Below are positions 1 to 64,000 of a stretch of DNA of 64,000 bases, piece by piece. Within the stretch, counting starts at the first letter, position 1, and every line of letters begins with the position of its first letter. The stretch comes from Candidatus Limnocylindrales bacterium (GTDB lineage: Bacteria > Acidobacteriota > Terriglobia > Acidiferrales > UBA7541). The notes below the pieces were generated by a model, which worked only from the letters and a program-made list of their open reading frames with translations, was not told where the DNA came from and ran no database searches. A program made the translations under genes and the position numbers. The stretch covers positions 28,908 through 92,907 of the forward strand of contig DASPTY010000214.1 of NCBI GenBank assembly GCA_035623175.1, given 5' to 3'.

Positions 1-2
1 GA

Positions 3-503
3 CGCTTAAAGGAACTCGCTCGGCAGATTCGCCGCGACTTTCCCAAAGACCCGCTTCACTTGATCGGAATCTTGAAAGGCTCGGTGTTTTTTCTCGCGGA
101 TTTGGCACGCGAATTGGGCGGCGAAGTCTCTTTCGATTTCCTGGCGGTATCGAGTTACGGCAAAGGCATCGACTCCACGGGCGAAGTGAAGCTCATCAAA
201 GACCTGGACGTGAGCATTGAAGGCAAAACGGTAATCGTTGTCGAGGACATTCTCGATACGGGTCTCACTCTAAAATATCTTCTGCACATTTTTGGAGAAA
301 AGAAACCGAAGCATTTGCGCGTCGTCGTGCTCCTGGACAAGCAGGAACGACGAATCGCAGACGTCCGCGCCGACTACACCGGCTTCACCATTCCCAATGA
401 ATTCGTGGTTGGCTACGGACTCGATTATGACGAGCGCTACCGCAACCTGCCCGACGTTTGCATCCTCCACCTGGGAACGCGCGCAAAAGCGAAGTCCGCG
501 TAG
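3..503 (+). CDS. hpt: Hypoxanthine phosphoribosyltransferase (5'-truncated by window edge)
   Basis: Motifs ILKGSVFF, VSSYG, PRPP-binding VIVVEDILDTGLTL and FVVGYGLDY; frame open back to position 3. Confidence 0.95.
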   Translation, partial: RLKELARQIRRDFPKDPLHLIGILKGSVFFLADLARELGGEVSFDFLAVSSYGKGIDSTGEVKLIKDLDVSIEGKTVIVVEDILDTGLTLKYLLHIFGEKKPKHLRVVVLLDKQERRIADVRADYTGFTIPNEFVVGYGLDYDERYRNLPDVCILHLGTRAKAKSA

Positions 504-562
504 CCGCAAGTTCACACTTGAACCTACCGGCGATGCAAGCGCGCAAGCATCGCCCAGGGCCC

Positions 563-571
563 TGCTATAAT
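563..571 (+). promoter_or_regulatory. Extended -10 promoter element (TGCTATAAT)
   Basis: TG-n-TATAAT ending 10 nt before the ATG at 582; no SD in between. Confidence 0.6.
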
Positions 572-581
572 TGAATGATTC

Positions 582-2342
582 ATGGATGCCACTAGTCCCA
601 AAGCACAACCTGAGCTGACCGCAGAAAATCCGGAAGTCCTTGCTGCGCTTGCAGAAATTGGCGAGGAGATCAACGCCTCACTCGATTTGGATGAGGTCCT
701 CGCCAAGGTCGCGGTCCTTATCAAAAAACAGATCGACTACGAGATGTTCGGTGTACTGATGCTCGATAACAACGGTGCATACCTGACTCACCGTTTCGCG
801 ATTGGCTATCCACCGGGGCTAGCCGAAAACTTGAAAGTACCCGTGGGGCAGGGAATTACGGGCACGGCCGCGCGAACCGGACATCCGGTGCGCGTGAGCG
901 ACGTTTTGCAAGACCCGCGCTACATTAACGCCATCGATAGTGTCCGCTCGGAGCTTGCAGTTCCGCTGATGTTCCGCGGGAAGTGCGTCGGCGTGCTCGA
1001 TATTCAGAGCCGTCATCTCGATTATTTTACGAAGGATCAGCAGAACATCCTCGCCATGCTCGCCAACCGCCTCGCCGTGGCAATAGAGAATGCGCGACTT
1101 TTCCAACAAGTGCGCACACAGGCCGAGACTCTTCTCGTTCTGAATGAAGTCAGCCGGGAAATCAGCTCCATCCTAGCGATGGAAGAGTTGCTTCGCCGTG
1201 CCGCCGAACTCGTCAAGCGCGTGATTGACTACCAGATCTTAAGCATCCTGTTGTATGACGAAGAGCAGCAGATCTTTCGCCATCGCCTCGACGTGAAACA
1301 TGGCCAGAGAGTTCAGGGCAAGCTCCGCGTCGCGGCAACGGAAGGAATCGTGGGCGCTGCCGCGACATTGCGCGAACCAGTGGTCGTGCCCGACGTAACT
1401 GCCGACCCGCGCTACCTCATGATTAATCCCGAGACGCGTTCTGAACTGGCGATTCCCATGATGCATCAAGGCAAGGTCATTGGCGTGCTCGATTTAGAAA
1501 GCCCACAACTCAACTACTTCACCGAAGACCACGTTCAGACGTTGTCCATTCTCGCGGCGAATCTCGCGGTCTCCATCGAAAATGCGCGTTTGTACGAGGA
1601 GGTGGCGCGAGGCGAGGCGCGCCTTGAGCGCGATCTGCAGGCGGCCAAGCGCATTCAAGGCGCCTTGCTACGTCCTGTTCCTACTGATGATTACGGCCTT
1701 GATGTTGCTGCACGCTACATCTCCGCGCGCGAAGTGTGCGGCGATCTCTACGAATTTCTCCGCTACGGCCCACAGCAACTTGGTGTCGCTCTTGGCGACG
1801 TGAGCGGGAAAGGCACGGCCGCAGCGCTTTATGGCGCCGTCGCTATTGGCATCATGCGCAGCCTCGCTCCCCAGAAGTTACAGCCCGCAGAAATGCTGCG
1901 GCAGATGAATCAATTGGTGGGCGAGCGCCGCATCGAAGGCCGTTTCATGACCGCGTGCTTTGCGACGTGGCAAAAAGGACGCCAGAAATTGCGCGTGGCC
2001 AACGCCGGGCAATCTCAGCCGCTCCTCTATAAGAATAGCCGCTGCGACCGGATCGAGCTGACCGGCTTCCCCCTCGGCATTTTTGAAGAAGTGCAATATG
2101 ACGAGTGGAGCGTCACTCTTGCAGCCGGCGACATCCTTATCTTCCACTCGGACGGAATAGCTGAAACCCTAAATGCCGAGGGCCAGTTTTTCGGCACGAC
2201 CCGCATACGCAAGCTGATTGAGCAGCATCATGAACTGCCAGCTGCGGATATTGCGGACACGGTTCTGCGTGAAGTGGAGTGGTTCACGCAGAACGCTCCG
2301 CTGGCGGACGACCGCACGCTCGTAGTCTTGAAGGTAAAATGA
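582..2342 (+). CDS. GAF-GAF-SpoIIE (PP2C, RsbU-like) Ser/Thr phosphatase
   Basis: Two tandem GAF repeats (DPRY..RSELAVP..GVLD..F..LA.AIENARL), then PP2C motifs GDLY, GDVSGKG, NAG, SDG, DDRT. Confidence 0.9.
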   Translation: MDATSPKAQPELTAENPEVLAALAEIGEEINASLDLDEVLAKVAVLIKKQIDYEMFGVLMLDNNGAYLTHRFAIGYPPGLAENLKVPVGQGITGTAARTGHPVRVSDVLQDPRYINAIDSVRSELAVPLMFRGKCVGVLDIQSRHLDYFTKDQQNILAMLANRLAVAIENARLFQQVRTQAETLLVLNEVSREISSILAMEELLRRAAELVKRVIDYQILSILLYDEEQQIFRHRLDVKHGQRVQGKLRVAATEGIVGAAATLREPVVVPDVTADPRYLMINPETRSELAIPMMHQGKVIGVLDLESPQLNYFTEDHVQTLSILAANLAVSIENARLYEEVARGEARLERDLQAAKRIQGALLRPVPTDDYGLDVAARYISAREVCGDLYEFLRYGPQQLGVALGDVSGKGTAAALYGAVAIGIMRSLAPQKLQPAEMLRQMNQLVGERRIEGRFMTACFATWQKGRQKLRVANAGQSQPLLYKNSRCDRIELTGFPLGIFEEVQYDEWSVTLAAGDILIFHSDGIAETLNAEGQFFGTTRIRKLIEQHHELPAADIADTVLREVEWFTQNAPLADDRTLVVLKVK

Positions 2343-3703
2343 GCGGCCCTGGCAAAGCTCGCAAGAATCTCAAATACGTGGACCCAGCCGAATTCACACC
2401 CCGGTTTGCCTGGAGACAAGTTGGCGCCGGTAGCCGCGAAGTATATTGCGAGGGGATATCGCTTGTAGAAATTGCTTCCAGTTTCGGGACGCCTTCTTAC
2501 GTTTACAGCCAGCGCGCCATTGAAAATGCATTTGACGAATTTAGCGCTGGTTTGAAGGGGTTGCCGCATCTTCAGTGTTTTGCCGTGAAGGCGAACGGCA
2601 GTCTTTCGATTTTGAAGCTGCTGGCGACGCGCGGTAGCGGCTTTGACGTTGTTTCGGGAGGCGAACTCGAACATCTCGGCCACATCGGGGTGCCGGGCAG
2701 GCGCATCGTTTTCTCTGGGGTCGGCAAGACTCGCGAAGAGATCCGCGCGGCGCTCCATTACCACGCTAAGCAAGCCTCTGCGCGGGGCATTCTTCAATTC
2801 AACGTGGAATCCCCGGGGGAGTTAGAGGTCCTCCTGAGCGAAGCTTCGCGTGTCGCGCAGAAGGGCCCGCGGGTTCCGGGCGTCTCGATTCGCGTGAACC
2901 CCGACGTGAAAGCGGGCGGCCATCCGCACATCTCGACCGGCCTCGCTCACCACAAATTCGGCATGTGCTGGAACGACGCTCGCGCTTTGTATTTCCAGCA
3001 TCGAGAAGCGAAACACATTCGCTGGCAAGGAATCAGCGCGCATATCGGCTCGCAAATCGTCAGCTTGCAGCCTTTCCGCGAAGCCTTGAAGCGCCTTGCC
3101 AGCTATCTGCTCGAACTCCGGCGCGCAGGCATCTCTCTGAAGTATTTGGATGTCGGCGGTGGCTTGGGGGTGCGTTACACCGACGAGAAGCCACCGTCGC
3201 GAAAAGCTTATGCGCGGCTCGTGGCGGAAGCTGTTCGGCCGCTCGGCGTCGGCTTGCTTCTCGAGCCTGGCCGTTCGATTATCGCTTCATCCGCAGTGCT
3301 GCTCTCCAAAGTCATCTATACGAAGAGGAATTCCACAAAATCCTTCGTTATTCTCGATGCCGCCATGAACGATTTGGCCAGGCCGGTTCTCTATGACGCG
3401 CCGCATCCCATCACGCGCGTGCGCGTCGGGAACGAACGAAAGCCAGCCGCACTACTTCGTGCCGACGTTGTTGGCCCCGTTTGCGAAACCGGCGACACTT
3501 TTCTTGAGAATTGGCCGCTCGGTTCCGTCGAGCCTGGAGATACGGTCGCCATCTGGGTCGCCGGTGCCTATGGCATGGTGCAAGCATCGAATTACAACGG
3601 CCGCTGCCGTCCAGCGGAAGTTTTGGTGGATGGAAAGCGCGCGCGCCTGATCCGTCGCAGAGAAACAATTGAAGACCTGGTGCGCACAGACTCCCTTGCG
3701 TGA
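2339..3703 (+). CDS. lysA: Diaminopimelate decarboxylase
   Basis: FAVKAN PLP lysine, DVVSGGE, HIGSQI, DVGGGLG, EPGR, GPVCETGD, GAYG..SNYN; ATG at 2339 overlaps the upstream TGA (ATGA). Confidence 0.95.
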   Translation: MSGPGKARKNLKYVDPAEFTPRFAWRQVGAGSREVYCEGISLVEIASSFGTPSYVYSQRAIENAFDEFSAGLKGLPHLQCFAVKANGSLSILKLLATRGSGFDVVSGGELEHLGHIGVPGRRIVFSGVGKTREEIRAALHYHAKQASARGILQFNVESPGELEVLLSEASRVAQKGPRVPGVSIRVNPDVKAGGHPHISTGLAHHKFGMCWNDARALYFQHREAKHIRWQGISAHIGSQIVSLQPFREALKRLASYLLELRRAGISLKYLDVGGGLGVRYTDEKPPSRKAYARLVAEAVRPLGVGLLLEPGRSIIASSAVLLSKVIYTKRNSTKSFVILDAAMNDLARPVLYDAPHPITRVRVGNERKPAALLRADVVGPVCETGDTFLENWPLGSVEPGDTVAIWVAGAYGMVQASNYNGRCRPAEVLVDGKRARLIRRRETIEDLVRTDSLA

Positions 3704-3705
3704 TT

Positions 3706-4581
3706 TCAGGCTTCGCCCCACTTCAATTTGTTGCGCAGGATTTCAAAGTAAGTTTTGTTCGGCGGGTGAATCAGCTTCAGGCGCTCCGCCGCCCGCGTGA
3801 TGCGCACACCGTCACCGACCTGCATCGGCAGGCCAATTTGCCCATCCATGGTGAGGAAGACCGAGTCCGACGTTGCCGCCAATTTCAACTCAATTTTGGA
3901 AGTGTCGCTCACGACCACGGGGCGGTCGCTCAACGTATGCGGGCAGATCGGCGTAATCAGAATCGACTCCACCTCAGGATGTACAATCGGGCCACCGGCG
4001 GACATGGAGTAAGCTGTCGAACCCGTCGGCGTGGCGACAATCAAGCCATCTGCCCTGTAGCGGCACACAAAGCCGCTGTCGATATAGAGCTCGAGCTCAA
4101 TCATGCGTGCCAGAGTGCCCTTGTGCACTACCGCGTCGTTGAGCACGCGTTGTTGTGCCAAGACTTTGCCGTTGTGTGTGCGTTCCGCCATCAGCAGCAC
4201 GCGTTCGTTGATCGCTGCCCGCCCCGCAAGCGCATCTTCAAGCGCAGGATATAACTCCTCGAGGGTGAAACTGGTGAGGAACCCGAGGCCCCCCAGGTTC
4301 ACAGGCAGAATCGGTATTCCGTTCGGCGCCGCTTCGCGTGCCGCCGCCAGAATCGTTCCATCGCCGCCAAGCACCAGGAGCAGGTCCGCTTCTTGTACGA
4401 TCTGCTGCCGCGTCTTTCCGATGTCGCCGCGATTCATCGTGTTCGCCGTTTCCGCGTCAATCACCGGCGTCACGCCCCGTGTTTTCAACCAGTCGAGAAG
4501 TTGCGGCACGATCTCCGCAATCGTCGCGCGCCGCGGCCGCGAAAAAATGCCGATAGTCTTATAGTGGGGCGATGGATGCAT
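3706..4581 (-). CDS. nadK: NAD(+) kinase
   Basis: GGDGT, LND and DGLIVATPTGSTAYSMSAGGP signature. Confidence 0.95.
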   Translation of the reverse strand: MHPSPHYKTIGIFSRPRRATIAEIVPQLLDWLKTRGVTPVIDAETANTMNRGDIGKTRQQIVQEADLLLVLGGDGTILAAAREAAPNGIPILPVNLGGLGFLTSFTLEELYPALEDALAGRAAINERVLLMAERTHNGKVLAQQRVLNDAVVHKGTLARMIELELYIDSGFVCRYRADGLIVATPTGSTAYSMSAGGPIVHPEVESILITPICPHTLSDRPVVVSDTSKIELKLAATSDSVFLTMDGQIGLPMQVGDGVRITRAAERLKLIHPPNKTYFEILRNKLKWGEA

Positions 4582-4584
4582 GGA

Positions 4585-5346
4585 TTACTCGGATTCTACC
4601 TTAGCCACTTTTCTGGCGTGAAGAAAATACTCCTGGTTACCTTCCATTCCTTCCAATCGGCTGGGAAGAATGCCGAGCACGCTCAGTCCATGCGATTCGG
4701 CGCATCGGCGTACGCTCGCGACGGCCTTTTCGTGTAACTTCAAGTCACGTACGATGCCGCCCTTACCCACATGCTCTCGCGCGAGCTCAAATTGGGGCTT
4801 CACGAGGACCAGAAACTCCGCGCCAGGCTTGGCGCACGCGCAAGCTCCCGACAGCACTTTCGTCACCGAAATGAACGACACATCCGCAACTACAAGATCC
4901 ACTGGTTCGGCAAGGTCGCTCGGCGCTAATTCACGGGCGTTCTTCTTCACTCGGGTCACGCGCGCATCTTCACGCAGCTTCCACGCCAGTTGGTCCATGT
5001 TGACATCCACGGCATAAACCCGGGTCGCTGCCATCTGAAGCAGACAATCTGTGAATCCACCCGTCGACGAGCCGACGTCAAGGCAAATGCAGCCGCGCGG
5101 CTTCACATGAAAATCCTCGAGCGCGCCCTCCAACTTAAATCCCCCGCGGCTCACGTATTTCTGCAACCGGCTGTGGATTTCAATGTGCGATTTGTCCGTT
5201 ACACTCAGCCCCGCTTTCTCGGCGCGCTTTCCATCGATTTTGACTTCTCCCGCTAGGATCATCGCTTGCGCTTTTTGCCGAGTTTCCGCGAAGCCGCGCT
5301 CGACCATTAGGACGTCAAGCCTTTTGCGCATGGATTTGGGAGGCAT
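4585..5346 (-). CDS. tlyA: TlyA-family rRNA methyltransferase
   Basis: S4 domain RLDVLMVERG, YVSRGGFKL, DVGSSTGGFTD, DVSFIS, KPQFE, GNQEY; start trimmed to MPPKSMRKR. Confidence 0.92.
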   Translation of the reverse strand: MPPKSMRKRLDVLMVERGFAETRQKAQAMILAGEVKIDGKRAEKAGLSVTDKSHIEIHSRLQKYVSRGGFKLEGALEDFHVKPRGCICLDVGSSTGGFTDCLLQMAATRVYAVDVNMDQLAWKLREDARVTRVKKNARELAPSDLAEPVDLVVADVSFISVTKVLSGACACAKPGAEFLVLVKPQFELAREHVGKGGIVRDLKLHEKAVASVRRCAESHGLSVLGILPSRLEGMEGNQEYFLHARKVAKVESE

Positions 5347-5393
5347 AAACGGAAAAGGGACGGAAATCTTTAAGCCAAGAGCTTTCGACCACT

Positions 5394-6275
5394 TCACTTC
5401 CTGCGCAGAACCAGAAATTCCGCAATCGTGCGTAGCCGCTCGGCGCGCTCGCCGTACGTCTGCAATTCCTCAATCGCCTTAGTGGCAAGTTCATGGGCGA
5501 TTTGATGCGATCGCTCCAGGCCGAATACGGCGGGATAGGTTGCCTTTTGTTGGGCGATATCTTTCCCCGCAGTCTTGCCAAGAGCGACGGAAGACTCTTC
5601 CACGTCGAGAATATCGTCCGTCACCTGAAACGCCCAGCCGATGGTTTCGCCAAAGCGCCGCAAACGCGTGATGTCCTCCGTAGTGGCCCCGGCACACAAT
5701 GCACCCGACGTGATTGAAGCACGAATCAGCGCTGCGGTCTTTGACCGGTGAATGTACTCGAGCGTCTCCGGCCCAACTTTCTTGCCTTCCGCTTCCAGAT
5801 CGGCCACTTGTCCGCCTACCATCCCGTTCACCGTGCCCGCGGCCATCGCGATTTCCATCACCATCGCCACCTGCCTGTCGGCGGGTACGGGAGCGCCGGC
5901 AAGCGTTTCAAATGCCAGCGTCAAAAGGGCGTCGCCCGCGAGAATAGCCGTAGCCTCGCCGAATTTCTTGTGACACGTCGGCTTCCCGCGTCGCAGATCA
6001 TCGTTGTCCAGCGCGGGCAGGTCATCATGAATCAGCGAATAGGTGTGAATAAACTCGATCGCACAGCCGGGATAAAGCGCGGCGGAAACATCCGCGCCAA
6101 AAATGCGCGCCGTTTCTAAGCAAAGAATAGGCCGAATGCGTTTTCCTCCGGCAAACACGGAATAGCGCATGGCCTGATGAATGGACGGAGGCGGTGCCGC
6201 CCCCGCTGGCATCAATCGCTCGAGTTGTGCATCAACCGCGAGGCGGTCTTCTTCAAAAAAAGGAGGAAGTCTCAT
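5394..6275 (-). CDS. ispA: Farnesyl/geranylgeranyl diphosphate synthase
   Basis: GGKRIRP, DDLPALDNDDLRRGKPT (FARM), FQVTDDILD (SARM), KATYP. Confidence 0.93.
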   Translation of the reverse strand: MRLPPFFEEDRLAVDAQLERLMPAGAAPPPSIHQAMRYSVFAGGKRIRPILCLETARIFGADVSAALYPGCAIEFIHTYSLIHDDLPALDNDDLRRGKPTCHKKFGEATAILAGDALLTLAFETLAGAPVPADRQVAMVMEIAMAAGTVNGMVGGQVADLEAEGKKVGPETLEYIHRSKTAALIRASITSGALCAGATTEDITRLRRFGETIGWAFQVTDDILDVEESSVALGKTAGKDIAQQKATYPAVFGLERSHQIAHELATKAIEELQTYGERAERLRTIAEFLVLRRK

Positions 6276-6314
6276 TGGATTTATGATTTTTCTTATTGCG
6301 CAAGCGGCGGAAGT

Positions 6315-6587
6315 TCACGACTGGCTCTCGTCTTCGGGCTCGAACGGCTCGGCGGCCATCTTTCCATCCGCTTTCTTCAGCAGGATCTCCACGCGTCCTT
6401 CGGCTTCTTCCAGTTGCTTTTGGCACTCCCGCGACAACCCAACTCCCTCCTCGAACAGCTTCATCGCTTCATCGAGAGAAAGTTGCGGGCTTTCCAGTTT
6501 GCGTACGACTTCCTCTAGCCGGGCGAGGGAGCGCTCGAAATCGGTCTTTTTCGCGGCTTCAGGCTTCTTCGGTACGGGTTGATTCAC
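6315..6587 (-). CDS. xseB: Exodeoxyribonuclease VII small subunit
   Basis: FERSLARLEEVVRKLE..LSLDEAMKLFEEG..L..C...LEEAE; GTG at 6587 with GAGAGGA SD. Confidence 0.92.
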   Translation of the reverse strand: MNQPVPKKPEAAKKTDFERSLARLEEVVRKLESPQLSLDEAMKLFEEGVGLSRECQKQLEEAEGRVEILLKKADGKMAAEPFEPEDESQS

Positions 6588-6670
6588 GCAAATTCCTCTC
6601 GGGCTACGTCCTCTTACAACTTCTTTCTCTGCCGAAGTGCATGATCCCACCGCTGCTTTAAACTACATGG

Positions 6671-7510
6671 TTATTTCTGACAGGCCAAACAGCAGTATGT
6701 GGACCGGCCACCTTGCTCGATGCGTTGAATCAGACAGCCGCAACGTCGGCAGGGCATCGCTTCGCGCTGGTATACTCGCAGAATTCTCTCCAGTCCCTGA
6801 AACCACCATTTCGGGTCACGGAAGTCCGGCGCAGGATCCAGGCAACATTCTAAAGCACGGCGAAGAACCGACACAATCGCTTTATGGAGTTTCGCCGATT
6901 CTCTTTCATGAAAGGAATTCGCAGGACGCCTCGGATCCAGTCCCGCGTGCCACAAGGCTTCGCACGAATAGATGTTGCCAATGCCGGCGACACGCGTCTG
7001 GTCCAGCAGAAACTCTTTCACGGGCCGCTTCGATGCCGCCAGCATTGTACGCAACCGGCGCGACGTGAACTTCCGCGACATTGCGTCCACTCCCAAGTTT
7101 GCAAGGGGCAGGCACGCATCGGCCGATTCCCATGCATGCACGCGCCCGAAGTGCCGCCCATCAGAAAACCCCAACACGCCCCAACCAAACTCGAATGCCA
7201 CGTCGACGTGCACTCCCATCGGCTTGCGGTTCGCGCGCTCAAACAACTCCTTTGTGCTCGAAAACCATGTCAATTGCCCATCGAGCCGGAAATGCAATTC
7301 GATAAGCCCGCGGTCAAGCTCCAGGAACAGATACTTTCCGCACCGCGAAATTGTTTTCAGGCGCCGTTCTTCGCTCAACGCAATGAGGTCTGCGGGCGCT
7401 TGCGGCCGCGTGGCAATGGGGTGAAAGACGTACGCGCGCCGTATTCTCTGGTCTCGCACCAGCGGACGAAGTGACCGTGCGACTGCTTCCACTTCGGGAA
7501 GTTCTGGCAT
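6671..7510 (-). CDS. mutM: Formamidopyrimidine-DNA glycosylase (Fpg/Nei)
   Basis: N-terminal PELPEVE, H2TH GIGNIY, C-terminal CxxC..GRST..CxxCQ zinc finger. Confidence 0.9.
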   Translation of the reverse strand: MPELPEVEAVARSLRPLVRDQRIRRAYVFHPIATRPQAPADLIALSEERRLKTISRCGKYLFLELDRGLIELHFRLDGQLTWFSSTKELFERANRKPMGVHVDVAFEFGWGVLGFSDGRHFGRVHAWESADACLPLANLGVDAMSRKFTSRRLRTMLAASKRPVKEFLLDQTRVAGIGNIYSCEALWHAGLDPRRPANSFHERESAKLHKAIVSVLRRALECCLDPAPDFRDPKWWFQGLERILRVYQREAMPCRRCGCLIQRIEQGGRSTYCCLACQK

Positions 7511-7525
7511 GAAGGGACGAAATCC

Positions 7526-9985
7526 TCAGGGGCCCGGTTTCAACGTTAGGGCGTGCCGCTTCGCCTTCGCCTCCGCGTCATCGGAAAACGGGGCGTAGAT
7601 CGGCTTCCCGTCATACCAAAATGGGAGCTGATCGCGATAGTGCTCACTGCCCGGCTGCCCCGATTCCCCGCCAGAAATTAACATGAACGAGTCGTCCCAG
7701 TTCGCCAAGTCAGCCACAAACCGCTCGGAAGGCCCGTGGCGCCTGCCTGCAGCCCGCGGACTGAAGATTGTCCCGGATTGCATGTGGTTGGAGATGCTCA
7801 GCAGTTTTTTCAAAATTCCATCGCGCCCGAGCGCATGCATGATGTCCAGGGAATTGAACTTCCTCCAAGCCCAGTCATCCGGGTCACTGTCGTGCGTCCG
7901 CTCTTCCAGTCGTTTAACCGCCATGTCTGCCGAGGCACTGAGCAGTTCGTCGTAAGTCTTGTAGTCAGGCGGTAACCAGCGCGCTGGGCGTACCGTCAGT
8001 ACACGCTGCAAAAAGGCGACCCTGCGCCATTGATAGACGTCCGTGTCTTCGCCCAGATGCGGCTTCAGGATGAGGTGCAGTGTCTCAAAAAGCGTCGAAT
8101 TCAGAAACGAGACCACCGGCGAATTCGCATCCGCAATCCCGTTCCAGTCTTTTGCTTGCTGGATGAGTTTTGTTGCCCGATCATCTTTGGGCGGCGCCAC
8201 TTTCGCCGCAGTCACCAACTGCTCCGCCATAAAAAGGTGTGGATAGCTAAACGTGTCTGCTTGTACCTTCAGCATGTCTTCTGCCCGCAAGTCGTGCTTG
8301 TCGTGCAGCAATTCGTAAATCCGGGCCGTCCGGTAAGGCTCTTCCCAGTGCTCGGTGATGTAGGGTTTGTAGGCCGGGCCGGTCACGCGCGCATTGGCCG
8401 TGACAATCAACCCGCCCTCCGGATTGAACACCTGTGGTAGTTGCTCGAACGGAATGTAGCCTGTCCACTCGAAATCGGCAGTATCGCCGGCGACCGGCAC
8501 TTCTCCGCGTCCCTTCCTTCGTATCGGCACGCGCGCGCCCAGAATGTAACCAATGTTCCCATCCACGTCCGCATACACCACGTTCTGCCCGGGGCCCCAC
8601 ACTTCTTTCATCGTTTCGCGGAATTCAAACCAGTTACGCGCCTTGCCCAACCAGTTGTAGAAATTGGTAAGCGCCCCCGGCTCAAGCACCGTCCATTTCA
8701 TCGCGTAAGACTTGTCGCCTTCCTGCGCTACGACGGGCCCGTGGCGCGTCAAGACAAGCCGCACGTGCTCGTCCGGCTCGCCCTTCACCTTGATCACTTC
8801 GTCGAAGACTGTAGCCTTCTCCCACTGTCCACTGACGCGGTACTCGTCTGGGTTTGCCGGATTGAAGGTTTCGACGTATAGGTCTAGCACGTCCGCGCCG
8901 CTATTCGTGAATCCCCAGGCGATCCGGTCATTGTGTCCAACTACGATCATCGGTGCGCCGGGAAGAGCAAATCCCTTCACGTTCCATTCCGGCGCCGTCA
9001 AATGCACTTCGTACCAAATCGGCGGAAGCGTAAGTTCCAGGTGCATGTCATTGGCAAGCAGCGGCTTGCCCGTCGCTGTGTGTTCACCGCTGACCACCCA
9101 GTTGTTGCTTCCGAGAGAGTGCCGGATATCCCGTTGCGACTCCCCGATCCAATCGCGCACGGATTCTGCCAGTGCTGCCGTCAAATCCGGCTCGCCCGCT
9201 GCATTCGCTGGTGCGGTGAACTCTTGTCTCGCTTTCAATACCCCTTCCGGCTCCATTTCATCATCATCGTCGTCTTGGTCATCGTTCACTTGTGCAGCGG
9301 CGCGGGGGTCTTTAGTCGGAGCGGGCCCGCCGACCACATACCGGTCCATTGAGGAATCTGGGCTGAAGAGATCTTTCGCCAGCTCCGGCCCTACCATCGC
9401 AGTCACTTTCGCGCGCCTCATCTCCTGCTGCCGCGTGTCGGTGAGCGTGCGGTACATGTAGCACGCGACCACTAATGAATCGGAGGGCTGCCAAGGCTGA
9501 GGCTTGTACTTCAGCAGTGTGAACTCAATCGGTAAGCGACTGGCATGCTGCTCGATGAAATGATTTACACCCCGCGCGTACGCTTCCATCAGTTGGCGCG
9601 CTTCCGGACTCATCATGGCAAGGTCCTGGTCCGCCACCCGGCCGAAGTTGAGCAGCCGAAAATCCTTGTCGATATTGAGGGTGGCCTTGCCCATCACTTC
9701 GGAAAGCTGCCCGCGCGCCGCGCGCCGCAGCAGGTCCATCTGCCAAAGGCGGTCCTGCGCCATCACATATCCCTGAGCCTCGGCGAGATCCTCGACCGAA
9801 GCCGCGCGGATGTGGGGCACGCCCCAACGGTCGCGGTCCACAGTCACATCAGTGTGCAAGCCGGGCACAACGACGGTGCCATCGAGCTGCGGAAGGGGCC
9901 GGTAGACATACCACCATATGGCTGTCCCCACCAGAATCACCAGAACTGCGGCAATCCAGAGCAGTAAACGCAGGACGGTACGCAC
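7526..9985 (-). CDS. Penicillin acylase family Ntn-hydrolase (S45), membrane-anchored or exported
   Basis: RDRWGVPHI, AQDRLWQMDL, catalytic GSNNWVV, LANDMHL, GGESGQPGSEHY; start at GTG 9985 (GAGGTGG SD) before a hydrophobic N-terminus. Confidence 0.9.
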   Translation of the reverse strand: MRTVLRLLLWIAAVLVILVGTAIWWYVYRPLPQLDGTVVVPGLHTDVTVDRDRWGVPHIRAASVEDLAEAQGYVMAQDRLWQMDLLRRAARGQLSEVMGKATLNIDKDFRLLNFGRVADQDLAMMSPEARQLMEAYARGVNHFIEQHASRLPIEFTLLKYKPQPWQPSDSLVVACYMYRTLTDTRQQEMRRAKVTAMVGPELAKDLFSPDSSMDRYVVGGPAPTKDPRAAAQVNDDQDDDDDEMEPEGVLKARQEFTAPANAAGEPDLTAALAESVRDWIGESQRDIRHSLGSNNWVVSGEHTATGKPLLANDMHLELTLPPIWYEVHLTAPEWNVKGFALPGAPMIVVGHNDRIAWGFTNSGADVLDLYVETFNPANPDEYRVSGQWEKATVFDEVIKVKGEPDEHVRLVLTRHGPVVAQEGDKSYAMKWTVLEPGALTNFYNWLGKARNWFEFRETMKEVWGPGQNVVYADVDGNIGYILGARVPIRRKGRGEVPVAGDTADFEWTGYIPFEQLPQVFNPEGGLIVTANARVTGPAYKPYITEHWEEPYRTARIYELLHDKHDLRAEDMLKVQADTFSYPHLFMAEQLVTAAKVAPPKDDRATKLIQQAKDWNGIADANSPVVSFLNSTLFETLHLILKPHLGEDTDVYQWRRVAFLQRVLTVRPARWLPPDYKTYDELLSASADMAVKRLEERTHDSDPDDWAWRKFNSLDIMHALGRDGILKKLLSISNHMQSGTIFSPRAAGRRHGPSERFVADLANWDDSFMLISGGESGQPGSEHYRDQLPFWYDGKPIYAPFSDDAEAKAKRHALTLKPGP

Positions 9986-10128
9986 GCAGACTTCCACCTC
10001 GCTTGGGAACGTCCAGTCTAGTGGAGCCCGTCCACCCGCGCAACCTGACCGCGAGGGCATACCCACGATTGCTTCATCTACAACTCCGACCCAGGTTGTT
10101 ACAATACCGTCGGGGGACACCGAGCGGG

Positions 10129-11541
10129 ATGTTCCTGATTCGCCTCATAGGAGTGTTTGTCCTCGTGGCGTTCAACGGCTTTTTTGCCGCCACGGAATTC
10201 TCCCTCGTTGCCGTGCGACTTTCGCGTGTTCGCCAGTTGGTGGCGCGCGGAAATTCCCAGGCCAGAATCGTCGAACATCTCCTCAGCGATTTGCACCGCG
10301 TCGTCTCCGGCGTTCAGGTCGGTATCACGCTCTCGAGCCTGGCCATCGGAGCCCTCGGCGAAATTACACTGGCTCATGTGGTCCAGAGCGTGATGCCCGC
10401 GCAGGGCAGCCTACGCATGATCTTCCTCGTTCATGCCGTCGCCCTCGCCATCGCGTTTATTTTTCTAAGCGCCATCCACGTCGTGTTCGGCGAACTCGTT
10501 CCCAAAACCATCAGTCTTGCTCGCGCGGAACGCGTCGCACTTATGGTGGCGCGCCCGTTCTTGTGGTTCCTGAATACGTTTCGCTGGGCCATCGATCTCC
10601 TCGACGGTACCTCCACCTACGTTGTTAAGGCGCTTGGGATTATGGCGCCCGCTGGCCATGGCGTCGCCCACTCAACGGAGGAATTGCAGATTCAGATTCA
10701 GCAGGCACGGGAGCGTGGCCTTCTCGCTCCCGGGGAAGAGAAATTTATTCTCAGTGCCATCGAGCTCAGCCAGCTACAAGTGCGCGAGATAATGGTCTCC
10801 CGGCCGGATATGCACTTGCTGCCCATCGAAGCTTCTCTGGATGAGGTAATGCGCCTTTTCGCGACCACGCAGCGTTCCCGCATTCCTGTCTACCGCGGCA
10901 CCGTGGACCATGTTCTGGGATTCGTCCACATCAAGGACATGGTGTGGGTCCTTCTCGACCGCGAGCGCCGTCTCGAAGAAAATCTTCCCCCTCCGCCACC
11001 GTTTGACTTGCGTCGCGTCCTTCGCGAAGTTCTCATTGTTCCCGAGACCAAGCCGGCCAGCGAGCTTCTGAGCGAGCTCCGCGCGCGTCACGTTGGCATG
11101 GCCATGGTGGTCGACGAGTTCGGGAGCATTCTCGGGCTCATCACCATGGAAGACCTGCTCGAGCAGTTGGTAGGAGAAATTCACGACGAATTTGACGTTG
11201 TCGAACGGCCCCTCACTCTGGCGGATGGCGCGGTCGTCTTTGATGCCGCTCTTAACGTCCACGATCTCGATAGCCAATACAACATCACGCTTCCCGAGGA
11301 TCCCGTTTATGCGACTGTCGGCGGCTTTGTGATGGATCAGCTCGGATTTATCCCACGCGGTGGTGAAAACTTCGAATTCGGCGATTATCGATTTACAGTC
11401 GTCGAAATGGACGGTCGCCGCGTCGCACGCGTGAAGATTCAGCGTTTACGACCCAAGCTAGACACGCTGGCTCCCGAGTCGACTGCGACTCCTGCGATCG
11501 TCGCAGCTTCCAGGCCAAAATCCAGCACAAAGGAGAGGTAG
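10129..11541 (+). CDS. HlyC/CorC (CNNM) family CBS-domain transporter
   Basis: NGFFAATEFSLV, GELVPK, SRIPVY, VVDEFG..G..TMEDLLEQLVGEIHDE and C-terminal CorC domain; start trimmed to ATG 10129. Confidence 0.92.
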   Translation: MFLIRLIGVFVLVAFNGFFAATEFSLVAVRLSRVRQLVARGNSQARIVEHLLSDLHRVVSGVQVGITLSSLAIGALGEITLAHVVQSVMPAQGSLRMIFLVHAVALAIAFIFLSAIHVVFGELVPKTISLARAERVALMVARPFLWFLNTFRWAIDLLDGTSTYVVKALGIMAPAGHGVAHSTEELQIQIQQARERGLLAPGEEKFILSAIELSQLQVREIMVSRPDMHLLPIEASLDEVMRLFATTQRSRIPVYRGTVDHVLGFVHIKDMVWVLLDRERRLEENLPPPPPFDLRRVLREVLIVPETKPASELLSELRARHVGMAMVVDEFGSILGLITMEDLLEQLVGEIHDEFDVVERPLTLADGAVVFDAALNVHDLDSQYNITLPEDPVYATVGGFVMDQLGFIPRGGENFEFGDYRFTVVEMDGRRVARVKIQRLRPKLDTLAPESTATPAIVAASRPKSSTKER

Positions 11542-11550
11542 ACTCTCTCG

Positions 11551-11622
11551 ATGGCGCGCCATCTCCTTCATCGCTTCCTGCTCACGTTGCCGGCCCTGTG
11601 GGAGGGTGTGCTATCAGAATGA
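11551..11622 (+). pseudogene. N-terminal remnant of a DppB/OppB-type ABC permease
   Basis: MARHLLHRFLLTLPALW resembles the usual DppB start (MxxYLLxRLLLxxPxLW), then loses similarity and stops after 23 codons. Confidence 0.55.
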
Positions 11623-11709
11623 TTGGTGACACTCGGTAGAGTGTCAGCATGGGCAAGATTCGGTGGTAGGAGCGTTGAGTTTCGTGAGGCTCCCGTAGAG
11701 AATGAAGGC

Positions 11710-13035
11710 GTGAATCCGCACAAGCACCGGATCGCCGATTACCTGCGGCCCAAAACGCTGGCGATGTTGTTGCTCGGGTTTTCTTCAGGCCTTCCCTTTT
11801 TACTGGTCGGCAATACGTTCGGCTACTGGCTGCGCGACGAACACACCTCCCTGACGGCGATCGGGTTTCTTTCCTGGGTGGGCATTGCCTATTCGCTAAA
11901 GTTTCTCTGGGCGCCCTTGATGGATCGCGTCGACTTTCCGTTGTTCAAGCGGCTTGGACATCGGCGCGGATGGATGATGTTCTCGCAGATCGTCGTCGGG
12001 CTGGCACTGGCCGCCATGGGCGGAGCCGGCACGAAAGCCGGGCTCGGCCGGCTTGGCGCTCTTGCGCTTGTCGTCGCGTTTGCCTCATCGACACAGGACA
12101 TTGTGGTCGATGCCTGGCGAATTGAGTCGGCAGACGACGGAGAAGAACAAGGCCTCCTCGCGTCTGCCTATCAGTTTAGCTACCGCCTGGCTCTCCTGGC
12201 TGCGGATTCCGTCATCCTCATTGTGGCAGCGACCGTGGGCTGGCGCATGTCCTACGGTATCTACGGCGCATGTATGGCCATTGGAATAATCGCGACCTGG
12301 TTCGCGATGGAACCGGAGCGCGCGGATGCGGTGATGGATCAAAAGCGCGAAGCGCCGCTTTGGACGCCGCGAGGTTTCCTCGATGCTGTTGTGGGACCGT
12401 TCATCGCATTCTTCCGCGCACATGGCTGGCTCGCGCTTGTGATGTTAGCGGCAATCAGCCTCTATCGGTTGCCGGACTTCATCATGGGTCCGATGGCCAA
12501 TCCCTACTACCACGACGTCGGTCTTTCGAAGCAAACGGTCGGAGCGGTGCGCGGCTCAATCGGACTCATTGCCACGTTTGCAGGCATCGCGGCGGGCGGA
12601 TTCTGCTCGCTGAAGCTCGGCTACATGCGCGCGCTCATCATCGGGGGCATTGTGCAGGCAGCTGCGATTGCTGCGTATGCGACTCTGGCATTCGCGGGCA
12701 CGAGCATTCCTCTCTTCGCGCTGGTCATGGCAGGTGACAACTTTGGAATCAGCTTTGCCGGCGTTGCACTTGTTGCATACATGTCGAGTCTCACCAATCT
12801 GGGATACACCGCCACGCAGTATGCGCTCTTGAGTTCAACCTACGCCTGGCTGGGAAAGATCTTGAAGGGGTTTTCCGGTGCTGTGGTAGAAAGCCTGAGC
12901 GCCTCGCACGGCCTCATTCACGCCTACGGCATTTTCTTTATCGCTTGCGGACTGACCGGTGTGCCTGCTGTCGTTCTGTTCGCGGCATTGGGTTACTGGC
13001 ACAGGCGGAAGCAGCCGGCCCCAGCCGCCGCCTAG
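11710..13035 (+). CDS. ampG: AmpG-family MFS permease
   Basis: LLGFSSGLPFLL, YSLKFLWAPLMD, LGHRRGWM, ASSTQDIVVDAWRIE, YTATQYALLSS; start uncertain (11623-11710). Confidence 0.88.
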   Translation: MNPHKHRIADYLRPKTLAMLLLGFSSGLPFLLVGNTFGYWLRDEHTSLTAIGFLSWVGIAYSLKFLWAPLMDRVDFPLFKRLGHRRGWMMFSQIVVGLALAAMGGAGTKAGLGRLGALALVVAFASSTQDIVVDAWRIESADDGEEQGLLASAYQFSYRLALLAADSVILIVAATVGWRMSYGIYGACMAIGIIATWFAMEPERADAVMDQKREAPLWTPRGFLDAVVGPFIAFFRAHGWLALVMLAAISLYRLPDFIMGPMANPYYHDVGLSKQTVGAVRGSIGLIATFAGIAAGGFCSLKLGYMRALIIGGIVQAAAIAAYATLAFAGTSIPLFALVMAGDNFGISFAGVALVAYMSSLTNLGYTATQYALLSSTYAWLGKILKGFSGAVVESLSASHGLIHAYGIFFIACGLTGVPAVVLFAALGYWHRRKQPAPAAA

Positions 13036-13085
13036 GAAGGTCTTCAGTCGTAACGCAAAACCACTGTCCGCTCAACGCGCGGGGC

Positions 13086-13187
13086 ATGGTGGCCGTGCTT
13101 TCGTTCATTTTGTCAGTTGATGCCTGGCGCGACTGGCTTGACCCGCGCACCCGCTCCCAAATGACATCCCTCGATCAGTCACGCTGA
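13086..13187 (+). pseudogene. Degenerate C-terminal remnant of a DppC/OppC-type ABC permease
   Basis: VAVLSFILSVDAWRDWLDPRTR matches the DppC terminal motif VLxFNxxGDxLRDxLDPR with substitutions. Confidence 0.6.
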
Positions 13188-13243
13188 CGCAACGCTTTTG
13201 TAAGAATCGCCTTCCAGGGGAGCAGTTTGTTCAAATGCCAGAT

Positions 13244-14038
13244 CTAGCTCTTCGCCAGTACCACCGGAGCCCCGCGCCCGACCCCCAGCGTCTTCGATGC
13301 GCTTCCCTTATTCATGCCGACCTCGACGTATCCGCTCGAGCCCACATAGGCTACGGCTTCGCCCGCATTCGCAATGGCAAACGTCGGCACAAGCCGTCCC
13401 ACCGCATGCGCGCCGACCTGTAATTTCACTTCGCCTCTTTCAAACGAGTCAGCAGGTAAATCTTCTGCCCTGAAATTCGTGACCAGGTTGCCGAAGCCAT
13501 CAACTTTCAGCACCACACCCTTCAGCAACCCGTCGGCATCCTTCGGCTTCGGCATCGCGAATCGCTTGAAGTCGGCAATTTCCTCACCCATGCTCCCTGG
13601 CTGCCAGTGCTTTGAGAGCCACCCTGCGACAGGTGCAAAGATGTCGCGGCCATGAAACGTCCGGCTGACCGGGTGGAGAAAATAATGCTCGCTCGTCAAG
13701 TGCCGCACCAGGAAGTTCTGTTCTTTCTCGAAGACGCCAGAGAGCACCCCATTATCCGGTGCGATAAAATACTGGTTTTGCCCGCTGACCAGCAACGGCC
13801 TCCGCTCCGTTCCCACTCCCGGATCGACTACCACGACGTGAATCGTACGCGGCGGGAAATACGGATACGCGGAAGCGATCGCCAGCGCGCCATCCAGCAG
13901 GTCGAACGGCGTGACCGAATGGGTGATGTCGACGATGGTCACTTCAGGATTAATTCTCAGGATGACACCCTTCAGCACTCCTACTAGGTGGTCATTCGTG
14001 CCGTAGTCCGTGGTCAACGTGATGATTGGATTCGCCAA
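13244..14038 (-). CDS. SAM hydroxide adenosyltransferase / chlorinase-fluorinase family (DUF62)
   Basis: IITLTTDYG, VVDPGVGTERR, APDNGVL, SRTFHGRDIFAP, DGFGNLVTN; TTG start. Confidence 0.92.
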   Translation of the reverse strand: MANPIITLTTDYGTNDHLVGVLKGVILRINPEVTIVDITHSVTPFDLLDGALAIASAYPYFPPRTIHVVVVDPGVGTERRPLLVSGQNQYFIAPDNGVLSGVFEKEQNFLVRHLTSEHYFLHPVSRTFHGRDIFAPVAGWLSKHWQPGSMGEEIADFKRFAMPKPKDADGLLKGVVLKVDGFGNLVTNFRAEDLPADSFERGEVKLQVGAHAVGRLVPTFAIANAGEAVAYVGSSGYVEVGMNKGSASKTLGVGRGAPVVLAKS

Positions 14039-14293
14039 GTGTCTCTTCCTTTTGTCTGGTGGCGCCCTTTACTGGCGCCGCGGAGCGGAGTGGCACCCCA
14101 TCCATTCACGCTAGCGAAGCCCGCGCGCCTTGGCAAGGAGTCGTGCAATCACCGCTACGCAAGCGCCAACGTCGCCAATTCGCCCCGATAGACGCCGAGG
14201 CAGTCGCACTTGAATCTATTGCGAATTCACGCCCAGCATTTACAATGCATCTCGTAACTCGTCCCAGCCAACAAGAGAGGAGATCCCACTCTT

Positions 14294-16123
14294 ATGCGTT
14301 TCCCCAAGAATGTGCGAGCCCCACAGGTCGCCTTGTCGGTTCACATCCTTGTTCTCGTTTTGATCCAGATGATCGTTCCACTCACTTGCAAGGCCCAGGA
14401 CACCAGTCTGGCAAAAAAACTCGAAGGTTTCGACGCTTACATGGAACAGACACTCAAAGACTGGAATACACCGGGAATCGGCGTGGGAATTGTCGTCAAC
14501 GACAAGCTGGTTTTTGCCAAGGGCTACGGCTATCGCGACTGGGAGAAAAAACTTCCCTTCACCTCGAAAACAATGTGCCCGATCGCCTCCAATTCAAAAC
14601 TGTTTACCGCGGTTGCTGCAGGAATGCTGGTCGAAGAGGGAAAACTGACGTGGGACAAACCAGTGCGCGAAGACGTGCCTGTGATTCAGTTCTACAACGA
14701 CCAGCTTAACAACAATGTCACCCTGCGCGACATGTTGTCGCATCGCACGGGCGTCACGCGCCATGACCTCATCTGGTTCAAGTCTGAATTCAACCGAAAA
14801 CAGCTTTTTGAGCGGTTGAAGTACCTTGAGCCACAGCAGCCCATACGCGAGACCTTCCTCTACAACAATCTGATGTTTTCCGCTGTCGGCTACATCATCG
14901 AATTGAAGTCGGGAAGGACTTGGGAACAGTTCGTCCGCGACAGAATCTTTACTCCGCTCGATATGCCCAGCGCGACGTACAGCATTGCCGACATGCTGAA
15001 ACAACCCGACTTCGGCGTTCCGTTCCGCGAGAAAAGAGACTCGTTCGAGCTGTATAAGATTCCCTACTATGAGGACACCGAGGGCGTAGCCCCCGCGGGA
15101 GCGATCATCTCGAACATCGACGAACTCTCCCACTGGCTCATCGCCCTAATGAACGAGGGGAAATACAACGGGAAGCAGGTTTTGCCCGCGAGTGTGCTGA
15201 AAGCCACGATTCAACCCGCTATCGCCTTGCCAAATTCCCTGGGCGAAGCTCTGGGCTATTGGGAACTTTTGAATCCAGCGTATGGAATGGGACGACAGAC
15301 GGCTTCATATCGCGGGAAGCTCCTCACGTTTCACGGAGGCGACCTTCCCGGGTTTCATTCGCAAGTTTCATTCATGCCCAACGACAAGATCGGGGTGATC
15401 GTGTTCGTCCTCAGTGATCACAGCGCTCCCCTTTATAACGTCGTCACCTATAATGTTTATGAAAGGCTCCTCGGCATGGATCAAACGCCGTGGAGCAAGC
15501 GTCGCCTCGACCAGCGCCTTGCCAACAAAAAGGCCGGCACAGAAGCGCGATCCAAGGCCGGCGCGGACCGTGTTCCGAACACCAAAGCGTCTCACCCGTT
15601 AGCGGACTTCGCCGCCGAATACGAAAATCCAGCGTATGGCATTCTCAAGATCGGTCTTCAAGGTGATCAGCTTCAGTTTGGCTTTCATGCGTTTCAGTTC
15701 CCGTTGAGCCATTTTCACTACGACCGCTTCGACACTCCGGACGACGAACAGTACGGTAAGTTCTCCGTCAATTTCCGGACGAATCCCCAGGGAGACATTC
15801 ATGAAGCCGTAATCTCTTTGGACGAAGCCGAAGTCGTTTTCACGCGTAAGCCGCCGACGCTGGACCCGAGCCTCCTGCAGAAGCTCTCGGGTACATACGT
15901 CACTCCGAGCAAGGTGAAGTTCGAAGTGGCCTACCAGCCGGGCGCTGGCCTAGCCTTGGTTTTCCCGGGCGGACCCCCACAGAAACTGATTCCAATCAAG
16001 GGCCTGCAGTTCCGCACGGAGCACTTCGCCGATACTATTTACGAGTTTGTTTTGGAGAACGGCCAGGTGAAGGGCCTGAAGGAGCGCGACCCCTCCGGAG
16101 AAATCACCTATCCGCGGCAATGA
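14294..16123 (+). CDS. Serine hydrolase, beta-lactamase/PBP-like, with C-terminal DUF3471-like domains
   Basis: Signal-like N-terminus, SxxK (ASNSK), LSHRTG, YNN, HGG; YENPAYG C-terminal module. Confidence 0.85.
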   Translation: MRFPKNVRAPQVALSVHILVLVLIQMIVPLTCKAQDTSLAKKLEGFDAYMEQTLKDWNTPGIGVGIVVNDKLVFAKGYGYRDWEKKLPFTSKTMCPIASNSKLFTAVAAGMLVEEGKLTWDKPVREDVPVIQFYNDQLNNNVTLRDMLSHRTGVTRHDLIWFKSEFNRKQLFERLKYLEPQQPIRETFLYNNLMFSAVGYIIELKSGRTWEQFVRDRIFTPLDMPSATYSIADMLKQPDFGVPFREKRDSFELYKIPYYEDTEGVAPAGAIISNIDELSHWLIALMNEGKYNGKQVLPASVLKATIQPAIALPNSLGEALGYWELLNPAYGMGRQTASYRGKLLTFHGGDLPGFHSQVSFMPNDKIGVIVFVLSDHSAPLYNVVTYNVYERLLGMDQTPWSKRRLDQRLANKKAGTEARSKAGADRVPNTKASHPLADFAAEYENPAYGILKIGLQGDQLQFGFHAFQFPLSHFHYDRFDTPDDEQYGKFSVNFRTNPQGDIHEAVISLDEAEVVFTRKPPTLDPSLLQKLSGTYVTPSKVKFEVAYQPGAGLALVFPGGPPQKLIPIKGLQFRTEHFADTIYEFVLENGQVKGLKERDPSGEITYPRQ

Positions 16124-16131
16124 ACGAGAGC

Positions 16132-16158
16132 GTGGCACAGGCACTCCCGCCTGTGCCA
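16132..16158. repeat. REP-like palindrome
   Basis: G-TGGCACAGGC-actccc-GCCTGTGCCA: perfect 10-bp stem starting with GTGG, just after a stop codon. Confidence 0.55.
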
Positions 16159-16211
16159 TTGCTCACTCTAAGTTGCCAAAGACAATTCCATCCCGCGGAT
16201 TGCGGACTTGC

Positions 16212-16240
16212 TTGCGTTCACGCCATGCCCATCGTACGAT
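16212..16240 (+). promoter_or_regulatory. Putative sigma70 promoter of purA
   Basis: TTGCGT-N17-TACGAT about 105 nt upstream of the purA ATG. Confidence 0.5.
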
Positions 16241-16347
16241 TTCAAATTGGTGTTTCGAACGGATTCCGCTCGAGAGACTTCAGCCCCGCCGTCTCCGCTT
16301 TTCCCTAGATGCCGCGCGGCCCGGTCCTGAGCTAGGAGAGCTCCTAA

Positions 16348-17646
16348 ATGAAATCGGTCGTCGTGGTGGGTGCGCAGTGGGGCGACGAAGGGAAGGGAAA
16401 AGTTGTCGATTATCTCGCCGGGTCGTTCGATTACATTGCGCGAGTTGCTGGCGGCCACAACGCCGGCCATACCGTCATCATCGGCAAAGACCGCTTTGTT
16501 CTCCAGCTAATCCCCTGCGGCATACTCCGGCCCAGGCAGCACGCCGTTATTGGCGCGGGTGTCGTGGTGGACCCCGCAGCCCTCGTTGCGGAAATCGAAA
16601 CTCTTTCAAAAGCTGGAATTGACGTAAAGGGCCGCTTGCACGTCAGCAATCGCGCACACCTTATTTTCCCTTATCACCGAGAGCTCGACCTGGCAGCCGA
16701 AACCGCCCGCGGCGCCAACAAGATCGGCACCACTTCGCGCGGGATTGGCCCTGCTTACGAGGATAAGATGGCGCGGCGCGGCTTACGCATGGCCGATCTG
16801 CTCACGCCCGAGCTCTTTCGGGAAAAAGCAGCTCGCGTGGTGGAGGAGAAGAATCGGATTGCCCGGGGCGCTTATGGCGCGCAAATCGACTTTTCTCACG
16901 AAGTCGACGAAACCCTGAAGTTGGGTGAGAAAATCAAATCCTTCATTTGTGACACTGCCGAGCTCACCAATCGGGCTCTCGACGACGGCAAATCCGTCCT
17001 TTTCGAAGGCGCTCAGGGAACCATGCTTGATATCGATCATGGCACCTATCCCTTCGTCACCTCTTCGAGCGCCACCTCCGGCGGCGCCACGACCGGCATG
17101 GGTGTTCCTCCGACAAAGATCCGTAATGTGCTCGGCGTCTCCAAGGCCTATACCACTCGCGTCGGGGGCGGTCCTTTTCCAACGGAAATGCCCGACCTTG
17201 AGGCGAAAGAAGTCCGCGAGAGGGGCAAGGAGTTCGGCGCCGTTACGGGGCGTCCTCGCCGCTGCGGCTGGCTGGACCTCGCTGAACTCCGCTACGCCAA
17301 AATGATCAACGGCATAGACTCCCTCGTCGTCACGAAACTCGACGTCTTTGACACTCAGCGCGAAATCCGCGTCTGCACAGGCTACAGCTACAAAGGCTCA
17401 CCGGTAAACGAAATGCCTGCCTCCGCGGAAGAGTACGAGCGCGTGACCCCGGTGTATACGACGTTGCCTGGCTGGGAGGCTCCTACCTACGGTATCCGCC
17501 AGGGCGCCAGGCTTCCGCAAAACGCCATCGACTACATGCGCTTCATCTCCGACTTCCTTCAAGTCGAAATCGGCATGATCTCGACTGGCCCGGAGCGCGA
17601 CGCCACGATAATCCAGCCCGGCACCCTACTCGCCCGGTGGCTCTAA
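16348..17646 (+). CDS. purA: Adenylosuccinate synthetase
   Basis: GAQWGDEGKGK, GGHNAGHT, IGTTSRGIGPAY, EGAQG..LDIDHGTYPFVTSS, TGRPRRCGWLD. Confidence 0.98.
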   Translation: MKSVVVVGAQWGDEGKGKVVDYLAGSFDYIARVAGGHNAGHTVIIGKDRFVLQLIPCGILRPRQHAVIGAGVVVDPAALVAEIETLSKAGIDVKGRLHVSNRAHLIFPYHRELDLAAETARGANKIGTTSRGIGPAYEDKMARRGLRMADLLTPELFREKAARVVEEKNRIARGAYGAQIDFSHEVDETLKLGEKIKSFICDTAELTNRALDDGKSVLFEGAQGTMLDIDHGTYPFVTSSSATSGGATTGMGVPPTKIRNVLGVSKAYTTRVGGGPFPTEMPDLEAKEVRERGKEFGAVTGRPRRCGWLDLAELRYAKMINGIDSLVVTKLDVFDTQREIRVCTGYSYKGSPVNEMPASAEEYERVTPVYTTLPGWEAPTYGIRQGARLPQNAIDYMRFISDFLQVEIGMISTGPERDATIIQPGTLLARWL

Positions 17647-17730
17647 CTGCGGGATTGCAGGACGCATCTGATTTTTCTGCCCTCAGGTGGTACATTTCTT
17701 CTCCGGCCTCCAATCGTTCCTAAGGATTCC

Positions 17731-18942
17731 ATGTTCTCCTTCGACCAGGCACGTCAAATCGTCATTACACAGGCCAAAACTCACCTTGGCCCTCGCCCGA
17801 CCATCTCTCTCGCCATCCCCGACGCCCTCGGATACGTTTTGGCACAGGAAATTCGTACCGATCGCGAATACCCTCCTTTTAACCGTTCCACGCGCGATGG
17901 TTACGCTGTCCGCGCCAGCGAAGCCATTCCCGGTGCGGCGCTTCGGTGTGAAGGCGAAATCAAAGCTGGGGACACTGTCTCCCAACCCCTCAGACCTGCC
18001 TCATGCCTTCAAATCATGACGGGCGCCGCAGTCCCGCCAGGTGCTGACGCTGTTGTCATGATTGAGTTCACGCGCCGCGAGAGAGATAGAGTCATTTTCG
18101 ATCGCCCGACTCTCTCCGGACAAAACATCGTCCCCCAAGGCAGCGAAGCCCGTGCCGGCGAACTCGCGCTTTCTCCTGGCCTACGCCTCGGCTATGCTGA
18201 ATTGGCGGTAGCTGCGCAAGTCGGCGTCGCCACGCTGCTCTGTTACAAAAAACCGCGCGTCGCAGTACTCTCCACGGGCGATGAAGTCGTCCCCATAACC
18301 GAGATTCCCGGCCCCTTCCACATCCGCAACAGCAACAGCGTTTCTCTCTGTGCGCAGATTCGTCTTGCCGGAGGCGAACCGGTTCCCTTAGGCAACGCTC
18401 TGGATCGCGTTGACGACCTGTCCACAAAAATCGAAAAAGGACTCCAGGAAGATGTGCTCGTGCTCTCCGGGGGTGTGTCGATGGGGAAGTACGACCTCGT
18501 CGAATCCGTGCTCAAGGGAATGGGCGCAGAGTTTTTCTTCGACGCAGTCGCCATCCGCCCCGGCAAGCCCGCTGTCTTTGGCCGCTGCCGCAATACCTGG
18601 GTCTTCGGGTTGCCCGGCAATCCGGTCTCGACCATGGTCACGTTTCAACTCTTCGTCATTCCCGCGCTCGATATTCTGAGCGGCGCCGCCCCGCGCCCGC
18701 TCCCTCTGCTCGACGCCTCTCTCTCCGAACCAGTGGAGGAGAAATCCGGCCTCACTCATTTCCTTCCGGCCCGCCTTGAATGGTCAAGCGGCGTACCTCA
18801 TGTTCGCGCGCTCCGCTGGCGAGGTTCTGGCGACATTGCTGCCCTAACTCAGGCAAACTGTTTTCTTGTGGTCTCCGCGGACCGTCCGGACCTCCGTGCC
18901 GGAGAGAGGGTTTCCGTTCTGCCTCGGTCCGACGTACTCTAG
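17731..18942 (+). CDS. moeA: Molybdopterin molybdenumtransferase
   Basis: PPFNRSTRDGYA, IMTGAAVPPGADAVV, STGDE, SGGVSMGKYD, RPGKP, GLPGNPVS. Confidence 0.95.
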   Translation: MFSFDQARQIVITQAKTHLGPRPTISLAIPDALGYVLAQEIRTDREYPPFNRSTRDGYAVRASEAIPGAALRCEGEIKAGDTVSQPLRPASCLQIMTGAAVPPGADAVVMIEFTRRERDRVIFDRPTLSGQNIVPQGSEARAGELALSPGLRLGYAELAVAAQVGVATLLCYKKPRVAVLSTGDEVVPITEIPGPFHIRNSNSVSLCAQIRLAGGEPVPLGNALDRVDDLSTKIEKGLQEDVLVLSGGVSMGKYDLVESVLKGMGAEFFFDAVAIRPGKPAVFGRCRNTWVFGLPGNPVSTMVTFQLFVIPALDILSGAAPRPLPLLDASLSEPVEEKSGLTHFLPARLEWSSGVPHVRALRWRGSGDIAALTQANCFLVVSADRPDLRAGERVSVLPRSDVL

Positions 18943-18951
18943 ACAAACGCC

Positions 18952-19452
18952 ATGGCCAAGCTCTCTCACTATTCCACTCGCGGCGAAGTCTCCATGGTCG
19001 ACGTCTCTTCAAAGTCCGTCACCACTCGCACCGCCATCGCTTATGCGTTCGTGCGCATGCCGCCGCGCGTTGTCCGCGCCGTTCGCCGGCTCAAGAATCC
19101 CAAGGGGAATCCCCTCGAAGTCGCTCGGATTGCCGGGATTGCCGCCGCCAAGCGCACCGCCGAGTGGATACCTCTTTGTCATCCACTGCCCATCACTCAC
19201 ATTGATGTGACCTCGCGCCTGTGCAAAGATGGAGTGGAAGTTCATTCTAAGGTCACGGCGACCGCGAAAACCGGCGTCGAAATGGAAGCGCTGGTGGCGG
19301 TGACCTGCGCCGCACTGACGGTTTACGACATGTGTAAAGCCCTCGACAAAGGCATCGAGATTAGTGGGGTCCACCTTCTGGAGAAAACGGGGGGAAAGAG
19401 CGGCGACTATCACCACCATACCGCCAAGCATGTCCGGAGCACCAAGCGATGA
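18952..19452 (+). CDS. moaC: Cyclic pyranopterin monophosphate synthase
   Basis: MVDVSSK, AAKRT..IPLCHP, TGVEMEAL, YDMCKA, KTGGKSG. Confidence 0.96.
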   Translation: MAKLSHYSTRGEVSMVDVSSKSVTTRTAIAYAFVRMPPRVVRAVRRLKNPKGNPLEVARIAGIAAAKRTAEWIPLCHPLPITHIDVTSRLCKDGVEVHSKVTATAKTGVEMEALVAVTCAALTVYDMCKALDKGIEISGVHLLEKTGGKSGDYHHHTAKHVRSTKR

Positions 19453-20204
19453 GCGCGGTCCACAGCAAAAGCGTAAAGCTCCTTCTTGCGGAAGATAACC
19501 CCATGGTTCGGGAACTCATCGCCAAAGGGCTGGATCCTTTCTGCGAGGTGCTCGTGGCCCCGGATGGCGCTGACGCGCTTCTCAAAGTTATCGACGAGCC
19601 TCCCGATCTTATTCTCTGCGACTTCAACATGCCCGGCCTCAATGGCCGCCAGCTTTTTGAAAAGCTCCGTGGCCGCGAAGCGACGCGCCACATCCCCTTT
19701 CTCTTCATGGCCAGCCGAGGCGACATCGAAGAGCGCCTCCGTCCGCTGATTGACGGCGCCGAGGATTTCATCGCCAAGCCATTTTTGCTGAAAGATCTGG
19801 TCCGCTCCGCAAAAAAGGTCATTGACCGACTGCATCTCGAAAAGCTTCAGAAGCAGGCCTCGCGCCCCGGCGTGATTCAAGGACGCCTGGAAGAGATGAG
19901 CATGACCGACCTCATGCAGTCGCTCGAGATGGGCCAGAAATCCTGCCGCCTGCAAGTCAAGAAGGGAAGCGAGCGCGCGGAGTTGTTCTTCACGAGCGGC
20001 CAGTGCCGCGACGCAAAAATTGGCAACATCGCCGGTGATGACGCGGTCTACAAGGTCATCTTATGGTCCGAGGGCGAGTTCGAGATTGATTTCAATGCCG
20101 CCAACGCCTCGACCGCCACCACCACGACGCGCAGCACTACCGGCCTCCTTATGGAAGCCATGCGCTTGATGGACGAAGCCAATCGCGATGCCGTGGGGAC
20201 GTAA
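19449..20204 (+). CDS. Response regulator receiver fused to a DUF4388 (PatA-N-like) domain
   Basis: REC (LAEDN, LCDFNMPGLNG, FIAKPF), then QGRLEEMSMTDLMQSLEMGQKS..W.EGEF..LLMEAMRLMDE. Confidence 0.85.
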   Translation: MSAVHSKSVKLLLAEDNPMVRELIAKGLDPFCEVLVAPDGADALLKVIDEPPDLILCDFNMPGLNGRQLFEKLRGREATRHIPFLFMASRGDIEERLRPLIDGAEDFIAKPFLLKDLVRSAKKVIDRLHLEKLQKQASRPGVIQGRLEEMSMTDLMQSLEMGQKSCRLQVKKGSERAELFFTSGQCRDAKIGNIAGDDAVYKVILWSEGEFEIDFNAANASTATTTTRSTTGLLMEAMRLMDEANRDAVGT

Positions 20205-20210
20205 AGTCAA

Positions 20211-20276
20211 AAATTAGAAAATAGAGACTGGAAATTGGAAGTCGGGCCTTTGTACGCTATTGGCTGTTGGCTTTGG
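20211..20276. repeat. Degenerate 7-nt tandem repeats
   Basis: aaattag-aaaatag-agactgg-aaattgg-aagtcgg, then ctattgg-ctgttgg-ctttgg. Confidence 0.5.
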
Positions 20277-20284
20277 AACTGTTC

Positions 20285-20761
20285 ATGCGCGTTTCCATTC
20301 TTACTATCAGTGACTCGGTCGAAAGCGGCAAACGCGAAGACCTCTCCGGTCCTGCCTTGGTGCAACGTTGCCGTGAGCTCGGCTGGGAAATCAGCTCTGC
20401 CCTGCATTGTTCGGATGATCCTTCTGAAGTCCGCAGCCAGCTTCGAACCGTCGCAGACTCTGGCCATACCGATGTTCTCCTCACCACTGGAGGCACGGGC
20501 CTCGGCCCCCGTGATCACGCGCCCGAAGCCACCCTCGACGTTGCCGACCGTACCATCCCCGGCCTAGCCGAGGAAATCCGCCGCAAAGGTGCAGAGAAAA
20601 CTTCCACAGCCGTCTTGTCTCGCGGCGTCGCTGTTGTCCGCCACAAAACCATTATCATCAATCTTCCCGGCAGTCCCAAAGGCGCGGTCGAATCCCTTGA
20701 TGTAATCACCCACTTGCTTCCCCACGCGGTGGAAGTCCTGCACGGCGCACACCACGGTTAG
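20285..20761 (+). CDS. mog: MogA/MoaB molybdopterin adenylyltransferase
   Basis: ILTISD..REDLSGP, TTGGTGLGPRD, LSRG, INLPGSPKG. Confidence 0.9.
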   Translation: MRVSILTISDSVESGKREDLSGPALVQRCRELGWEISSALHCSDDPSEVRSQLRTVADSGHTDVLLTTGGTGLGPRDHAPEATLDVADRTIPGLAEEIRRKGAEKTSTAVLSRGVAVVRHKTIIINLPGSPKGAVESLDVITHLLPHAVEVLHGAHHG

Positions 20762-20841
20762 TCCCTTCAGCAAGGCACACTTCCACGTTGCCTTCGCTCT
20801 TCCGGTCCACTAAGCCAGCAATTGATTGAAAGGACGAGTGT

Positions 20842-21186
20842 CTAGCGCGCAGCGGCCGCACTCGCGGTGACCGGCTTGTAGCCGCATGTGCTGGCTTTAC
20901 GCATCGCGTCCATGGCTTCAGCGGTGGTCATGAGCGCGGTGGTATGGCTGTTCCGCACCGCGCCACCTGCAACAAAGGCCATGGCAATCGCGGCAGCAGA
21001 CACGTTGTCTGGCATCTCGGTGATGACTACAGCGTCGTACTCCCCGAACGCAAAGTATCCCGACTCGATCCTGCCTCCGAGCTTCTCGATTGGGCCACGG
21101 ACGGCCTCAATGCGATCCTGCGGATTGGCAACGAGTCTGGCTAATGCTTCTGGAGTGTAACTGACTTGGTGAAGAAAGTAAGGCAT
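20842..21186 (-). CDS. GYD domain-containing protein
   Basis: PQDR..AV...IEKLGG....YFAFGEYD.V.I.EMPD; GAGGAGG SD. Confidence 0.8.
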   Translation of the reverse strand: MPYFLHQVSYTPEALARLVANPQDRIEAVRGPIEKLGGRIESGYFAFGEYDAVVITEMPDNVSAAAIAMAFVAGGAVRNSHTTALMTTAEAMDAMRKASTCGYKPVTASAAAAR

Positions 21187-21315
21187 GCGGACCTCCTCAA
21201 TCGGGCAATCAATCTAGGGGCCCAAGGGTCACTTACTATACACCTATCTGCCGCTTCGCGCCCGTCCCAAACGATTGTTGACCCCCTGCTCCTCCTCCGT
21301 AACAATGGTTTCACT

Positions 21316-22143
21316 ATGACCACCAAACTCGACACCATGCACCTCGCCGTTCTTGGCACAGGCAAACTCGGCAGTATCCTGGTGCGCGCCTATTTGAAGC
21401 AGGGCCTGTTCTCGCCAAAGCGTATCACCTGCACCGTGCGCCACGAAGAAAAAGCCGCCACTCTTGCCGTCGAACTCGGCGTCACCGGTGCCACGAATAA
21501 CCGCAAGGCCGTGAAAGGCGCCGACATTGTCCTACTGGCCGTAAAACCCCAGGTTGTCAGTGACGTCCTGAAGGAAATTAAGCCCGCGCTCACCAAAAAC
21601 ACGCTTGTGATATCCGTTGCCGCCTCGGTTCCGACTTCCTACATCGAGCAGCGCGTCGGGCCAAAAGTGCCGGTCATCCGTGCCATGCCGAACACATGCT
21701 CGACGGTCGGTTGTGGCATGACTGGCGTCTGCCGCGGCTCCCACGCTTCCCTCGAACATCTGGAAATTGCAAAGACGATGTTTGGCGCCGTCGGCCGCGC
21801 CGTCGTTGTGGACGAAAAAAACATGGATGCGGTCACCGGCCTTTCCGCCAGTGGCCCCGCCTTCGCCTACATCATCCTCGAATCGCTCGCCGAAGCGGGT
21901 GTCAAAGTGGGCCTCCCCCGCGACGTCGCCACGCTTCTCGCCGCACAGACCTTGAAAGGTTCTGCCAGCGTCGTCCTCGAAACCGGCGACCATCCCGCGC
22001 TGCTCAAGGATTCCGTCACGACTCCCGCCGGATGCACCATCGACGGCATTCTCGAACTCGAGGAAGGGAAGCTGCGGGTCACGCTGATCAAGGCCGTGGT
22101 AAAAGCCACGCATCGCGCCGGTGAACTTCTCTTTGAAAAATGA
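21316..22143 (+). CDS. proC: Pyrroline-5-carboxylate reductase
   Basis: GTGKLG, LAVKPQ, RAMPNT, TGLSASGPAF, VTTPAGCTI; start trimmed to ATG 21316. Confidence 0.95.
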   Translation: MTTKLDTMHLAVLGTGKLGSILVRAYLKQGLFSPKRITCTVRHEEKAATLAVELGVTGATNNRKAVKGADIVLLAVKPQVVSDVLKEIKPALTKNTLVISVAASVPTSYIEQRVGPKVPVIRAMPNTCSTVGCGMTGVCRGSHASLEHLEIAKTMFGAVGRAVVVDEKNMDAVTGLSASGPAFAYIILESLAEAGVKVGLPRDVATLLAAQTLKGSASVVLETGDHPALLKDSVTTPAGCTIDGILELEEGKLRVTLIKAVVKATHRAGELLFEK

Positions 22144-22219
22144 GTGCTTTTTTCGGCGTAACGAGCGCGCTTGCACTCTGCCCCGTTTTATGTGCTAGCA
22201 TTCGTTTTGGACACTCACT

Positions 22220-22594
22220 ATGCCTGCCGCTTACATCCCGGTTCTGATTTTCGCGCTGCTTGTTCTTTCATTTCCGGTTGTCGTTCTGCTTCTTTTCAAA
22301 CTGATTCGCCCGGAATCCCGAGGTGGCCCGGCAAAATTCCTGCCTTACGAATGCGGCATCCCTCCGGAAAGTAACGCCCGTGGGCGCTACTCCGCGCGGT
22401 TTTACGTTATTGCGATGCTCTTTGTCATATTCGACGTGGAAACCATGTTCCTTTTCCCCTGGGCCATTCTCTATCGTTCCTGGGTGGCCGCGCACATGGG
22501 CGCATTCGCTCTTATTTCCATGTTCGTCTTTCTCGGCATCCTTCTCGTTGGTTACATTTGGATCTACAAAAAAGGCGCGCTCGACTGGGCCTAG
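22220..22594 (+). CDS. nuoA: Complex I subunit A (operon 1)
   Basis: PYECG, FYVIAMLFVIFDVETMFLFPWA, KKGALDW. Confidence 0.96.
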   Translation: MPAAYIPVLIFALLVLSFPVVVLLLFKLIRPESRGGPAKFLPYECGIPPESNARGRYSARFYVIAMLFVIFDVETMFLFPWAILYRSWVAAHMGAFALISMFVFLGILLVGYIWIYKKGALDWA

Positions 22595-22914
22595 TCCGCG
22601 CCTCTTTTGCTTCCAGACTCCTGCGTGTCAACTCTTTGCTAGTGTCTCTGCCCCCCGAGCTGAAATTTCCACCTCTGTGTGTCCGTGCTCATTGACTGCC
22701 ATAGCTGCCTATGTTAGAAACGCAGGGAGCGATCGTAACAGCTGCGAGGTCGCGGATGACTGAGTCCGCCGAGAAGTGGCTTGCATGCTCTCGTTCCTTC
22801 CTCATCGTTGCGCGAGCTGATTTGCGGCCATTCTCAGAGTGGTAAGTATAAGGCCCCCTGCTCTTCAATTTTCGGGGCCGTTCAGGCGCAGCATACATAA
22901 TGGTCCCGGAGTCC

Positions 22915-23577
22915 ATGGCAGACGAGTCGAAGCCACCCCAATCGCCTGAGAGTCCCAAGCCGGAAACACCCGGCGCCGCACCCGCACAGCCTGCCGCCCC
23001 CAAAAGCGCAGCGCCCCCCGCAACTCCTCCCGCGGTGAAGCCTGCTGCTCCCGCTCCCAAGCCGCCCGTTCCTTTGCAGGTTCCGCTCGATAATGAACTT
23101 ACGAAGCGATATCGAGAACGCTTCGGCGTCGCCATTCTTGATGCGCTCGAAGATCGCAAGCAGCCCTATCTCGTCATCGACTCCGCGAGTCTCGCCGACA
23201 TCGCTCGTTATTCGTGTGACCAAGAGAAGTACGATCTTCTCGAGGATTACACGGCCGTTGACTGGCCTCGCCGTGAGAAGCGCTTCGATCTCGTCGCCGT
23301 TCTTTACTCGTTTCCGCACAACACCCGCCTCCGCCTGAAAATTCCCATTGCGGCGAACGAGCGCCCGACAAGCCTTGTCGAAATCTGGCCCACCGCCAAC
23401 TGGCTCGAGCGTGAAATCTTCGACATGTTCGGCATCGAATTTGCCGGCCACCCGGACATGAAACGCATACTCCTTCCGGACGGCTGGCAAGGGCATCCGC
23501 TCCGCAAGGACTATGACATTCTTCAGCAGGACGCCGCCTGGGTCCGAGAAAATCTCGGCATAGAAAGCGGCCAGTAG
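22915..23577 (+). CDS. nuoC: Complex I subunit C (operon 1) with Pro/Ala-rich N-terminal extension
   Basis: [39 protein letters not shown]. Confidence 0.95.
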
Positions 23578-23588
23578 GACTGATAACG

Positions 23589-24731
23589 GTGGGAGACACT
23601 TTGCAGGAAGAGGCGATCAAGAACGGCGGCACGCTGCTCGGCGCAGACGAACTGGTCCTCAACATGGGACCGCAGCACCCTTCCACTCACGGCGTTCTGC
23701 GCGTAAAGCTCAAGCTCGATGGCGAACGCGTTCGCGGCACGGAATGTGTAATCGGCTATCTGCACCGCGGCGTTGAGAAGATTGCGGAAAGCCGTTCCTA
23801 CCAGCAATTCGCACCTTACGTTGACCGCATGGACTACGTCGCGGCGGTTAGCAATGGCCTTGGCTACTGTGAAGCCGTCGAAAAGTTGCTGAACGTCGAA
23901 GCGCCACCGCGCGCTCGGGTCATTCGCACGATTCTCACCGAACTGCAGCGTATCGCCAGCCATCTTGTTTGGCTAGGGACGCACGCTATGGATATTGGTG
24001 CGATCTCGCCTATCTTCTACTGTTTCCGTGAGCGCGAGGAAATTCTGAAAATCTTCGAAAAATACTGCGGAGCGCGGCTCACTACGCACGCCTTCCGCAT
24101 CGGTGGCCTGCAGTACGAGGCCTACGATGGTTTTGAGAAGGACGTCGAGCGTTTCTGCCTCGATTTCGAACGTCGTATCCAGGAATATGTTGACCTGCTC
24201 ACCGGAAACAGCATCTGGATGGGCCGTACCCGCAACGTGGGAGTCCTTAACACTGCCGACTGCATCGCTCTCGGCGCTTCCGGTCCCGTGCTGCGCGCAA
24301 GTGGCCTGAAATGGGACCTGCGGAAAGCGCAACCTTACGCCGCTTACGATCAGTACAAGTTTGAGATCCCCGTCGGCACGAACGGCGACACCTACGACCG
24401 GTATATGGTACGTATCGAGGAGATGCGCCAGTCGCGCCTCATCTGTCTGCAAGCCATCGAGAAAATTCCTGAAGGCGCCATTCTGGGCAAAGTCGGCAAG
24501 GTGCTAAAGCCGCAGCCCGGCGAGATCTACCACTCCATCGAAGCGCCCAAAGGCATCCTCGGCTATTACATTGTCAGCGATGGAACGACGCAGCCGTATC
24601 GCGTGCGCATTCGTCCGCCGTCATTCGTCAATTTGCAGGCCTTCGATAAAATGGTTCGCGGGCACCTGGTGGCCGATGTTGTAGCCATTATTGGTACCCT
24701 CGATATCGTCCTCGGCGAGGTGGACCGCTAG
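23589..24731 (+). CDS. nuoD: Complex I subunit D (operon 1)
   Basis: [42 protein letters not shown]; GTG start. Confidence 0.97.
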
Positions 24732-24734
24732 CCC

Positions 24735-26114
24735 ATGAACCCCACCCTTCACGCCATCCTCATCTTTCTCCAGACCTGGTGGGTCGAACTCGTTTCCGGT
24801 GTTGTTATCGTCGCCGTTGTTCCTCTCGTCGCCGGATATCTCGTGCTGATGGAGCGCAAGCTTATGGCGGACATGCAAGCCCGTCTCGGCCCCATGCGTG
24901 TTGGCCCTCACGGCCTGCTCCAGCCCATCGCCGATGCATTCAAATTGCTCATCAAGGAAGACATTATTCCGGCTGACGCGGATAAGCTGATCTTCTGGCT
25001 CGCGCCGGTGATTTCCATGGTCGCCGCCTTGACCGCGATGGGAGCGATCGCCTTCGGCCCGGCCTTCCAGGTGGCCCGCGATATCAACGTCGGCATCTTG
25101 TTCGTCGTAGGTGTTAGTTCGCTCGGCTTCCTAGGAATCATCCTGGGCGGTTGGGCTTCCAACAGCCACTACTCCATCATCGGTGCGATCCGCAGCACTG
25201 CCCAGCTTGTCAGTTATGAAACGGCGGGTGGCCTGGCGATCGTGAGCGCGCTACTGCTGTCCGGGACGCTCAGCATCCGCGGCATTGTTGACGCGCAGCA
25301 AAAGAGCGGCGCCTGGTTCATCTTCCTCGCCCCTGTCGCTTTTTTCACCTATCTCGTCGCCTCGATCGCGGAAACCAACCGCGCGCCCTTCGATCTTCCC
25401 GAAGCCGAGTCCGAGTTGGTCGCCGGCTATATGACCGAGTACAGCGGCTTCCGCTGGGCTCTGTACTTCCTCGGTGAGTATGCCAACATGATCGTTGTCG
25501 GCTCCGTTGCCACGACGCTCTTCCTCGGTGGCTGGCTCCGGCCCTTCCCCAACGTTCATTGGCTTAACTGGATTGAATATCTCCCTGCTTTCTTTATCGC
25601 GATTGTCGGCGTTTATTGCATCTACCGGGCTGGGAAGCAGCCCGTGGCGATTCAGGTGGCGTTCATGTGGGCGGTGGCTCTGGCCTGCTTCGCGATCGCC
25701 GCTGTTCTTGCGGCTCCCTGGATTCTCCACGTCCTGCACAAATTTGGCGTGGCGGCTCCCCTCAATCTCGACTTTACTGTCCCCGGCCTGAATGGTGCCT
25801 TCTGGTTCCTGCTGAAGGTATCGGTCTACATTTACGTTTTCATGTGGCTGCGGTTCACTCTGCCCCGTTACCGGTTCGACCAGCTCATGCATCTCGGCTG
25901 GTACATCCTGATTCCTTTGGCCATCGTAAACGTCCTTGCGGTCGGCGTGGCCTTGTTGCTCGAATCCGCACTTGGCTGGAACCGGTGGCTGGCCATGGTT
26001 GTCACTACGATCATTACGATGGCTTTCGCGCTTTTCCTGGTTCATTTGCACGATAAACGCACTGCCGCGGCTTCCTCCGCCGCGGCCGTCACGACGGATT
26101 CCTATGCTGGATAG
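24735..26114 (+). CDS. nuoH: Complex I subunit H (operon 1), long form (459 aa)
   Basis: ERK..A.MQARLGP, QPIADAFKL, AETNRAPFDLPEAESELVAG, TLPRYRFDQLM. Confidence 0.96.
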   Translation: MNPTLHAILIFLQTWWVELVSGVVIVAVVPLVAGYLVLMERKLMADMQARLGPMRVGPHGLLQPIADAFKLLIKEDIIPADADKLIFWLAPVISMVAALTAMGAIAFGPAFQVARDINVGILFVVGVSSLGFLGIILGGWASNSHYSIIGAIRSTAQLVSYETAGGLAIVSALLLSGTLSIRGIVDAQQKSGAWFIFLAPVAFFTYLVASIAETNRAPFDLPEAESELVAGYMTEYSGFRWALYFLGEYANMIVVGSVATTLFLGGWLRPFPNVHWLNWIEYLPAFFIAIVGVYCIYRAGKQPVAIQVAFMWAVALACFAIAAVLAAPWILHVLHKFGVAAPLNLDFTVPGLNGAFWFLLKVSVYIYVFMWLRFTLPRYRFDQLMHLGWYILIPLAIVNVLAVGVALLLESALGWNRWLAMVVTTIITMAFALFLVHLHDKRTAAASSAAAVTTDSYAG

Positions 26115-26637
26115 CATCCTCTTCTACTTCTTCGCCGGTGTGGCCGTGCTCAGCGCGGCGCTGATGGTCACGCGCCGCAATGCCATCCACAGTGCAGTCT
26201 TCCTCATCACCACGCTTCTTGCGACCGCCGGCATTTTCCTGCAGCTTCGCGCCGAATTTCTCTTCATCGCGCAGATCATTCTCTACGTCGGCGGAATCAT
26301 GGTGCTGTTCATCTTCGTCATGATGCTGGTCCGACTCGATGTTGCGCTGCACCATATCCGCTTCCGGCTGCAACGGTTCGTCGCGCTCATCGTGGCACTC
26401 ACGCTTGGTGGCTACATTTCCGTCATTCTCTTTTGGGCACGCAAGCTGCCTGGGCAGGGCCTGTTCATTCAGGGTGCTGCGCCGGCTGAAAGGCTCTCTC
26501 CCAATTCCGAGCAGTTGGCGAAAAGCCTTTTCAGCAGCTACCTGCTGCCCTTTGAGATCGCCAGCGTCCTGCTGCTTGTCGCCATGGTTGGCGCCGTGGT
26601 GATGGCCAAGAACAAGAAAGGGGCCAACGAACCATGA
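26104..26637 (+). CDS. nuoJ: Complex I subunit J (operon 1)
   Basis: RNAIHSA, AEFL..QIILYVGGIMVLF, YLLPFEIASVLLLVAMVGA; ATG 26104 overlaps the nuoH end. Confidence 0.95.
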   Translation: MLDSILFYFFAGVAVLSAALMVTRRNAIHSAVFLITTLLATAGIFLQLRAEFLFIAQIILYVGGIMVLFIFVMMLVRLDVALHHIRFRLQRFVALIVALTLGGYISVILFWARKLPGQGLFIQGAAPAERLSPNSEQLAKSLFSSYLLPFEIASVLLLVAMVGAVVMAKNKKGANEP

Positions 26638-26936
26638 TGTCCCCGGCGCACTACCTGTTTCTCAGCCTGGCCCTGTTCATCATCGGCTGCATCGGCGTGA
26701 TCACGCGCCGCAACGTAATTATCGTCCTGATGTCCATCGAGCTGATTCTCAACGCCGTCAACATCAATCTCGTTCTTTTCTCGCGCATCTTTGGGGACGC
26801 CGCCGGGCAAGTCTTCGCCCTCTTCATCATCGCGGACGCCGCCGCCGAAGCCGCCATCGGCCTCGGCATCATCATCGCGTTCTTCCGCAATCGGGAAACC
26901 GTAATGGCCGACGAAATGGACCTCCTGAAATGGTGA
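26634..26936 (+). CDS. nuoK: Complex I subunit K (operon 1)
   Basis: RRNVI.VLMSIELILNAVN, AAAEAAIGL. Confidence 0.96.
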   Translation: MMSPAHYLFLSLALFIIGCIGVITRRNVIIVLMSIELILNAVNINLVLFSRIFGDAAGQVFALFIIADAAAEAAIGLGIIIAFFRNRETVMADEMDLLKW

Positions 26937-26943
26937 GCCCGAT

Positions 26944-29064
26944 ATGACTTCTCCTGGCTACTTCCTTGCTCACCTATGGCTCATCCCGCTGTTCCCGCTC
27001 ATCACCGCGGCGCTCATGCTTCTCGTCGGCCGTATCCTTCCAAAAAGCGCGGTCAGCTTTTTCTGTGTTGGCAGCGTTTTCCTTTCCTTTGTGCACGCCG
27101 CCGGCGCCGTACTCCAGTTGCGGAATCTTGATCCTCGCGTCTACCAGCAAATCCTTTTCGAGTGGGTCACGCCCGGCCTGATGCCTGCGTTCGGCGGACT
27201 CTCCCCGTTTGTCGCGGACTGGGGCTATCTCCTCGACCCTCTCTCCGCTGTGATGATTCTCGTCGTCACGGGCGTCGGTTTCCTCATCCACGTTTACTCC
27301 ATCGGCTACATGGGGCATGAAGGCGGCTACTACAGGTTCTTCGGGTACATGAATCTATTTATGTTTGCAATGCTCACGCTTGTCCTCGCCAACAACTTGC
27401 TTCTTCTTTTCGTTGGTTGGGAAGGTGTTGGTCTCTGCAGCTACCTTCTTATTGGTTTCTACTTCCTCAAGAAATCCGCCTCGGATGCAGGCAAGAAAGC
27501 GTTCATCGTTAATCGCGTCGGCGACACAGGCTTCCTCCTGGGCATCTTTTTCATTGCCACCACGTTTGGCACAATCCGCTTTACCTCTCATAATCTGCCC
27601 GACCCCGTGGCCTTCGCTGGCATCAAGGAAACGCTGGCTGCCATGCTCGAACAAGGCCGCCTGGCCTATGGCGCACCAGTGCTCACCGTCATTGCGCTGC
27701 TGCTCTTTTTTGGTGCCTGTGGGAAATCCGCGCAACTTCCTCTCTACGTATGGCTGCCCGATGCCATGGAAGGCCCCACGCCCGTCAGCGCGTTGATCCA
27801 CGCAGCCACCATGGTCACCGCCGGTGTCTACATGGTGGCGCGGATGAACGGCATCTACCAGCTTGCTCCCATCGCCATGGACTTGGTCGCAATCGTTGGC
27901 ACTCTCACCGCCATCTTCGCCGCTTCGATGGCCGTCGCTCAAACGGACATTAAGCGAGTCCTTGCCTATTCAACGATCAGCCAACTCGGATACATGTTCC
28001 TCGCTCTCGGGGTGGGCGCCTTCTCCGCAGGAATCTTCCACCTGATGACTCACGCTTTCTTCAAAGCGCTCCTCTTCCTCGGCGCCGGTAGCGTGATCCA
28101 CGCACTGTCCGGCGAGCAGGATCTGCGCAAGATGGGCGGCCTCTGGAACAGCATCCCCGCCACCTCCCGCCCGTTCCTCATCGCCACGCTCGCCATTGCC
28201 GGCATCCCGCCTCTCGCCGGCTTCTTCAGCAAAGACGAAATCCTCGGCCAGGCCTTTGAGCACCTGCCCTACCTCTGGTTTATCGGCCTTCTCACCGCTG
28301 GTCTAACAGCCTTCTACATGTTTCGGCTGCTCTTCCTGGCGTTCTTTGGCCTTTCTCGCGTCCCGCACGAACTCGAGGAGCACATTCACGAGTCGCCCAA
28401 GAGCATGACCGTCCCTCTCGCCATCCTCGCTCTTCTCTCCATTGTCGGCGGATGGTTCGCCTTCCCAGTTCTCTGGGGAGGTGAAAGCACCTTCGCGAAT
28501 TTCCTCGCGCCCGTCTTTCGCCGTGTTATTCCCGAAGCCGCCGAGGCCGGTCCGCAAACTGCCCTTGTCGATTTCCTGCTCATGCTCGCCTCTGTGGCCA
28601 TCGCGGTCTTCGGCATCTGGCTCGCCCACTTGATCTACATCAGGAACCCGCAGCTGCACGCAAAGCTCGCTGCCTCCTGGCCGCGTCTTCACAAGCTGTT
28701 GGTCAATAAGTACTACGTCGACGAAATCTACGACGCGCTATTTGTGAACCGCATCAAGGACCTCAGCACGGGCTTCGGCCTTTTCGACGCCAAAGTCATT
28801 GACGGAATCGGTGTAGACGGCTCGGCCTGGCTTGCTCGCGTCTTCTCTTCGATTTCCATGTGGTGGGATAAGTGGGTGGTGGACGGCCTCGTCAATTTCA
28901 TCGGCAAATTCACTCAATTTCTCAGCACGCCCATCCGGATGTTCCAGACTGGGGTTTTCTCCAGCTATGCCATGTTCATTCTGATTGGGCTTGCCGGCTT
29001 GCTTTTGTATTACGGATATCACATGCAGCACCACATGCAGGAGTTAATGCGCAATCTGCGCTGA
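26944..29064 (+). CDS. nuoL: Complex I subunit L (operon 1) with extended helix HL
   Basis: WEGVGLCSYLLIGF, KSAQLPLYVWLPDAMEGPTPVSALIHAATMV, HAFFKALLF; 706 aa. Confidence 0.97.
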   Translation: MTSPGYFLAHLWLIPLFPLITAALMLLVGRILPKSAVSFFCVGSVFLSFVHAAGAVLQLRNLDPRVYQQILFEWVTPGLMPAFGGLSPFVADWGYLLDPLSAVMILVVTGVGFLIHVYSIGYMGHEGGYYRFFGYMNLFMFAMLTLVLANNLLLLFVGWEGVGLCSYLLIGFYFLKKSASDAGKKAFIVNRVGDTGFLLGIFFIATTFGTIRFTSHNLPDPVAFAGIKETLAAMLEQGRLAYGAPVLTVIALLLFFGACGKSAQLPLYVWLPDAMEGPTPVSALIHAATMVTAGVYMVARMNGIYQLAPIAMDLVAIVGTLTAIFAASMAVAQTDIKRVLAYSTISQLGYMFLALGVGAFSAGIFHLMTHAFFKALLFLGAGSVIHALSGEQDLRKMGGLWNSIPATSRPFLIATLAIAGIPPLAGFFSKDEILGQAFEHLPYLWFIGLLTAGLTAFYMFRLLFLAFFGLSRVPHELEEHIHESPKSMTVPLAILALLSIVGGWFAFPVLWGGESTFANFLAPVFRRVIPEAAEAGPQTALVDFLLMLASVAIAVFGIWLAHLIYIRNPQLHAKLAASWPRLHKLLVNKYYVDEIYDALFVNRIKDLSTGFGLFDAKVIDGIGVDGSAWLARVFSSISMWWDKWVVDGLVNFIGKFTQFLSTPIRMFQTGVFSSYAMFILIGLAGLLLYYGYHMQHHMQELMRNLR

Positions 29065-29076
29065 AAGGCGTTTCGC

Positions 29077-30693
29077 ATGTCGCTAATCTCACATCATCTC
29101 CTCAGCGTGATCCTCTTCACGCCGCTGGTGGGGGCGCTCGTCTTGATCTTCCTCCCGCGTGGCTCGCAAACCCTTCACCGCATCTTTGGCAACATCTTCG
29201 GCATTCTCGGCTTTGTCGTTTCCATTCCCCTCGTCCGCTATTTCCCCATTGGCTACAAGGGTTTCACTTTTGAAGAATCCGCCGACTGGATCCCCTCGAT
29301 TGGCGCGAGATACTACCTCGGCATCGACGGCATCAGCTTCCTCCTTGTCATGCTCACCACGCTCCTTGGCATGCTCGCCATCCTCTCTTCCTGGGCTGCC
29401 ATTCAGAATCGAACCAAAGAGTATTACATCCTAATGCTGCTCCTCCAGACCGGCATGCTCGGTGTTTTCATGTCTCTGGACTTCTTCCTTTTTTACGTTT
29501 TTTGGGAAGTCATGCTCGTCCCGATGTATTTCCTCATCGGCGTTTGGGGCAGCGAGCGGCGGCTCTACGCGGCGATCAAATTCTTCCTGTACACCCTGGC
29601 GGGCTCCGTCTTGATGCTCCTCGGCATCCTGGCGCTCTATTTCAATGCCGCTAAGGCGACCGGCATGCACACGTTTGACATTCCCACTCTTTTGGCCGCT
29701 GTGCAGAACCCGCAGTATGCCCAGTATTTTCCAGAGTCCCTTAAGGTTTGGCTCTTCTGGGGTTTGTTCTTCGCCTTTGCCATCAAAGTGCCCATGTTCC
29801 CGTTCCATACCTGGCTGCCGGATGCGCACACTGAAGCTCCCACAGCAGGGTCCGTGATTCTGGCTGGCGTTCTCCTGAAGATGGGCACGTATGGTTTCAT
29901 CCGCTTCTCGCTGCCTCTGCTTCCTACGGATCCAGTGCTGCGCTCCAGAATCATATCGGTCCTGATATTCCTTTCGCTCGTCGGCATCATCTATGGCGCC
30001 ATCGTCTGCCTGATGCAGAAAGACATGAAACGCCTGATTGCCTATAGCTCCGTCAGCCACCTCGGTTTCTGCACGCTCGGAATTTTTGCGCTGACGCCCC
30101 AAGGTCTTTCCGGCAGCGTCCTCCAACAGATTAACCACGGCATCTCCACCGGCGCGCTATTCTTGATCGTCGGTATTCTATACGAGCGGCGACACACGCG
30201 CCTGATTTCCGAGTTCGGCGGTCTCTCCACTCCCATGCCGAATTACGCTGCGATCTACCTCATCATTACCTTGAGCTCCCTCGGCATGCCGCTTCTCAAT
30301 GGCTTCATCGGAGAGTTCACCATACTTCAAGGCGCGTTCGTTGTCAGCAAAGCCTGGGCTGCCTGGGGCACACTCGGCATCGTGCTCGGCGCCGCCTATC
30401 TCTTGTGGCTCTACCAGCGAGTGATGTTCGGCCCCGTCACTCACGAAGTGAACAAGACTCTTCCGGACATGAATCTCCGTGAATACGCCGTTCTCATTCC
30501 GCTGGTTGTATTGGCCTTTTGGATCGGCATCTACCCAAAGCCTTTCTTCGGCTACATCAACAATCCTGTGGAGAAAATCGTCCACCAGGTCAACCCGACT
30601 TTCTACCAGCGTGCCGCTTTGCCTTCACTGGTACCGTCTAATTCCTTAACATCCTCAACTTCGCCCAATTCCGCCTCAACCGGGGGAAAATAG
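29077..30693 (+). CDS. nuoM: Complex I subunit M (operon 1)
   Basis: FWEVMLVPMY, AIKFFLYT, KVPMFPFHTWLPDAHTEAPT, LLKMGTYG, AYSSVSHLG. Confidence 0.97.
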   Translation: MSLISHHLLSVILFTPLVGALVLIFLPRGSQTLHRIFGNIFGILGFVVSIPLVRYFPIGYKGFTFEESADWIPSIGARYYLGIDGISFLLVMLTTLLGMLAILSSWAAIQNRTKEYYILMLLLQTGMLGVFMSLDFFLFYVFWEVMLVPMYFLIGVWGSERRLYAAIKFFLYTLAGSVLMLLGILALYFNAAKATGMHTFDIPTLLAAVQNPQYAQYFPESLKVWLFWGLFFAFAIKVPMFPFHTWLPDAHTEAPTAGSVILAGVLLKMGTYGFIRFSLPLLPTDPVLRSRIISVLIFLSLVGIIYGAIVCLMQKDMKRLIAYSSVSHLGFCTLGIFALTPQGLSGSVLQQINHGISTGALFLIVGILYERRHTRLISEFGGLSTPMPNYAAIYLIITLSSLGMPLLNGFIGEFTILQGAFVVSKAWAAWGTLGIVLGAAYLLWLYQRVMFGPVTHEVNKTLPDMNLREYAVLIPLVVLAFWIGIYPKPFFGYINNPVEKIVHQVNPTFYQRAALPSLVPSNSLTSSTSPNSASTGGK

Positions 30694-30702
30694 CTCACCG
30701 CC

Positions 30703-32223
30703 ATGCACTCCATCCTCGATCCCATCATCAGTTATATGCACGGCGACGGGCGTGTCATTCTCCCGGAGATGTTCCTACTTCTCTTCGCCTTGGGCATCCT
30801 CATCTTCGACTTCCTCCTCGAGAAGAAAGAAAAACATTTGAATGCCATGCTCGCCTTGTTCGGCGTTGGATTCAGCAGCGTGGGCCTGTACCTTCAAGTG
30901 AAGCAGTACAACCTGGAACGCGCTAATCCAATCAGGGAAACAGTAGGTCTGCTCGGGTTCCACCAGACGGTCCTGGTTGACGGCTTTTTCATCGTTTTCG
31001 CCAGCCTCTTCCTTGCTGCCACCGCTCTTGTGATTCTTCTTTCCGTCCGCTATCTCGATTTGGAAAAGGAGCAAGAGGGTGAGTACTACGCGCTGATCCT
31101 TCTCTCTTGCATCGGCATGATGTTCATGGCCTCTGGCATAGACCTCATCGTTCTCTTCCTCGGCCTGGAGACCATGGCCCTCAGCTTTTACGTGATGACC
31201 GGTTTCCTTCGTGCCAATAAGCGCTCCAATGAAGCCGCCATGAAATATCTTCTCCTCGGGGCTTTCAGCTCGGGCATCCTTGCCTACGGGTTCTCACTCC
31301 TCTACGGCGTCAGCGCCTCCACCGACATCCGCCAGATTGGCAGGATGCTTGACGCCCGTCTCCAGTACACGTCGGCGCATAGTTTTACTGACTGGCTTGT
31401 CATCCTGGCATTTGTTACTGTCGCTGCCGGCCTCTTCTTCAAGGTTGCCGCGGTGCCCTTCCACCAGTGGGCTCCCGACGTCTACGAAGGCGCGCCGACG
31501 CCAATCACCGCTTACGTCAGCGTCGCTTCAAAAACTGCTAGCTTTGCATTGCTCCTGCGTCTTTTGACCAGTGTATTCGGTGGCTCTCAAGCCACCTGGC
31601 TCTACGCCATTGCCGGTGTTGCTGTGGCGTCTCTCACTTGGGGCAATCTCGCCGCCCTCACGCAGACAAATATCAAGCGCCTCCTGGCTTACTCCTCCAT
31701 CTCCCATGTCGGCTACATACTTCTCGGCGTCGTCGCAGGCAATGAGATCGGCATGGTCGGCATCATGTATTACTTGATTGCGTACGTCTTTATGACCATC
31801 GGCGCCTTCGCCGTGGTCGTTGTTATGCGCCAGCGCGGCATTATCGGCGATGAACTCGAGGACCTCGACGGCCTCTACGAACGGAATCCAGCCGCCGCTG
31901 TGCTGCTTCTCATTTTCATGCTGTCTCTTGCCGGCATCCCCGCGACAGCCGGCTTCGTCGGGAAGTACTACATCCTATGGTCTTTGATTGAAACCCATCA
32001 CCCCGTGCTGGCCGTGATTGCCGCGCTCTATATCGTTCCAGCGCTGTATTATTACCTCCGGGTAGTCATCCATGCTTGGCAGAAGAAGCCTGGACAAGTA
32101 CCTGCTCCGCAAATGAGCAGCGCGCAGGCCATCGCTCTTGGCGCCGCCGTGTTTGTTTCCCTCGCCGCGGGGTTGTATCCTGAGCCGTTCGCCCGGCTGG
32201 CGCACTATGCCTTCGGCCTCTAA
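30703..32223 (+). CDS. nuoN: Complex I subunit N (operon 1)
   Basis: GEYY, EAAMKYLLLG, FKVAAVPFHQWAPDVYEGAPTP, KRLLAYSSISH. Confidence 0.97.
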   Translation: MHSILDPIISYMHGDGRVILPEMFLLLFALGILIFDFLLEKKEKHLNAMLALFGVGFSSVGLYLQVKQYNLERANPIRETVGLLGFHQTVLVDGFFIVFASLFLAATALVILLSVRYLDLEKEQEGEYYALILLSCIGMMFMASGIDLIVLFLGLETMALSFYVMTGFLRANKRSNEAAMKYLLLGAFSSGILAYGFSLLYGVSASTDIRQIGRMLDARLQYTSAHSFTDWLVILAFVTVAAGLFFKVAAVPFHQWAPDVYEGAPTPITAYVSVASKTASFALLLRLLTSVFGGSQATWLYAIAGVAVASLTWGNLAALTQTNIKRLLAYSSISHVGYILLGVVAGNEIGMVGIMYYLIAYVFMTIGAFAVVVVMRQRGIIGDELEDLDGLYERNPAAAVLLLIFMLSLAGIPATAGFVGKYYILWSLIETHHPVLAVIAALYIVPALYYYLRVVIHAWQKKPGQVPAPQMSSAQAIALGAAVFVSLAAGLYPEPFARLAHYAFGL

Positions 32224-32464
32224 CGACAGCAACAAAGACTCCCAATCCACTCCTCCCGAGAACCAAGGCGCTGGCTTCTCCCGCCAGTTCGCTATGGCCA
32301 TGGAACTTCCCTTTGTTCTCGTTGCAGCCATTCTTGTCGGCGGCTTCGTCGGCTACTTGCTGGATCGCTGGCTTCATACCAAGCCCATCCTGATGTTTGT
32401 CCTTGGATTTCTCGGCTTCTTCGGCGGACTCCGCGACGTCCTCCGCCGCTTACCTGCAAAATAA
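32207..32464 (+). CDS. AtpZ/AtpI-family small membrane protein
   Basis: GYLLDRWLHTKP.LM...GF.G two-TM pattern; ATG 32207 overlaps the nuoN end by 17 nt. Confidence 0.85.
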   Translation: MPSASNDSNKDSQSTPPENQGAGFSRQFAMAMELPFVLVAAILVGGFVGYLLDRWLHTKPILMFVLGFLGFFGGLRDVLRRLPAK

Positions 32465-32883
32465 TGATGGTAAGTTCGGAGATAGATATCTCGCGCGATC
32501 TCAAATCCGAGCGGCGAATTTCTTGGCTCACGCTCCTCTTGGGTGTTCTTGCGGCCCTCCCGGTCGCCTATATCTATGGTCTGCGATGGGGTGCAGGCAT
32601 CCTCATTGGCGCCATTCTCGCATGGCTCAACTTCCGCTGGCTTAAAGAAGGCGCAGACGCTCTTACCGAAGCGGCCACTGCCCAAGCCAGCCAAGGAAAG
32701 GTAAGGGTCCCCGTCGGCGCGTACTTTCGCGCCCTCTTCCGCTACGGGTTGATAGCCCTCTCTGTCTATGTTATTTTTAAATATCTGAACGTTCCCGTTT
32801 TGAGCATGATTCTTGGTTTGTGCGCCCTGGGAGCGGCCGCCTTTGCTGTGAGTGTGCACGAAATCCTGCGTCCTCAGGACTGA
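32464..32883 (+). CDS. atpI: ATP synthase protein I
   Basis: Four TM segments, G..LAWLNF.WL, RYGL; directly before atpB. Confidence 0.8.
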   Translation: MMVSSEIDISRDLKSERRISWLTLLLGVLAALPVAYIYGLRWGAGILIGAILAWLNFRWLKEGADALTEAATAQASQGKVRVPVGAYFRALFRYGLIALSVYVIFKYLNVPVLSMILGLCALGAAAFAVSVHEILRPQD

Positions 32884-32886
32884 CGA

Positions 32887-33717
32887 ATGGAAGAACAAGT
32901 AAGCCTAATAACCCACTGGGTGAACCACATCTTCGGGCCTGTTGCCCTGTATCTTCTGCACGTCCTCAAGATTCAGCCAGCGGACCATGAAACCCCCATT
33001 CCCGAGTATGTCGTCATGTCGCTCGTGGTCCTTGTTCTGGGTACGGTCCTGGCGCTGATCCTGCGTTCACGGCTGTCGGTGGAGCGTCCGGGTGGAATGC
33101 AGCAGGTCGCGGAGTTGCTGTTCACGAATCCATTGAAGTTCGGGATCTGTGATCTTTTGGACGAAAACGTCGGCCATGGTGCCAGGCAGCATGTGGCGGT
33201 GGTCGGGACCGTGTCTGTCTTTATTTTGTTTTCGAACCTCTTGAGTGTATTTCCCGCCTTCTCGGCGCCCACCGGCATTGTTGTCGTGCCTCTTGCCTGC
33301 GCCAGCGTTACCTTCGTCTACTTCAACTGGCAGGGTATCCGCCACCACGGAACTGGCCATTACCTACTTACTTTTGCGGGCTCCCCACGGAAATTAGCTG
33401 ACTGGCTGCTCGGCATCCTGCTTTTCCCTGTGGAATTGTTCAGCACCGCAGCGCGCATACTCTCCTTGACCGCGCGTCTCTGGGCCAACATTTTTGCAAG
33501 CGATATGCTGTACGGGATCATGCTCAGCCTGCTGGTCAAACTGACACTGTTCTGCTGGTCCAAATTCGCGGTTCTCGGCGCCGCTCTGGCCATTCTGCCA
33601 GCCGTTATTCCCTTGGCGTTTATCGCATTGCACATGTTCGTCGCTGTAATTCAGGCGTACGTGTTCACGGTGCTGCCGACGATCTATATCGGGATGGCGA
33701 CGGCAGACGAGCACTAA
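32887..33717 (+). CDS. atpB: F-type ATP synthase subunit a
   Basis: [26 protein letters not shown] with the essential Arg, IQAYVF. Confidence 0.95.
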
Positions 33718-33806
33718 GTGTCGCAATTGTGTCGCTTCAGTGTGAGACCGGTTGTACGGCGTTGAGCCGGGAACCACCAACTGGCGGCAATTCTAAGGAG
33801 GTAGTG

Positions 33807-34130
33807 ATGAAGAAAATAGCTGTTGTTCTGGTTGCAGTCGTGCTTCTGGCGATGGCCGCCCCGGCTGCATTTGCGCAGGAAGCAGGAGCAAAACCCGGAG
33901 GCGGACATGTAGGGACCCTTGCAATCGCCGCCGGCTTCGCCATGGCGCTTGCCGCCTTTGGAGGCGCGCTGGGCCAGTCGAGGGTCGGTGCCGCTGCATG
34001 TGAAGGCATGGCCCGCAATCCCGGAGCCTCGGGTGCGATTCGCGCTTCGATGATCCTGGGCTTGGTTTTCATCGAAACGCTCTCGCTGTTAACCTTCGTG
34101 ATCGCGATCGTCCTCTATCTCAAGATGTAA
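33807..34130 (+). CDS. atpE: F-type ATP synthase subunit c with N-terminal signal-like extension
   Basis: Gly-rich helix, ARNP loop, FIETL carboxylate; perfect SD TAAGGAGGT at 33794-33802. Confidence 0.96.
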
Positions 34131-34145
34131 AGTCGCCAGAAACTC

Positions 34146-34183
34146 AAAAAAGCCCGCCAGGTCCTATCCCGGCGGGCTTTTTT
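34146..34183. terminator. Bidirectional rho-independent terminator
   Basis: AAAAAAGCCCGCC-N12-GGCGGGCTTTTTT between convergent atpE and the Crp gene. Confidence 0.9.
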
Positions 34184-34213
34184 CTTTTGGAATCGCTTGT
34201 ATCCGCGAGCGCG

Positions 34214-34996
34214 TTAAATCATCGCCAGCGTTTCCAGCGCCACTTTGTCCTGTACCAGCAGCGTGGCTCCGTTAACTTCCACGATCCGCCGCCGCTTGAA
34301 CTCGCTGAAGCTCCGGCTCACGGACTCTCTTGAGCATCCGATCAATTGTGCGATCTCTTCGTGCGTCAGTGCCAGCTTTACTCTCATCACCCCGCCGGCC
34401 ATCTGTCCGCCCGATGACCATTCCACAAGGAACCGCGCCAACTTCTCCTCGACCGAATTGCTCAACCCGATAGAGCGAATCACTTCATACGCGGAATGGC
34501 AGTCGCGCCCAAGATGTTGCGCTACCTGCAAGCACGCATCGCCATTGTCCTTGATAAACCTCAGAAAATCTTCCCGGCTGATGTACGCCAATTGCGCCGG
34601 CTGAAGCGTCTCTGCGGTAATTTCGTGCGTTGTTCCGGAGAGCGTCGCGTTCAACCCGAGAATCTCGCCGGGCTTGGCAATTTTGAAGATGAGGGTTTTT
34701 CCTTCGCTATTCGTGGTCAGCAGCTTCACACGGCCTTGGCAAATGATATATACGCCGCGCGCGGCCTCTCCTTCCATGAACAGGATTGCACCGGAAGGAT
34801 ACGAACTTGTCCGTCGAATATTTTCCAGATTTCTTGCGGATCGTGTGGAGAGGCTGCAGAAGAATCGGTCGCTGCGCAATCCGCAATTGGTGCAGTCGTC
34901 GGTGGCTGGAAATCCGTAGGGTGTGTGGACTTTTCTCTGCGCAGTGGAAGTGAGGAAACTGCTCTGGCTCTTGGCAGCTAAAACGCTTGTCGCCAT
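34214..34996 (-). CDS. Crp/Fnr-family regulator with N-terminal C-x2-C-x8-C
   Basis: cNMP-fold (LF.EGE..GVY..QGRVKL, PGEILG), HTH LTHEEIAQLIGCSRESVSR; ATG 34996 with AAGGA SD. Confidence 0.92.
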   Translation of the reverse strand: MATSVLAAKSQSSFLTSTAQRKVHTPYGFPATDDCTNCGLRSDRFFCSLSTRSARNLENIRRTSSYPSGAILFMEGEAARGVYIICQGRVKLLTTNSEGKTLIFKIAKPGEILGLNATLSGTTHEITAETLQPAQLAYISREDFLRFIKDNGDACLQVAQHLGRDCHSAYEVIRSIGLSNSVEEKLARFLVEWSSGGQMAGGVMRVKLALTHEEIAQLIGCSRESVSRSFSEFKRRRIVEVNGATLLVQDKVALETLAMI

Positions 34997-35194
34997 GGGG
35001 CCATCCTTTCTGTGGGCGTCAGACTCGACATTGGAGGGAGAGCACACACTTGGCCAACGTGCCGAAAAGTCTGGGAAAAGCCGGATTTTCCGTAACGCCC
35101 GTGTTATGTGTGCGTTAAGAGGAAACGAGTGCTGGAGACATTCTCATGAACCCGCCACGAGAATGGGCCGGGTGGGTCAAAACGCACAAATATG

Positions 35195-35210
35195 TGTGAT
35201 CTTCATCACT
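35195..35210. promoter_or_regulatory. Crp/Fnr-type binding box
   Basis: TGTGA-tcttca-TCACT (9/10 to TGTGA-N6-TCACA; perfect GTGAT-N4-ATCAC) upstream of the Crp gene. Confidence 0.7.
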
Positions 35211-35260
35211 TCGCCGCACGATTTTCTGGCCCCAAGTGCACCGATATGCACCTCGGGCGC

Positions 35261-36991
35261 CTAGGGCACCGAATCGAGCATCTGCCGGATCTTGCGCGCC
35301 AAAGCATGGTGCGAGAAGGGCTTTTCGATGAACGCAACATCTTCCGCTAGGAGCGCGTTTTGGGAAATTACTCCTGCGGTGTGTCCGGACATGAAGAGCA
35401 CCTTGAGGTCCGGGCGGCGCTTTAAGAGGAGTTCGGAGAGTTCCCGGCCATTCATACGCGGCATTACTATGTCGGTCAGCAACAAGTGAATCCGCCCGGA
35501 ATATTCCTCCGCAAGGTGCAGCGCTTCGGAAGCTTCCGCCGCCATAAGCACGCGGTATCCCGCTAGCACCAGAAAATCACGCGTCACTTTTGCCAGCAAT
35601 TTCGAGTCTTCCACGAGGAGAATGGTCTCGCTTCCGTTGGAAACTTCCTCGTTCTGATTGCGCAAGAACTCTTCGTCGGCAGCTCCGGTAATGCGCGGAA
35701 AATAAATCTTGAAAGTGGTGCCGCGTCCGGGTTCGCTGTAAACCCAGATATGTCCTCCGCCTTGCCGCACGATTCCGTACACTGTGGCCAGCCCGAGGCC
35801 GGATCCCGAACCCTTTTCCTTTGTGGTGAAAAACGGTTCAAAAATTCGGCTAACCGTTTCTCTGTCCATGCCATCGCCGGAATCCGTCACGGACAATTGC
35901 ACATATGGTCCGGGAACAACGCCTAGATGGTCGCGCGCATAGGCCTCGCCGAGATACGCGTTGCAGGTTTCCAGCGTCAGCCGCCCTCCTTTTCCCATGG
36001 CGTCGCGCGCATTGGCCACCAGGTTCAAAATCACCTGCGAAAGCTGGCTGCGGTCAATCTTGACGTCGCCCAGATCCCGCGCCAGCACCATCTCCATCTG
36101 GATATTCTCTTCCACAATCCGGCGCAACAGCGGCTCCAGGTCGTTTAAAACAGTATTCAGATCGAGAAGTTGCGGCTCGGAGACTTGCTGCCGGGCAAAG
36201 GCCAGCAACTGCCGCGTTACGGTAGCTGCCTCCTCTCCTGCCATCTTGATTTGCTCGATTCGCTCAATGTGCGGCGCTCCAGCGGGGCCAGCGTTCAACA
36301 GCAAATCCGCGTTGCCCAGGATGACGCCCAGGAGATTATTGAAGTCGTGCGCGATCCCTCCGGCGAGCCGTCCGATCGCTTCCATCTTCTGTGTCAGCAG
36401 CAACTGCTCTTCGAGACGCCGCGCCCGTTCTTGTTCACTATCCCGCTGCTGCATAGCCAGTTCGCGCTGCACAACTTCGGCCTTGAGCGCTTCGTTCGCC
36501 GCAACAAGATCTGCGGTGCGCTCCCGGACTCTTGTCTCCAACGCTTCTTTGGCTTCCTGCAGTTCGGTCTGTGCCTTTTTCTGCAGCGTGATATCTCGAA
36601 TGGCGCTGAAGACCAGAATCCCTTCTTTCGTCCTGAAGGGGCTCAAGCTGATCTCGACCGGGAATTCAGTGCCATCCTTCCGCAAACCGAACAACTCGCG
36701 CCCCGCTCCCATGGGCCTAAGTCGCGGCGACTCTCCATATTCCTTGCGATGGCGCACATGCTGACCGCGGTAGCGCTCGGGAATCAGAATTTCTACAGGC
36801 TGGCCAAGGAGTTCATTTCTCTTGTAGCCGAAGAGTCTTTCCGTCTGCGCATTGACCAGCATGATCTTGCCTTGTTCGTTGGCGATCACCATGGCGTCTG
36901 GGGCGGATTCCAGAAGGGCACGAAACTTCTCGTGCGTCCACGGTTGGCGAGTGGAACGACTCAAGCTTGTGGAGCGACGACGGTTCACCAT
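35261..36991 (-). CDS. PAS-domain hybrid sensor histidine kinase / receiver
   Basis: PAS ([23 protein letters not shown]), H-box [27 protein letters not shown], receiver [11 protein letters not shown]. Confidence 0.93.
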
Positions 36992-37163
36992 GTGGGTCGG
37001 CCCTGGGTCCCAATCCTACTTTAATTCAAGAAACGTCCGATTATTCTACACCTCAGATCGGTTTCCGCCTCTCTGGAAATCGGGGGGGCCGGTCCCGCTC
37101 GAGTACCGTTCCCCATTGGTCTGCATCCTGGGTGAAAGACGGGGTGGGAAAAATTCGTAGCGG

Positions 37164-38636
37164 CTATCGCGCAGACAGGATCAAGTTCTGAGAAAGAACA
37201 ATTCCAAGGACGTGATTTGGAGCGAGCCCCAGGTAGAGGGTGATGATCGCTGCCACCGAGACAACCATTGCTGCCGTCGGGCTCAGTCCTTGCGACGCGT
37301 CTGCGGGCAACGTCCCCTTGTACTCCCGCATGTACATCACAACGATGAGCCGCAAATAGTAGTACGCCCCTATCACGCTATTCACTGCCATCAGAATTGC
37401 CAACCACAACAAGTCCGAGTGAATAGCGGCCTTGAAGATGTAAAACTTGCCGAAGAATCCGGCAGTAATCGGCAAGCCCAGCAGCGAAAGCAGAAAAAGG
37501 CTAAGTCCAGCAGCCGCAAACGGTTGACGTGTGCCCAGGCCCGCAAAGTCATCGAACGTCAAATACCGCTCGCCTTGCCCCCCAAGTTCAGAAATTACCG
37601 TGAACGATCCCACGGAAACCAAAGCGTAGCTGGCCAAGTAGAACAACACCGCCGCATAGGCCGGAGCCACCGACTCCGGGTCAGTCCGCACCGAAGTTAC
37701 GGCCGCGAACGCGACGAGCGTGTAACCTGCATGTGCAATCGAGCTATACGCCAACATACGCTTCACGTTGGACTGCACCAGCGCTCCCAGATTTCCTACG
37801 AACATGGTCAGTCCCGCCAGAATCCAAAAGGCCCAGAACCAGAACTGCGTGGCCGCATGAACCGTGCTGAAGATTCGAAGCAAGAGCGCGAACGTCGCCG
37901 CTTTTGGACCCGCGGAGAACAGCGCTGTAACCGGCGTGGGCGCGCCTTCGTAAACGTCCGGGGTCCACACCTGGAATGGGGCGGCAGCCACCTTGAACCC
38001 CAGGCCGACTAGAATGAGCGTTAGCCCAAGACGCAGCAAATTGCTCGAGGGATCTGCATCAGCGAGCCTCACCAAGTTCGTCGAACCCGTGACCCCGTAG
38101 ACCAGCGCGATTCCATACAGGAAGAACGCTGTGGCAAACGAGCCAAGCAGAAAATACTTCACGGCTGATTCGCTTGCTTTCACCGAATCGCGCCGGTAGC
38201 CCGCCAAAACGTAGCTCGAGATGGACGACATTTCTAAGCCGATGAATGCGGTTAGGAGTTCCTGAGCGGAGGCGAGGACACCCATTCCTGCCGTGGCGAA
38301 CATGATCAAGGCATAGAACTCTGCGCTGTCCAGCTTTTCCCGCTCAAGGTACGAGTCGCTCGCCAGAATCACCAGGAAGGAGATGAGTCCAACCAGCCAG
38401 TGAAAGAAAAGACTGAAAGTGTCGAACTGAATCTGCGCAAAAAACGCGCTGCCGAAGAAGCCGTAGAAAGTAGCCAGCGTGCCCACTGACGTGCCAACCA
38501 TCGCGAGGAATGTGAGCGCTTGGCGATTCTTCAGGAAAGGCTGGATCAGCATCAAGAAGACACCCGTGCCGCACCAGATCAACTCCGGCAGAACCAGGCG
38601 CAGATTTTGCAGCATTTGCTGGTTGAGCGAGCTCAT
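37164..38636 (-). CDS. nuoN: Complex I subunit N (operon 2)
   Basis: ESAVKYFLLG, FKVAAAPFQVWTPDVYEGAPTP, KRMLAYSSIAH. Confidence 0.97.
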   Translation of the reverse strand: MSSLNQQMLQNLRLVLPELIWCGTGVFLMLIQPFLKNRQALTFLAMVGTSVGTLATFYGFFGSAFFAQIQFDTFSLFFHWLVGLISFLVILASDSYLEREKLDSAEFYALIMFATAGMGVLASAQELLTAFIGLEMSSISSYVLAGYRRDSVKASESAVKYFLLGSFATAFFLYGIALVYGVTGSTNLVRLADADPSSNLLRLGLTLILVGLGFKVAAAPFQVWTPDVYEGAPTPVTALFSAGPKAATFALLLRIFSTVHAATQFWFWAFWILAGLTMFVGNLGALVQSNVKRMLAYSSIAHAGYTLVAFAAVTSVRTDPESVAPAYAAVLFYLASYALVSVGSFTVISELGGQGERYLTFDDFAGLGTRQPFAAAGLSLFLLSLLGLPITAGFFGKFYIFKAAIHSDLLWLAILMAVNSVIGAYYYLRLIVVMYMREYKGTLPADASQGLSPTAAMVVSVAAIITLYLGLAPNHVLGIVLSQNLILSAR

Positions 38637-40217
38637 TTAGCGCGATGCCAGCCTTTCTGTGGAATTGTCCGCAGGGCGATTGCTTGCAAGCCGCGGCGTG
38701 CCCGGAACCGCAACCTCATGCATCACATTTCGGTTCATTTGTTCGATGACGGTTTTGCAAGGCGCTGCGAAACGCTGCGTAAAGAACGGCGAGCCGATTC
38801 CCATCCACAAGATCACCACCGCGATTGTCGCCAAAATCCACTTTTCCCGTACTGAAGCGTCTGCGAGTTCACGGTTTTTCTGCTGCGTCACCTCGCCGAA
38901 AAACACTCTCTGGTACGACCAGAGCAGATAGCAGGCCGACAAGATCACGCCTATGGCCGCCCAAGCAGCCCAATTCCAATGGACCTGATATGTGCCGAGG
39001 AGGATCAAGTACTCGCCCACGAACCCGTTCAGCATCGGCAGGCCCAGCGACGAAAGCACAACGAATAGGAAGAACGCCGCCAGTTTCGGCATTGGAGTTG
39101 ACAGCCCACCATAGTCGCTGATCTCAAACGTGTGGCGGCGGTCGTACAACATGCCCACGAGCAAAAAGAGTCCGCCCGTAGAAATTCCATGCGCCAGCAT
39201 CTGGAAGACCGCGCCCTGCATGGAAATGTTCTGGAACGCAAAAATGCCAAGCACCACGAATCCCAGATGGCTTACGGAAGAGTACGCCACCAGTTTTTTC
39301 AAATTGGGTTGCACCATCGCAACCAGCGCGCCGTAGATGATGCCGATGATGGCCAGCACTGCGACATACGGCGCCGCGCGCCGCGATGCATCTGGGAATA
39401 GCGGCAGGCAGAAGCGGATCATGCCGTACGTCCCCATCTTCAGCAGCACGCCCGCCAGGATCACGGAACCGGCTGTGGGCGCTTCCACGTGGGCATCTGG
39501 CAACCATGTGTGCAGCGGGAACAGCGGCACCTTGATCGCAAACGCAAGGAAAAACGCCAGGAACAGGATCATCTCCGTCCGCTCCGGCAGCACCAGCGCA
39601 CCGTCGTGCAGCAACTTCTGAATGATTGGGAGATCGAATGTGCCAGTGGCGTTATACAACCAGATGATTCCGACAAGCATCAGGATCGAGCCGGCCATGG
39701 TGTAGAGCACGAACTTTACGGCGGCATAGATGCGGCGCTCGTGACCCCATATCCCGATGAGGAATGCCATCGGGATCAGCATGATTTCCCAGAACAGGAA
39801 GAACAGGAACAGATCGAGCGAAAGGAACACTCCCACCACGCCCACTTCCAGCAGAAGCAGCATCACGTGGAATTCCTTGATGCGGTGATGCACGCCGTGC
39901 CACGACGCCAACACACAGATCGGCGTAAGGAACGTGGTCAACATCACCAAGAAAAGGCTGATGCCATCCACGCCCAGGTGGTAGTTGATCGGCGGCGAGG
40001 ATATCCAATGGCCAAATTCCTCGAGTGAGTAACCGGCTTGCCCGATGGGTACTGCCCGCAGCAGTAACAACGAAAACAGGAACTCGACAGTGGAAACCAC
40101 GAACGACAAGCGGCGAATCCACAACTCGTCGTCGCTACGCAAGAACAAAAGTGCGAGCGCTCCGAACGCAGGGAAGAAGATCACAACGGTGAGGAGGTGT
40201 CCGCTAAAAGCGATCAT
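38637..40217 (-). CDS. nuoM: Complex I subunit M (operon 2)
   Basis: FWEIMLIPM, KVPLFPLHTWLPDAHVEAPT, LLKMGTYG; start MIAFSG at 40217 (TAATG overlap). Confidence 0.97.
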   Translation of the reverse strand: MIAFSGHLLTVVIFFPAFGALALLFLRSDDELWIRRLSFVVSTVEFLFSLLLLRAVPIGQAGYSLEEFGHWISSPPINYHLGVDGISLFLVMLTTFLTPICVLASWHGVHHRIKEFHVMLLLLEVGVVGVFLSLDLFLFFLFWEIMLIPMAFLIGIWGHERRIYAAVKFVLYTMAGSILMLVGIIWLYNATGTFDLPIIQKLLHDGALVLPERTEMILFLAFFLAFAIKVPLFPLHTWLPDAHVEAPTAGSVILAGVLLKMGTYGMIRFCLPLFPDASRRAAPYVAVLAIIGIIYGALVAMVQPNLKKLVAYSSVSHLGFVVLGIFAFQNISMQGAVFQMLAHGISTGGLFLLVGMLYDRRHTFEISDYGGLSTPMPKLAAFFLFVVLSSLGLPMLNGFVGEYLILLGTYQVHWNWAAWAAIGVILSACYLLWSYQRVFFGEVTQQKNRELADASVREKWILATIAVVILWMGIGSPFFTQRFAAPCKTVIEQMNRNVMHEVAVPGTPRLASNRPADNSTERLASR

Positions 40218-42187
40218 TAGCGCACCCCCCCAACCAACACCGGATGAAGAATCGGCCAAAAGATGATCGCAAGGACCACAATCGCCCCGACCAGGACCCA
40301 CACTGCATAACTTCGCGTATTGCCGGACTGTGTGTGCCGGACGGTGTCGCCGACGGCAGTTGCTCCGCTGGCGATGCCGTTCACGGTGCCGTCGATCACG
40401 CCAACATCCACAACCTTCCAGAAAAGGTTCCGCGAAAGCCACATCAGCGGCCCAATCACAACGGTCTGATAGAGCTCGTCAACGTAGTATTTGTTGTAGA
40501 GGACCTTGTATGCGCCGGCGAGCGCAGGGCGCTTCGCGCCTTTGGTGTACATCCGCCAGGCAACAATCAATCCAACAAGCGCCGCCGCAACCGCCACCCC
40601 TGACAGAATCATCTCGAGAGAGTGCGCTTCGGCGCCTTCCACCTTTTCGCCCCCAAACACCGGCGCCATGAACTCCGCGAAGTAATTCCGGCCGCCCCAG
40701 AGTGCGGGAGCGGCGACCCATCCGCCAACCAGCGAAAGCAACGCCAAAATCATCAGCGGCACGGTCATGTTCTTTGGCGATTCGTGCACATGGACCTTGC
40801 GCTCGTCATACCGCGGCTGGGTGCCGAATGTCAGCCAGATTAGCCGGAACATGTAAAACGAAGTGAAAATTGCGGCGAGAAGCCCGACGCCGTACAACAC
40901 TTTTCCGTTGAATTGGTAATTGAAAGCCGCGAAGAGAATCGCGTCCTTCGAAAAGAATCCCGCAAACGGAATGAACCCTGCAATGGCGATCGTTCCCGTC
41001 AGCATGCACCAGAACGTGACCTTGATCTTGGAAGCCAGCCCGCCCATTCCCCACATGTCCTGCTCGCCGCCGATCGCATGGATCACGCTGCCGGCCGAAA
41101 GGAAAAGGAGCGCCTTGAAGAAGGAGTGTGTCATCAAATGGAAAATGCCTGCGCCGAACGCGCCGACGCCGCAGGCAAGGAACATGTAGCCCAGTTGGCT
41201 GACCGTGGAATACGCGAGAACACGTTTGATGTCCGATTGCACCAAGCCAATGGTTGCGGCAAAAAACGCTGTTGCGCATCCCACAATTGCCACGACGGAC
41301 ATCGCGGTGAGCGAATGGGTGAAGAGCACGTTGGAGCGTGCGACTACATACACGCCAGCGGTCACCATCGTCGCCGCGTGGATCAAAGCGCTGACGGGTG
41401 TTGGGCCCTCCATCGCGTCCGGCAGCCAGACGTACAGCGGAATCTGCGCGGACTTACCTGTGGCGCCCATGAAGAGCAGAAGGCAAGTCACCGTCATGAT
41501 TCCAAACGTTCCGATGGGCTCGACCCCAACGTTTCCGTTCGTGACCGTATCGAATATGGTCTGGAAGTCGAGAGAGTGATACGAACGGAAGAGCAGAAAC
41601 ATTCCCAACATGAAGCCGAAGTCGCCGATGCGGTTCACGATGAAGGCTTTCTTGCCCGCGTCGGATGCCGATTGCCTCAGGAAATAGAAGCCGATGAGCA
41701 AGTAGCTGCAGAGACCGACGCCCTCCCAGCCGACGAAGAGAAAAGCAAAATTCGCGGCCAGAACCAGAATCAGCATGAAGAACATGAACAGATTCAGGTA
41801 GGAGAAGAAGCGGTAGTAGCCGCCCTCATGCGCCATGTATCCCGTGGAGTAAATGTGAATCAGGAAGCCGACGCCCGTCACCACCAGCACCATGACCACC
41901 GTAAGCTGGTCGAACTGCAGGTCAAAGCCCGCGCGGAAATTCCCGGCTACAATCCAATCGAAAAAGGGCTTCACAAAGGCATGGTGACGCGTTTCGTAAT
42001 AGCCGTGGAATTCGCGTACCGCTTCCAGCGCGCAAGCGAAGGAAAGCCCCGTAGAACCGAGCGCGATAATGTTGACAATTTTGTTCGGCCATTTTGAACC
42101 GAGAAGGCCATTGATCGCCGAGCCCAGTAGCGGCAGGAGCGGAATAATCCACAGGTAGTCGAGTATCGGATGCGCAGGTGTCGGCAT
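40217..42187 (-). CDS. nuoL: Complex I subunit L (operon 2), normal-length HL
   Basis: WEGVGLCSY, KSAQIPLYVWLPDAMEGPTPVSALIHAATMV; 656 aa. Confidence 0.97.
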   Translation of the reverse strand: MPTPAHPILDYLWIIPLLPLLGSAINGLLGSKWPNKIVNIIALGSTGLSFACALEAVREFHGYYETRHHAFVKPFFDWIVAGNFRAGFDLQFDQLTVVMVLVVTGVGFLIHIYSTGYMAHEGGYYRFFSYLNLFMFFMLILVLAANFAFLFVGWEGVGLCSYLLIGFYFLRQSASDAGKKAFIVNRIGDFGFMLGMFLLFRSYHSLDFQTIFDTVTNGNVGVEPIGTFGIMTVTCLLLFMGATGKSAQIPLYVWLPDAMEGPTPVSALIHAATMVTAGVYVVARSNVLFTHSLTAMSVVAIVGCATAFFAATIGLVQSDIKRVLAYSTVSQLGYMFLACGVGAFGAGIFHLMTHSFFKALLFLSAGSVIHAIGGEQDMWGMGGLASKIKVTFWCMLTGTIAIAGFIPFAGFFSKDAILFAAFNYQFNGKVLYGVGLLAAIFTSFYMFRLIWLTFGTQPRYDERKVHVHESPKNMTVPLMILALLSLVGGWVAAPALWGGRNYFAEFMAPVFGGEKVEGAEAHSLEMILSGVAVAAALVGLIVAWRMYTKGAKRPALAGAYKVLYNKYYVDELYQTVVIGPLMWLSRNLFWKVVDVGVIDGTVNGIASGATAVGDTVRHTQSGNTRSYAVWVLVGAIVVLAIIFWPILHPVLVGGVR

Positions 42188-42489
42188 TAGAGTTTGAGTA
42201 GATCCACGCGCTCAACGTTGAGCGAACGACGGTTGCGCGACGTAAGAATGATGATGCCCAGACCCACGGCCGCTTCCGCAGCCGCCACCACAATCACAAA
42301 CAAGACAAAGACTTCACCATCCGCCTTGTGAAGCGCTTGACTGAATGCCACGAACGCCAAATTTACCGCGTTCAGCATCAACTCGATGGACATGAACAGC
42401 GTGATGATGTTTCGTTTGAAAACGAAGCCCACGATTCCCAGCCCGAAGAGAATCGCACTCAATAACAGGTAATGGCCTGTTGGGATCAT
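42187..42489 (-). CDS. nuoK: Complex I subunit K (operon 2)
   Basis: KRNII.LFMSIELMLNAVNL, AAAEAAVGL. Confidence 0.96.
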   Translation of the reverse strand: MIPTGHYLLLSAILFGLGIVGFVFKRNIITLFMSIELMLNAVNLAFVAFSQALHKADGEVFVLFVIVVAAAEAAVGLGIIILTSRNRRSLNVERVDLLKL

Positions 42490-42491
42490 GG

Positions 42492-42992
42492 TCAGCTCTC
42501 CCGCTGGGCCAGCACAATCGCGCCCAGAATCGCTACGAGGATCAGGAAAGAAGTCAGCTCAAACGGATAAACAAATTCGTTAAACAACAACAAGGAGAGT
42601 GTCTTTGTGGAGGTGAGAGCCCCGCTCGGCTCCGCCGCGGGCAAAGAACCGCTCGACCAGGCAATGGCAGCCGCGATGAAGCCGGTCGTGGCCACGGCCA
42701 GCGGAATCCCGGCGTAGGTCGCGAGCTTGGAAAAATTCGTGCGCTCTTCTTTGCCCGCGTTCAGGAGCATAATCACAAAAACAAAAAGGACCATAATCGC
42801 GCCGCCATAGACGATGATCTGCACCGCAGCGACAAATTCCGCCCCCATCAGGAGATAGAGCCCTGCGAGCGCAACCATCACCACAATCAACGAAAGCGCG
42901 CTATGGATCGGCTCGCGCTGCAAGATCAGGCTGATAGCTCCCAGCACCGCCAGCGCGGCAAGCACGAAAAAGATGATCAATGGCGCAGTCAT
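42492..42992 (-). CDS. nuoJ: Complex I subunit J (operon 2)
   Basis: PIHSAL, AEFVAAVQIIVYGGAIMVLF, YPFELTS; ATG overlaps the nuoH stop. Confidence 0.95.
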   Translation of the reverse strand: MTAPLIIFFVLAALAVLGAISLILQREPIHSALSLIVVMVALAGLYLLMGAEFVAAVQIIVYGGAIMVLFVFVIMLLNAGKEERTNFSKLATYAGIPLAVATTGFIAAAIAWSSGSLPAAEPSGALTSTKTLSLLLFNEFVYPFELTSFLILVAILGAIVLAQRES

Positions 42993-44203
42993 CAGAGCTT
43001 TCCCCAAATCAAAATGGCGACGGCCGTGAGGACAACATTAGCAATGGAGACCGGAAGCAGGAATTTCCAGCCGAAACTCATAAGCTGGTCGTATCGGAAC
43101 CGAGGTAAAGTGCCGCGCATCCAGATATAAACGAACAGGAAGGTAAACACTTTTGCGAGGAACCAGAATGGGCCTTGCACAATGTCATTGACCGTTGGCA
43201 ATACGATTAGTGTGGCACCAAGGGCCGCGAGACCGATGCCCACTATTGGCAACAGGATTCGCCCGAACAGATTTTCGTAACGCATACCGTCAAAAATGAC
43301 CCACAACCCGAACGGAATCAGCAGGACGGACGGCAAATAATGCGTGAAAGTCCAGGAAACCGGGAAGGGCGAAAGCCAACCCCCGAAGAAAAGCACTGTT
43401 GCGAGGCATGAGACTGTAATCATGCTGGTGTACTCAGCGATGAAGAACATTGCGAACTTCATGCTGGCATATTCGGTGTGGAATCCAGCGACAAGCTCGG
43501 ATTCCGCTTCCGGCAGGTCGAACGGTACACGGTTAGTCTCTGCAATCGCCGCGATATAGAAGCACAAGAAGCCGACAATCTGCGGAAAAATATGCCAACT
43601 CACTAAGCCGCGTCCGGTACCTGCCTGATGCTCCACAATCTTCCGCAGGCTGAAATCGCCGGCAATCAGCAACACACCGACCACCGAAAGCGTCAGCGCC
43701 AACTCGTAGCTGATCATTTGCGCGGAGCTACGCAAGCCGCCAAGCAGCGAATACTTGCTGTTGGAAGCCCAGCCCGCAAGCGCAATTCCATAAACGCCCA
43801 ACGCGGTAATCGCGAATAACACGAGCAAGCTGATATTCACATCCGCGATGCCGACATGCGTCTCATAGCCAAACACCTTGAAACGCTGGGGCCCAAACGG
43901 GATGACCGCGAGCGAAGTGAGCGCCAGCATCAGCGTAAGGAAAGGCGCGAGGAAGTACGCCACCTTATCCACGTTGGCGGGGAGTGGATCTTCCTTAAAG
44001 ATGAACTTCACGCCATCGGCCAGCGGCTGCAGCAAGCCGTGCGGGCCAACGCGGTGCGGTCCCCAGCGAGCCTGAATGTGTGCGATGAGCTTACGCTCGA
44101 TCCAGGTGAGATAGGCGTCCACCGTCAAGACGATCAGCACTAGAATGGCGATCTTGATGAGCGGAACGATGATAAACGCGTATTGAGTCAGGAATTCGTT
44201 CAC
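42992..44203 (-). CDS. nuoH: Complex I subunit H (operon 2), 403 aa
   Basis: ERK..IQARWGP, QPLADG.K, AETNRVPFDLPEAESELVAG, TLPRFRYDQLM. Confidence 0.96.
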   Translation of the reverse strand: MNEFLTQYAFIIVPLIKIAILVLIVLTVDAYLTWIERKLIAHIQARWGPHRVGPHGLLQPLADGVKFIFKEDPLPANVDKVAYFLAPFLTLMLALTSLAVIPFGPQRFKVFGYETHVGIADVNISLLVLFAITALGVYGIALAGWASNSKYSLLGGLRSSAQMISYELALTLSVVGVLLIAGDFSLRKIVEHQAGTGRGLVSWHIFPQIVGFLCFYIAAIAETNRVPFDLPEAESELVAGFHTEYASMKFAMFFIAEYTSMITVSCLATVLFFGGWLSPFPVSWTFTHYLPSVLLIPFGLWVIFDGMRYENLFGRILLPIVGIGLAALGATLIVLPTVNDIVQGPFWFLAKVFTFLFVYIWMRGTLPRFRYDQLMSFGWKFLLPVSIANVVLTAVAILIWGKL

Positions 44204-46440
44204 GGCTCCGCCTCAGCCTCCGGCAAGGATTGCATCATCGTGCAGAAGCGGCCAAGCGTGCCGCTCGTGAAAAGGTTATTGTTGGCGGAGCGAATCAGTT
44301 GCAAAGGCACGTCATAAGGCGCGTGGCTATTCTTCGCGGACTCCAGTTTGGTTGGTTCGGCGCCGCCCGTCAACAGTCCCGCGGGCTGAACGTTGTAGCC
44401 CGGCACAACCTTGCGAATTTCCTCAAACACCGCCGCGGGGTTCTTGTAATGGAAGGCATTGCCGAGGCCCAGTTTTTCCAACTGGTGCGAAAGAATACGC
44501 AGCAGATCAAAGTCCGCGCGGGTGCCCATGACGTCGGCAGCATTGTGCAGCAACTGAATCTCGCCGGAAGTATTCGTGACGCTGCCTTCTTTTTCGTAAG
44601 CCGAGGAAGCAGGGAATACGATGTCCGCCTGCAGCGCGGTTTCGGTCAGAAACATTTCGTGGACAATCAGCAATTGCAATTTGCCCCGGCCGAAACCCGG
44701 CGTGCCGTAGTGCGCCAGTGGATTTGCGCCGACCACATAGAGCGCAGCAAGCTTGCCTGCTTGAGCCGCCTCCACCATTTCCGGTGCCGCGAGCCCAGGC
44801 TTTGCTGGCGGTTTCGCTCCCCAGTGTTTCTCGAGATTCGCCGCGACAGTGCGATCATCCAAATGTACGTAGCCGGGCAAATGATCGGGGAGCAAACCCA
44901 TGTCCGCCGCGCCACGCGAGTTCGCGTAATCGCCCAGCGCCATGTACCGAACTCTGCCTTGCAGGTGCGAGCCGAAGGCAACGAGATGTCCGATTGCGGA
45001 GCCGCTAATCGATGACCCAAAGACGATCGCGACTTCCGGCTCTACCTCGAGCGCAGCCCTCAGCGCTTCGAGTTGTGCCAGCAGATTCTCTGTGAAGTGA
45101 CCTTCTCCGGTGCCAAGCCAGCGAGCGACAGTTGCTTCCGGCGCTGGACCGAGAGCGATGGACTGCGTGGCCTTGCGCGAGAGCTTTGTTTCGCTCGCAT
45201 TGACCAAAAACAGCTTTGTGCCGTTATGGCGAATGCCGGCGCGAATCTGCCAAGCCACGAGCGGGTTCTGGTTGGCCGCGTCGTTTCCAATTAGAAGCAC
45301 GGCCCTGGACTGGTAAAGCTGGTCCATGGTGAGCATCGAGTCCGCGGCTCGATCGCCGAGCGTCTTGACCAATCCTGGGTAATCTGCCGTCCGGTGATGA
45401 TCGATGTTGTTGGTGCCGAACGTGGCGCGCGCCAACCGCTGCAGAAGATAGTTCTCCTCGTTCGAGGTGCGATTCGAACCGATGAAGCCGATCCCTTCCG
45501 GCCCATACGCGGTGTGAAGCTCTTTCAGTCGGGCTGCAGCAGCTTGCGCGGCCTGTTCCCAGGAAACTGGGTAGAGTTTTTCGCCCTTACGTAGGAGCGG
45601 CTGCTTGATTCGTTCCGGGTGCTTAACGAAATCGAAACCGAAACGCCCTTTCACGCACAGAAATTCCTTGTTGATTCCGGAGAGGTCGCGGTTATTGGCA
45701 CGCAGGATTTCATGATTCCGGACGCTGAGCGTGGTCTTGCAGCCGTTCGAGCAATGTGTGCAAATCGTGGAGACATACTCCATCTCCCACGGCCGCGTCT
45801 TGTAGCGGTACGCGCCGCTGGTCAAGGCGCCCACGGGACAAATATCAATGCACATGCCGCATTCTTCGCAATCGAGATGATCGCCGCCATTGGGAATGAT
45901 TATGGAGTTCGCACCACGCATTCCGACCCCGAGCGCCTTGACGTCCATGCCTTCGTCGCAAACGCGCACACAACGAAAGCAAAGAATGCAGCGCGGCGCG
46001 TCGTAATAGACGAGGTCCGACCACTTTTCCTCAGGGCGATGGAGTTTTTCTTCGACGAAGCGGCTGGTGTCCGCGCCGTAGCGAAAGGTCATGTCCTGAA
46101 GTTCGCACTCGCCGCCTTTATCACAAACGGGGCAATCGAGCGGGTGATTCGTCAGGAGAAATTCCAGCATGAACTTACGGGCGTTGCGCACCTGCTCGGT
46201 GTTGGTGCGGACTACCATCCCTTCTGTTGCCACTAAAGTGCATGCGGTTTGCAGCTTTGGCGCTTTCTCGACCTCGACCAAACACATGCGGCACGCCGCC
46301 TGCAAGGAAAGCCCCGGATAGTAACAGAACGAAGGAACTTCGATCCCCAGCCGCCGCGTCGCTTCGATGACAAGCGTGCCGGCGGGCACCTGGACCTCGC
46401 GATCATCAATTTTGAACTTAATCAATTTCGTTTCTGCCAT
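44200..46440 (-). CDS. nuoG: Complex I subunit G
   Basis: PSFCY..ACRMC..C (N1b), HPLDCPVCDKGGEC (N5), CILCFRC..CPVGAL, CTHCSNGC..C (N7-type). Confidence 0.96.
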   Translation of the reverse strand: MAETKLIKFKIDDREVQVPAGTLVIEATRRLGIEVPSFCYYPGLSLQAACRMCLVEVEKAPKLQTACTLVATEGMVVRTNTEQVRNARKFMLEFLLTNHPLDCPVCDKGGECELQDMTFRYGADTSRFVEEKLHRPEEKWSDLVYYDAPRCILCFRCVRVCDEGMDVKALGVGMRGANSIIIPNGGDHLDCEECGMCIDICPVGALTSGAYRYKTRPWEMEYVSTICTHCSNGCKTTLSVRNHEILRANNRDLSGINKEFLCVKGRFGFDFVKHPERIKQPLLRKGEKLYPVSWEQAAQAAAARLKELHTAYGPEGIGFIGSNRTSNEENYLLQRLARATFGTNNIDHHRTADYPGLVKTLGDRAADSMLTMDQLYQSRAVLLIGNDAANQNPLVAWQIRAGIRHNGTKLFLVNASETKLSRKATQSIALGPAPEATVARWLGTGEGHFTENLLAQLEALRAALEVEPEVAIVFGSSISGSAIGHLVAFGSHLQGRVRYMALGDYANSRGAADMGLLPDHLPGYVHLDDRTVAANLEKHWGAKPPAKPGLAAPEMVEAAQAGKLAALYVVGANPLAHYGTPGFGRGKLQLLIVHEMFLTETALQADIVFPASSAYEKEGSVTNTSGEIQLLHNAADVMGTRADFDLLRILSHQLEKLGLGNAFHYKNPAAVFEEIRKVVPGYNVQPAGLLTGGAEPTKLESAKNSHAPYDVPLQLIRSANNNLFTSGTLGRFCTMMQSLPEAEAEP

Positions 46441-46446
46441 GGGTCC

Positions 46447-48261
46447 TTACCGCAAACCAACCAGGGCTTCGGCGGATTTATACGCGCACTTGCCCTGCAA
46501 GTGATCCTCAAACTCGTTCCGGAATTTCGCAACGATGCTGATCGTCGGCATCGCCGCCGCATCGCCGAGTGGGCAGAACGTGCGCCCCAACATGTTCTTA
46601 GCGAGTTCCCCGACCATGTCGATGTCTTGGGGACGTCCCAGTCCGGCGTGGAAGCGGTCCAGAATCTTGCGCAGCCACGCGGTTCCTTCTCGGCAGGGGA
46701 TGCACCAGCCACACGATTCATGAGCGTAGAAGTGCATGATGCGGCGCGCCATGTCGACCATGCAGGTGTCTTCGTCGATCACCACCATGCCCCCGGAGCC
46801 CAGCATGGATCCTGCCTTGGCGATGGTGTCGTAATCCATCGCGACATCAGTCTCGTCTGCCCTGAAGACCGGACAGGAACTCCCGCCGGGAATCACCGCT
46901 TTCAGTTTCTTGCCGCCTCGAATGCCGCCTGCAACTTCCTCGATGAACTTCTTCATGTTCATACCGAGAGGAATCTCGTAAATTCCCGGCTTGTTGACGT
47001 GGCCGGAAACGCAGAGCAGGCGTGTGCCGCCGTTTCTCGGCGTACCGCGGTTGGCGTAGGCTTCGCCACCTTCGAGAATGATGGAAGGGACAGCGCTCAG
47101 CGTTTCGACGTTGTTGATGATCGTGGGGCAGCCGTACAAGCCAACTACCGCGGGGAAGGGGGGCTTGATGCGCGGGTTGCCGCGCTTGCCTTCCAATGAT
47201 TCCATCAGCGCGGATTCTTCACCGCATTCGTAAGCGCCCGCGCCCGTGTGGATTAACAAATCAAAATCGAAGCCGGACCCGAGAATGTTCTGCCCGAGAT
47301 ACCCACGTGAATATGCTTCTGCAATCGCCGCGTCGACAATGTCCAGGACGTAGCGATATTCGCCGCGAATGTAAATGAACCCACGATGCGCGTTGATGGC
47401 GCGTCCGGCAATGACGATGCCCTCAATCAACTGGTGAGGATCCATCTCCATCAGCGGGCGGTCCTTGCAGGTGCCCGGTTCCGACTCGTCGGCATTGCAG
47501 ATGACGTATTTGGGTTTCGGCGAATCCTTGGGCACGAACGACCACTTCATCCCGGCAGGGAATCCCGCGCCGCCACGCCCGCGAAGATTGGATTTCTTCA
47601 CCTCGTCAATGATCTGGTCCGGCGTCATATCCTTGAGGGCTTTTTCGAGGGCCTGGTAAGCGCCAAGCTGCAGGGCAACGTCAATCTTGTGGGAATCCTT
47701 GATCCCCCACCGCTTGCTGATGAGAGGAGTTTCGAGCTTATTGCGCTCATGAAGGGCGCCGGTAATGACAGGCACCGGTTCGGGCCGCTTTCCCTTATCC
47801 AGGTCTTCGATGATGCGATCCAGGATGCGTGTGTTCACGTTTTCGTAAAAGTCGTAGTTCACCTGTATTGCAGGGGCACCGGTGCAAGCGCCAATACATT
47901 CCACTTCTTCCAGGGAAAACATCCCGTCCTGTGTGGTTTCCTTGTTTCCAACCTCCAAGCGTTTCTTGGCATGCTCCAGCAGCTCGTTTCCGCCACGCAA
48001 CATACACGCCACGTTCGTACATATCTGCACGTGGTGCCTGCCCATGGGTTTGCGCCGCAGCATCGAGTAAAACGCAAGAGTTTCTTCGACCGCCACGGTC
48101 CTCAGATCCAGCCGCCGCGCGATCTCTTCGATCATCTCGTCCGTCAGATGACCGTATTCGTCTTGCGCATACATCATCATCGGGATGAGAGCGCTTCGCT
48201 TGAGCGGATAGCGGTTTTGCAACTGCTCGAATTTCGCGGCGAGCTTCAGCGAGAGTTCCAT
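46447..48261 (-). CDS. nuoF: Fused complex I subunits E and F (NuoE-NuoF)
   Basis: N-terminal NuoE (CTNVAC..ECIGAC) continuous with NuoF (LRGRGGAGF, NADESEPG, GAGAYECGEE, ESCGWCIPC..CPLG) in one 604-aa ORF. Confidence 0.93.
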   Translation of the reverse strand: MELSLKLAAKFEQLQNRYPLKRSALIPMMMYAQDEYGHLTDEMIEEIARRLDLRTVAVEETLAFYSMLRRKPMGRHHVQICTNVACMLRGGNELLEHAKKRLEVGNKETTQDGMFSLEEVECIGACTGAPAIQVNYDFYENVNTRILDRIIEDLDKGKRPEPVPVITGALHERNKLETPLISKRWGIKDSHKIDVALQLGAYQALEKALKDMTPDQIIDEVKKSNLRGRGGAGFPAGMKWSFVPKDSPKPKYVICNADESEPGTCKDRPLMEMDPHQLIEGIVIAGRAINAHRGFIYIRGEYRYVLDIVDAAIAEAYSRGYLGQNILGSGFDFDLLIHTGAGAYECGEESALMESLEGKRGNPRIKPPFPAVVGLYGCPTIINNVETLSAVPSIILEGGEAYANRGTPRNGGTRLLCVSGHVNKPGIYEIPLGMNMKKFIEEVAGGIRGGKKLKAVIPGGSSCPVFRADETDVAMDYDTIAKAGSMLGSGGMVVIDEDTCMVDMARRIMHFYAHESCGWCIPCREGTAWLRKILDRFHAGLGRPQDIDMVGELAKNMLGRTFCPLGDAAAMPTISIVAKFRNEFEDHLQGKCAYKSAEALVGLR

Positions 48262-48267
48262 AGGCCC

Positions 48268-49464
48268 TTACCTGTCCACCTCTCCCAGGACGATATCAAT
48301 GGTGCCGATGCAGGCGACAGTATCGGCTATGAGCTGGCCCTCGATCATCTTCGGCAATGCCTGCAGATTGATGAACGACGGGGACCGGAAGTGGACACGC
48401 AATGGTTTCGGCGAGCCATCACTGGCAATAAAACAACCCAGCTCCCCGCGCGGCGACTCCACTGCAACAAATGCTTCTCCCGGCGGCGGAGAGAAACCTT
48501 CTGTGAAGATCTTGAAATGGTAAATCAGCGCCTCCATTTCGGTCTTCATTTTTTCCCGCTGCGGGGGAACGATGCCGGGCGCCTCGGCCTTGATAGGGCC
48601 GTCGTCGGTGATTTTGTCCATGGCCTGGCGGACAATCTTCAAGCTTTCGCGCATTTCCGCGACGCGCACAAGATACCGCGCATAGCAATCTGATTCTGTA
48701 CGGGTGGGCACGTTGAATTCGAATTCCTCGTAAGAGGAGTACGGAAAAACCTTGCGGTTGTCGTAGCCGACCCCCGAGGCGCGTAATCCTGGTCCGGTCG
48801 TGCTCATCGCCACGAGCGTTTCCGGGGAGAGATAGCCCACGCCCTTCAGGCGGCCCTGCCAGATGCGGTTTTCGGTGAGCAGGGCTTCGTATTCGTTGAT
48901 ACGGGCCGGCATCATGTCCAGGAACCGCTTCACCTGTGCGCGCCACCCGGCGGGAGGTTGGAGTGCCACGCCGCCAATACGGATGTAGCTGGTCATCATC
49001 CTCTGGCCGGAAAAACGCTCGAAAATCTTCAGGATTTCTTCGCGCTCTCGGAAGCAATACAGCAGGACGGACATGGCGCCCATGTCGATGGCGTGGGTGC
49101 CCAGCCAAACCAAGTGAGAGGAAATGCGCTGCAGCTCTACGAGCATCACGCGAATGTGCTGCGCGCGTTTCGGAACTTCCAATCCAAGGAGCTTCTCCAC
49201 CGCGAGGCAGTAGGCCAGGTTATTCCCAAGCGGATTCAAGTAATCCATGCGATCGGTGAGCGTGATCGCCTGCGAATAGGTCTTATCCTCGCAGCTCTTT
49301 TCAATGCCCGTATGCAGGTAGCCGATGTCTGGAACCGCGGTGACGACATTCTCGCCGTCCAACTCCAACAGGACCCGCAGCACGCCGTGCGTGGACGGGT
49401 GCTGTGGCCCCATGTTGAGGACCATCGTCTTCGTGGTGCCGACTGCCGTCTCAACCGTGGTCAT
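48268..49464 (-). CDS. nuoD: Complex I subunit D (operon 2)
   Basis: [34 protein letters not shown]. Confidence 0.97.
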   Translation of the reverse strand: MTTVETAVGTTKTMVLNMGPQHPSTHGVLRVLLELDGENVVTAVPDIGYLHTGIEKSCEDKTYSQAITLTDRMDYLNPLGNNLAYCLAVEKLLGLEVPKRAQHIRVMLVELQRISSHLVWLGTHAIDMGAMSVLLYCFREREEILKIFERFSGQRMMTSYIRIGGVALQPPAGWRAQVKRFLDMMPARINEYEALLTENRIWQGRLKGVGYLSPETLVAMSTTGPGLRASGVGYDNRKVFPYSSYEEFEFNVPTRTESDCYARYLVRVAEMRESLKIVRQAMDKITDDGPIKAEAPGIVPPQREKMKTEMEALIYHFKIFTEGFSPPPGEAFVAVESPRGELGCFIASDGSPKPLRVHFRSPSFINLQALPKMIEGQLIADTVACIGTIDIVLGEVDR

Positions 49465-49488
49465 AGTTCGCGGTCCGTAAGCCGGAAT

Positions 49489-49968
49489 CTAGCGCTTGCC
49501 CTCCGTCGGGAAATCCCGGCGTAGCGGGGCACCTTCAAACCCATCGGGCAGAAGGATGCGCCGCAAATCGGGGTGCCCTTCAAAACGAACGCCAAACAGG
49601 TCGAAGATTTCGCGCTCTAGCCAATTGGCGCCCGGCCAGACGGAGACGAGCGAATCAACCACCCCGTGCTGGGCGCTTACGCTGGTGCGCAGGCGGATGC
49701 GTTCGCGCCGGGGAATCGAGACCAACTGATAGTTGAGCTCGAAGCGCGGTTCCAGCGGGTAACGGTCGACGCAGGTGGCGTCGCTCAAGAGATTGAAGTT
49801 GAGTGCCGGATTGTCCTTGCACTGCTGCGCAGTGGCAACCAGCAACTCGCGCGGAACAACAATCGTGGTCTCCCCCCGATACTCAACGACTTGGGCGACC
49901 GCCTGGGGGTTCCAGGCACAAAGCTGTTCGACTACAGCATTAGCGTTGGCAGTGTCGAGCGGCGTCAC
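49489..49968 (-). CDS. nuoC: Complex I subunit C (operon 2)
   Basis: [33 protein letters not shown]. Confidence 0.95.
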   Translation of the reverse strand: MTPLDTANANAVVEQLCAWNPQAVAQVVEYRGETTIVVPRELLVATAQQCKDNPALNFNLLSDATCVDRYPLEPRFELNYQLVSIPRRERIRLRTSVSAQHGVVDSLVSVWPGANWLEREIFDLFGVRFEGHPDLRRILLPDGFEGAPLRRDFPTEGKR

Positions 49969-50000
49969 GAAATCGAGATCCTCAAGGGCTTAGGCCGGCT

Positions 50001-50399
50001 TTACTTCTGCGATTTATGCCAGTCGAGCGCGCCCTTCTTCCAAAGATAGATGTATCCGACCAACAGGATGGCCACATAGAACATCATCTCTATGAAGCCG
50101 AACCATTTTGTTTCTATGTTTCGAGCCAAGTCCTTGAAAATGTATGCCCAGGGGTACAGGAAGATGGCTTCGACGTCGAACAGGATGAAAACCATGGCCA
50201 CAAGGTAGAACTTTACCGAAAAGGGCTCGCGGGCATCGCCCGTAGGGGTTATGCCGCACTCGTACGGTTGCTGTTTTGACTTGTTTGGCCGCCGCCAACC
50301 GATGAAGGAGGAGATCAGGAGGAGGGCACCTGCAAGAAAAGCCACGACAATGCCGTGTATCAGTAAGGGAACGTACGCTTGAAGGCCGGAGGGGGTCAT
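50001..50399 (-). CDS. nuoA: Complex I subunit A (operon 2)
   Basis: PYECG, FYLVAMVFILFDVEAIFLYPWA, KKGALDW; start trimmed to ATG 50399. Confidence 0.96.
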   Translation of the reverse strand: MTPSGLQAYVPLLIHGIVVAFLAGALLLISSFIGWRRPNKSKQQPYECGITPTGDAREPFSVKFYLVAMVFILFDVEAIFLYPWAYIFKDLARNIETKWFGFIEMMFYVAILLVGYIYLWKKGALDWHKSQK

Positions 50400-50411
50400 G
50401 GTCAAAGGGTT

Positions 50412-50441
50412 ATAATAACGAGTGAGACGCCACCCGGTCAA
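50412..50441 (-). promoter_or_regulatory. Putative sigma70 promoter of nuo operon 2
   Basis: Minus-strand TTGACC-N18-TATTAT ending 12 nt before the nuoA ATG; overlaps a plus-strand TATAAT (50411-50416). Confidence 0.6.
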
Positions 50442-50526
50442 CGTGCCGGATCACGAGTCCCGCCGGATCAGCGCGAAGGAAGTCTCAGACACAAGCAGTA
50501 GTTCGACCGGAAGCGGGTAGACGGCA

Positions 50527-51174
50527 ATGGTCTTCGGCCACAACACCAACCTCAAGTTTGGCAACGTTACCTTTCACATTCAAACTGAGGACACTGGGGA
50601 AACTCACGCACTGATCGATACGATTGTTTATTACCAGGGCCGTGTCATGCACCGCCGAACGAATAACTACTTCGACTTGCTGCCCTTGAACGAGGACCGC
50701 GAGCAAGCATTGAAGCTCCGTCTTGATGAACAACATCACAGAGTAATCGACGAGATTCGCTCGGGAGAGTTGCAATTGCCAATTCCCTCCGTGGCCGCGA
50801 AAGCGCTGACTGCCGGAACTGCGGAGTCCCGACAGGTGCCGCCAGAGGCCGCAAGTGAGCAGCCTAAGCTCGTGCTGGAGCTGGTCAACCCGAAATCGTG
50901 GCTGAGCGGGCGCCAGGCGAAATTGCGGGTGGCCGTGCGCGAAAATGGCGCAGTTCCAGTTAAGGGTGCGCTCGTCAGGGTGGAAATTGAGGGTGGTGAG
51001 AGCGGAATGGGCTATGTTGGGGAGACCGGCAATGACGGGCAAGTGGAGATCCAGTTTGAAATGCCACGAATCACCAGCCCGGAGGCGGCGCTGATGATTC
51101 AAGCGGAGGATCACGGAGTGCAAGGGCATCTACGCTTTGCATTGCGCGCCAAGCCCCGCGTGCCTTCCGTGTGA
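50527..51174 (+). CDS. Hypothetical protein (N-terminal HIQTED domain, possible C-terminal beta-sandwich)
   Basis: 215-aa ORF with coding-like codon use, 9 nt before thiS; no function recognised. Confidence 0.75.
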   Translation: MVFGHNTNLKFGNVTFHIQTEDTGETHALIDTIVYYQGRVMHRRTNNYFDLLPLNEDREQALKLRLDEQHHRVIDEIRSGELQLPIPSVAAKALTAGTAESRQVPPEAASEQPKLVLELVNPKSWLSGRQAKLRVAVRENGAVPVKGALVRVEIEGGESGMGYVGETGNDGQVEIQFEMPRITSPEAALMIQAEDHGVQGHLRFALRAKPRVPSV

Positions 51175-51183
51175 AGGGCGTTC

Positions 51184-51396
51184 ATGGAGAAGGGAATCAC
51201 AATTCAGGTAAATGGAGAGCGCAAGAAAGCGGCTGCCGGCACGACGGTGGCTGGATTGCTGGCGCAACTCGGCTTGAATGCCGGGCGCGTGGCGGTTGAG
51301 CACAATCTCCAGATCCTGCCGAAGAATAGATGGGAAGAGACTGCAATCGCTGAGGGAGACAGGTTCGAGATTGTGCAGTTTGTCGGAGGAGGATGA
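51184..51396 (+). CDS. thiS: Sulfur carrier protein
   Basis: I.VNGE, VAVE.N..I.P...W, EGD..EIV.FVGGG with C-terminal Gly-Gly. Confidence 0.92.
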   Translation: MEKGITIQVNGERKKAAAGTTVAGLLAQLGLNAGRVAVEHNLQILPKNRWEETAIAEGDRFEIVQFVGGG

Positions 51397-51530
51397 ACGA
51401 CACAGGAACCAGAGAATCAACGGTGCAAGGACAAAAAGAGGTAGCTAGGTAGGGAAGCCCGGAGGTAGAAGATTCGTTCAATTTACATCAATGCACCGGG
51501 TTTTCTTTTTGCTTCATTACTTCTTCTCTA

Positions 51531-52169
51531 TTAGAGACCTTCGATCAGGTGCCCCATCTTGCGCTTTTTTGTTTGCAGATAAGCCCGCGACGTCTTGGAG
51601 ATGCGCGGTAGACAAGGAACTCGTTCGACAACATGCACGCCGGCGGATTCCAACTGTTGGACCTTGTCGGGATTGTTCGAGAGCAGGCGGATTCGGGTGG
51701 CGCCCAGTTTTTTCAGGATTTTTGCGGGGAACTCGTACTCGCGCGCATCGGCAGCGAACCCCAGCGATTCATTGGCCTCCACCGTGTCCATGCCCCCATC
51801 CTGTAGCTCGTAAGCGCGGAGCTTGTTCATCAAACCAATTCCGCGTCCTTCCTGTGGCAGGTAGAGCAGAACTCCCGACGGCGCGCGCCCGATCTTCTCT
51901 AACGAGAGCTCAAGCTGCGCCCGGCAGTCACAGCGAAGGGAAGTGAGGACGTCCCCCGTCAGACACTGTGAATGCACGCGGACCAGGGGGGCGATTCGCC
52001 CATGCAAATTCCCTCGCACGAGCGCAACAGCTTCTTCATGGGGCCCGCCCCCCTCGAATCCGTAAATGGTGAAGCGCCCATAACGTGTGGGTAGGGCAGC
52101 TCGGGCGATGAGCCGAGGATTGCCACGAGAATTTCGCCTTATGTTCTTGAAGGAAGTTTTCCGCGCCAT
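51531..52169 (-). CDS. ribA: GTP cyclohydrolase II
   Basis: VRVHSQCLTGD..SLRCDC, QEGRGIGLMNK.RAY, LLSNNPDK, YL.TK..KMGH. Confidence 0.96.
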   Translation of the reverse strand: MARKTSFKNIRRNSRGNPRLIARAALPTRYGRFTIYGFEGGGPHEEAVALVRGNLHGRIAPLVRVHSQCLTGDVLTSLRCDCRAQLELSLEKIGRAPSGVLLYLPQEGRGIGLMNKLRAYELQDGGMDTVEANESLGFAADAREYEFPAKILKKLGATRIRLLSNNPDKVQQLESAGVHVVERVPCLPRISKTSRAYLQTKKRKMGHLIEGL

Positions 52170-52180
52170 GGCTGATTTTC

Positions 52181-52189
52181 AGTATAGCA
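52181..52189 (-). promoter_or_regulatory. Extended -10 element of ribA (TGCTATACT)
   Basis: TG-n-TATACT ending 11 nt before the ribA ATG. Confidence 0.55.
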
Positions 52190-52303
52190 GGCAGAGGAAT
52201 TCCGCAATGTGACGGTGCTGTCGAATCCAGGTGCAGGCAGCGCGAGGATTTCTTTACAATAGTGCCGGGTCTGGCTGGCGCAGGCAAATCACGCGCAACA
52301 AAC

Positions 52304-53629
52304 ATGGATACGACGCTTAGAATCCAGGAACTGCTGTTCACGCTACTTCTGAAGGTGGGCGTGGCGTCGTCCATCGCCGCACTCCTCGCACGGTGGAACA
52401 CCTTCCGCCGGGTGCTCTTCACCGAGGAGCGCGATGCAGATCAGAAGCTGAAACTCATGCTATTCCTGGTACCGCCACTGATCGTCGGCGTGCTTTTGCG
52501 CTTGCTGAGCCCCGCGTACCGATTCGCCGATTTGTCGCTTGAGGGTGCGTTCATGATGGGGCTTCTCGGCGGCCGCGTGGTGGGCCCGATTGGCGGGGCG
52601 ATTATCACGGTTCCAGCGCTAATGGCACACGAGTGGCTGGCGATGCCCGTAGCGTCTGCAGCGGGATTGCTGGGTGGGCTCATCCGGCAATTGATACCGG
52701 ACAAGGAAGACTTGTGGAATTTCGGACCGTTCACTTTCTTGAACATTCCGAAAGCCATCATGCGCATGGCGAGCAGGGCGGAGATTATGTGGGAAATGCT
52801 GCCGCTGATGACCTGCGTCGGGTTGGAGGTTGGTCGTGTTGCGCTGGTGATCGCGACCAAACCGAAGTGGCTCTTCACGATCGATCCGCACTGGAATTGG
52901 CGTTTGTGCCTGGTGGTGCTGGGGACATTGATGTCGGTCGCGGCTCCTCTCAAAATCTGGAACAACACGCGCATCGAAATGAACCTGGAGCGGCACCAGC
53001 AACTGCTGCTGCGCGCGCGCATGGATGCGCTCTCTAGCCAGATCAATCCGCACTTTCTCTTCAATACGCTGAACACGGTAACAGCGCTCATCCGCGTGGA
53101 TCCGGATACAGCGCGCGACGTCGTGCTGAAGTTAAGCAACATCTTGAGACGCCTGTTGCGCAAGCATGAGACCTTTATAACCTTGCGTGAGGAACTCTCC
53201 TTCATTGACGACTACTTGGATATCGAAGTGGCGCGGTTCGGGGAAGACAAACTCGATATTGTCAAGGAGATTGACGACAACACTCTCGAGACTTTTATTC
53301 CCAGCATGCTCCTGCAACCAATCGTCGAGAACAGCCTGAAACACGGCCTTGCACCGAAACTCGAGGGCGGCCGGATTTGCCTGCGGACCTCCAATTGCGA
53401 CGGGCGGCTGCACATCGAAATCGAAGATAACGGACTGGGCATTTCGGAGGAAAAGTTGCCCCACGTATACGTGGAAGGAATCGGGCTGAGCAACGTGCGA
53501 GAGCGGCTTAGGGTGCTGTATGGAGCGGATTTCAATTTGGACATTGAAAGCCGCGAAGGGCAGGGAACTACCATCAAGATTGATGTGCCGGAACTCGTGC
53601 CGGCGATACCGGAAGTCAGCCTATTTTAG
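52304..53629 (+). CDS. LytS/YehU-type membrane sensor histidine kinase
   Basis: Multi-TM N-terminus, ALSSQINPHFLFNTLN, LQPIVENSLKHG, EDNGLG, GIGLSNV..RL. Confidence 0.92.
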   Translation: MDTTLRIQELLFTLLLKVGVASSIAALLARWNTFRRVLFTEERDADQKLKLMLFLVPPLIVGVLLRLLSPAYRFADLSLEGAFMMGLLGGRVVGPIGGAIITVPALMAHEWLAMPVASAAGLLGGLIRQLIPDKEDLWNFGPFTFLNIPKAIMRMASRAEIMWEMLPLMTCVGLEVGRVALVIATKPKWLFTIDPHWNWRLCLVVLGTLMSVAAPLKIWNNTRIEMNLERHQQLLLRARMDALSSQINPHFLFNTLNTVTALIRVDPDTARDVVLKLSNILRRLLRKHETFITLREELSFIDDYLDIEVARFGEDKLDIVKEIDDNTLETFIPSMLLQPIVENSLKHGLAPKLEGGRICLRTSNCDGRLHIEIEDNGLGISEEKLPHVYVEGIGLSNVRERLRVLYGADFNLDIESREGQGTTIKIDVPELVPAIPEVSLF

Positions 53630-53706
53630 GAATTGGGAATAGGTAAGAAGCAAAAAAGCAAGGAACCGGCGGATATCCCAAGCAATAAAGGCGCAAAAGA
53701 AAAGTC

Positions 53707-53735
53707 TTGACAAGCGCGCGTTTATTCAGTATAGT
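53707..53735 (+). promoter_or_regulatory. Near-consensus sigma70 promoter
   Basis: TTGACA-N17-TATAGT. Confidence 0.85.
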
Positions 53736-53749
53736 CTGTCTATACTGAA
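53725..53749. promoter_or_regulatory. Operator-like inverted repeat over the -10 and start site
   Basis: TTCAGTATAG-tctgt-CTATACTGAA, perfect 10-bp arms, immediately before ATG 53750. Confidence 0.8.
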
Positions 53750-54790
53750 ATGAACGCAACTACAGTAGCTACGGCAGAGAGAGGCGGACAGGCCACCAAC
53801 CGCCCTGCTGAAACCCTCCGCATCGTTATCCCGGGTGGGGAAGGACATCTCGGCAGACTGCTTTCCCGGCACCTCAACGGCTTGGGCCACGACGTGACAA
53901 CTCTGACTCGCGATCCTCATGGCGACGGTGACGCGGCGTGGAACCGCGTGGGTTGGGACGGCCAGAACCTGGGCGAGTGGGTTGGTGCGTTGTCAGGCGC
54001 GGACGTTCTGATCAACCTGGTCGGGCGGAGCGTGGATTGCCGCTACAATGCCAGGAACCGGCGGCAAATCTTGCAATCGCGACTGCAATCGACCGCACTT
54101 CTGGGGCAAGCCATCCGAGGTCTGGGGCGACCTCCGCGTCTCTGGTTGAACGCCAGTACGGCGACCGTCTACAGGCACTCCCTCGATCGGGGCATGGACG
54201 AATTCACTGGCGAGCTTGGAGGCAACGAGCCGGATGCGCCTGTTTCTTGGGCGTTCAGTGTCGAAGTGGCAAAGGAATGGGAGAAGGCTTTTTTCGGTGT
54301 TCCGACGCCACGCACACGGAAAGTTGCCATGCGCGCGGCCATGGTGATGAGTCTGGAGCCGGACGGCATCTTTGAGGTGCTTTTGCGGCTGACGCGCATG
54401 GGGCTCGGCGGCATGTGGGGTTCCGGGCGCCAGTACATGTCTTGGATTCACGAAGTGGATTTCTGCCGGAGCGTGGAATTCCTGATCGAACACGAAGGAA
54501 TATTGGGCGCGGTGAATCTGGCGGGGCCGAGTCCTGTCACAAATGACGAGTTCCTGTTCGTGTTGCGCGATGCCTGGGGAATCGATTACGGTCTGCCACT
54601 GCGAGAGTGGATGTTGAGCGTCGGAGCGTTATTGCTTCGCACTGAAACGGAACTTTTGTTCAAGAGCAGGCGGGCTTTTCCTGGAGTCTTGCTGCGGCAA
54701 GGATTTGAGTTTTCGTTTCCCGAATGGCCGCAAGCGGCATTGGATTTGGTGGAACGATGGAGAGCGAAGTACTTGGGAGGGGACGATTGA
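53750..54790 (+). CDS. TIGR01777/DUF1731-type NAD-dependent epimerase family protein
   Basis: GGEGHLG, INLVGRSVDCRY, WLNASTAT, SGRQYMSWIH, TETEL.FKSR..P..L...GF.F. Confidence 0.88.
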   Translation: MNATTVATAERGGQATNRPAETLRIVIPGGEGHLGRLLSRHLNGLGHDVTTLTRDPHGDGDAAWNRVGWDGQNLGEWVGALSGADVLINLVGRSVDCRYNARNRRQILQSRLQSTALLGQAIRGLGRPPRLWLNASTATVYRHSLDRGMDEFTGELGGNEPDAPVSWAFSVEVAKEWEKAFFGVPTPRTRKVAMRAAMVMSLEPDGIFEVLLRLTRMGLGGMWGSGRQYMSWIHEVDFCRSVEFLIEHEGILGAVNLAGPSPVTNDEFLFVLRDAWGIDYGLPLREWMLSVGALLLRTETELLFKSRRAFPGVLLRQGFEFSFPEWPQAALDLVERWRAKYLGGDD

Positions 54791-54798
54791 GCGAAGAA

Positions 54799-55359
54799 AT
54801 GAAATCACCACAAACGGGGCTGACTCCGGTAGCACAGAAGTTCATTCTGCACTGGGGCGAAATGGGCACGAGGTGGGGCATCAACCGAACCGTGGCGCAG
54901 GTCCACGCACTGCTGTTTCTTTCGCCCAAGCCTGTGCCGGCGGATGGAATTTCCGAAACGCTGGCAGTGGCGCGGTCGAATGTCAGCACGAGCTTGCGCG
55001 AGTTGCAAGCCTGGGGCATCGTGCGCGTTGTGCATGTGCTGGGGGACCGGCGAGACCATTTCGAAACGACTAAGGACGTGTGGGAAATTTTTCGGACCGT
55101 TTCCGAGGAGCGCAAGCGGCGGGAAATAGACCCCACGCTTCGCGTGCTGGGCGAATGCGTGCAGGAGTTGAAGGCGAGCACGCAAGGTGACGCGTACACG
55201 CGGGAACGGCTCGAGAGCATGTTGGAGTTTTTGGCCACGATGACCGGCCTTTTTGAGGAGATTCTGCGAATGCCGGTGGGCGCGTTGAAAGGGGTCAGCA
55301 AGTTGCGTGGCAAGGTGATCACATTGCTTGGGAGCGAGAAAAAAGTCGCCAACCGTTAG
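54799..55359 (+). CDS. GbsR/MarR-family transcriptional regulator
   Basis: FILHWGEMGTRWGINRTVAQVHALL, ARSNVSTSLRELQAWG, GDRRDHF, ERKRREIDP. Confidence 0.9.
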   Translation: MKSPQTGLTPVAQKFILHWGEMGTRWGINRTVAQVHALLFLSPKPVPADGISETLAVARSNVSTSLRELQAWGIVRVVHVLGDRRDHFETTKDVWEIFRTVSEERKRREIDPTLRVLGECVQELKASTQGDAYTRERLESMLEFLATMTGLFEEILRMPVGALKGVSKLRGKVITLLGSEKKVANR

Positions 55360-55479
55360 GTGTGACTGTAAGCAAACAGCTGTTGGTCTTTTGGCAGTGA
55401 CTCATTCGGGTTGCTCCCCGGTAACAGCTAGTGGCTGATGGCTGAAAACAGAATTTCGCAGGGAAGATGAGGTACCAGC

Positions 55480-55896
55480 ATGATTTCGCTGGCGAGCGAA
55501 TACACAGACGGGAAGGGAAGGCACGCACGAGGCTGGCTTTTCTTTGACGCCGATTGCGGGTTCTGCACGCGATTTGCGCGTCGGGTCGCTCCAATCCTGA
55601 AACGCCGCGGGCTGGCGGTTGCTCCGCTGCAGGATCCGCGGGTCGGCGCGTTGCTGGCCATGAGTCGAGAGGAGCTGTTGCGCGAACTCCGGTTTCTGCT
55701 GTCAGATGGCGCGCAGTATGGCGGGGCAGACGCGGTGATTGCTGTGGCACACGAAATTTGGTGGGCGCGTCCTCTGGTGTGGTTCGCGATGATTCCGAAA
55801 ATGAAAGACGTGCTCCACACAGGTTATGGCTGGATTGCTGGGCAAAGGAGCTGCGCAGCGGTGAGCCGAGCGGAGCCCGAAGTTTCTCGCAGGTAG
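55480..55896 (+). CDS. DCC1-like thiol-disulfide oxidoreductase (DUF393)
   Basis: FFDADCGFC (DxxCxxC), APLQ, GADA, Y.WIA..R. Confidence 0.85.
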
Positions 55897-55941
55897 TGGA
55901 AACTACTGCAAGTCCGAAGAGAAAGGCACGGGTGTGCAAAC

Positions 55942-57348
55942 ATGAGCGAAAGCCAACTGTGGTCTTTTTCAGGAAGAACAAGCAGGTCGAGATATTTTCT
56001 CATTGGTGTCATAGCGTTTCTTCTTAAGTCCAACATTGACCGCATAATCGCGACTTATTTCTTTCACCATCGCTGGGGCGTTTTGAATTATTGGTTTCCT
56101 TTTCCCGGCGTAAGCAGTCCTTGGCAGTTGAAGGGGGCAGAAGCCAACTTGAGTCTTACGCTCCTGGCGGCGAGTTTGCCATTTATCTGGCTTGGAGTCG
56201 CGCAGACGGTGCGCCGCTTGAGAGACTGCGAGCAGCCGCTCTGGCTCAGCGTGATGTTCTTCATTCCCTTCGCGAATTTGCTGTTCTTTGGCGTGCTTTG
56301 TTGCTGGCCTTCGGAGGAAGGATCGCAACAACTGAGAACAGGCACTAGCATCGAAGCAAGGTCCGCAGGTTTCTGGCACAGGGTTTCGGATCCGGAGCAG
56401 TTGGCTGCGGCGATCCTGGCGACGATAGCGGCGTCGGTGGTTGGGTTCTTGTTGGTTTTGCTGGGAACGCAGTTCCAAGGCAACTACGGTTGGAGCTTGT
56501 TCTTGGCCGTGCCGTTTTGTCTGGGACTCTTTTCTGTGCTGATCCTTAGTTACCGAGCACCGCGTACGATGGGTGAATGCTTGATGGTCAGCATTGCGCC
56601 AGTTGTGTTGATTGGCCTTGCGTTGCTGCTGCTAGCGTTCGAAGGTGTCATTTGCATCCTCATGGCTGCCCCGCTTGCGCTGGGCATTTCAGCAATCGCT
56701 GGAGTGGTGGGCTATTGGATACAAGTGACCCGGTGGAGCGGGCGACCAATAACAATGGGAATTGTTTTGGTCATGATGCCCTTCGTCATGGGGGTCGACA
56801 AGAAAGTTCAGGGAGAGCCGCCCCTGCTCGTCGTGCACAGCTCGATTGATATTGAAGCGCCGCCCGAAGTCGTTTGGGGGAAAGTAGTAACCATCACGGA
56901 AATCCCCGAGCCACGTGGATGGCTCTTCCACACCGGAATTGCTTATCCCTTGCGGGCGACGATGATTGGGACGGGAGTAGGCGCAGTGCGGAGGTGCCAA
57001 TTCACCACTGGCGCGTTCGTCGAGCCGATTCAGGTGTGGGATGCGCCGCGACTGCTGCGATTCGGCGTGACCGAAAATCCCGCGCCCCTGGAGGAATTGA
57101 CGCCCTACCACCACATCGAACCGCCCCATCTGAAGGGCTATTTCGTTTCGCACGAGGGGCAGTTCGAACTGACACGCTTGTGGGGGAACCGGACGAGGCT
57201 GACTGGAACTACCTGGTACACGGACCGAATCTGGCCGTCGGCGTATTGGCAGCTATGGTCGGACTACATCGTGCATCGCATCCACATGCGAGTTCTGCGG
57301 CACATCCAGATCGAAGCGGAAAGCGCTTCACGCGCGGGCAACCATTGA
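55942..57348 (+). CDS. Membrane protein: DUF805-like N-terminus, TM bundle and SRPBCC-like C-terminus
   Basis: FSGR..R..Y, VRRLRD, FFIPFANLL; EGVICILMA; IDIEAPPEVVW, G.GA.R.C.F.TG, IHMRVL.HI. Confidence 0.75.
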   Translation: MSESQLWSFSGRTSRSRYFLIGVIAFLLKSNIDRIIATYFFHHRWGVLNYWFPFPGVSSPWQLKGAEANLSLTLLAASLPFIWLGVAQTVRRLRDCEQPLWLSVMFFIPFANLLFFGVLCCWPSEEGSQQLRTGTSIEARSAGFWHRVSDPEQLAAAILATIAASVVGFLLVLLGTQFQGNYGWSLFLAVPFCLGLFSVLILSYRAPRTMGECLMVSIAPVVLIGLALLLLAFEGVICILMAAPLALGISAIAGVVGYWIQVTRWSGRPITMGIVLVMMPFVMGVDKKVQGEPPLLVVHSSIDIEAPPEVVWGKVVTITEIPEPRGWLFHTGIAYPLRATMIGTGVGAVRRCQFTTGAFVEPIQVWDAPRLLRFGVTENPAPLEELTPYHHIEPPHLKGYFVSHEGQFELTRLWGNRTRLTGTTWYTDRIWPSAYWQLWSDYIVHRIHMRVLRHIQIEAESASRAGNH

Positions 57349-58467
57349 CCCGGCGAGCACCTGCTCGTAATAGCGCTCGTACATGGGGATGACGTCGTTG
57401 GCGCAGAACTTCCTGCGCGCGTGTTTGCGGGCGAGCTGGCCCATTTCGCGGCCGCGATCCGAGCGAGAGAGCAGGTCAATCGCGTGCTCCGCCGCCAATT
57501 TCACGTCGCCCGGCTCGACGAGATAACCATCCACGCCATCCTCGATGACCTCGGGAACGCCGCCGGCGTTCGTGGCGATAACCGGGACTTCGCAAGCCAT
57601 GGCCTCGAGCGCCGCAAGACCGAAGGATTCAAGCTGGGAAGGCAAGAGGAACAAATCGGCCTGCCCCAACTTCTCCCGGATGCCATTCTGTTTTCCAAGG
57701 AAGAGAACGTCCTTTTCCACGCCACGATTGCGAGCCAGCGCTTCGGCCGGCGTGCGATCCGGGCCATCTCCAATCATGATAAGTTTGGCGGACATCCTTT
57801 CGCGAACGAGAGAAAAAATTTCGATAGCATCGAGAATGCGCTTCACCGGGCGGAAATTCGAAAGGTGCATGAGAATCGGTTCACCATCGGGCGCCCACTC
57901 GGCTCGCAACTGCGGGTCGGGCTTGCGACAGTACAAATCGCAGTTGACGAAGTTCGGTATCACCTCGATGGGGCGCTTGATGCCAAATTCTTCCAGCGTG
58001 CGCCGGTACAAATAACGCGAGATCGAGGTGACGCCATCACTCTGTTCAATGGAATAGCGCGTGATGGGGAGGAAACTGGGATTGTTCCCCACCAAAGTAA
58101 TGTCCGTGCCGTGCAGCGTGGTAATGAAAGGCAGCCGTCGCGGCGCAGCCATCTGGCGAGCCAACAAGGCGCTGACCGAATGGGGGATGGCGTAGTGAAC
58201 GTGGAGGATGTCAAGAGACTCCGCCTCGAAGACTTCCTGCATCTTGACGGCGAGTGACAGCGTGTAAGGCGAGTGGTCAAACAGGGGATAAGAAACGACC
58301 TCGGCCTGGTGAAAATGGACACGCGGATCGTTGGGATTCATACGGATGGGAGGCGCGTAGGTGATGAAATGGACGTCGTGTCCATGCGCCGCCAGTTCCT
58401 GACCGAGTTCGGTGGCAACTACTCCTGATCCGCCGTACGTGGGGTAGCCGGTGATTCCGATGCGCAT
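57328..58467 (-). CDS. bshA: N-acetyl-alpha-D-glucosaminyl L-malate synthase (bacillithiol)
   Basis: YPTYGGSGVVATELG, HVHYAIPH, TTLHGTDIT, HLSNFRPVKR, ESFGLAALEAMAC. Confidence 0.93.
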   Translation of the reverse strand: MRIGITGYPTYGGSGVVATELGQELAAHGHDVHFITYAPPIRMNPNDPRVHFHQAEVVSYPLFDHSPYTLSLAVKMQEVFEAESLDILHVHYAIPHSVSALLARQMAAPRRLPFITTLHGTDITLVGNNPSFLPITRYSIEQSDGVTSISRYLYRRTLEEFGIKRPIEVIPNFVNCDLYCRKPDPQLRAEWAPDGEPILMHLSNFRPVKRILDAIEIFSLVRERMSAKLIMIGDGPDRTPAEALARNRGVEKDVLFLGKQNGIREKLGQADLFLLPSQLESFGLAALEAMACEVPVIATNAGGVPEVIEDGVDGYLVEPGDVKLAAEHAIDLLSRSDRGREMGQLARKHARRKFCANDVIPMYERYYEQVLAGSMVARA

Positions 58468-58617
58468 AGTGGCCCTCAATCGAAGTGCGCGCCGCAACCT
58501 AGTGAGTGAGCCTTGCTTGCGGGGTAGCAAGCCTGGATGCTAGAGTCGCGCGGACCGTGGGCGGAAGTGCTTGCCCGCGAAATGTTACACCGATTAGACG
58601 CTAAGGTGGGGTAGAAG

Positions 58618-58713
58618 GTGACACGGCTCAAACGGAAAGTGGCCATTGTGACTGGCGGAGGAACAGGCCTGGGCCAGGCGATTGCCTTGTCGTTTGGAGG
58701 GGGTAAGAAGAAG
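58618..58713 (+). pseudogene. N-terminal SDR fragment in frame with the downstream thioesterase
   Basis: RLKRKVAIVTGGGTGLGQAIALSF is a typical SDR TGxxxGxG start; no further SDR sequence follows. Confidence 0.7.
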
Positions 58714-59160
58714 ATGGCCCGCAGGATGACGAAGGAGGAGCAACGAGTGACGGAACTCGTTCGGCTCCGGATGAGGGAAAGCAAGGCGACGGAGCTGTTG
58801 GGTTTTGACGTGGAGAGCGTCCACGATGGCCGCGCAATCTTCCGGCTCGACGTCCGACCGACACACAAGCAGATTCATGGTGTCGTGCACGGGGGGATAC
58901 TAGCGGCGCTGGCGGATACGGCAGCGGCAATCGCGGCGTACACGACTGTGCCACGCGGAGTGGAGCTGGCCACGCTCGAGCTGAAAATCAACTACCTCGA
59001 GCCTGTACCCGGAGGGAGAGTGAAAGCAGACGCCCGGGTTCTGCGGTCGGGCGGCAATTTTGTCGTGACCGAATGCGATATTTTCAACGAGACCGGTGCG
59101 TTGGCCGCAAAATCCATTCTGACGTTCTCGCGGACGACTATACACAGGCAGAAGAAATGA
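58714..59160 (+). CDS. PaaI-family hotdog thioesterase
   Basis: HGVVHGGILAALADTA, TLELKINYLEP. Confidence 0.9.
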   Translation: MARRMTKEEQRVTELVRLRMRESKATELLGFDVESVHDGRAIFRLDVRPTHKQIHGVVHGGILAALADTAAAIAAYTTVPRGVELATLELKINYLEPVPGGRVKADARVLRSGGNFVVTECDIFNETGALAAKSILTFSRTTIHRQKK

Positions 59161-59163
59161 GGG

Positions 59164-59496
59164 TTATTCGTCGCCCTGGGAAGAGTCTTCGCCTTCTTTG
59201 TGGACGTAGCGGATGTGGCGCTTGAAAATCATCAAGTTGGGCGCTCCCTCGCGCGTGAGCTTAATGCAATCGCGGTCGTACCACTCGATGATGCCGCGAA
59301 GGGTCTCACCGGACTCCATGACGATAGTCATGGAAGTACGGCTTTGCATCTGTTTCACCCAGTAGAAGTTCTCCGCGTGCGTGACTTCGGGGGGCGCGGG
59401 TTTCTTGCTGGGTACCGGGCCATTGTGTTGGGGTCTGGGAGGAACGGGCTCCTTGACGTCCGCGAAGCTGGGACGGAACATGCGGCGATTTACCAT
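59164..59496 (-). CDS. Hfq-like Sm-fold RNA chaperone
   Basis: Sm1-like IVMESGETLRGIIEWYD..CIKL, Sm2-like LMIFKRHIRY; Pro-rich N-terminal extension. Confidence 0.75.
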   Translation of the reverse strand: MVNRRMFRPSFADVKEPVPPRPQHNGPVPSKKPAPPEVTHAENFYWVKQMQSRTSMTIVMESGETLRGIIEWYDRDCIKLTREGAPNLMIFKRHIRYVHKEGEDSSQGDE

Positions 59497-59620
59497 GACT
59501 GCTCCTTGAATAAGTCGGGGTTGTTCATACCCTTAGATGCATAGGGTATAGCCGGGGTTTCGCCCATTATGACGGACAAGGAGGCGAAAAGGGAGAAAAA
59601 TTCTCCTTCCTGCCCCGCTC

Positions 59621-60727
59621 TTATTTCTGGAGGGAAAAGAGAGAAGCCGCGACAGAGTCCAAGCCGAGTTGACGATTCAAATTGCGGCGCGAGCCGGCTG
59701 CGAGGGTATCAATTCCTTCGATAGCTCGGTTCACCCAGGTAGTACTGACCGAGCTAGCGATCTGTTCCAACTCTTCAGCAATGTGTGGATTTCGAAGCAG
59801 GGGCGACCGGACGCCAGCCGTCAGCTCCAGAAGGTCCGAGAGCAATCCATAGAAAATGGACAGCAAGTCCTCAAATGAAGACTCGCGATCCTTGGCGAGA
59901 GCAGAAGTGTCGGCAAAAAGCTGTGATAAGCCTTGTCCATGGGCCGTGCGCCCTAGGATCCGAAGAACTGCTTTCCGCTTTTCCACAGCCTCTTCTAGGT
60001 CCATCTCGAGGCCAAGGCCTGGCCTCCCTTCCGAGAGCTGGGCCGCCAATTGGAGCTCCGCAGGCTTCCGATCGGAATGCGCTCTGAGAATCGTTTCCAC
60101 TTCAGCGACCGGCAGCGGGGCGAAATGGAATTGCATGCACCGGGAAACGATGGTGGGGAGCAAAGTGAATGGAGAAGGTGCAGTGAGAATCAAAGTTGCC
60201 GAGCCGGGAGGCTCTTCCAAGATTTTCAGAAAGACATTCGCGACATTCCAGTTCATGGTATCGGCCCCGTCCAGAATGAACACGCGGCGGCGGCCCATGG
60301 GTTGAAAATAAGCGGCGCGTTGAACGGCTCGCAACTGCCCGATGCGAAGCATTGGACGAGCAACTGGGCTCTTCAGTCGGACAGGATCAGGCACAAGAAC
60401 CCAGACATCAGGATGGCTCTGCAAAATCAGAGGGGTGCGTTCGACGGTGGCTGCGTCGGCGCTTTCTCCTCGTTCAGCCAGACCTTGCTCGATCAATTTC
60501 TGCGGCTCGGCTAGCTGGGAAATTTGACGGCAAGGAGCACATTCGCCGCAGAAGTCGTCGGCGAGACGCTCGCAATTCGCGGCCTGGGCAAACATACGGG
60601 CGAAGGTGTACTTGCCCACGCCGCGCGGCCCGGTAAAGAGCAGAGAGTGGGGAACCCGCGAAATCCCCAGCGCCCCGCGGAGCGCGGAGACAATTTTCTG
60701 ATTGCCAAGGAATTCTGAAAATCCCAT
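59621..60727 (-). CDS. holB: DNA polymerase III delta' subunit
   Basis: HSLLFTGPRGVGK, CGECAPC, HPDV, NVFLKILEEPP, LLPTIVSRC; adjacent to tmk. Confidence 0.92.
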   Translation of the reverse strand: MGFSEFLGNQKIVSALRGALGISRVPHSLLFTGPRGVGKYTFARMFAQAANCERLADDFCGECAPCRQISQLAEPQKLIEQGLAERGESADAATVERTPLILQSHPDVWVLVPDPVRLKSPVARPMLRIGQLRAVQRAAYFQPMGRRRVFILDGADTMNWNVANVFLKILEEPPGSATLILTAPSPFTLLPTIVSRCMQFHFAPLPVAEVETILRAHSDRKPAELQLAAQLSEGRPGLGLEMDLEEAVEKRKAVLRILGRTAHGQGLSQLFADTSALAKDRESSFEDLLSIFYGLLSDLLELTAGVRSPLLRNPHIAEELEQIASSVSTTWVNRAIEGIDTLAAGSRRNLNRQLGLDSVAASLFSLQK

Positions 60728-60730
60728 GAA

Positions 60731-61426
60731 TCAGCCTTTGACCGCTGCCTCCAGCACGGGCAGAACAGCAGAGAGCACTTCCGCCGCAATATCTTCGGGC
60801 ATGCGCAGGGAAGTGCTGCGGGCATCGTAACACTGGACCGTGGCCCACGGGCGGCTGCGGGAAAGCATGTCGTACATTTCGGCGGCATCCTCGAGGTGGC
60901 GCAGGCTTTTCTCCTGGATATCATGGGTGGCGTGAGTGTAGTTGCGCTGCGATTTTGAGGCGATCAATTTTTGGGCCTGGTTTGGCGGAACGCGGAGGTA
61001 GAGAATGAGATCCTCGCGTGGGAGCCCATAGATCGAATATTCAAGGTACTCGATCCAGCGCAGAAATTCCGAGCGCTTCTCGGCGGCGGCGCGGGCGACT
61101 TGATGGGCCAGATTGGAACCCACATAACGGTCAATCAAGATAACCTTGCCTTCACTGAGAGCAGTCAGAAGGCGGGGTTTGGCTTCAAAGCGGTCGCCGG
61201 CATATAGCATCGCCGTGAAACGCGGATCAACGGTTTCGAGCGGGCCGAACTCGCCGTTAAGAAACTTACCCACCATGTGGCCAAACCAGGAATCGTATTG
61301 CGGGAACGCCGTGGCGTAGACCGAATAGCCCTTGGAGAGCAAGGAGTGTTCGAGTAGTTTTGCCTGTGTGTGTTTTCCGCTTCCATCGATTCCTTCGATG
61401 GCTATCAATGTTCCGTGAGTCGTCAT
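60731..61426 (-). CDS. tmk: Thymidylate kinase
   Basis: IEGIDGSGK, FPQY, LYAGDR, IDRY..SNLAHQ. Confidence 0.92.
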   Translation of the reverse strand: MTTHGTLIAIEGIDGSGKHTQAKLLEHSLLSKGYSVYATAFPQYDSWFGHMVGKFLNGEFGPLETVDPRFTAMLYAGDRFEAKPRLLTALSEGKVILIDRYVGSNLAHQVARAAAEKRSEFLRWIEYLEYSIYGLPREDLILYLRVPPNQAQKLIASKSQRNYTHATHDIQEKSLRHLEDAAEMYDMLSRSRPWATVQCYDARSTSLRMPEDIAAEVLSAVLPVLEAAVKG

Positions 61427-61577
61427 TGGATTGTTCAGTGGTGGAAGGACCACTCGTGTACGCAAGTGTAACCGGATAGGGAGAGGCCTGCAAAGAGCGC
61501 ATTACAACTTGTTGCCTTAAGGGCATGCCACCTTGAACCCTAGGAGCGTGTTAGGATTTTGATGCTGCCGGGATGAG

Positions 61578-62285
61578 ATGGGTCAAACTTCCATAAGAGA
61601 CAACCTGCTTCGTGTAAGGGGGCGTATTGCCGAGGCGGCGCAACGGGCGGGGAGAAATCCCGAAGAGATAACTTTGATTGGCGTCTCCAAGACACATCCG
61701 GCGGTGGCGATTCAAGAAGCCTTCAGTGCCGGCTTGCGCCATTTTGGCGAAAATCGCGTCCAGGAGTGGGAAGGAAAGAGGGCCGGCGTCGAGAACCTTG
61801 GGGCTACCTGGCACCTAGTCGGACACCTGCAGAGCAACAAGGCCGCGCGAGCGGCGAAGCTGTTTCACAGCATCGACTCCGTGGATGATTTTGCATTGGC
61901 GCAAAGGCTGGACCGTGCGCGTGCAGAATTGCCAGGCGAAACGCGATTGCGCATCTTGATTGAGGTTCATCTCGGCGGAGAAGAGACAAAGAGCGGGGCT
62001 GCCGAACCCGAACTGCCGGAATTGGCAGAGAAGCTGACGGGTCTCACTCGGCTGGACTTGGCGGGATTGATGTGCATCCCTCCGTTTCTCGAGGATACGG
62101 AACGCGTGCGGCCGTTCTTCGCGAAGATGAGGGAATTGAGACGACAGCTGGAAGCGCGAACAAATAAAAAACTCCTCGTTCTCTCGATGGGCATGTCGCA
62201 CGACTTTGAAGTGGCAATCCTGGAAGGGGCGACAGAGGTACGCATAGGTACCGCGCTGTTCGGAAGCAGGGGAAACGCGCAGTGA
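61578..62285 (+). CDS. yggS: PLP homeostasis protein
   Basis: VSKT, FGENRVQE, WHLVGHLQSNK, GLMCIP, LSMGMSHDF..AI.EGAT.VRIGT.LFG. Confidence 0.95.
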   Translation: MGQTSIRDNLLRVRGRIAEAAQRAGRNPEEITLIGVSKTHPAVAIQEAFSAGLRHFGENRVQEWEGKRAGVENLGATWHLVGHLQSNKAARAAKLFHSIDSVDDFALAQRLDRARAELPGETRLRILIEVHLGGEETKSGAAEPELPELAEKLTGLTRLDLAGLMCIPPFLEDTERVRPFFAKMRELRRQLEARTNKKLLVLSMGMSHDFEVAILEGATEVRIGTALFGSRGNAQ

Positions 62286-62353
62286 CACCGGATGCAGGAG
62301 ACGGAGATACTTGGACGCAATGTGACGCCGAATACGACCGAGCGTGAGAGAGA

Positions 62354-62659
62354 ATGAGTTTTCTGAAAATCACGGAAGATCAAGCACGGGGAACAGTGAC
62401 ACTGACCGTGAGAGTCCAGCCGCGAGCAAGCCGCGATGAAATTACGGGTGCGATCGATGGAACGCTGAAGGTTCGCCTGCGTGCTCCAGCGGTGGAGAAC
62501 CGGGCCAACGAAGCTCTCATCCAGTTTCTGGCCGGCGTTTTGAAAACACCGAAATCCGCTGTTAGAATTCGAGGCGGAGCACGAAGCAGGATCAAGCACA
62601 TTGAAATCTCTGGCGTGACGCGGCAACAGATCGAAACACTGCTGCGGACTGAGGCGTGA
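62354..62659 (+). CDS. DUF167 (YggU) family protein
   Basis: VRVQPRASR, LKVRL.AP.VE..ANEAL, G..SR.K. Confidence 0.9.
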   Translation: MSFLKITEDQARGTVTLTVRVQPRASRDEITGAIDGTLKVRLRAPAVENRANEALIQFLAGVLKTPKSAVRIRGGARSRIKHIEISGVTRQQIETLLRTEA

Positions 62660-62692
62660 GCAAGACGCGGAAACGCAAAGGACCCGATTCCC

Positions 62693-63871
62693 ATGAAGGT
62701 CGATATCTCGGAAATGCAAAAGGATTTGCGCGCGGCAAAAGTGGACGGCTGGCTGTTCTACGATTTTCGTGGGCGCGACCCCATTGCCCTTCGCATTTTG
62801 GACTTGCCCCCCAGTATGCGCACGCGGCGCTGGTATTACTTTGTTCCTTCCAAAGGCACGCCAAGGAAACTCGTGCACAAGATCGAGGCTGGATCGTTGG
62901 CGGCAGTGCCTGGTGACACGTTGTATTACGCGGGGCAGAAGGAGCTTCGCGACAATTTAAAGACAATGCTCAGCCGAGCCAAGAAAGTGGCCATGCAGTA
63001 TTCGCCCAAGAACGCAATTCCGTATGTGGCCATGGTGGACGCCGGTACCGTCGAACTGGTCAAGAGTTTGGGACCCAAAGTCGTGACTTCGGCGGATTTG
63101 GTGCAGAAATACGAGGCATGCTGGAGCGAGGAGCAATTGCAATCGCATCAGGCGGCAGGAAGAGCAATTGATCGGATTGTCCGCGAAGCGTTTGAGTACG
63201 CGGCAAAGTGTGTGAGAGAAAAGCAGCCGTTGACCGAGTATGACTTGCAGCAGTGGATTCTCCGGAAGTTTGAAGAAGCCGAAATCACCACGGACGAAGG
63301 ACCAGACATTGCGGTCAACGCCAACGCCAGTGACCCTCATTACGGGCCAACCAAGGAGAAATCTTCCGCGATCCGCGAGGGAGACTTGCTGCTACTGGAT
63401 GTCTGGGGTAAACAAAAGGTGGCGGACAGCGTATATTACGACATCACCTGGATGGGTTATCTGGGAGCTACCGTGCCGGAGAAATATGCAAAGGTTTTTC
63501 GTGTACTGAGAGAAGCGAGAGATCGCGCGGTCGCACTTATAGAGTCAAGCGTGAAGGCAGGCAAGCCACTGGAAGGCTGGCAGGTTGATAAGGCTGCGCG
63601 CCGCGTGGTTGAAAAGGCCGGCTACGGAAAATACTTTTTCCACCGTACTGGCCACAATATCGGCACATCAGTCCACGGCAACGGCGTCAACATGGATGGC
63701 CTCGAGACCCACGACGAACGCCACTTGATTCCACGAACCTGCAATTCCGTGGAACCGGGGATCTATCTTCCGGAGTTTGGCCTGCGTACCGAGGTGAATG
63801 TGTACGTGGGGCATGAGGGCGCACGCGTAACCGGGGCGGTTCAGACGGAGATCTTGCCGCTTCTCGCGTAA
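62693..63871 (+). CDS. M24 family (Xaa-Pro) metallopeptidase
   Basis: DPHY, LLLD, YYDITW, HRTGH.IG..VH, SVEPGIY, LRTE. Confidence 0.92.
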   Translation: MKVDISEMQKDLRAAKVDGWLFYDFRGRDPIALRILDLPPSMRTRRWYYFVPSKGTPRKLVHKIEAGSLAAVPGDTLYYAGQKELRDNLKTMLSRAKKVAMQYSPKNAIPYVAMVDAGTVELVKSLGPKVVTSADLVQKYEACWSEEQLQSHQAAGRAIDRIVREAFEYAAKCVREKQPLTEYDLQQWILRKFEEAEITTDEGPDIAVNANASDPHYGPTKEKSSAIREGDLLLLDVWGKQKVADSVYYDITWMGYLGATVPEKYAKVFRVLREARDRAVALIESSVKAGKPLEGWQVDKAARRVVEKAGYGKYFFHRTGHNIGTSVHGNGVNMDGLETHDERHLIPRTCNSVEPGIYLPEFGLRTEVNVYVGHEGARVTGAVQTEILPLLA

Positions 63872-63873
63872 GG

Positions 63874-64000
63874 ATGGAACCAGCTTCAATTCGAATGAGT
63901 GAAGAAACACAACCTGCCGTAGCACAGCCGACGCAGGACACGGCTCCAGTCCGAGTGGAACCGCAATCGTCGGGAGAAGGCCGCGCTCTGGCGTTAGCAG
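63874..64000 (+). CDS. Start of an unidentified CDS (3'-truncated)
   Basis: In-frame ATGs at 63874 and 63895; frame open to the window end (MSEETQPAVAQPTQ..). Confidence 0.45.
   Translation, partial: MEPASIRMSEETQPAVAQPTQDTAPVRVEPQSSGEGRALALA

Follow-up and report, generated by a model that had tools for sequence, protein, structure and literature searches.

The locus described here raises the question of how many NuoM subunits are built into the membrane arm of a complex I whose NuoL subunit carries a lateral helix (HL), by which the pump subunits are tied to one another, of the length known from complexes with two NuoM subunits, while its operon contains a single nuoM gene. The window, i.e. 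the whole stretch of DNA that was analysed, comprises 64,000 nucleotides of contig DASPTY010000214.1, in which ORF translations and NCBIfam matches place two complex I operons facing each other (Table 1). Operon 1, on the forward strand, has the gene order nuoA, C, D, H, J, K, L, M, N and is followed by F0 ATP synthase genes, an arrangement that is kept in relatives (the atpI-like ORF had no NCBIfam match and owes its name to its position); operon 2, on the reverse strand, has the order nuoA, C, D, EF, G, H, J, K, L, M, N. The genes nuoL1, nuoM1 and nuoN1 are contiguous, with a single nuoM between nuoL and nuoN, as is the case in all complete close relatives. The distance between the NKYYVDE and QxG motifs is 73 residues in NuoL1 versus 48 in NuoL2, and an earlier note on this DNA, which had claimed for NuoL1 an HL insertion of about 2M size, a spacing of 27 codons between the modules and an operon with a single nuoM, is confirmed on the sequence in all these particulars. 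The indirect, sequence-based evidence presented below suggests that the arm probably contains two copies of NuoM1, in the order L-M-M-N.

Table 1 Features of the two complex I operons, with nucleotide positions in the window.
Feature	Position	Strand	Basis or remark
nuoA, operon 1	22220..22594	+	NCBIfam NuoA match
nuoC, nuoD, nuoH, operon 1	22900..26114	+	Profile matches; operon without nuoB, E, F, G, I
nuoJ and nuoK, operon 1	26104..26936	+	nuoJ start is a chosen ATG within a longer ORF
nuoL1, 706 aa, long lateral helix HL	26944..29064	+	TIGR01974, 728.7 bits
First HL segment, NKYYVDEIY..., D593	28705..28785	+	Sequence; runs along NuoL itself in solved structures
HL module 1, D615-W641, D-x4-DG	28786..28866	+	Site where E. 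coli HL contacts NuoM
HL module 2, D642-F667, D-x4-DG-x-VN	28867..28944	+	26 residues before QTG, as the sole NuoL2 module
QTG motif and last transmembrane helix TM16, proximal anchor	28945..29028	+	Anchor role from passages of PMC3274701
nuoM1, sole nuoM of operon 1	29077..30693	+	Starts 12 nt past nuoL1
NuoM1 TM5-TM6 residues F136, F152, I167, F170, L174, V178, L182	29482..29622	+	Common to long-helix single-nuoM operons
nuoN1	30703..32223	+	TIGR01770
F0 ATP synthase genes atpI-like, atpB, atpE	32464..34130	+	atpB and atpE by NCBIfam; adjoin operon 1
Operon 2, short-helix control	37164..50441	-	nuoL2 (42187-40217) overlaps nuoM2 by 1 nt

In the 2M complex I (Chadwick, Hemp, Fischer and Orphan 2018, ISME J 12:2668, as cited in passages of PMC9040806 and PMC7419157) HL is extended by an insertion of about 26 residues, located where that of NuoL1 is; the helix of NuoL1, with 73 residues, compares with 72-76 in 14 two-nuoM operons, and NuoM1 groups with the NuoMs of 2M operons. 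The differences are that operon 1 contains one nuoM, not two, and that its modules are alike, whereas module 2 decays in those 2M operons that have divergent NuoMs; the NuoL1 helix would work like a 2M helix, yet outside a 2M operon by gene content. This mismatch is already in print, since Complex_I_1 and Complex_I_2 of Ca. Manganitrophaceae combine, as operon 1 does, a canonical gene content with a NuoL HL insertion (Yu et al. 2022, PMC9040806). In the passages concerned, such complexes are taken either to be able to accommodate extra pumps already or to be in evolutionary transition, and two copies of one NuoM are not proposed; the Manganitrophaceae genomes differ in that they also encode a two-nuoM complex, so that a partner in trans is possible there. 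Green complex I, or Complex_I_3, in which two MrpD-like subunits replace NuoL, does not correspond to operon 1, which has a single NuoL over the TIGR01974 cut-off. The same two-operon layout, one operon with nuoEFG and the others (nuoACDHJKLMN) without, is on record for peat Acidobacteria (bioRxiv 10.1101/197269), in passages that mention neither helix length nor pump number. In view of these two reports the locus can no longer be called an undescribed system, as had been suggested, and the window is one more example of a common, already published feature, not a unique system. No proposal of two copies of one NuoM was found in the literature searched, most subscription papers lying outside its coverage.

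As regards the remainder of the enzyme, the source genome (65.55% complete) carries one nuoB and two nuoI on other contigs, and NuoA, B, C, D, H, I, J, K, L, M and N are therefore all encoded, nine of them in operon 1 and nuoB and nuoI elsewhere. Of 12 near-complete congeners, 4 possess operon 1; these have a second nuoB (4/4) and mostly a second nuoI (3/4), while those without it have single copies (8/8), which points to a dispensable 11-subunit enzyme. In five relatives, no more than one nuoF per genome exceeds the cut-off, and it belongs to operon 2; genome G042, which has the long-helix genes, gave no nuoF match. As regards the description of the complex as headless, operon 1 is devoid of nuoEFG and is accompanied within the genus by an additional nuoB and in most cases an additional nuoI, but the head of operon 2 may be borrowed.

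The nearest public relatives carry the labels Ca. Acidiferrum or Acidoferrales, and in close relatives operon 1 was found adjoining operon 2, both being within 30 kb in the window. Between the two operons lie genes for a Crp/Fnr-family regulator and a PAS hybrid histidine kinase (34214-36991, reverse strand), which, judged from gene spacing, are missing at that site in several relatives. Operon 2 contains a nuoE-nuoF fusion (46447-48261, reverse strand, 604 aa), and both NuoH proteins are long (459 aa, 24735-26114, forward strand; 403 aa, 42992-44203, reverse strand), their best match being a NuoH model of 433 positions. A search of sequencing runs returned five peat metagenome rows and one RNA row, the latter with a share of 0.16.

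In NuoL1, where NKYYVDE begins at residue 588 and the QTG glutamine is Q668, the lateral helix contains two D-x4-DG modules, DAKVIDG from D615 and DKWVVDG from D642. The net excess over NuoL2 is 25 residues as against a repeat period of 27, because the stretch preceding module 1 is two residues shorter than in NuoL2 (22 residues from D593 to D615, compared with 24 from D570 to D594). From the spacing of the anchors (D593, D615, D642 and Q668 in NuoL1; D570, D594 and Q620 in NuoL2) it follows that module 1 matches the sole NuoL2 module relative to NuoL itself, and that module 2 matches it relative to the QxG anchor. At the 81-nt period DNA identity is 34%, as compared to 24-33% at 13 other periods tried, so at the DNA level the repeat can no longer be seen and the duplication is ancient; it is nevertheless beyond chance, since the same two modules, 25-29 residues apart, were found in all 84 scored long-helix single-nuoM operons.

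AlphaFold2, supplied with an alignment of 95 sequences, draws an unbroken helix over residues 589-667, with block pLDDT values of 75-91 over residues 591-660; it readily draws long helices for single chains folded alone. The fold of NuoL1 is the same as that in the solved three-pump complexes of Paracoccus (8QBY), Thermosynechococcus (NDH-1, 6HUM), Thermus (4HE8) and E. coli (3RKO), with Foldseek TM values of 0.70-0.77 over the query. The solved complexes differ in having a single module, which in 8QBY, 6HUM and 4HE8 is at the position matching NuoL1, the second module of NuoL1 aligning as a separate match; no long-helix NuoL was present among the 31 best PDB matches, as judged from profile-match ends. 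In E. coli, P564-N566 are the HL residues nearest to NuoM in 3RKO (PMC3274701), and these correspond to residues 615-617, and E. coli D542 to D593, by ungapped extension from profile-match ends, which is an extrapolation. Passages of the same paper report that a slack of 6-7 residues after P552 lowers pumping to a fifth to a quarter and that an insertion at P572 destabilises the enzyme, defects which are counted here for a doubled NuoM, and that the majority of HL insertions are tolerated, several being harmless, which is counted against it.

The relation between helix length and nuoM number was surveyed in 80 loci chosen by long-helix likeness (among 512 confirmed), all of which were annotated, and in a further 120 loci from taxon-wide draws: Acidobacteriota (40 of 63 matches), the phylum of genome G046 (20 of 34), Nitrospirota (20 of 41), Chloroflexota (20 of 45) and Ignavibacteria (20 of 57), the fetched loci being hand-chosen among the matches and the last three group names being taken from centre loci. 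Following removal of 38 incomplete frames from a total of 214 nuoL frames, 176 complete nuoL-to-nuoN operons were retained, with eight helix classes set by eye. These operons are related and the counts not independent: 84 have a long helix and one nuoM, 15 a long helix and two, 77 a short helix and one, and none a short helix and two, the corresponding numbers for the taxon-wide draws alone being 32, 8, 65 and 0. That all 15 two-nuoM operons fall in the long class and none of the 77 short ones has two is counted for a doubled NuoM, and so is the quantisation of the helix at the true-2M value: measured lengths are 42-49 or 72-82 residues with nothing in between, 72-73 residues being found in 75 of 84 long single-nuoM helices and 72 in 12 of the 14 measured true 2M helices (range 72-76). 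Long single-nuoM loci span Acidobacteriota, Myxococcota, Binatota, Nitrospirota, Latescibacterota, Ignavibacteriota, Zixiibacteriota and others, and the combination of a long helix with a single nuoM is real, ancient and widespread in bacteria, not a local oddity.

Several surveyed loci deviate from the general pattern. An 82-residue helix, with about nine extra residues before module 1, one after module 2 and both modules intact, occurs in L046, L047, L052, L054, L055, L060 and L072. Three loci with a long helix and one nuoM, L121 (G093), L202 (G176) and L203 (G202), are placed outside the two main long-helix groups; L121, whose operon includes the NADH head, and L203 are possibly separate duplications because they are sisters of short-helix operons. 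In the acidobacterial loci L056, L064, L070, L071, L084, L125 and L127, a long-helix nuoL and a nuoM are followed by F0 ATP synthase genes, and neither nuoN nor any other nuo gene was detected in the locus DNA examined; a likely nuoN of G042 is located some 900 kb from the long-helix genes.

Both aspartates are retained in both modules in 83 of the 84 long single-nuoM operons, in which the 14 residues following the motifs are 11% identical between modules, and the sole short-helix module retains both in 57 of 70 operons; the retention of both modules argues against a free loop, which should lose one of them. In true 2M operons the motif of module 2 is lost where the two NuoMs are 30-37% identical (Nitrospira and two Chloroflexota lineages) and kept where they are 53-58% (deltaproteobacterial) or 81% (L091) identical, a trend based on 16 loci from 5 lineages only (rho 0.8, p 0.10) and as expected if each module tracks its own NuoM. 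The simplest reading of these sequences is that the two modules each follow the surface of a NuoM, both surfaces being provided by the same protein where there is only one gene. L091, from Anaerolineae, has two sister NuoMs under a long helix, which is the expected outcome of duplicating a self-pairing gene.

Functional antiporter-like subunits possess GluTM5, LysTM7, Lys/HisTM8 and Lys/GluTM12 (PMC7613608), and these motifs were located in NuoL1, NuoM1 and NuoN1, the central-axis residues E144, K237, K268 and E413 of NuoM1 being invariant or nearly so in 92 sequences. Two groups of NuoM from long single-nuoM operons (37 and 44 sequences), which stand apart on the tree, have in common 25 residues that are rarer in short-helix NuoM, a signature defined on the same groups it describes, as compared with 12 for the NuoN counterpart; overall identity between the two groups is 47%, versus 49% for one group against the short set. 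Ten of the 25 residues are located in TM4-TM6 (p 0.003, post hoc), five of them on one TM6 face. In complex I structures, TM5-TM6 of an antiporter subunit faces the next subunit, and the TM5-TM6 residues of NuoM1 in Table 1 represent a candidate NuoM-NuoM contact face. The 2M operons played no part in defining the signature; in three of their five lineages the first NuoM has more of the TM4-TM6 residues than the second, with one lineage mixed and one tied. Three separately placed NuoMs from long single-nuoM operons score 6, 6 and 4 of 10 (short-group mean 3.7), which is counted against a doubled NuoM.

The best tree found (76 sequences, LG+G4) places the acidobacterial NuoM1 as sister to the deltaproteobacterial 2M NuoMs together with the first NuoM of Nitrospira 2M operons (SH-aLRT 94.6), and holding the deltaproteobacterial pair together, as in a later duplication, was unrejected (p-AU 0.886 and 0.327). 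Joining the two long single-nuoM groups into one clade gave, in short searches, p-AU 0.154 against a poor free tree and 0.0008 against a better one. Helix class changes 9 times on the NuoM tree, 8 times on the NuoN tree and 20 times on a tree of nuoL cores from 141 operons; as the NuoN tree fits helix class as well, the pattern is not special to NuoM. On the core tree, short and long nuoL paralogues within a genome or family are often sisters, and the cores of such paralogues (26944-28704 and 42187-40496 in the window) may have undergone gene conversion that left the helix unaffected.

In the L-M-M-N arm proposed here, NuoL1 carries a predicted NuoM-contact module twice and each module would dock on one NuoM, two copies of the one NuoM1 likely standing in line and binding each other via the TM5-TM6 face, with the long helix as the likely ruler that fixes the NuoM number at two. 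Translation of nuoM would have to be about double that of nuoL and nuoN. From general bioenergetics, each pair of electrons would move one more proton, and the enzyme would then be suited to ferredoxin or another low-potential donor, or to running electron flow in reverse; a yield of five protons per two electrons is only postulated even in the case of true 2M complexes (passages of PMC9040806). Translation signals give no hint of doubled NuoM synthesis, which is counted against the proposal: the Shine-Dalgarno sequence before nuoM is not stronger in long single-nuoM operons (median -5.85 versus -6.40 kcal/mol in short ones, p 0.19, for the 121 of 176 operons in which the start could be placed, the rest being dropped), and that of nuoM1 in the window is weak (-3.7 kcal/mol, compared with -2.8 for nuoL1 and -8.4 for nuoN1). 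An overlap of nuoL with nuoM occurs in 0 of 58 long single-nuoM, 15 of 51 short and 0 of 12 true 2M operons, and was not counted because it is also absent from true 2M operons, because operon 2 is closely related to 8 of those 15 short operons and because some starts are doubtful. An apparent NuoM-NuoN fusion in L046, which would contradict a doubled NuoM, was discounted since a normal stop and an overlapping GTG are present one frame over; an indel is the likely cause, the assembly being rich in errors.

The earlier note had offered two ways of filling the additional position, a second copy of NuoM1 or recruitment of NuoM2 from the facing operon. Module conservation, quantised lengths and module decay in 2M operons favour the former, the doubling itself being something we infer, and filling of a fourth slot in trans by an antiporter-like subunit, here NuoM2, appears very improbable, even though the two operons lie within 30 kb and are neighbours in close relatives too. 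The number of nuoM genes equals that of nuoL in 19 of 19 relatives that are at least 90% complete, and tblastn of the source genome, 65.55% complete, returned two nuoM only, one per operon, so that the orphan nuoM which was to be sought is not found in this assembly. Among ten long-helix genomes screened for antiporter-like genes, seven have more of them elsewhere, in separate clusters (two acidobacterial genomes have four clustered together, at G087:C1:477832-483654 and G064:C34:122719-128509), but G093, G231 and G113 hold just nuoL, nuoM and nuoN, and G042, a single contig, has one nuoM over the cut-off. A partner in trans therefore cannot be the general answer, and with no other partner on hand these three genomes are counted for a doubled NuoM. 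Moreover, nuoM2 overlaps nuoL2 and abuts nuoN2, which suggests coupled 1:1 translation, and NuoM2 holds only 2 of the 10 TM4-TM6 signature residues.

An arm with the usual three pumps, in which the extra module bulges out of line or is absorbed by a change of register and has been retained for a different function (binding of a soluble or accessory partner, or contact with NuoN, TM16 then being seated further along), is rather unlikely but deserves more weight. It agrees with the three-pump gene content of 84 of the 99 long-helix operons, with the lack of a translation-initiation signal for extra NuoM, with the several harmless helix insertions in E. coli (PMC3274701) and with the evolutionary transition state that Yu et al. 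allow (PMC9040806). What it leaves unaccounted for is that the same motif is kept in both modules in 83 of 84 operons at lengths quantised at the true-2M value, that NuoN, on which the module might dock, has fewer long-helix signature residues than NuoM (12 versus 25), and that the E. coli enzyme becomes uncoupled when the helix is slackened between L and M (PMC3274701). That the long helix has no function and survives from a 2M ancestor whose second nuoM disappeared is scarcely more probable than recruitment of NuoM2. The grouping of NuoM1 with 2M NuoMs (deltaproteobacterial, and first of Nitrospira; SH-aLRT 94.6) in a long-helix clade would permit an ancient loss, but neither module has decayed and a later duplication of the two deltaproteobacterial NuoMs was not rejected (p-AU 0.886, 0.327). 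As no acidobacterial locus surveyed has two intact nuoM, the recent loss that had been considered finds no support, and any loss must predate the radiation of the phylum.

With two copies of NuoM1 in the arm as the preferred reading, a broader reading can be put forward to which we give slightly more credence than to its opposite: that in an old and large class of bacterial complex I enzymes three pump genes suffice for an arm of four pumps, two identical NuoMs being threaded by the NuoL helix; that 2M operons arose later, through duplication of the self-pairing gene or acquisition of a foreign nuoM; and that five-proton complex I is several times commoner than gene counts indicate (32 long-helix operons with one nuoM versus 8 with two in the 120 loci of the taxon-wide draws). 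Should this be incorrect, a strictly conserved second NuoM-type contact module would still need a partner. If it is true, the pump number of complex I would be set by helix length and not by gene number, gene counts would miss a four-pump enzyme, and the energy yields read from the genomes of many soil and sediment bacteria would be off by one proton per turnover, and the long helix would offer a direct test of whether each added antiporter adds a proton.
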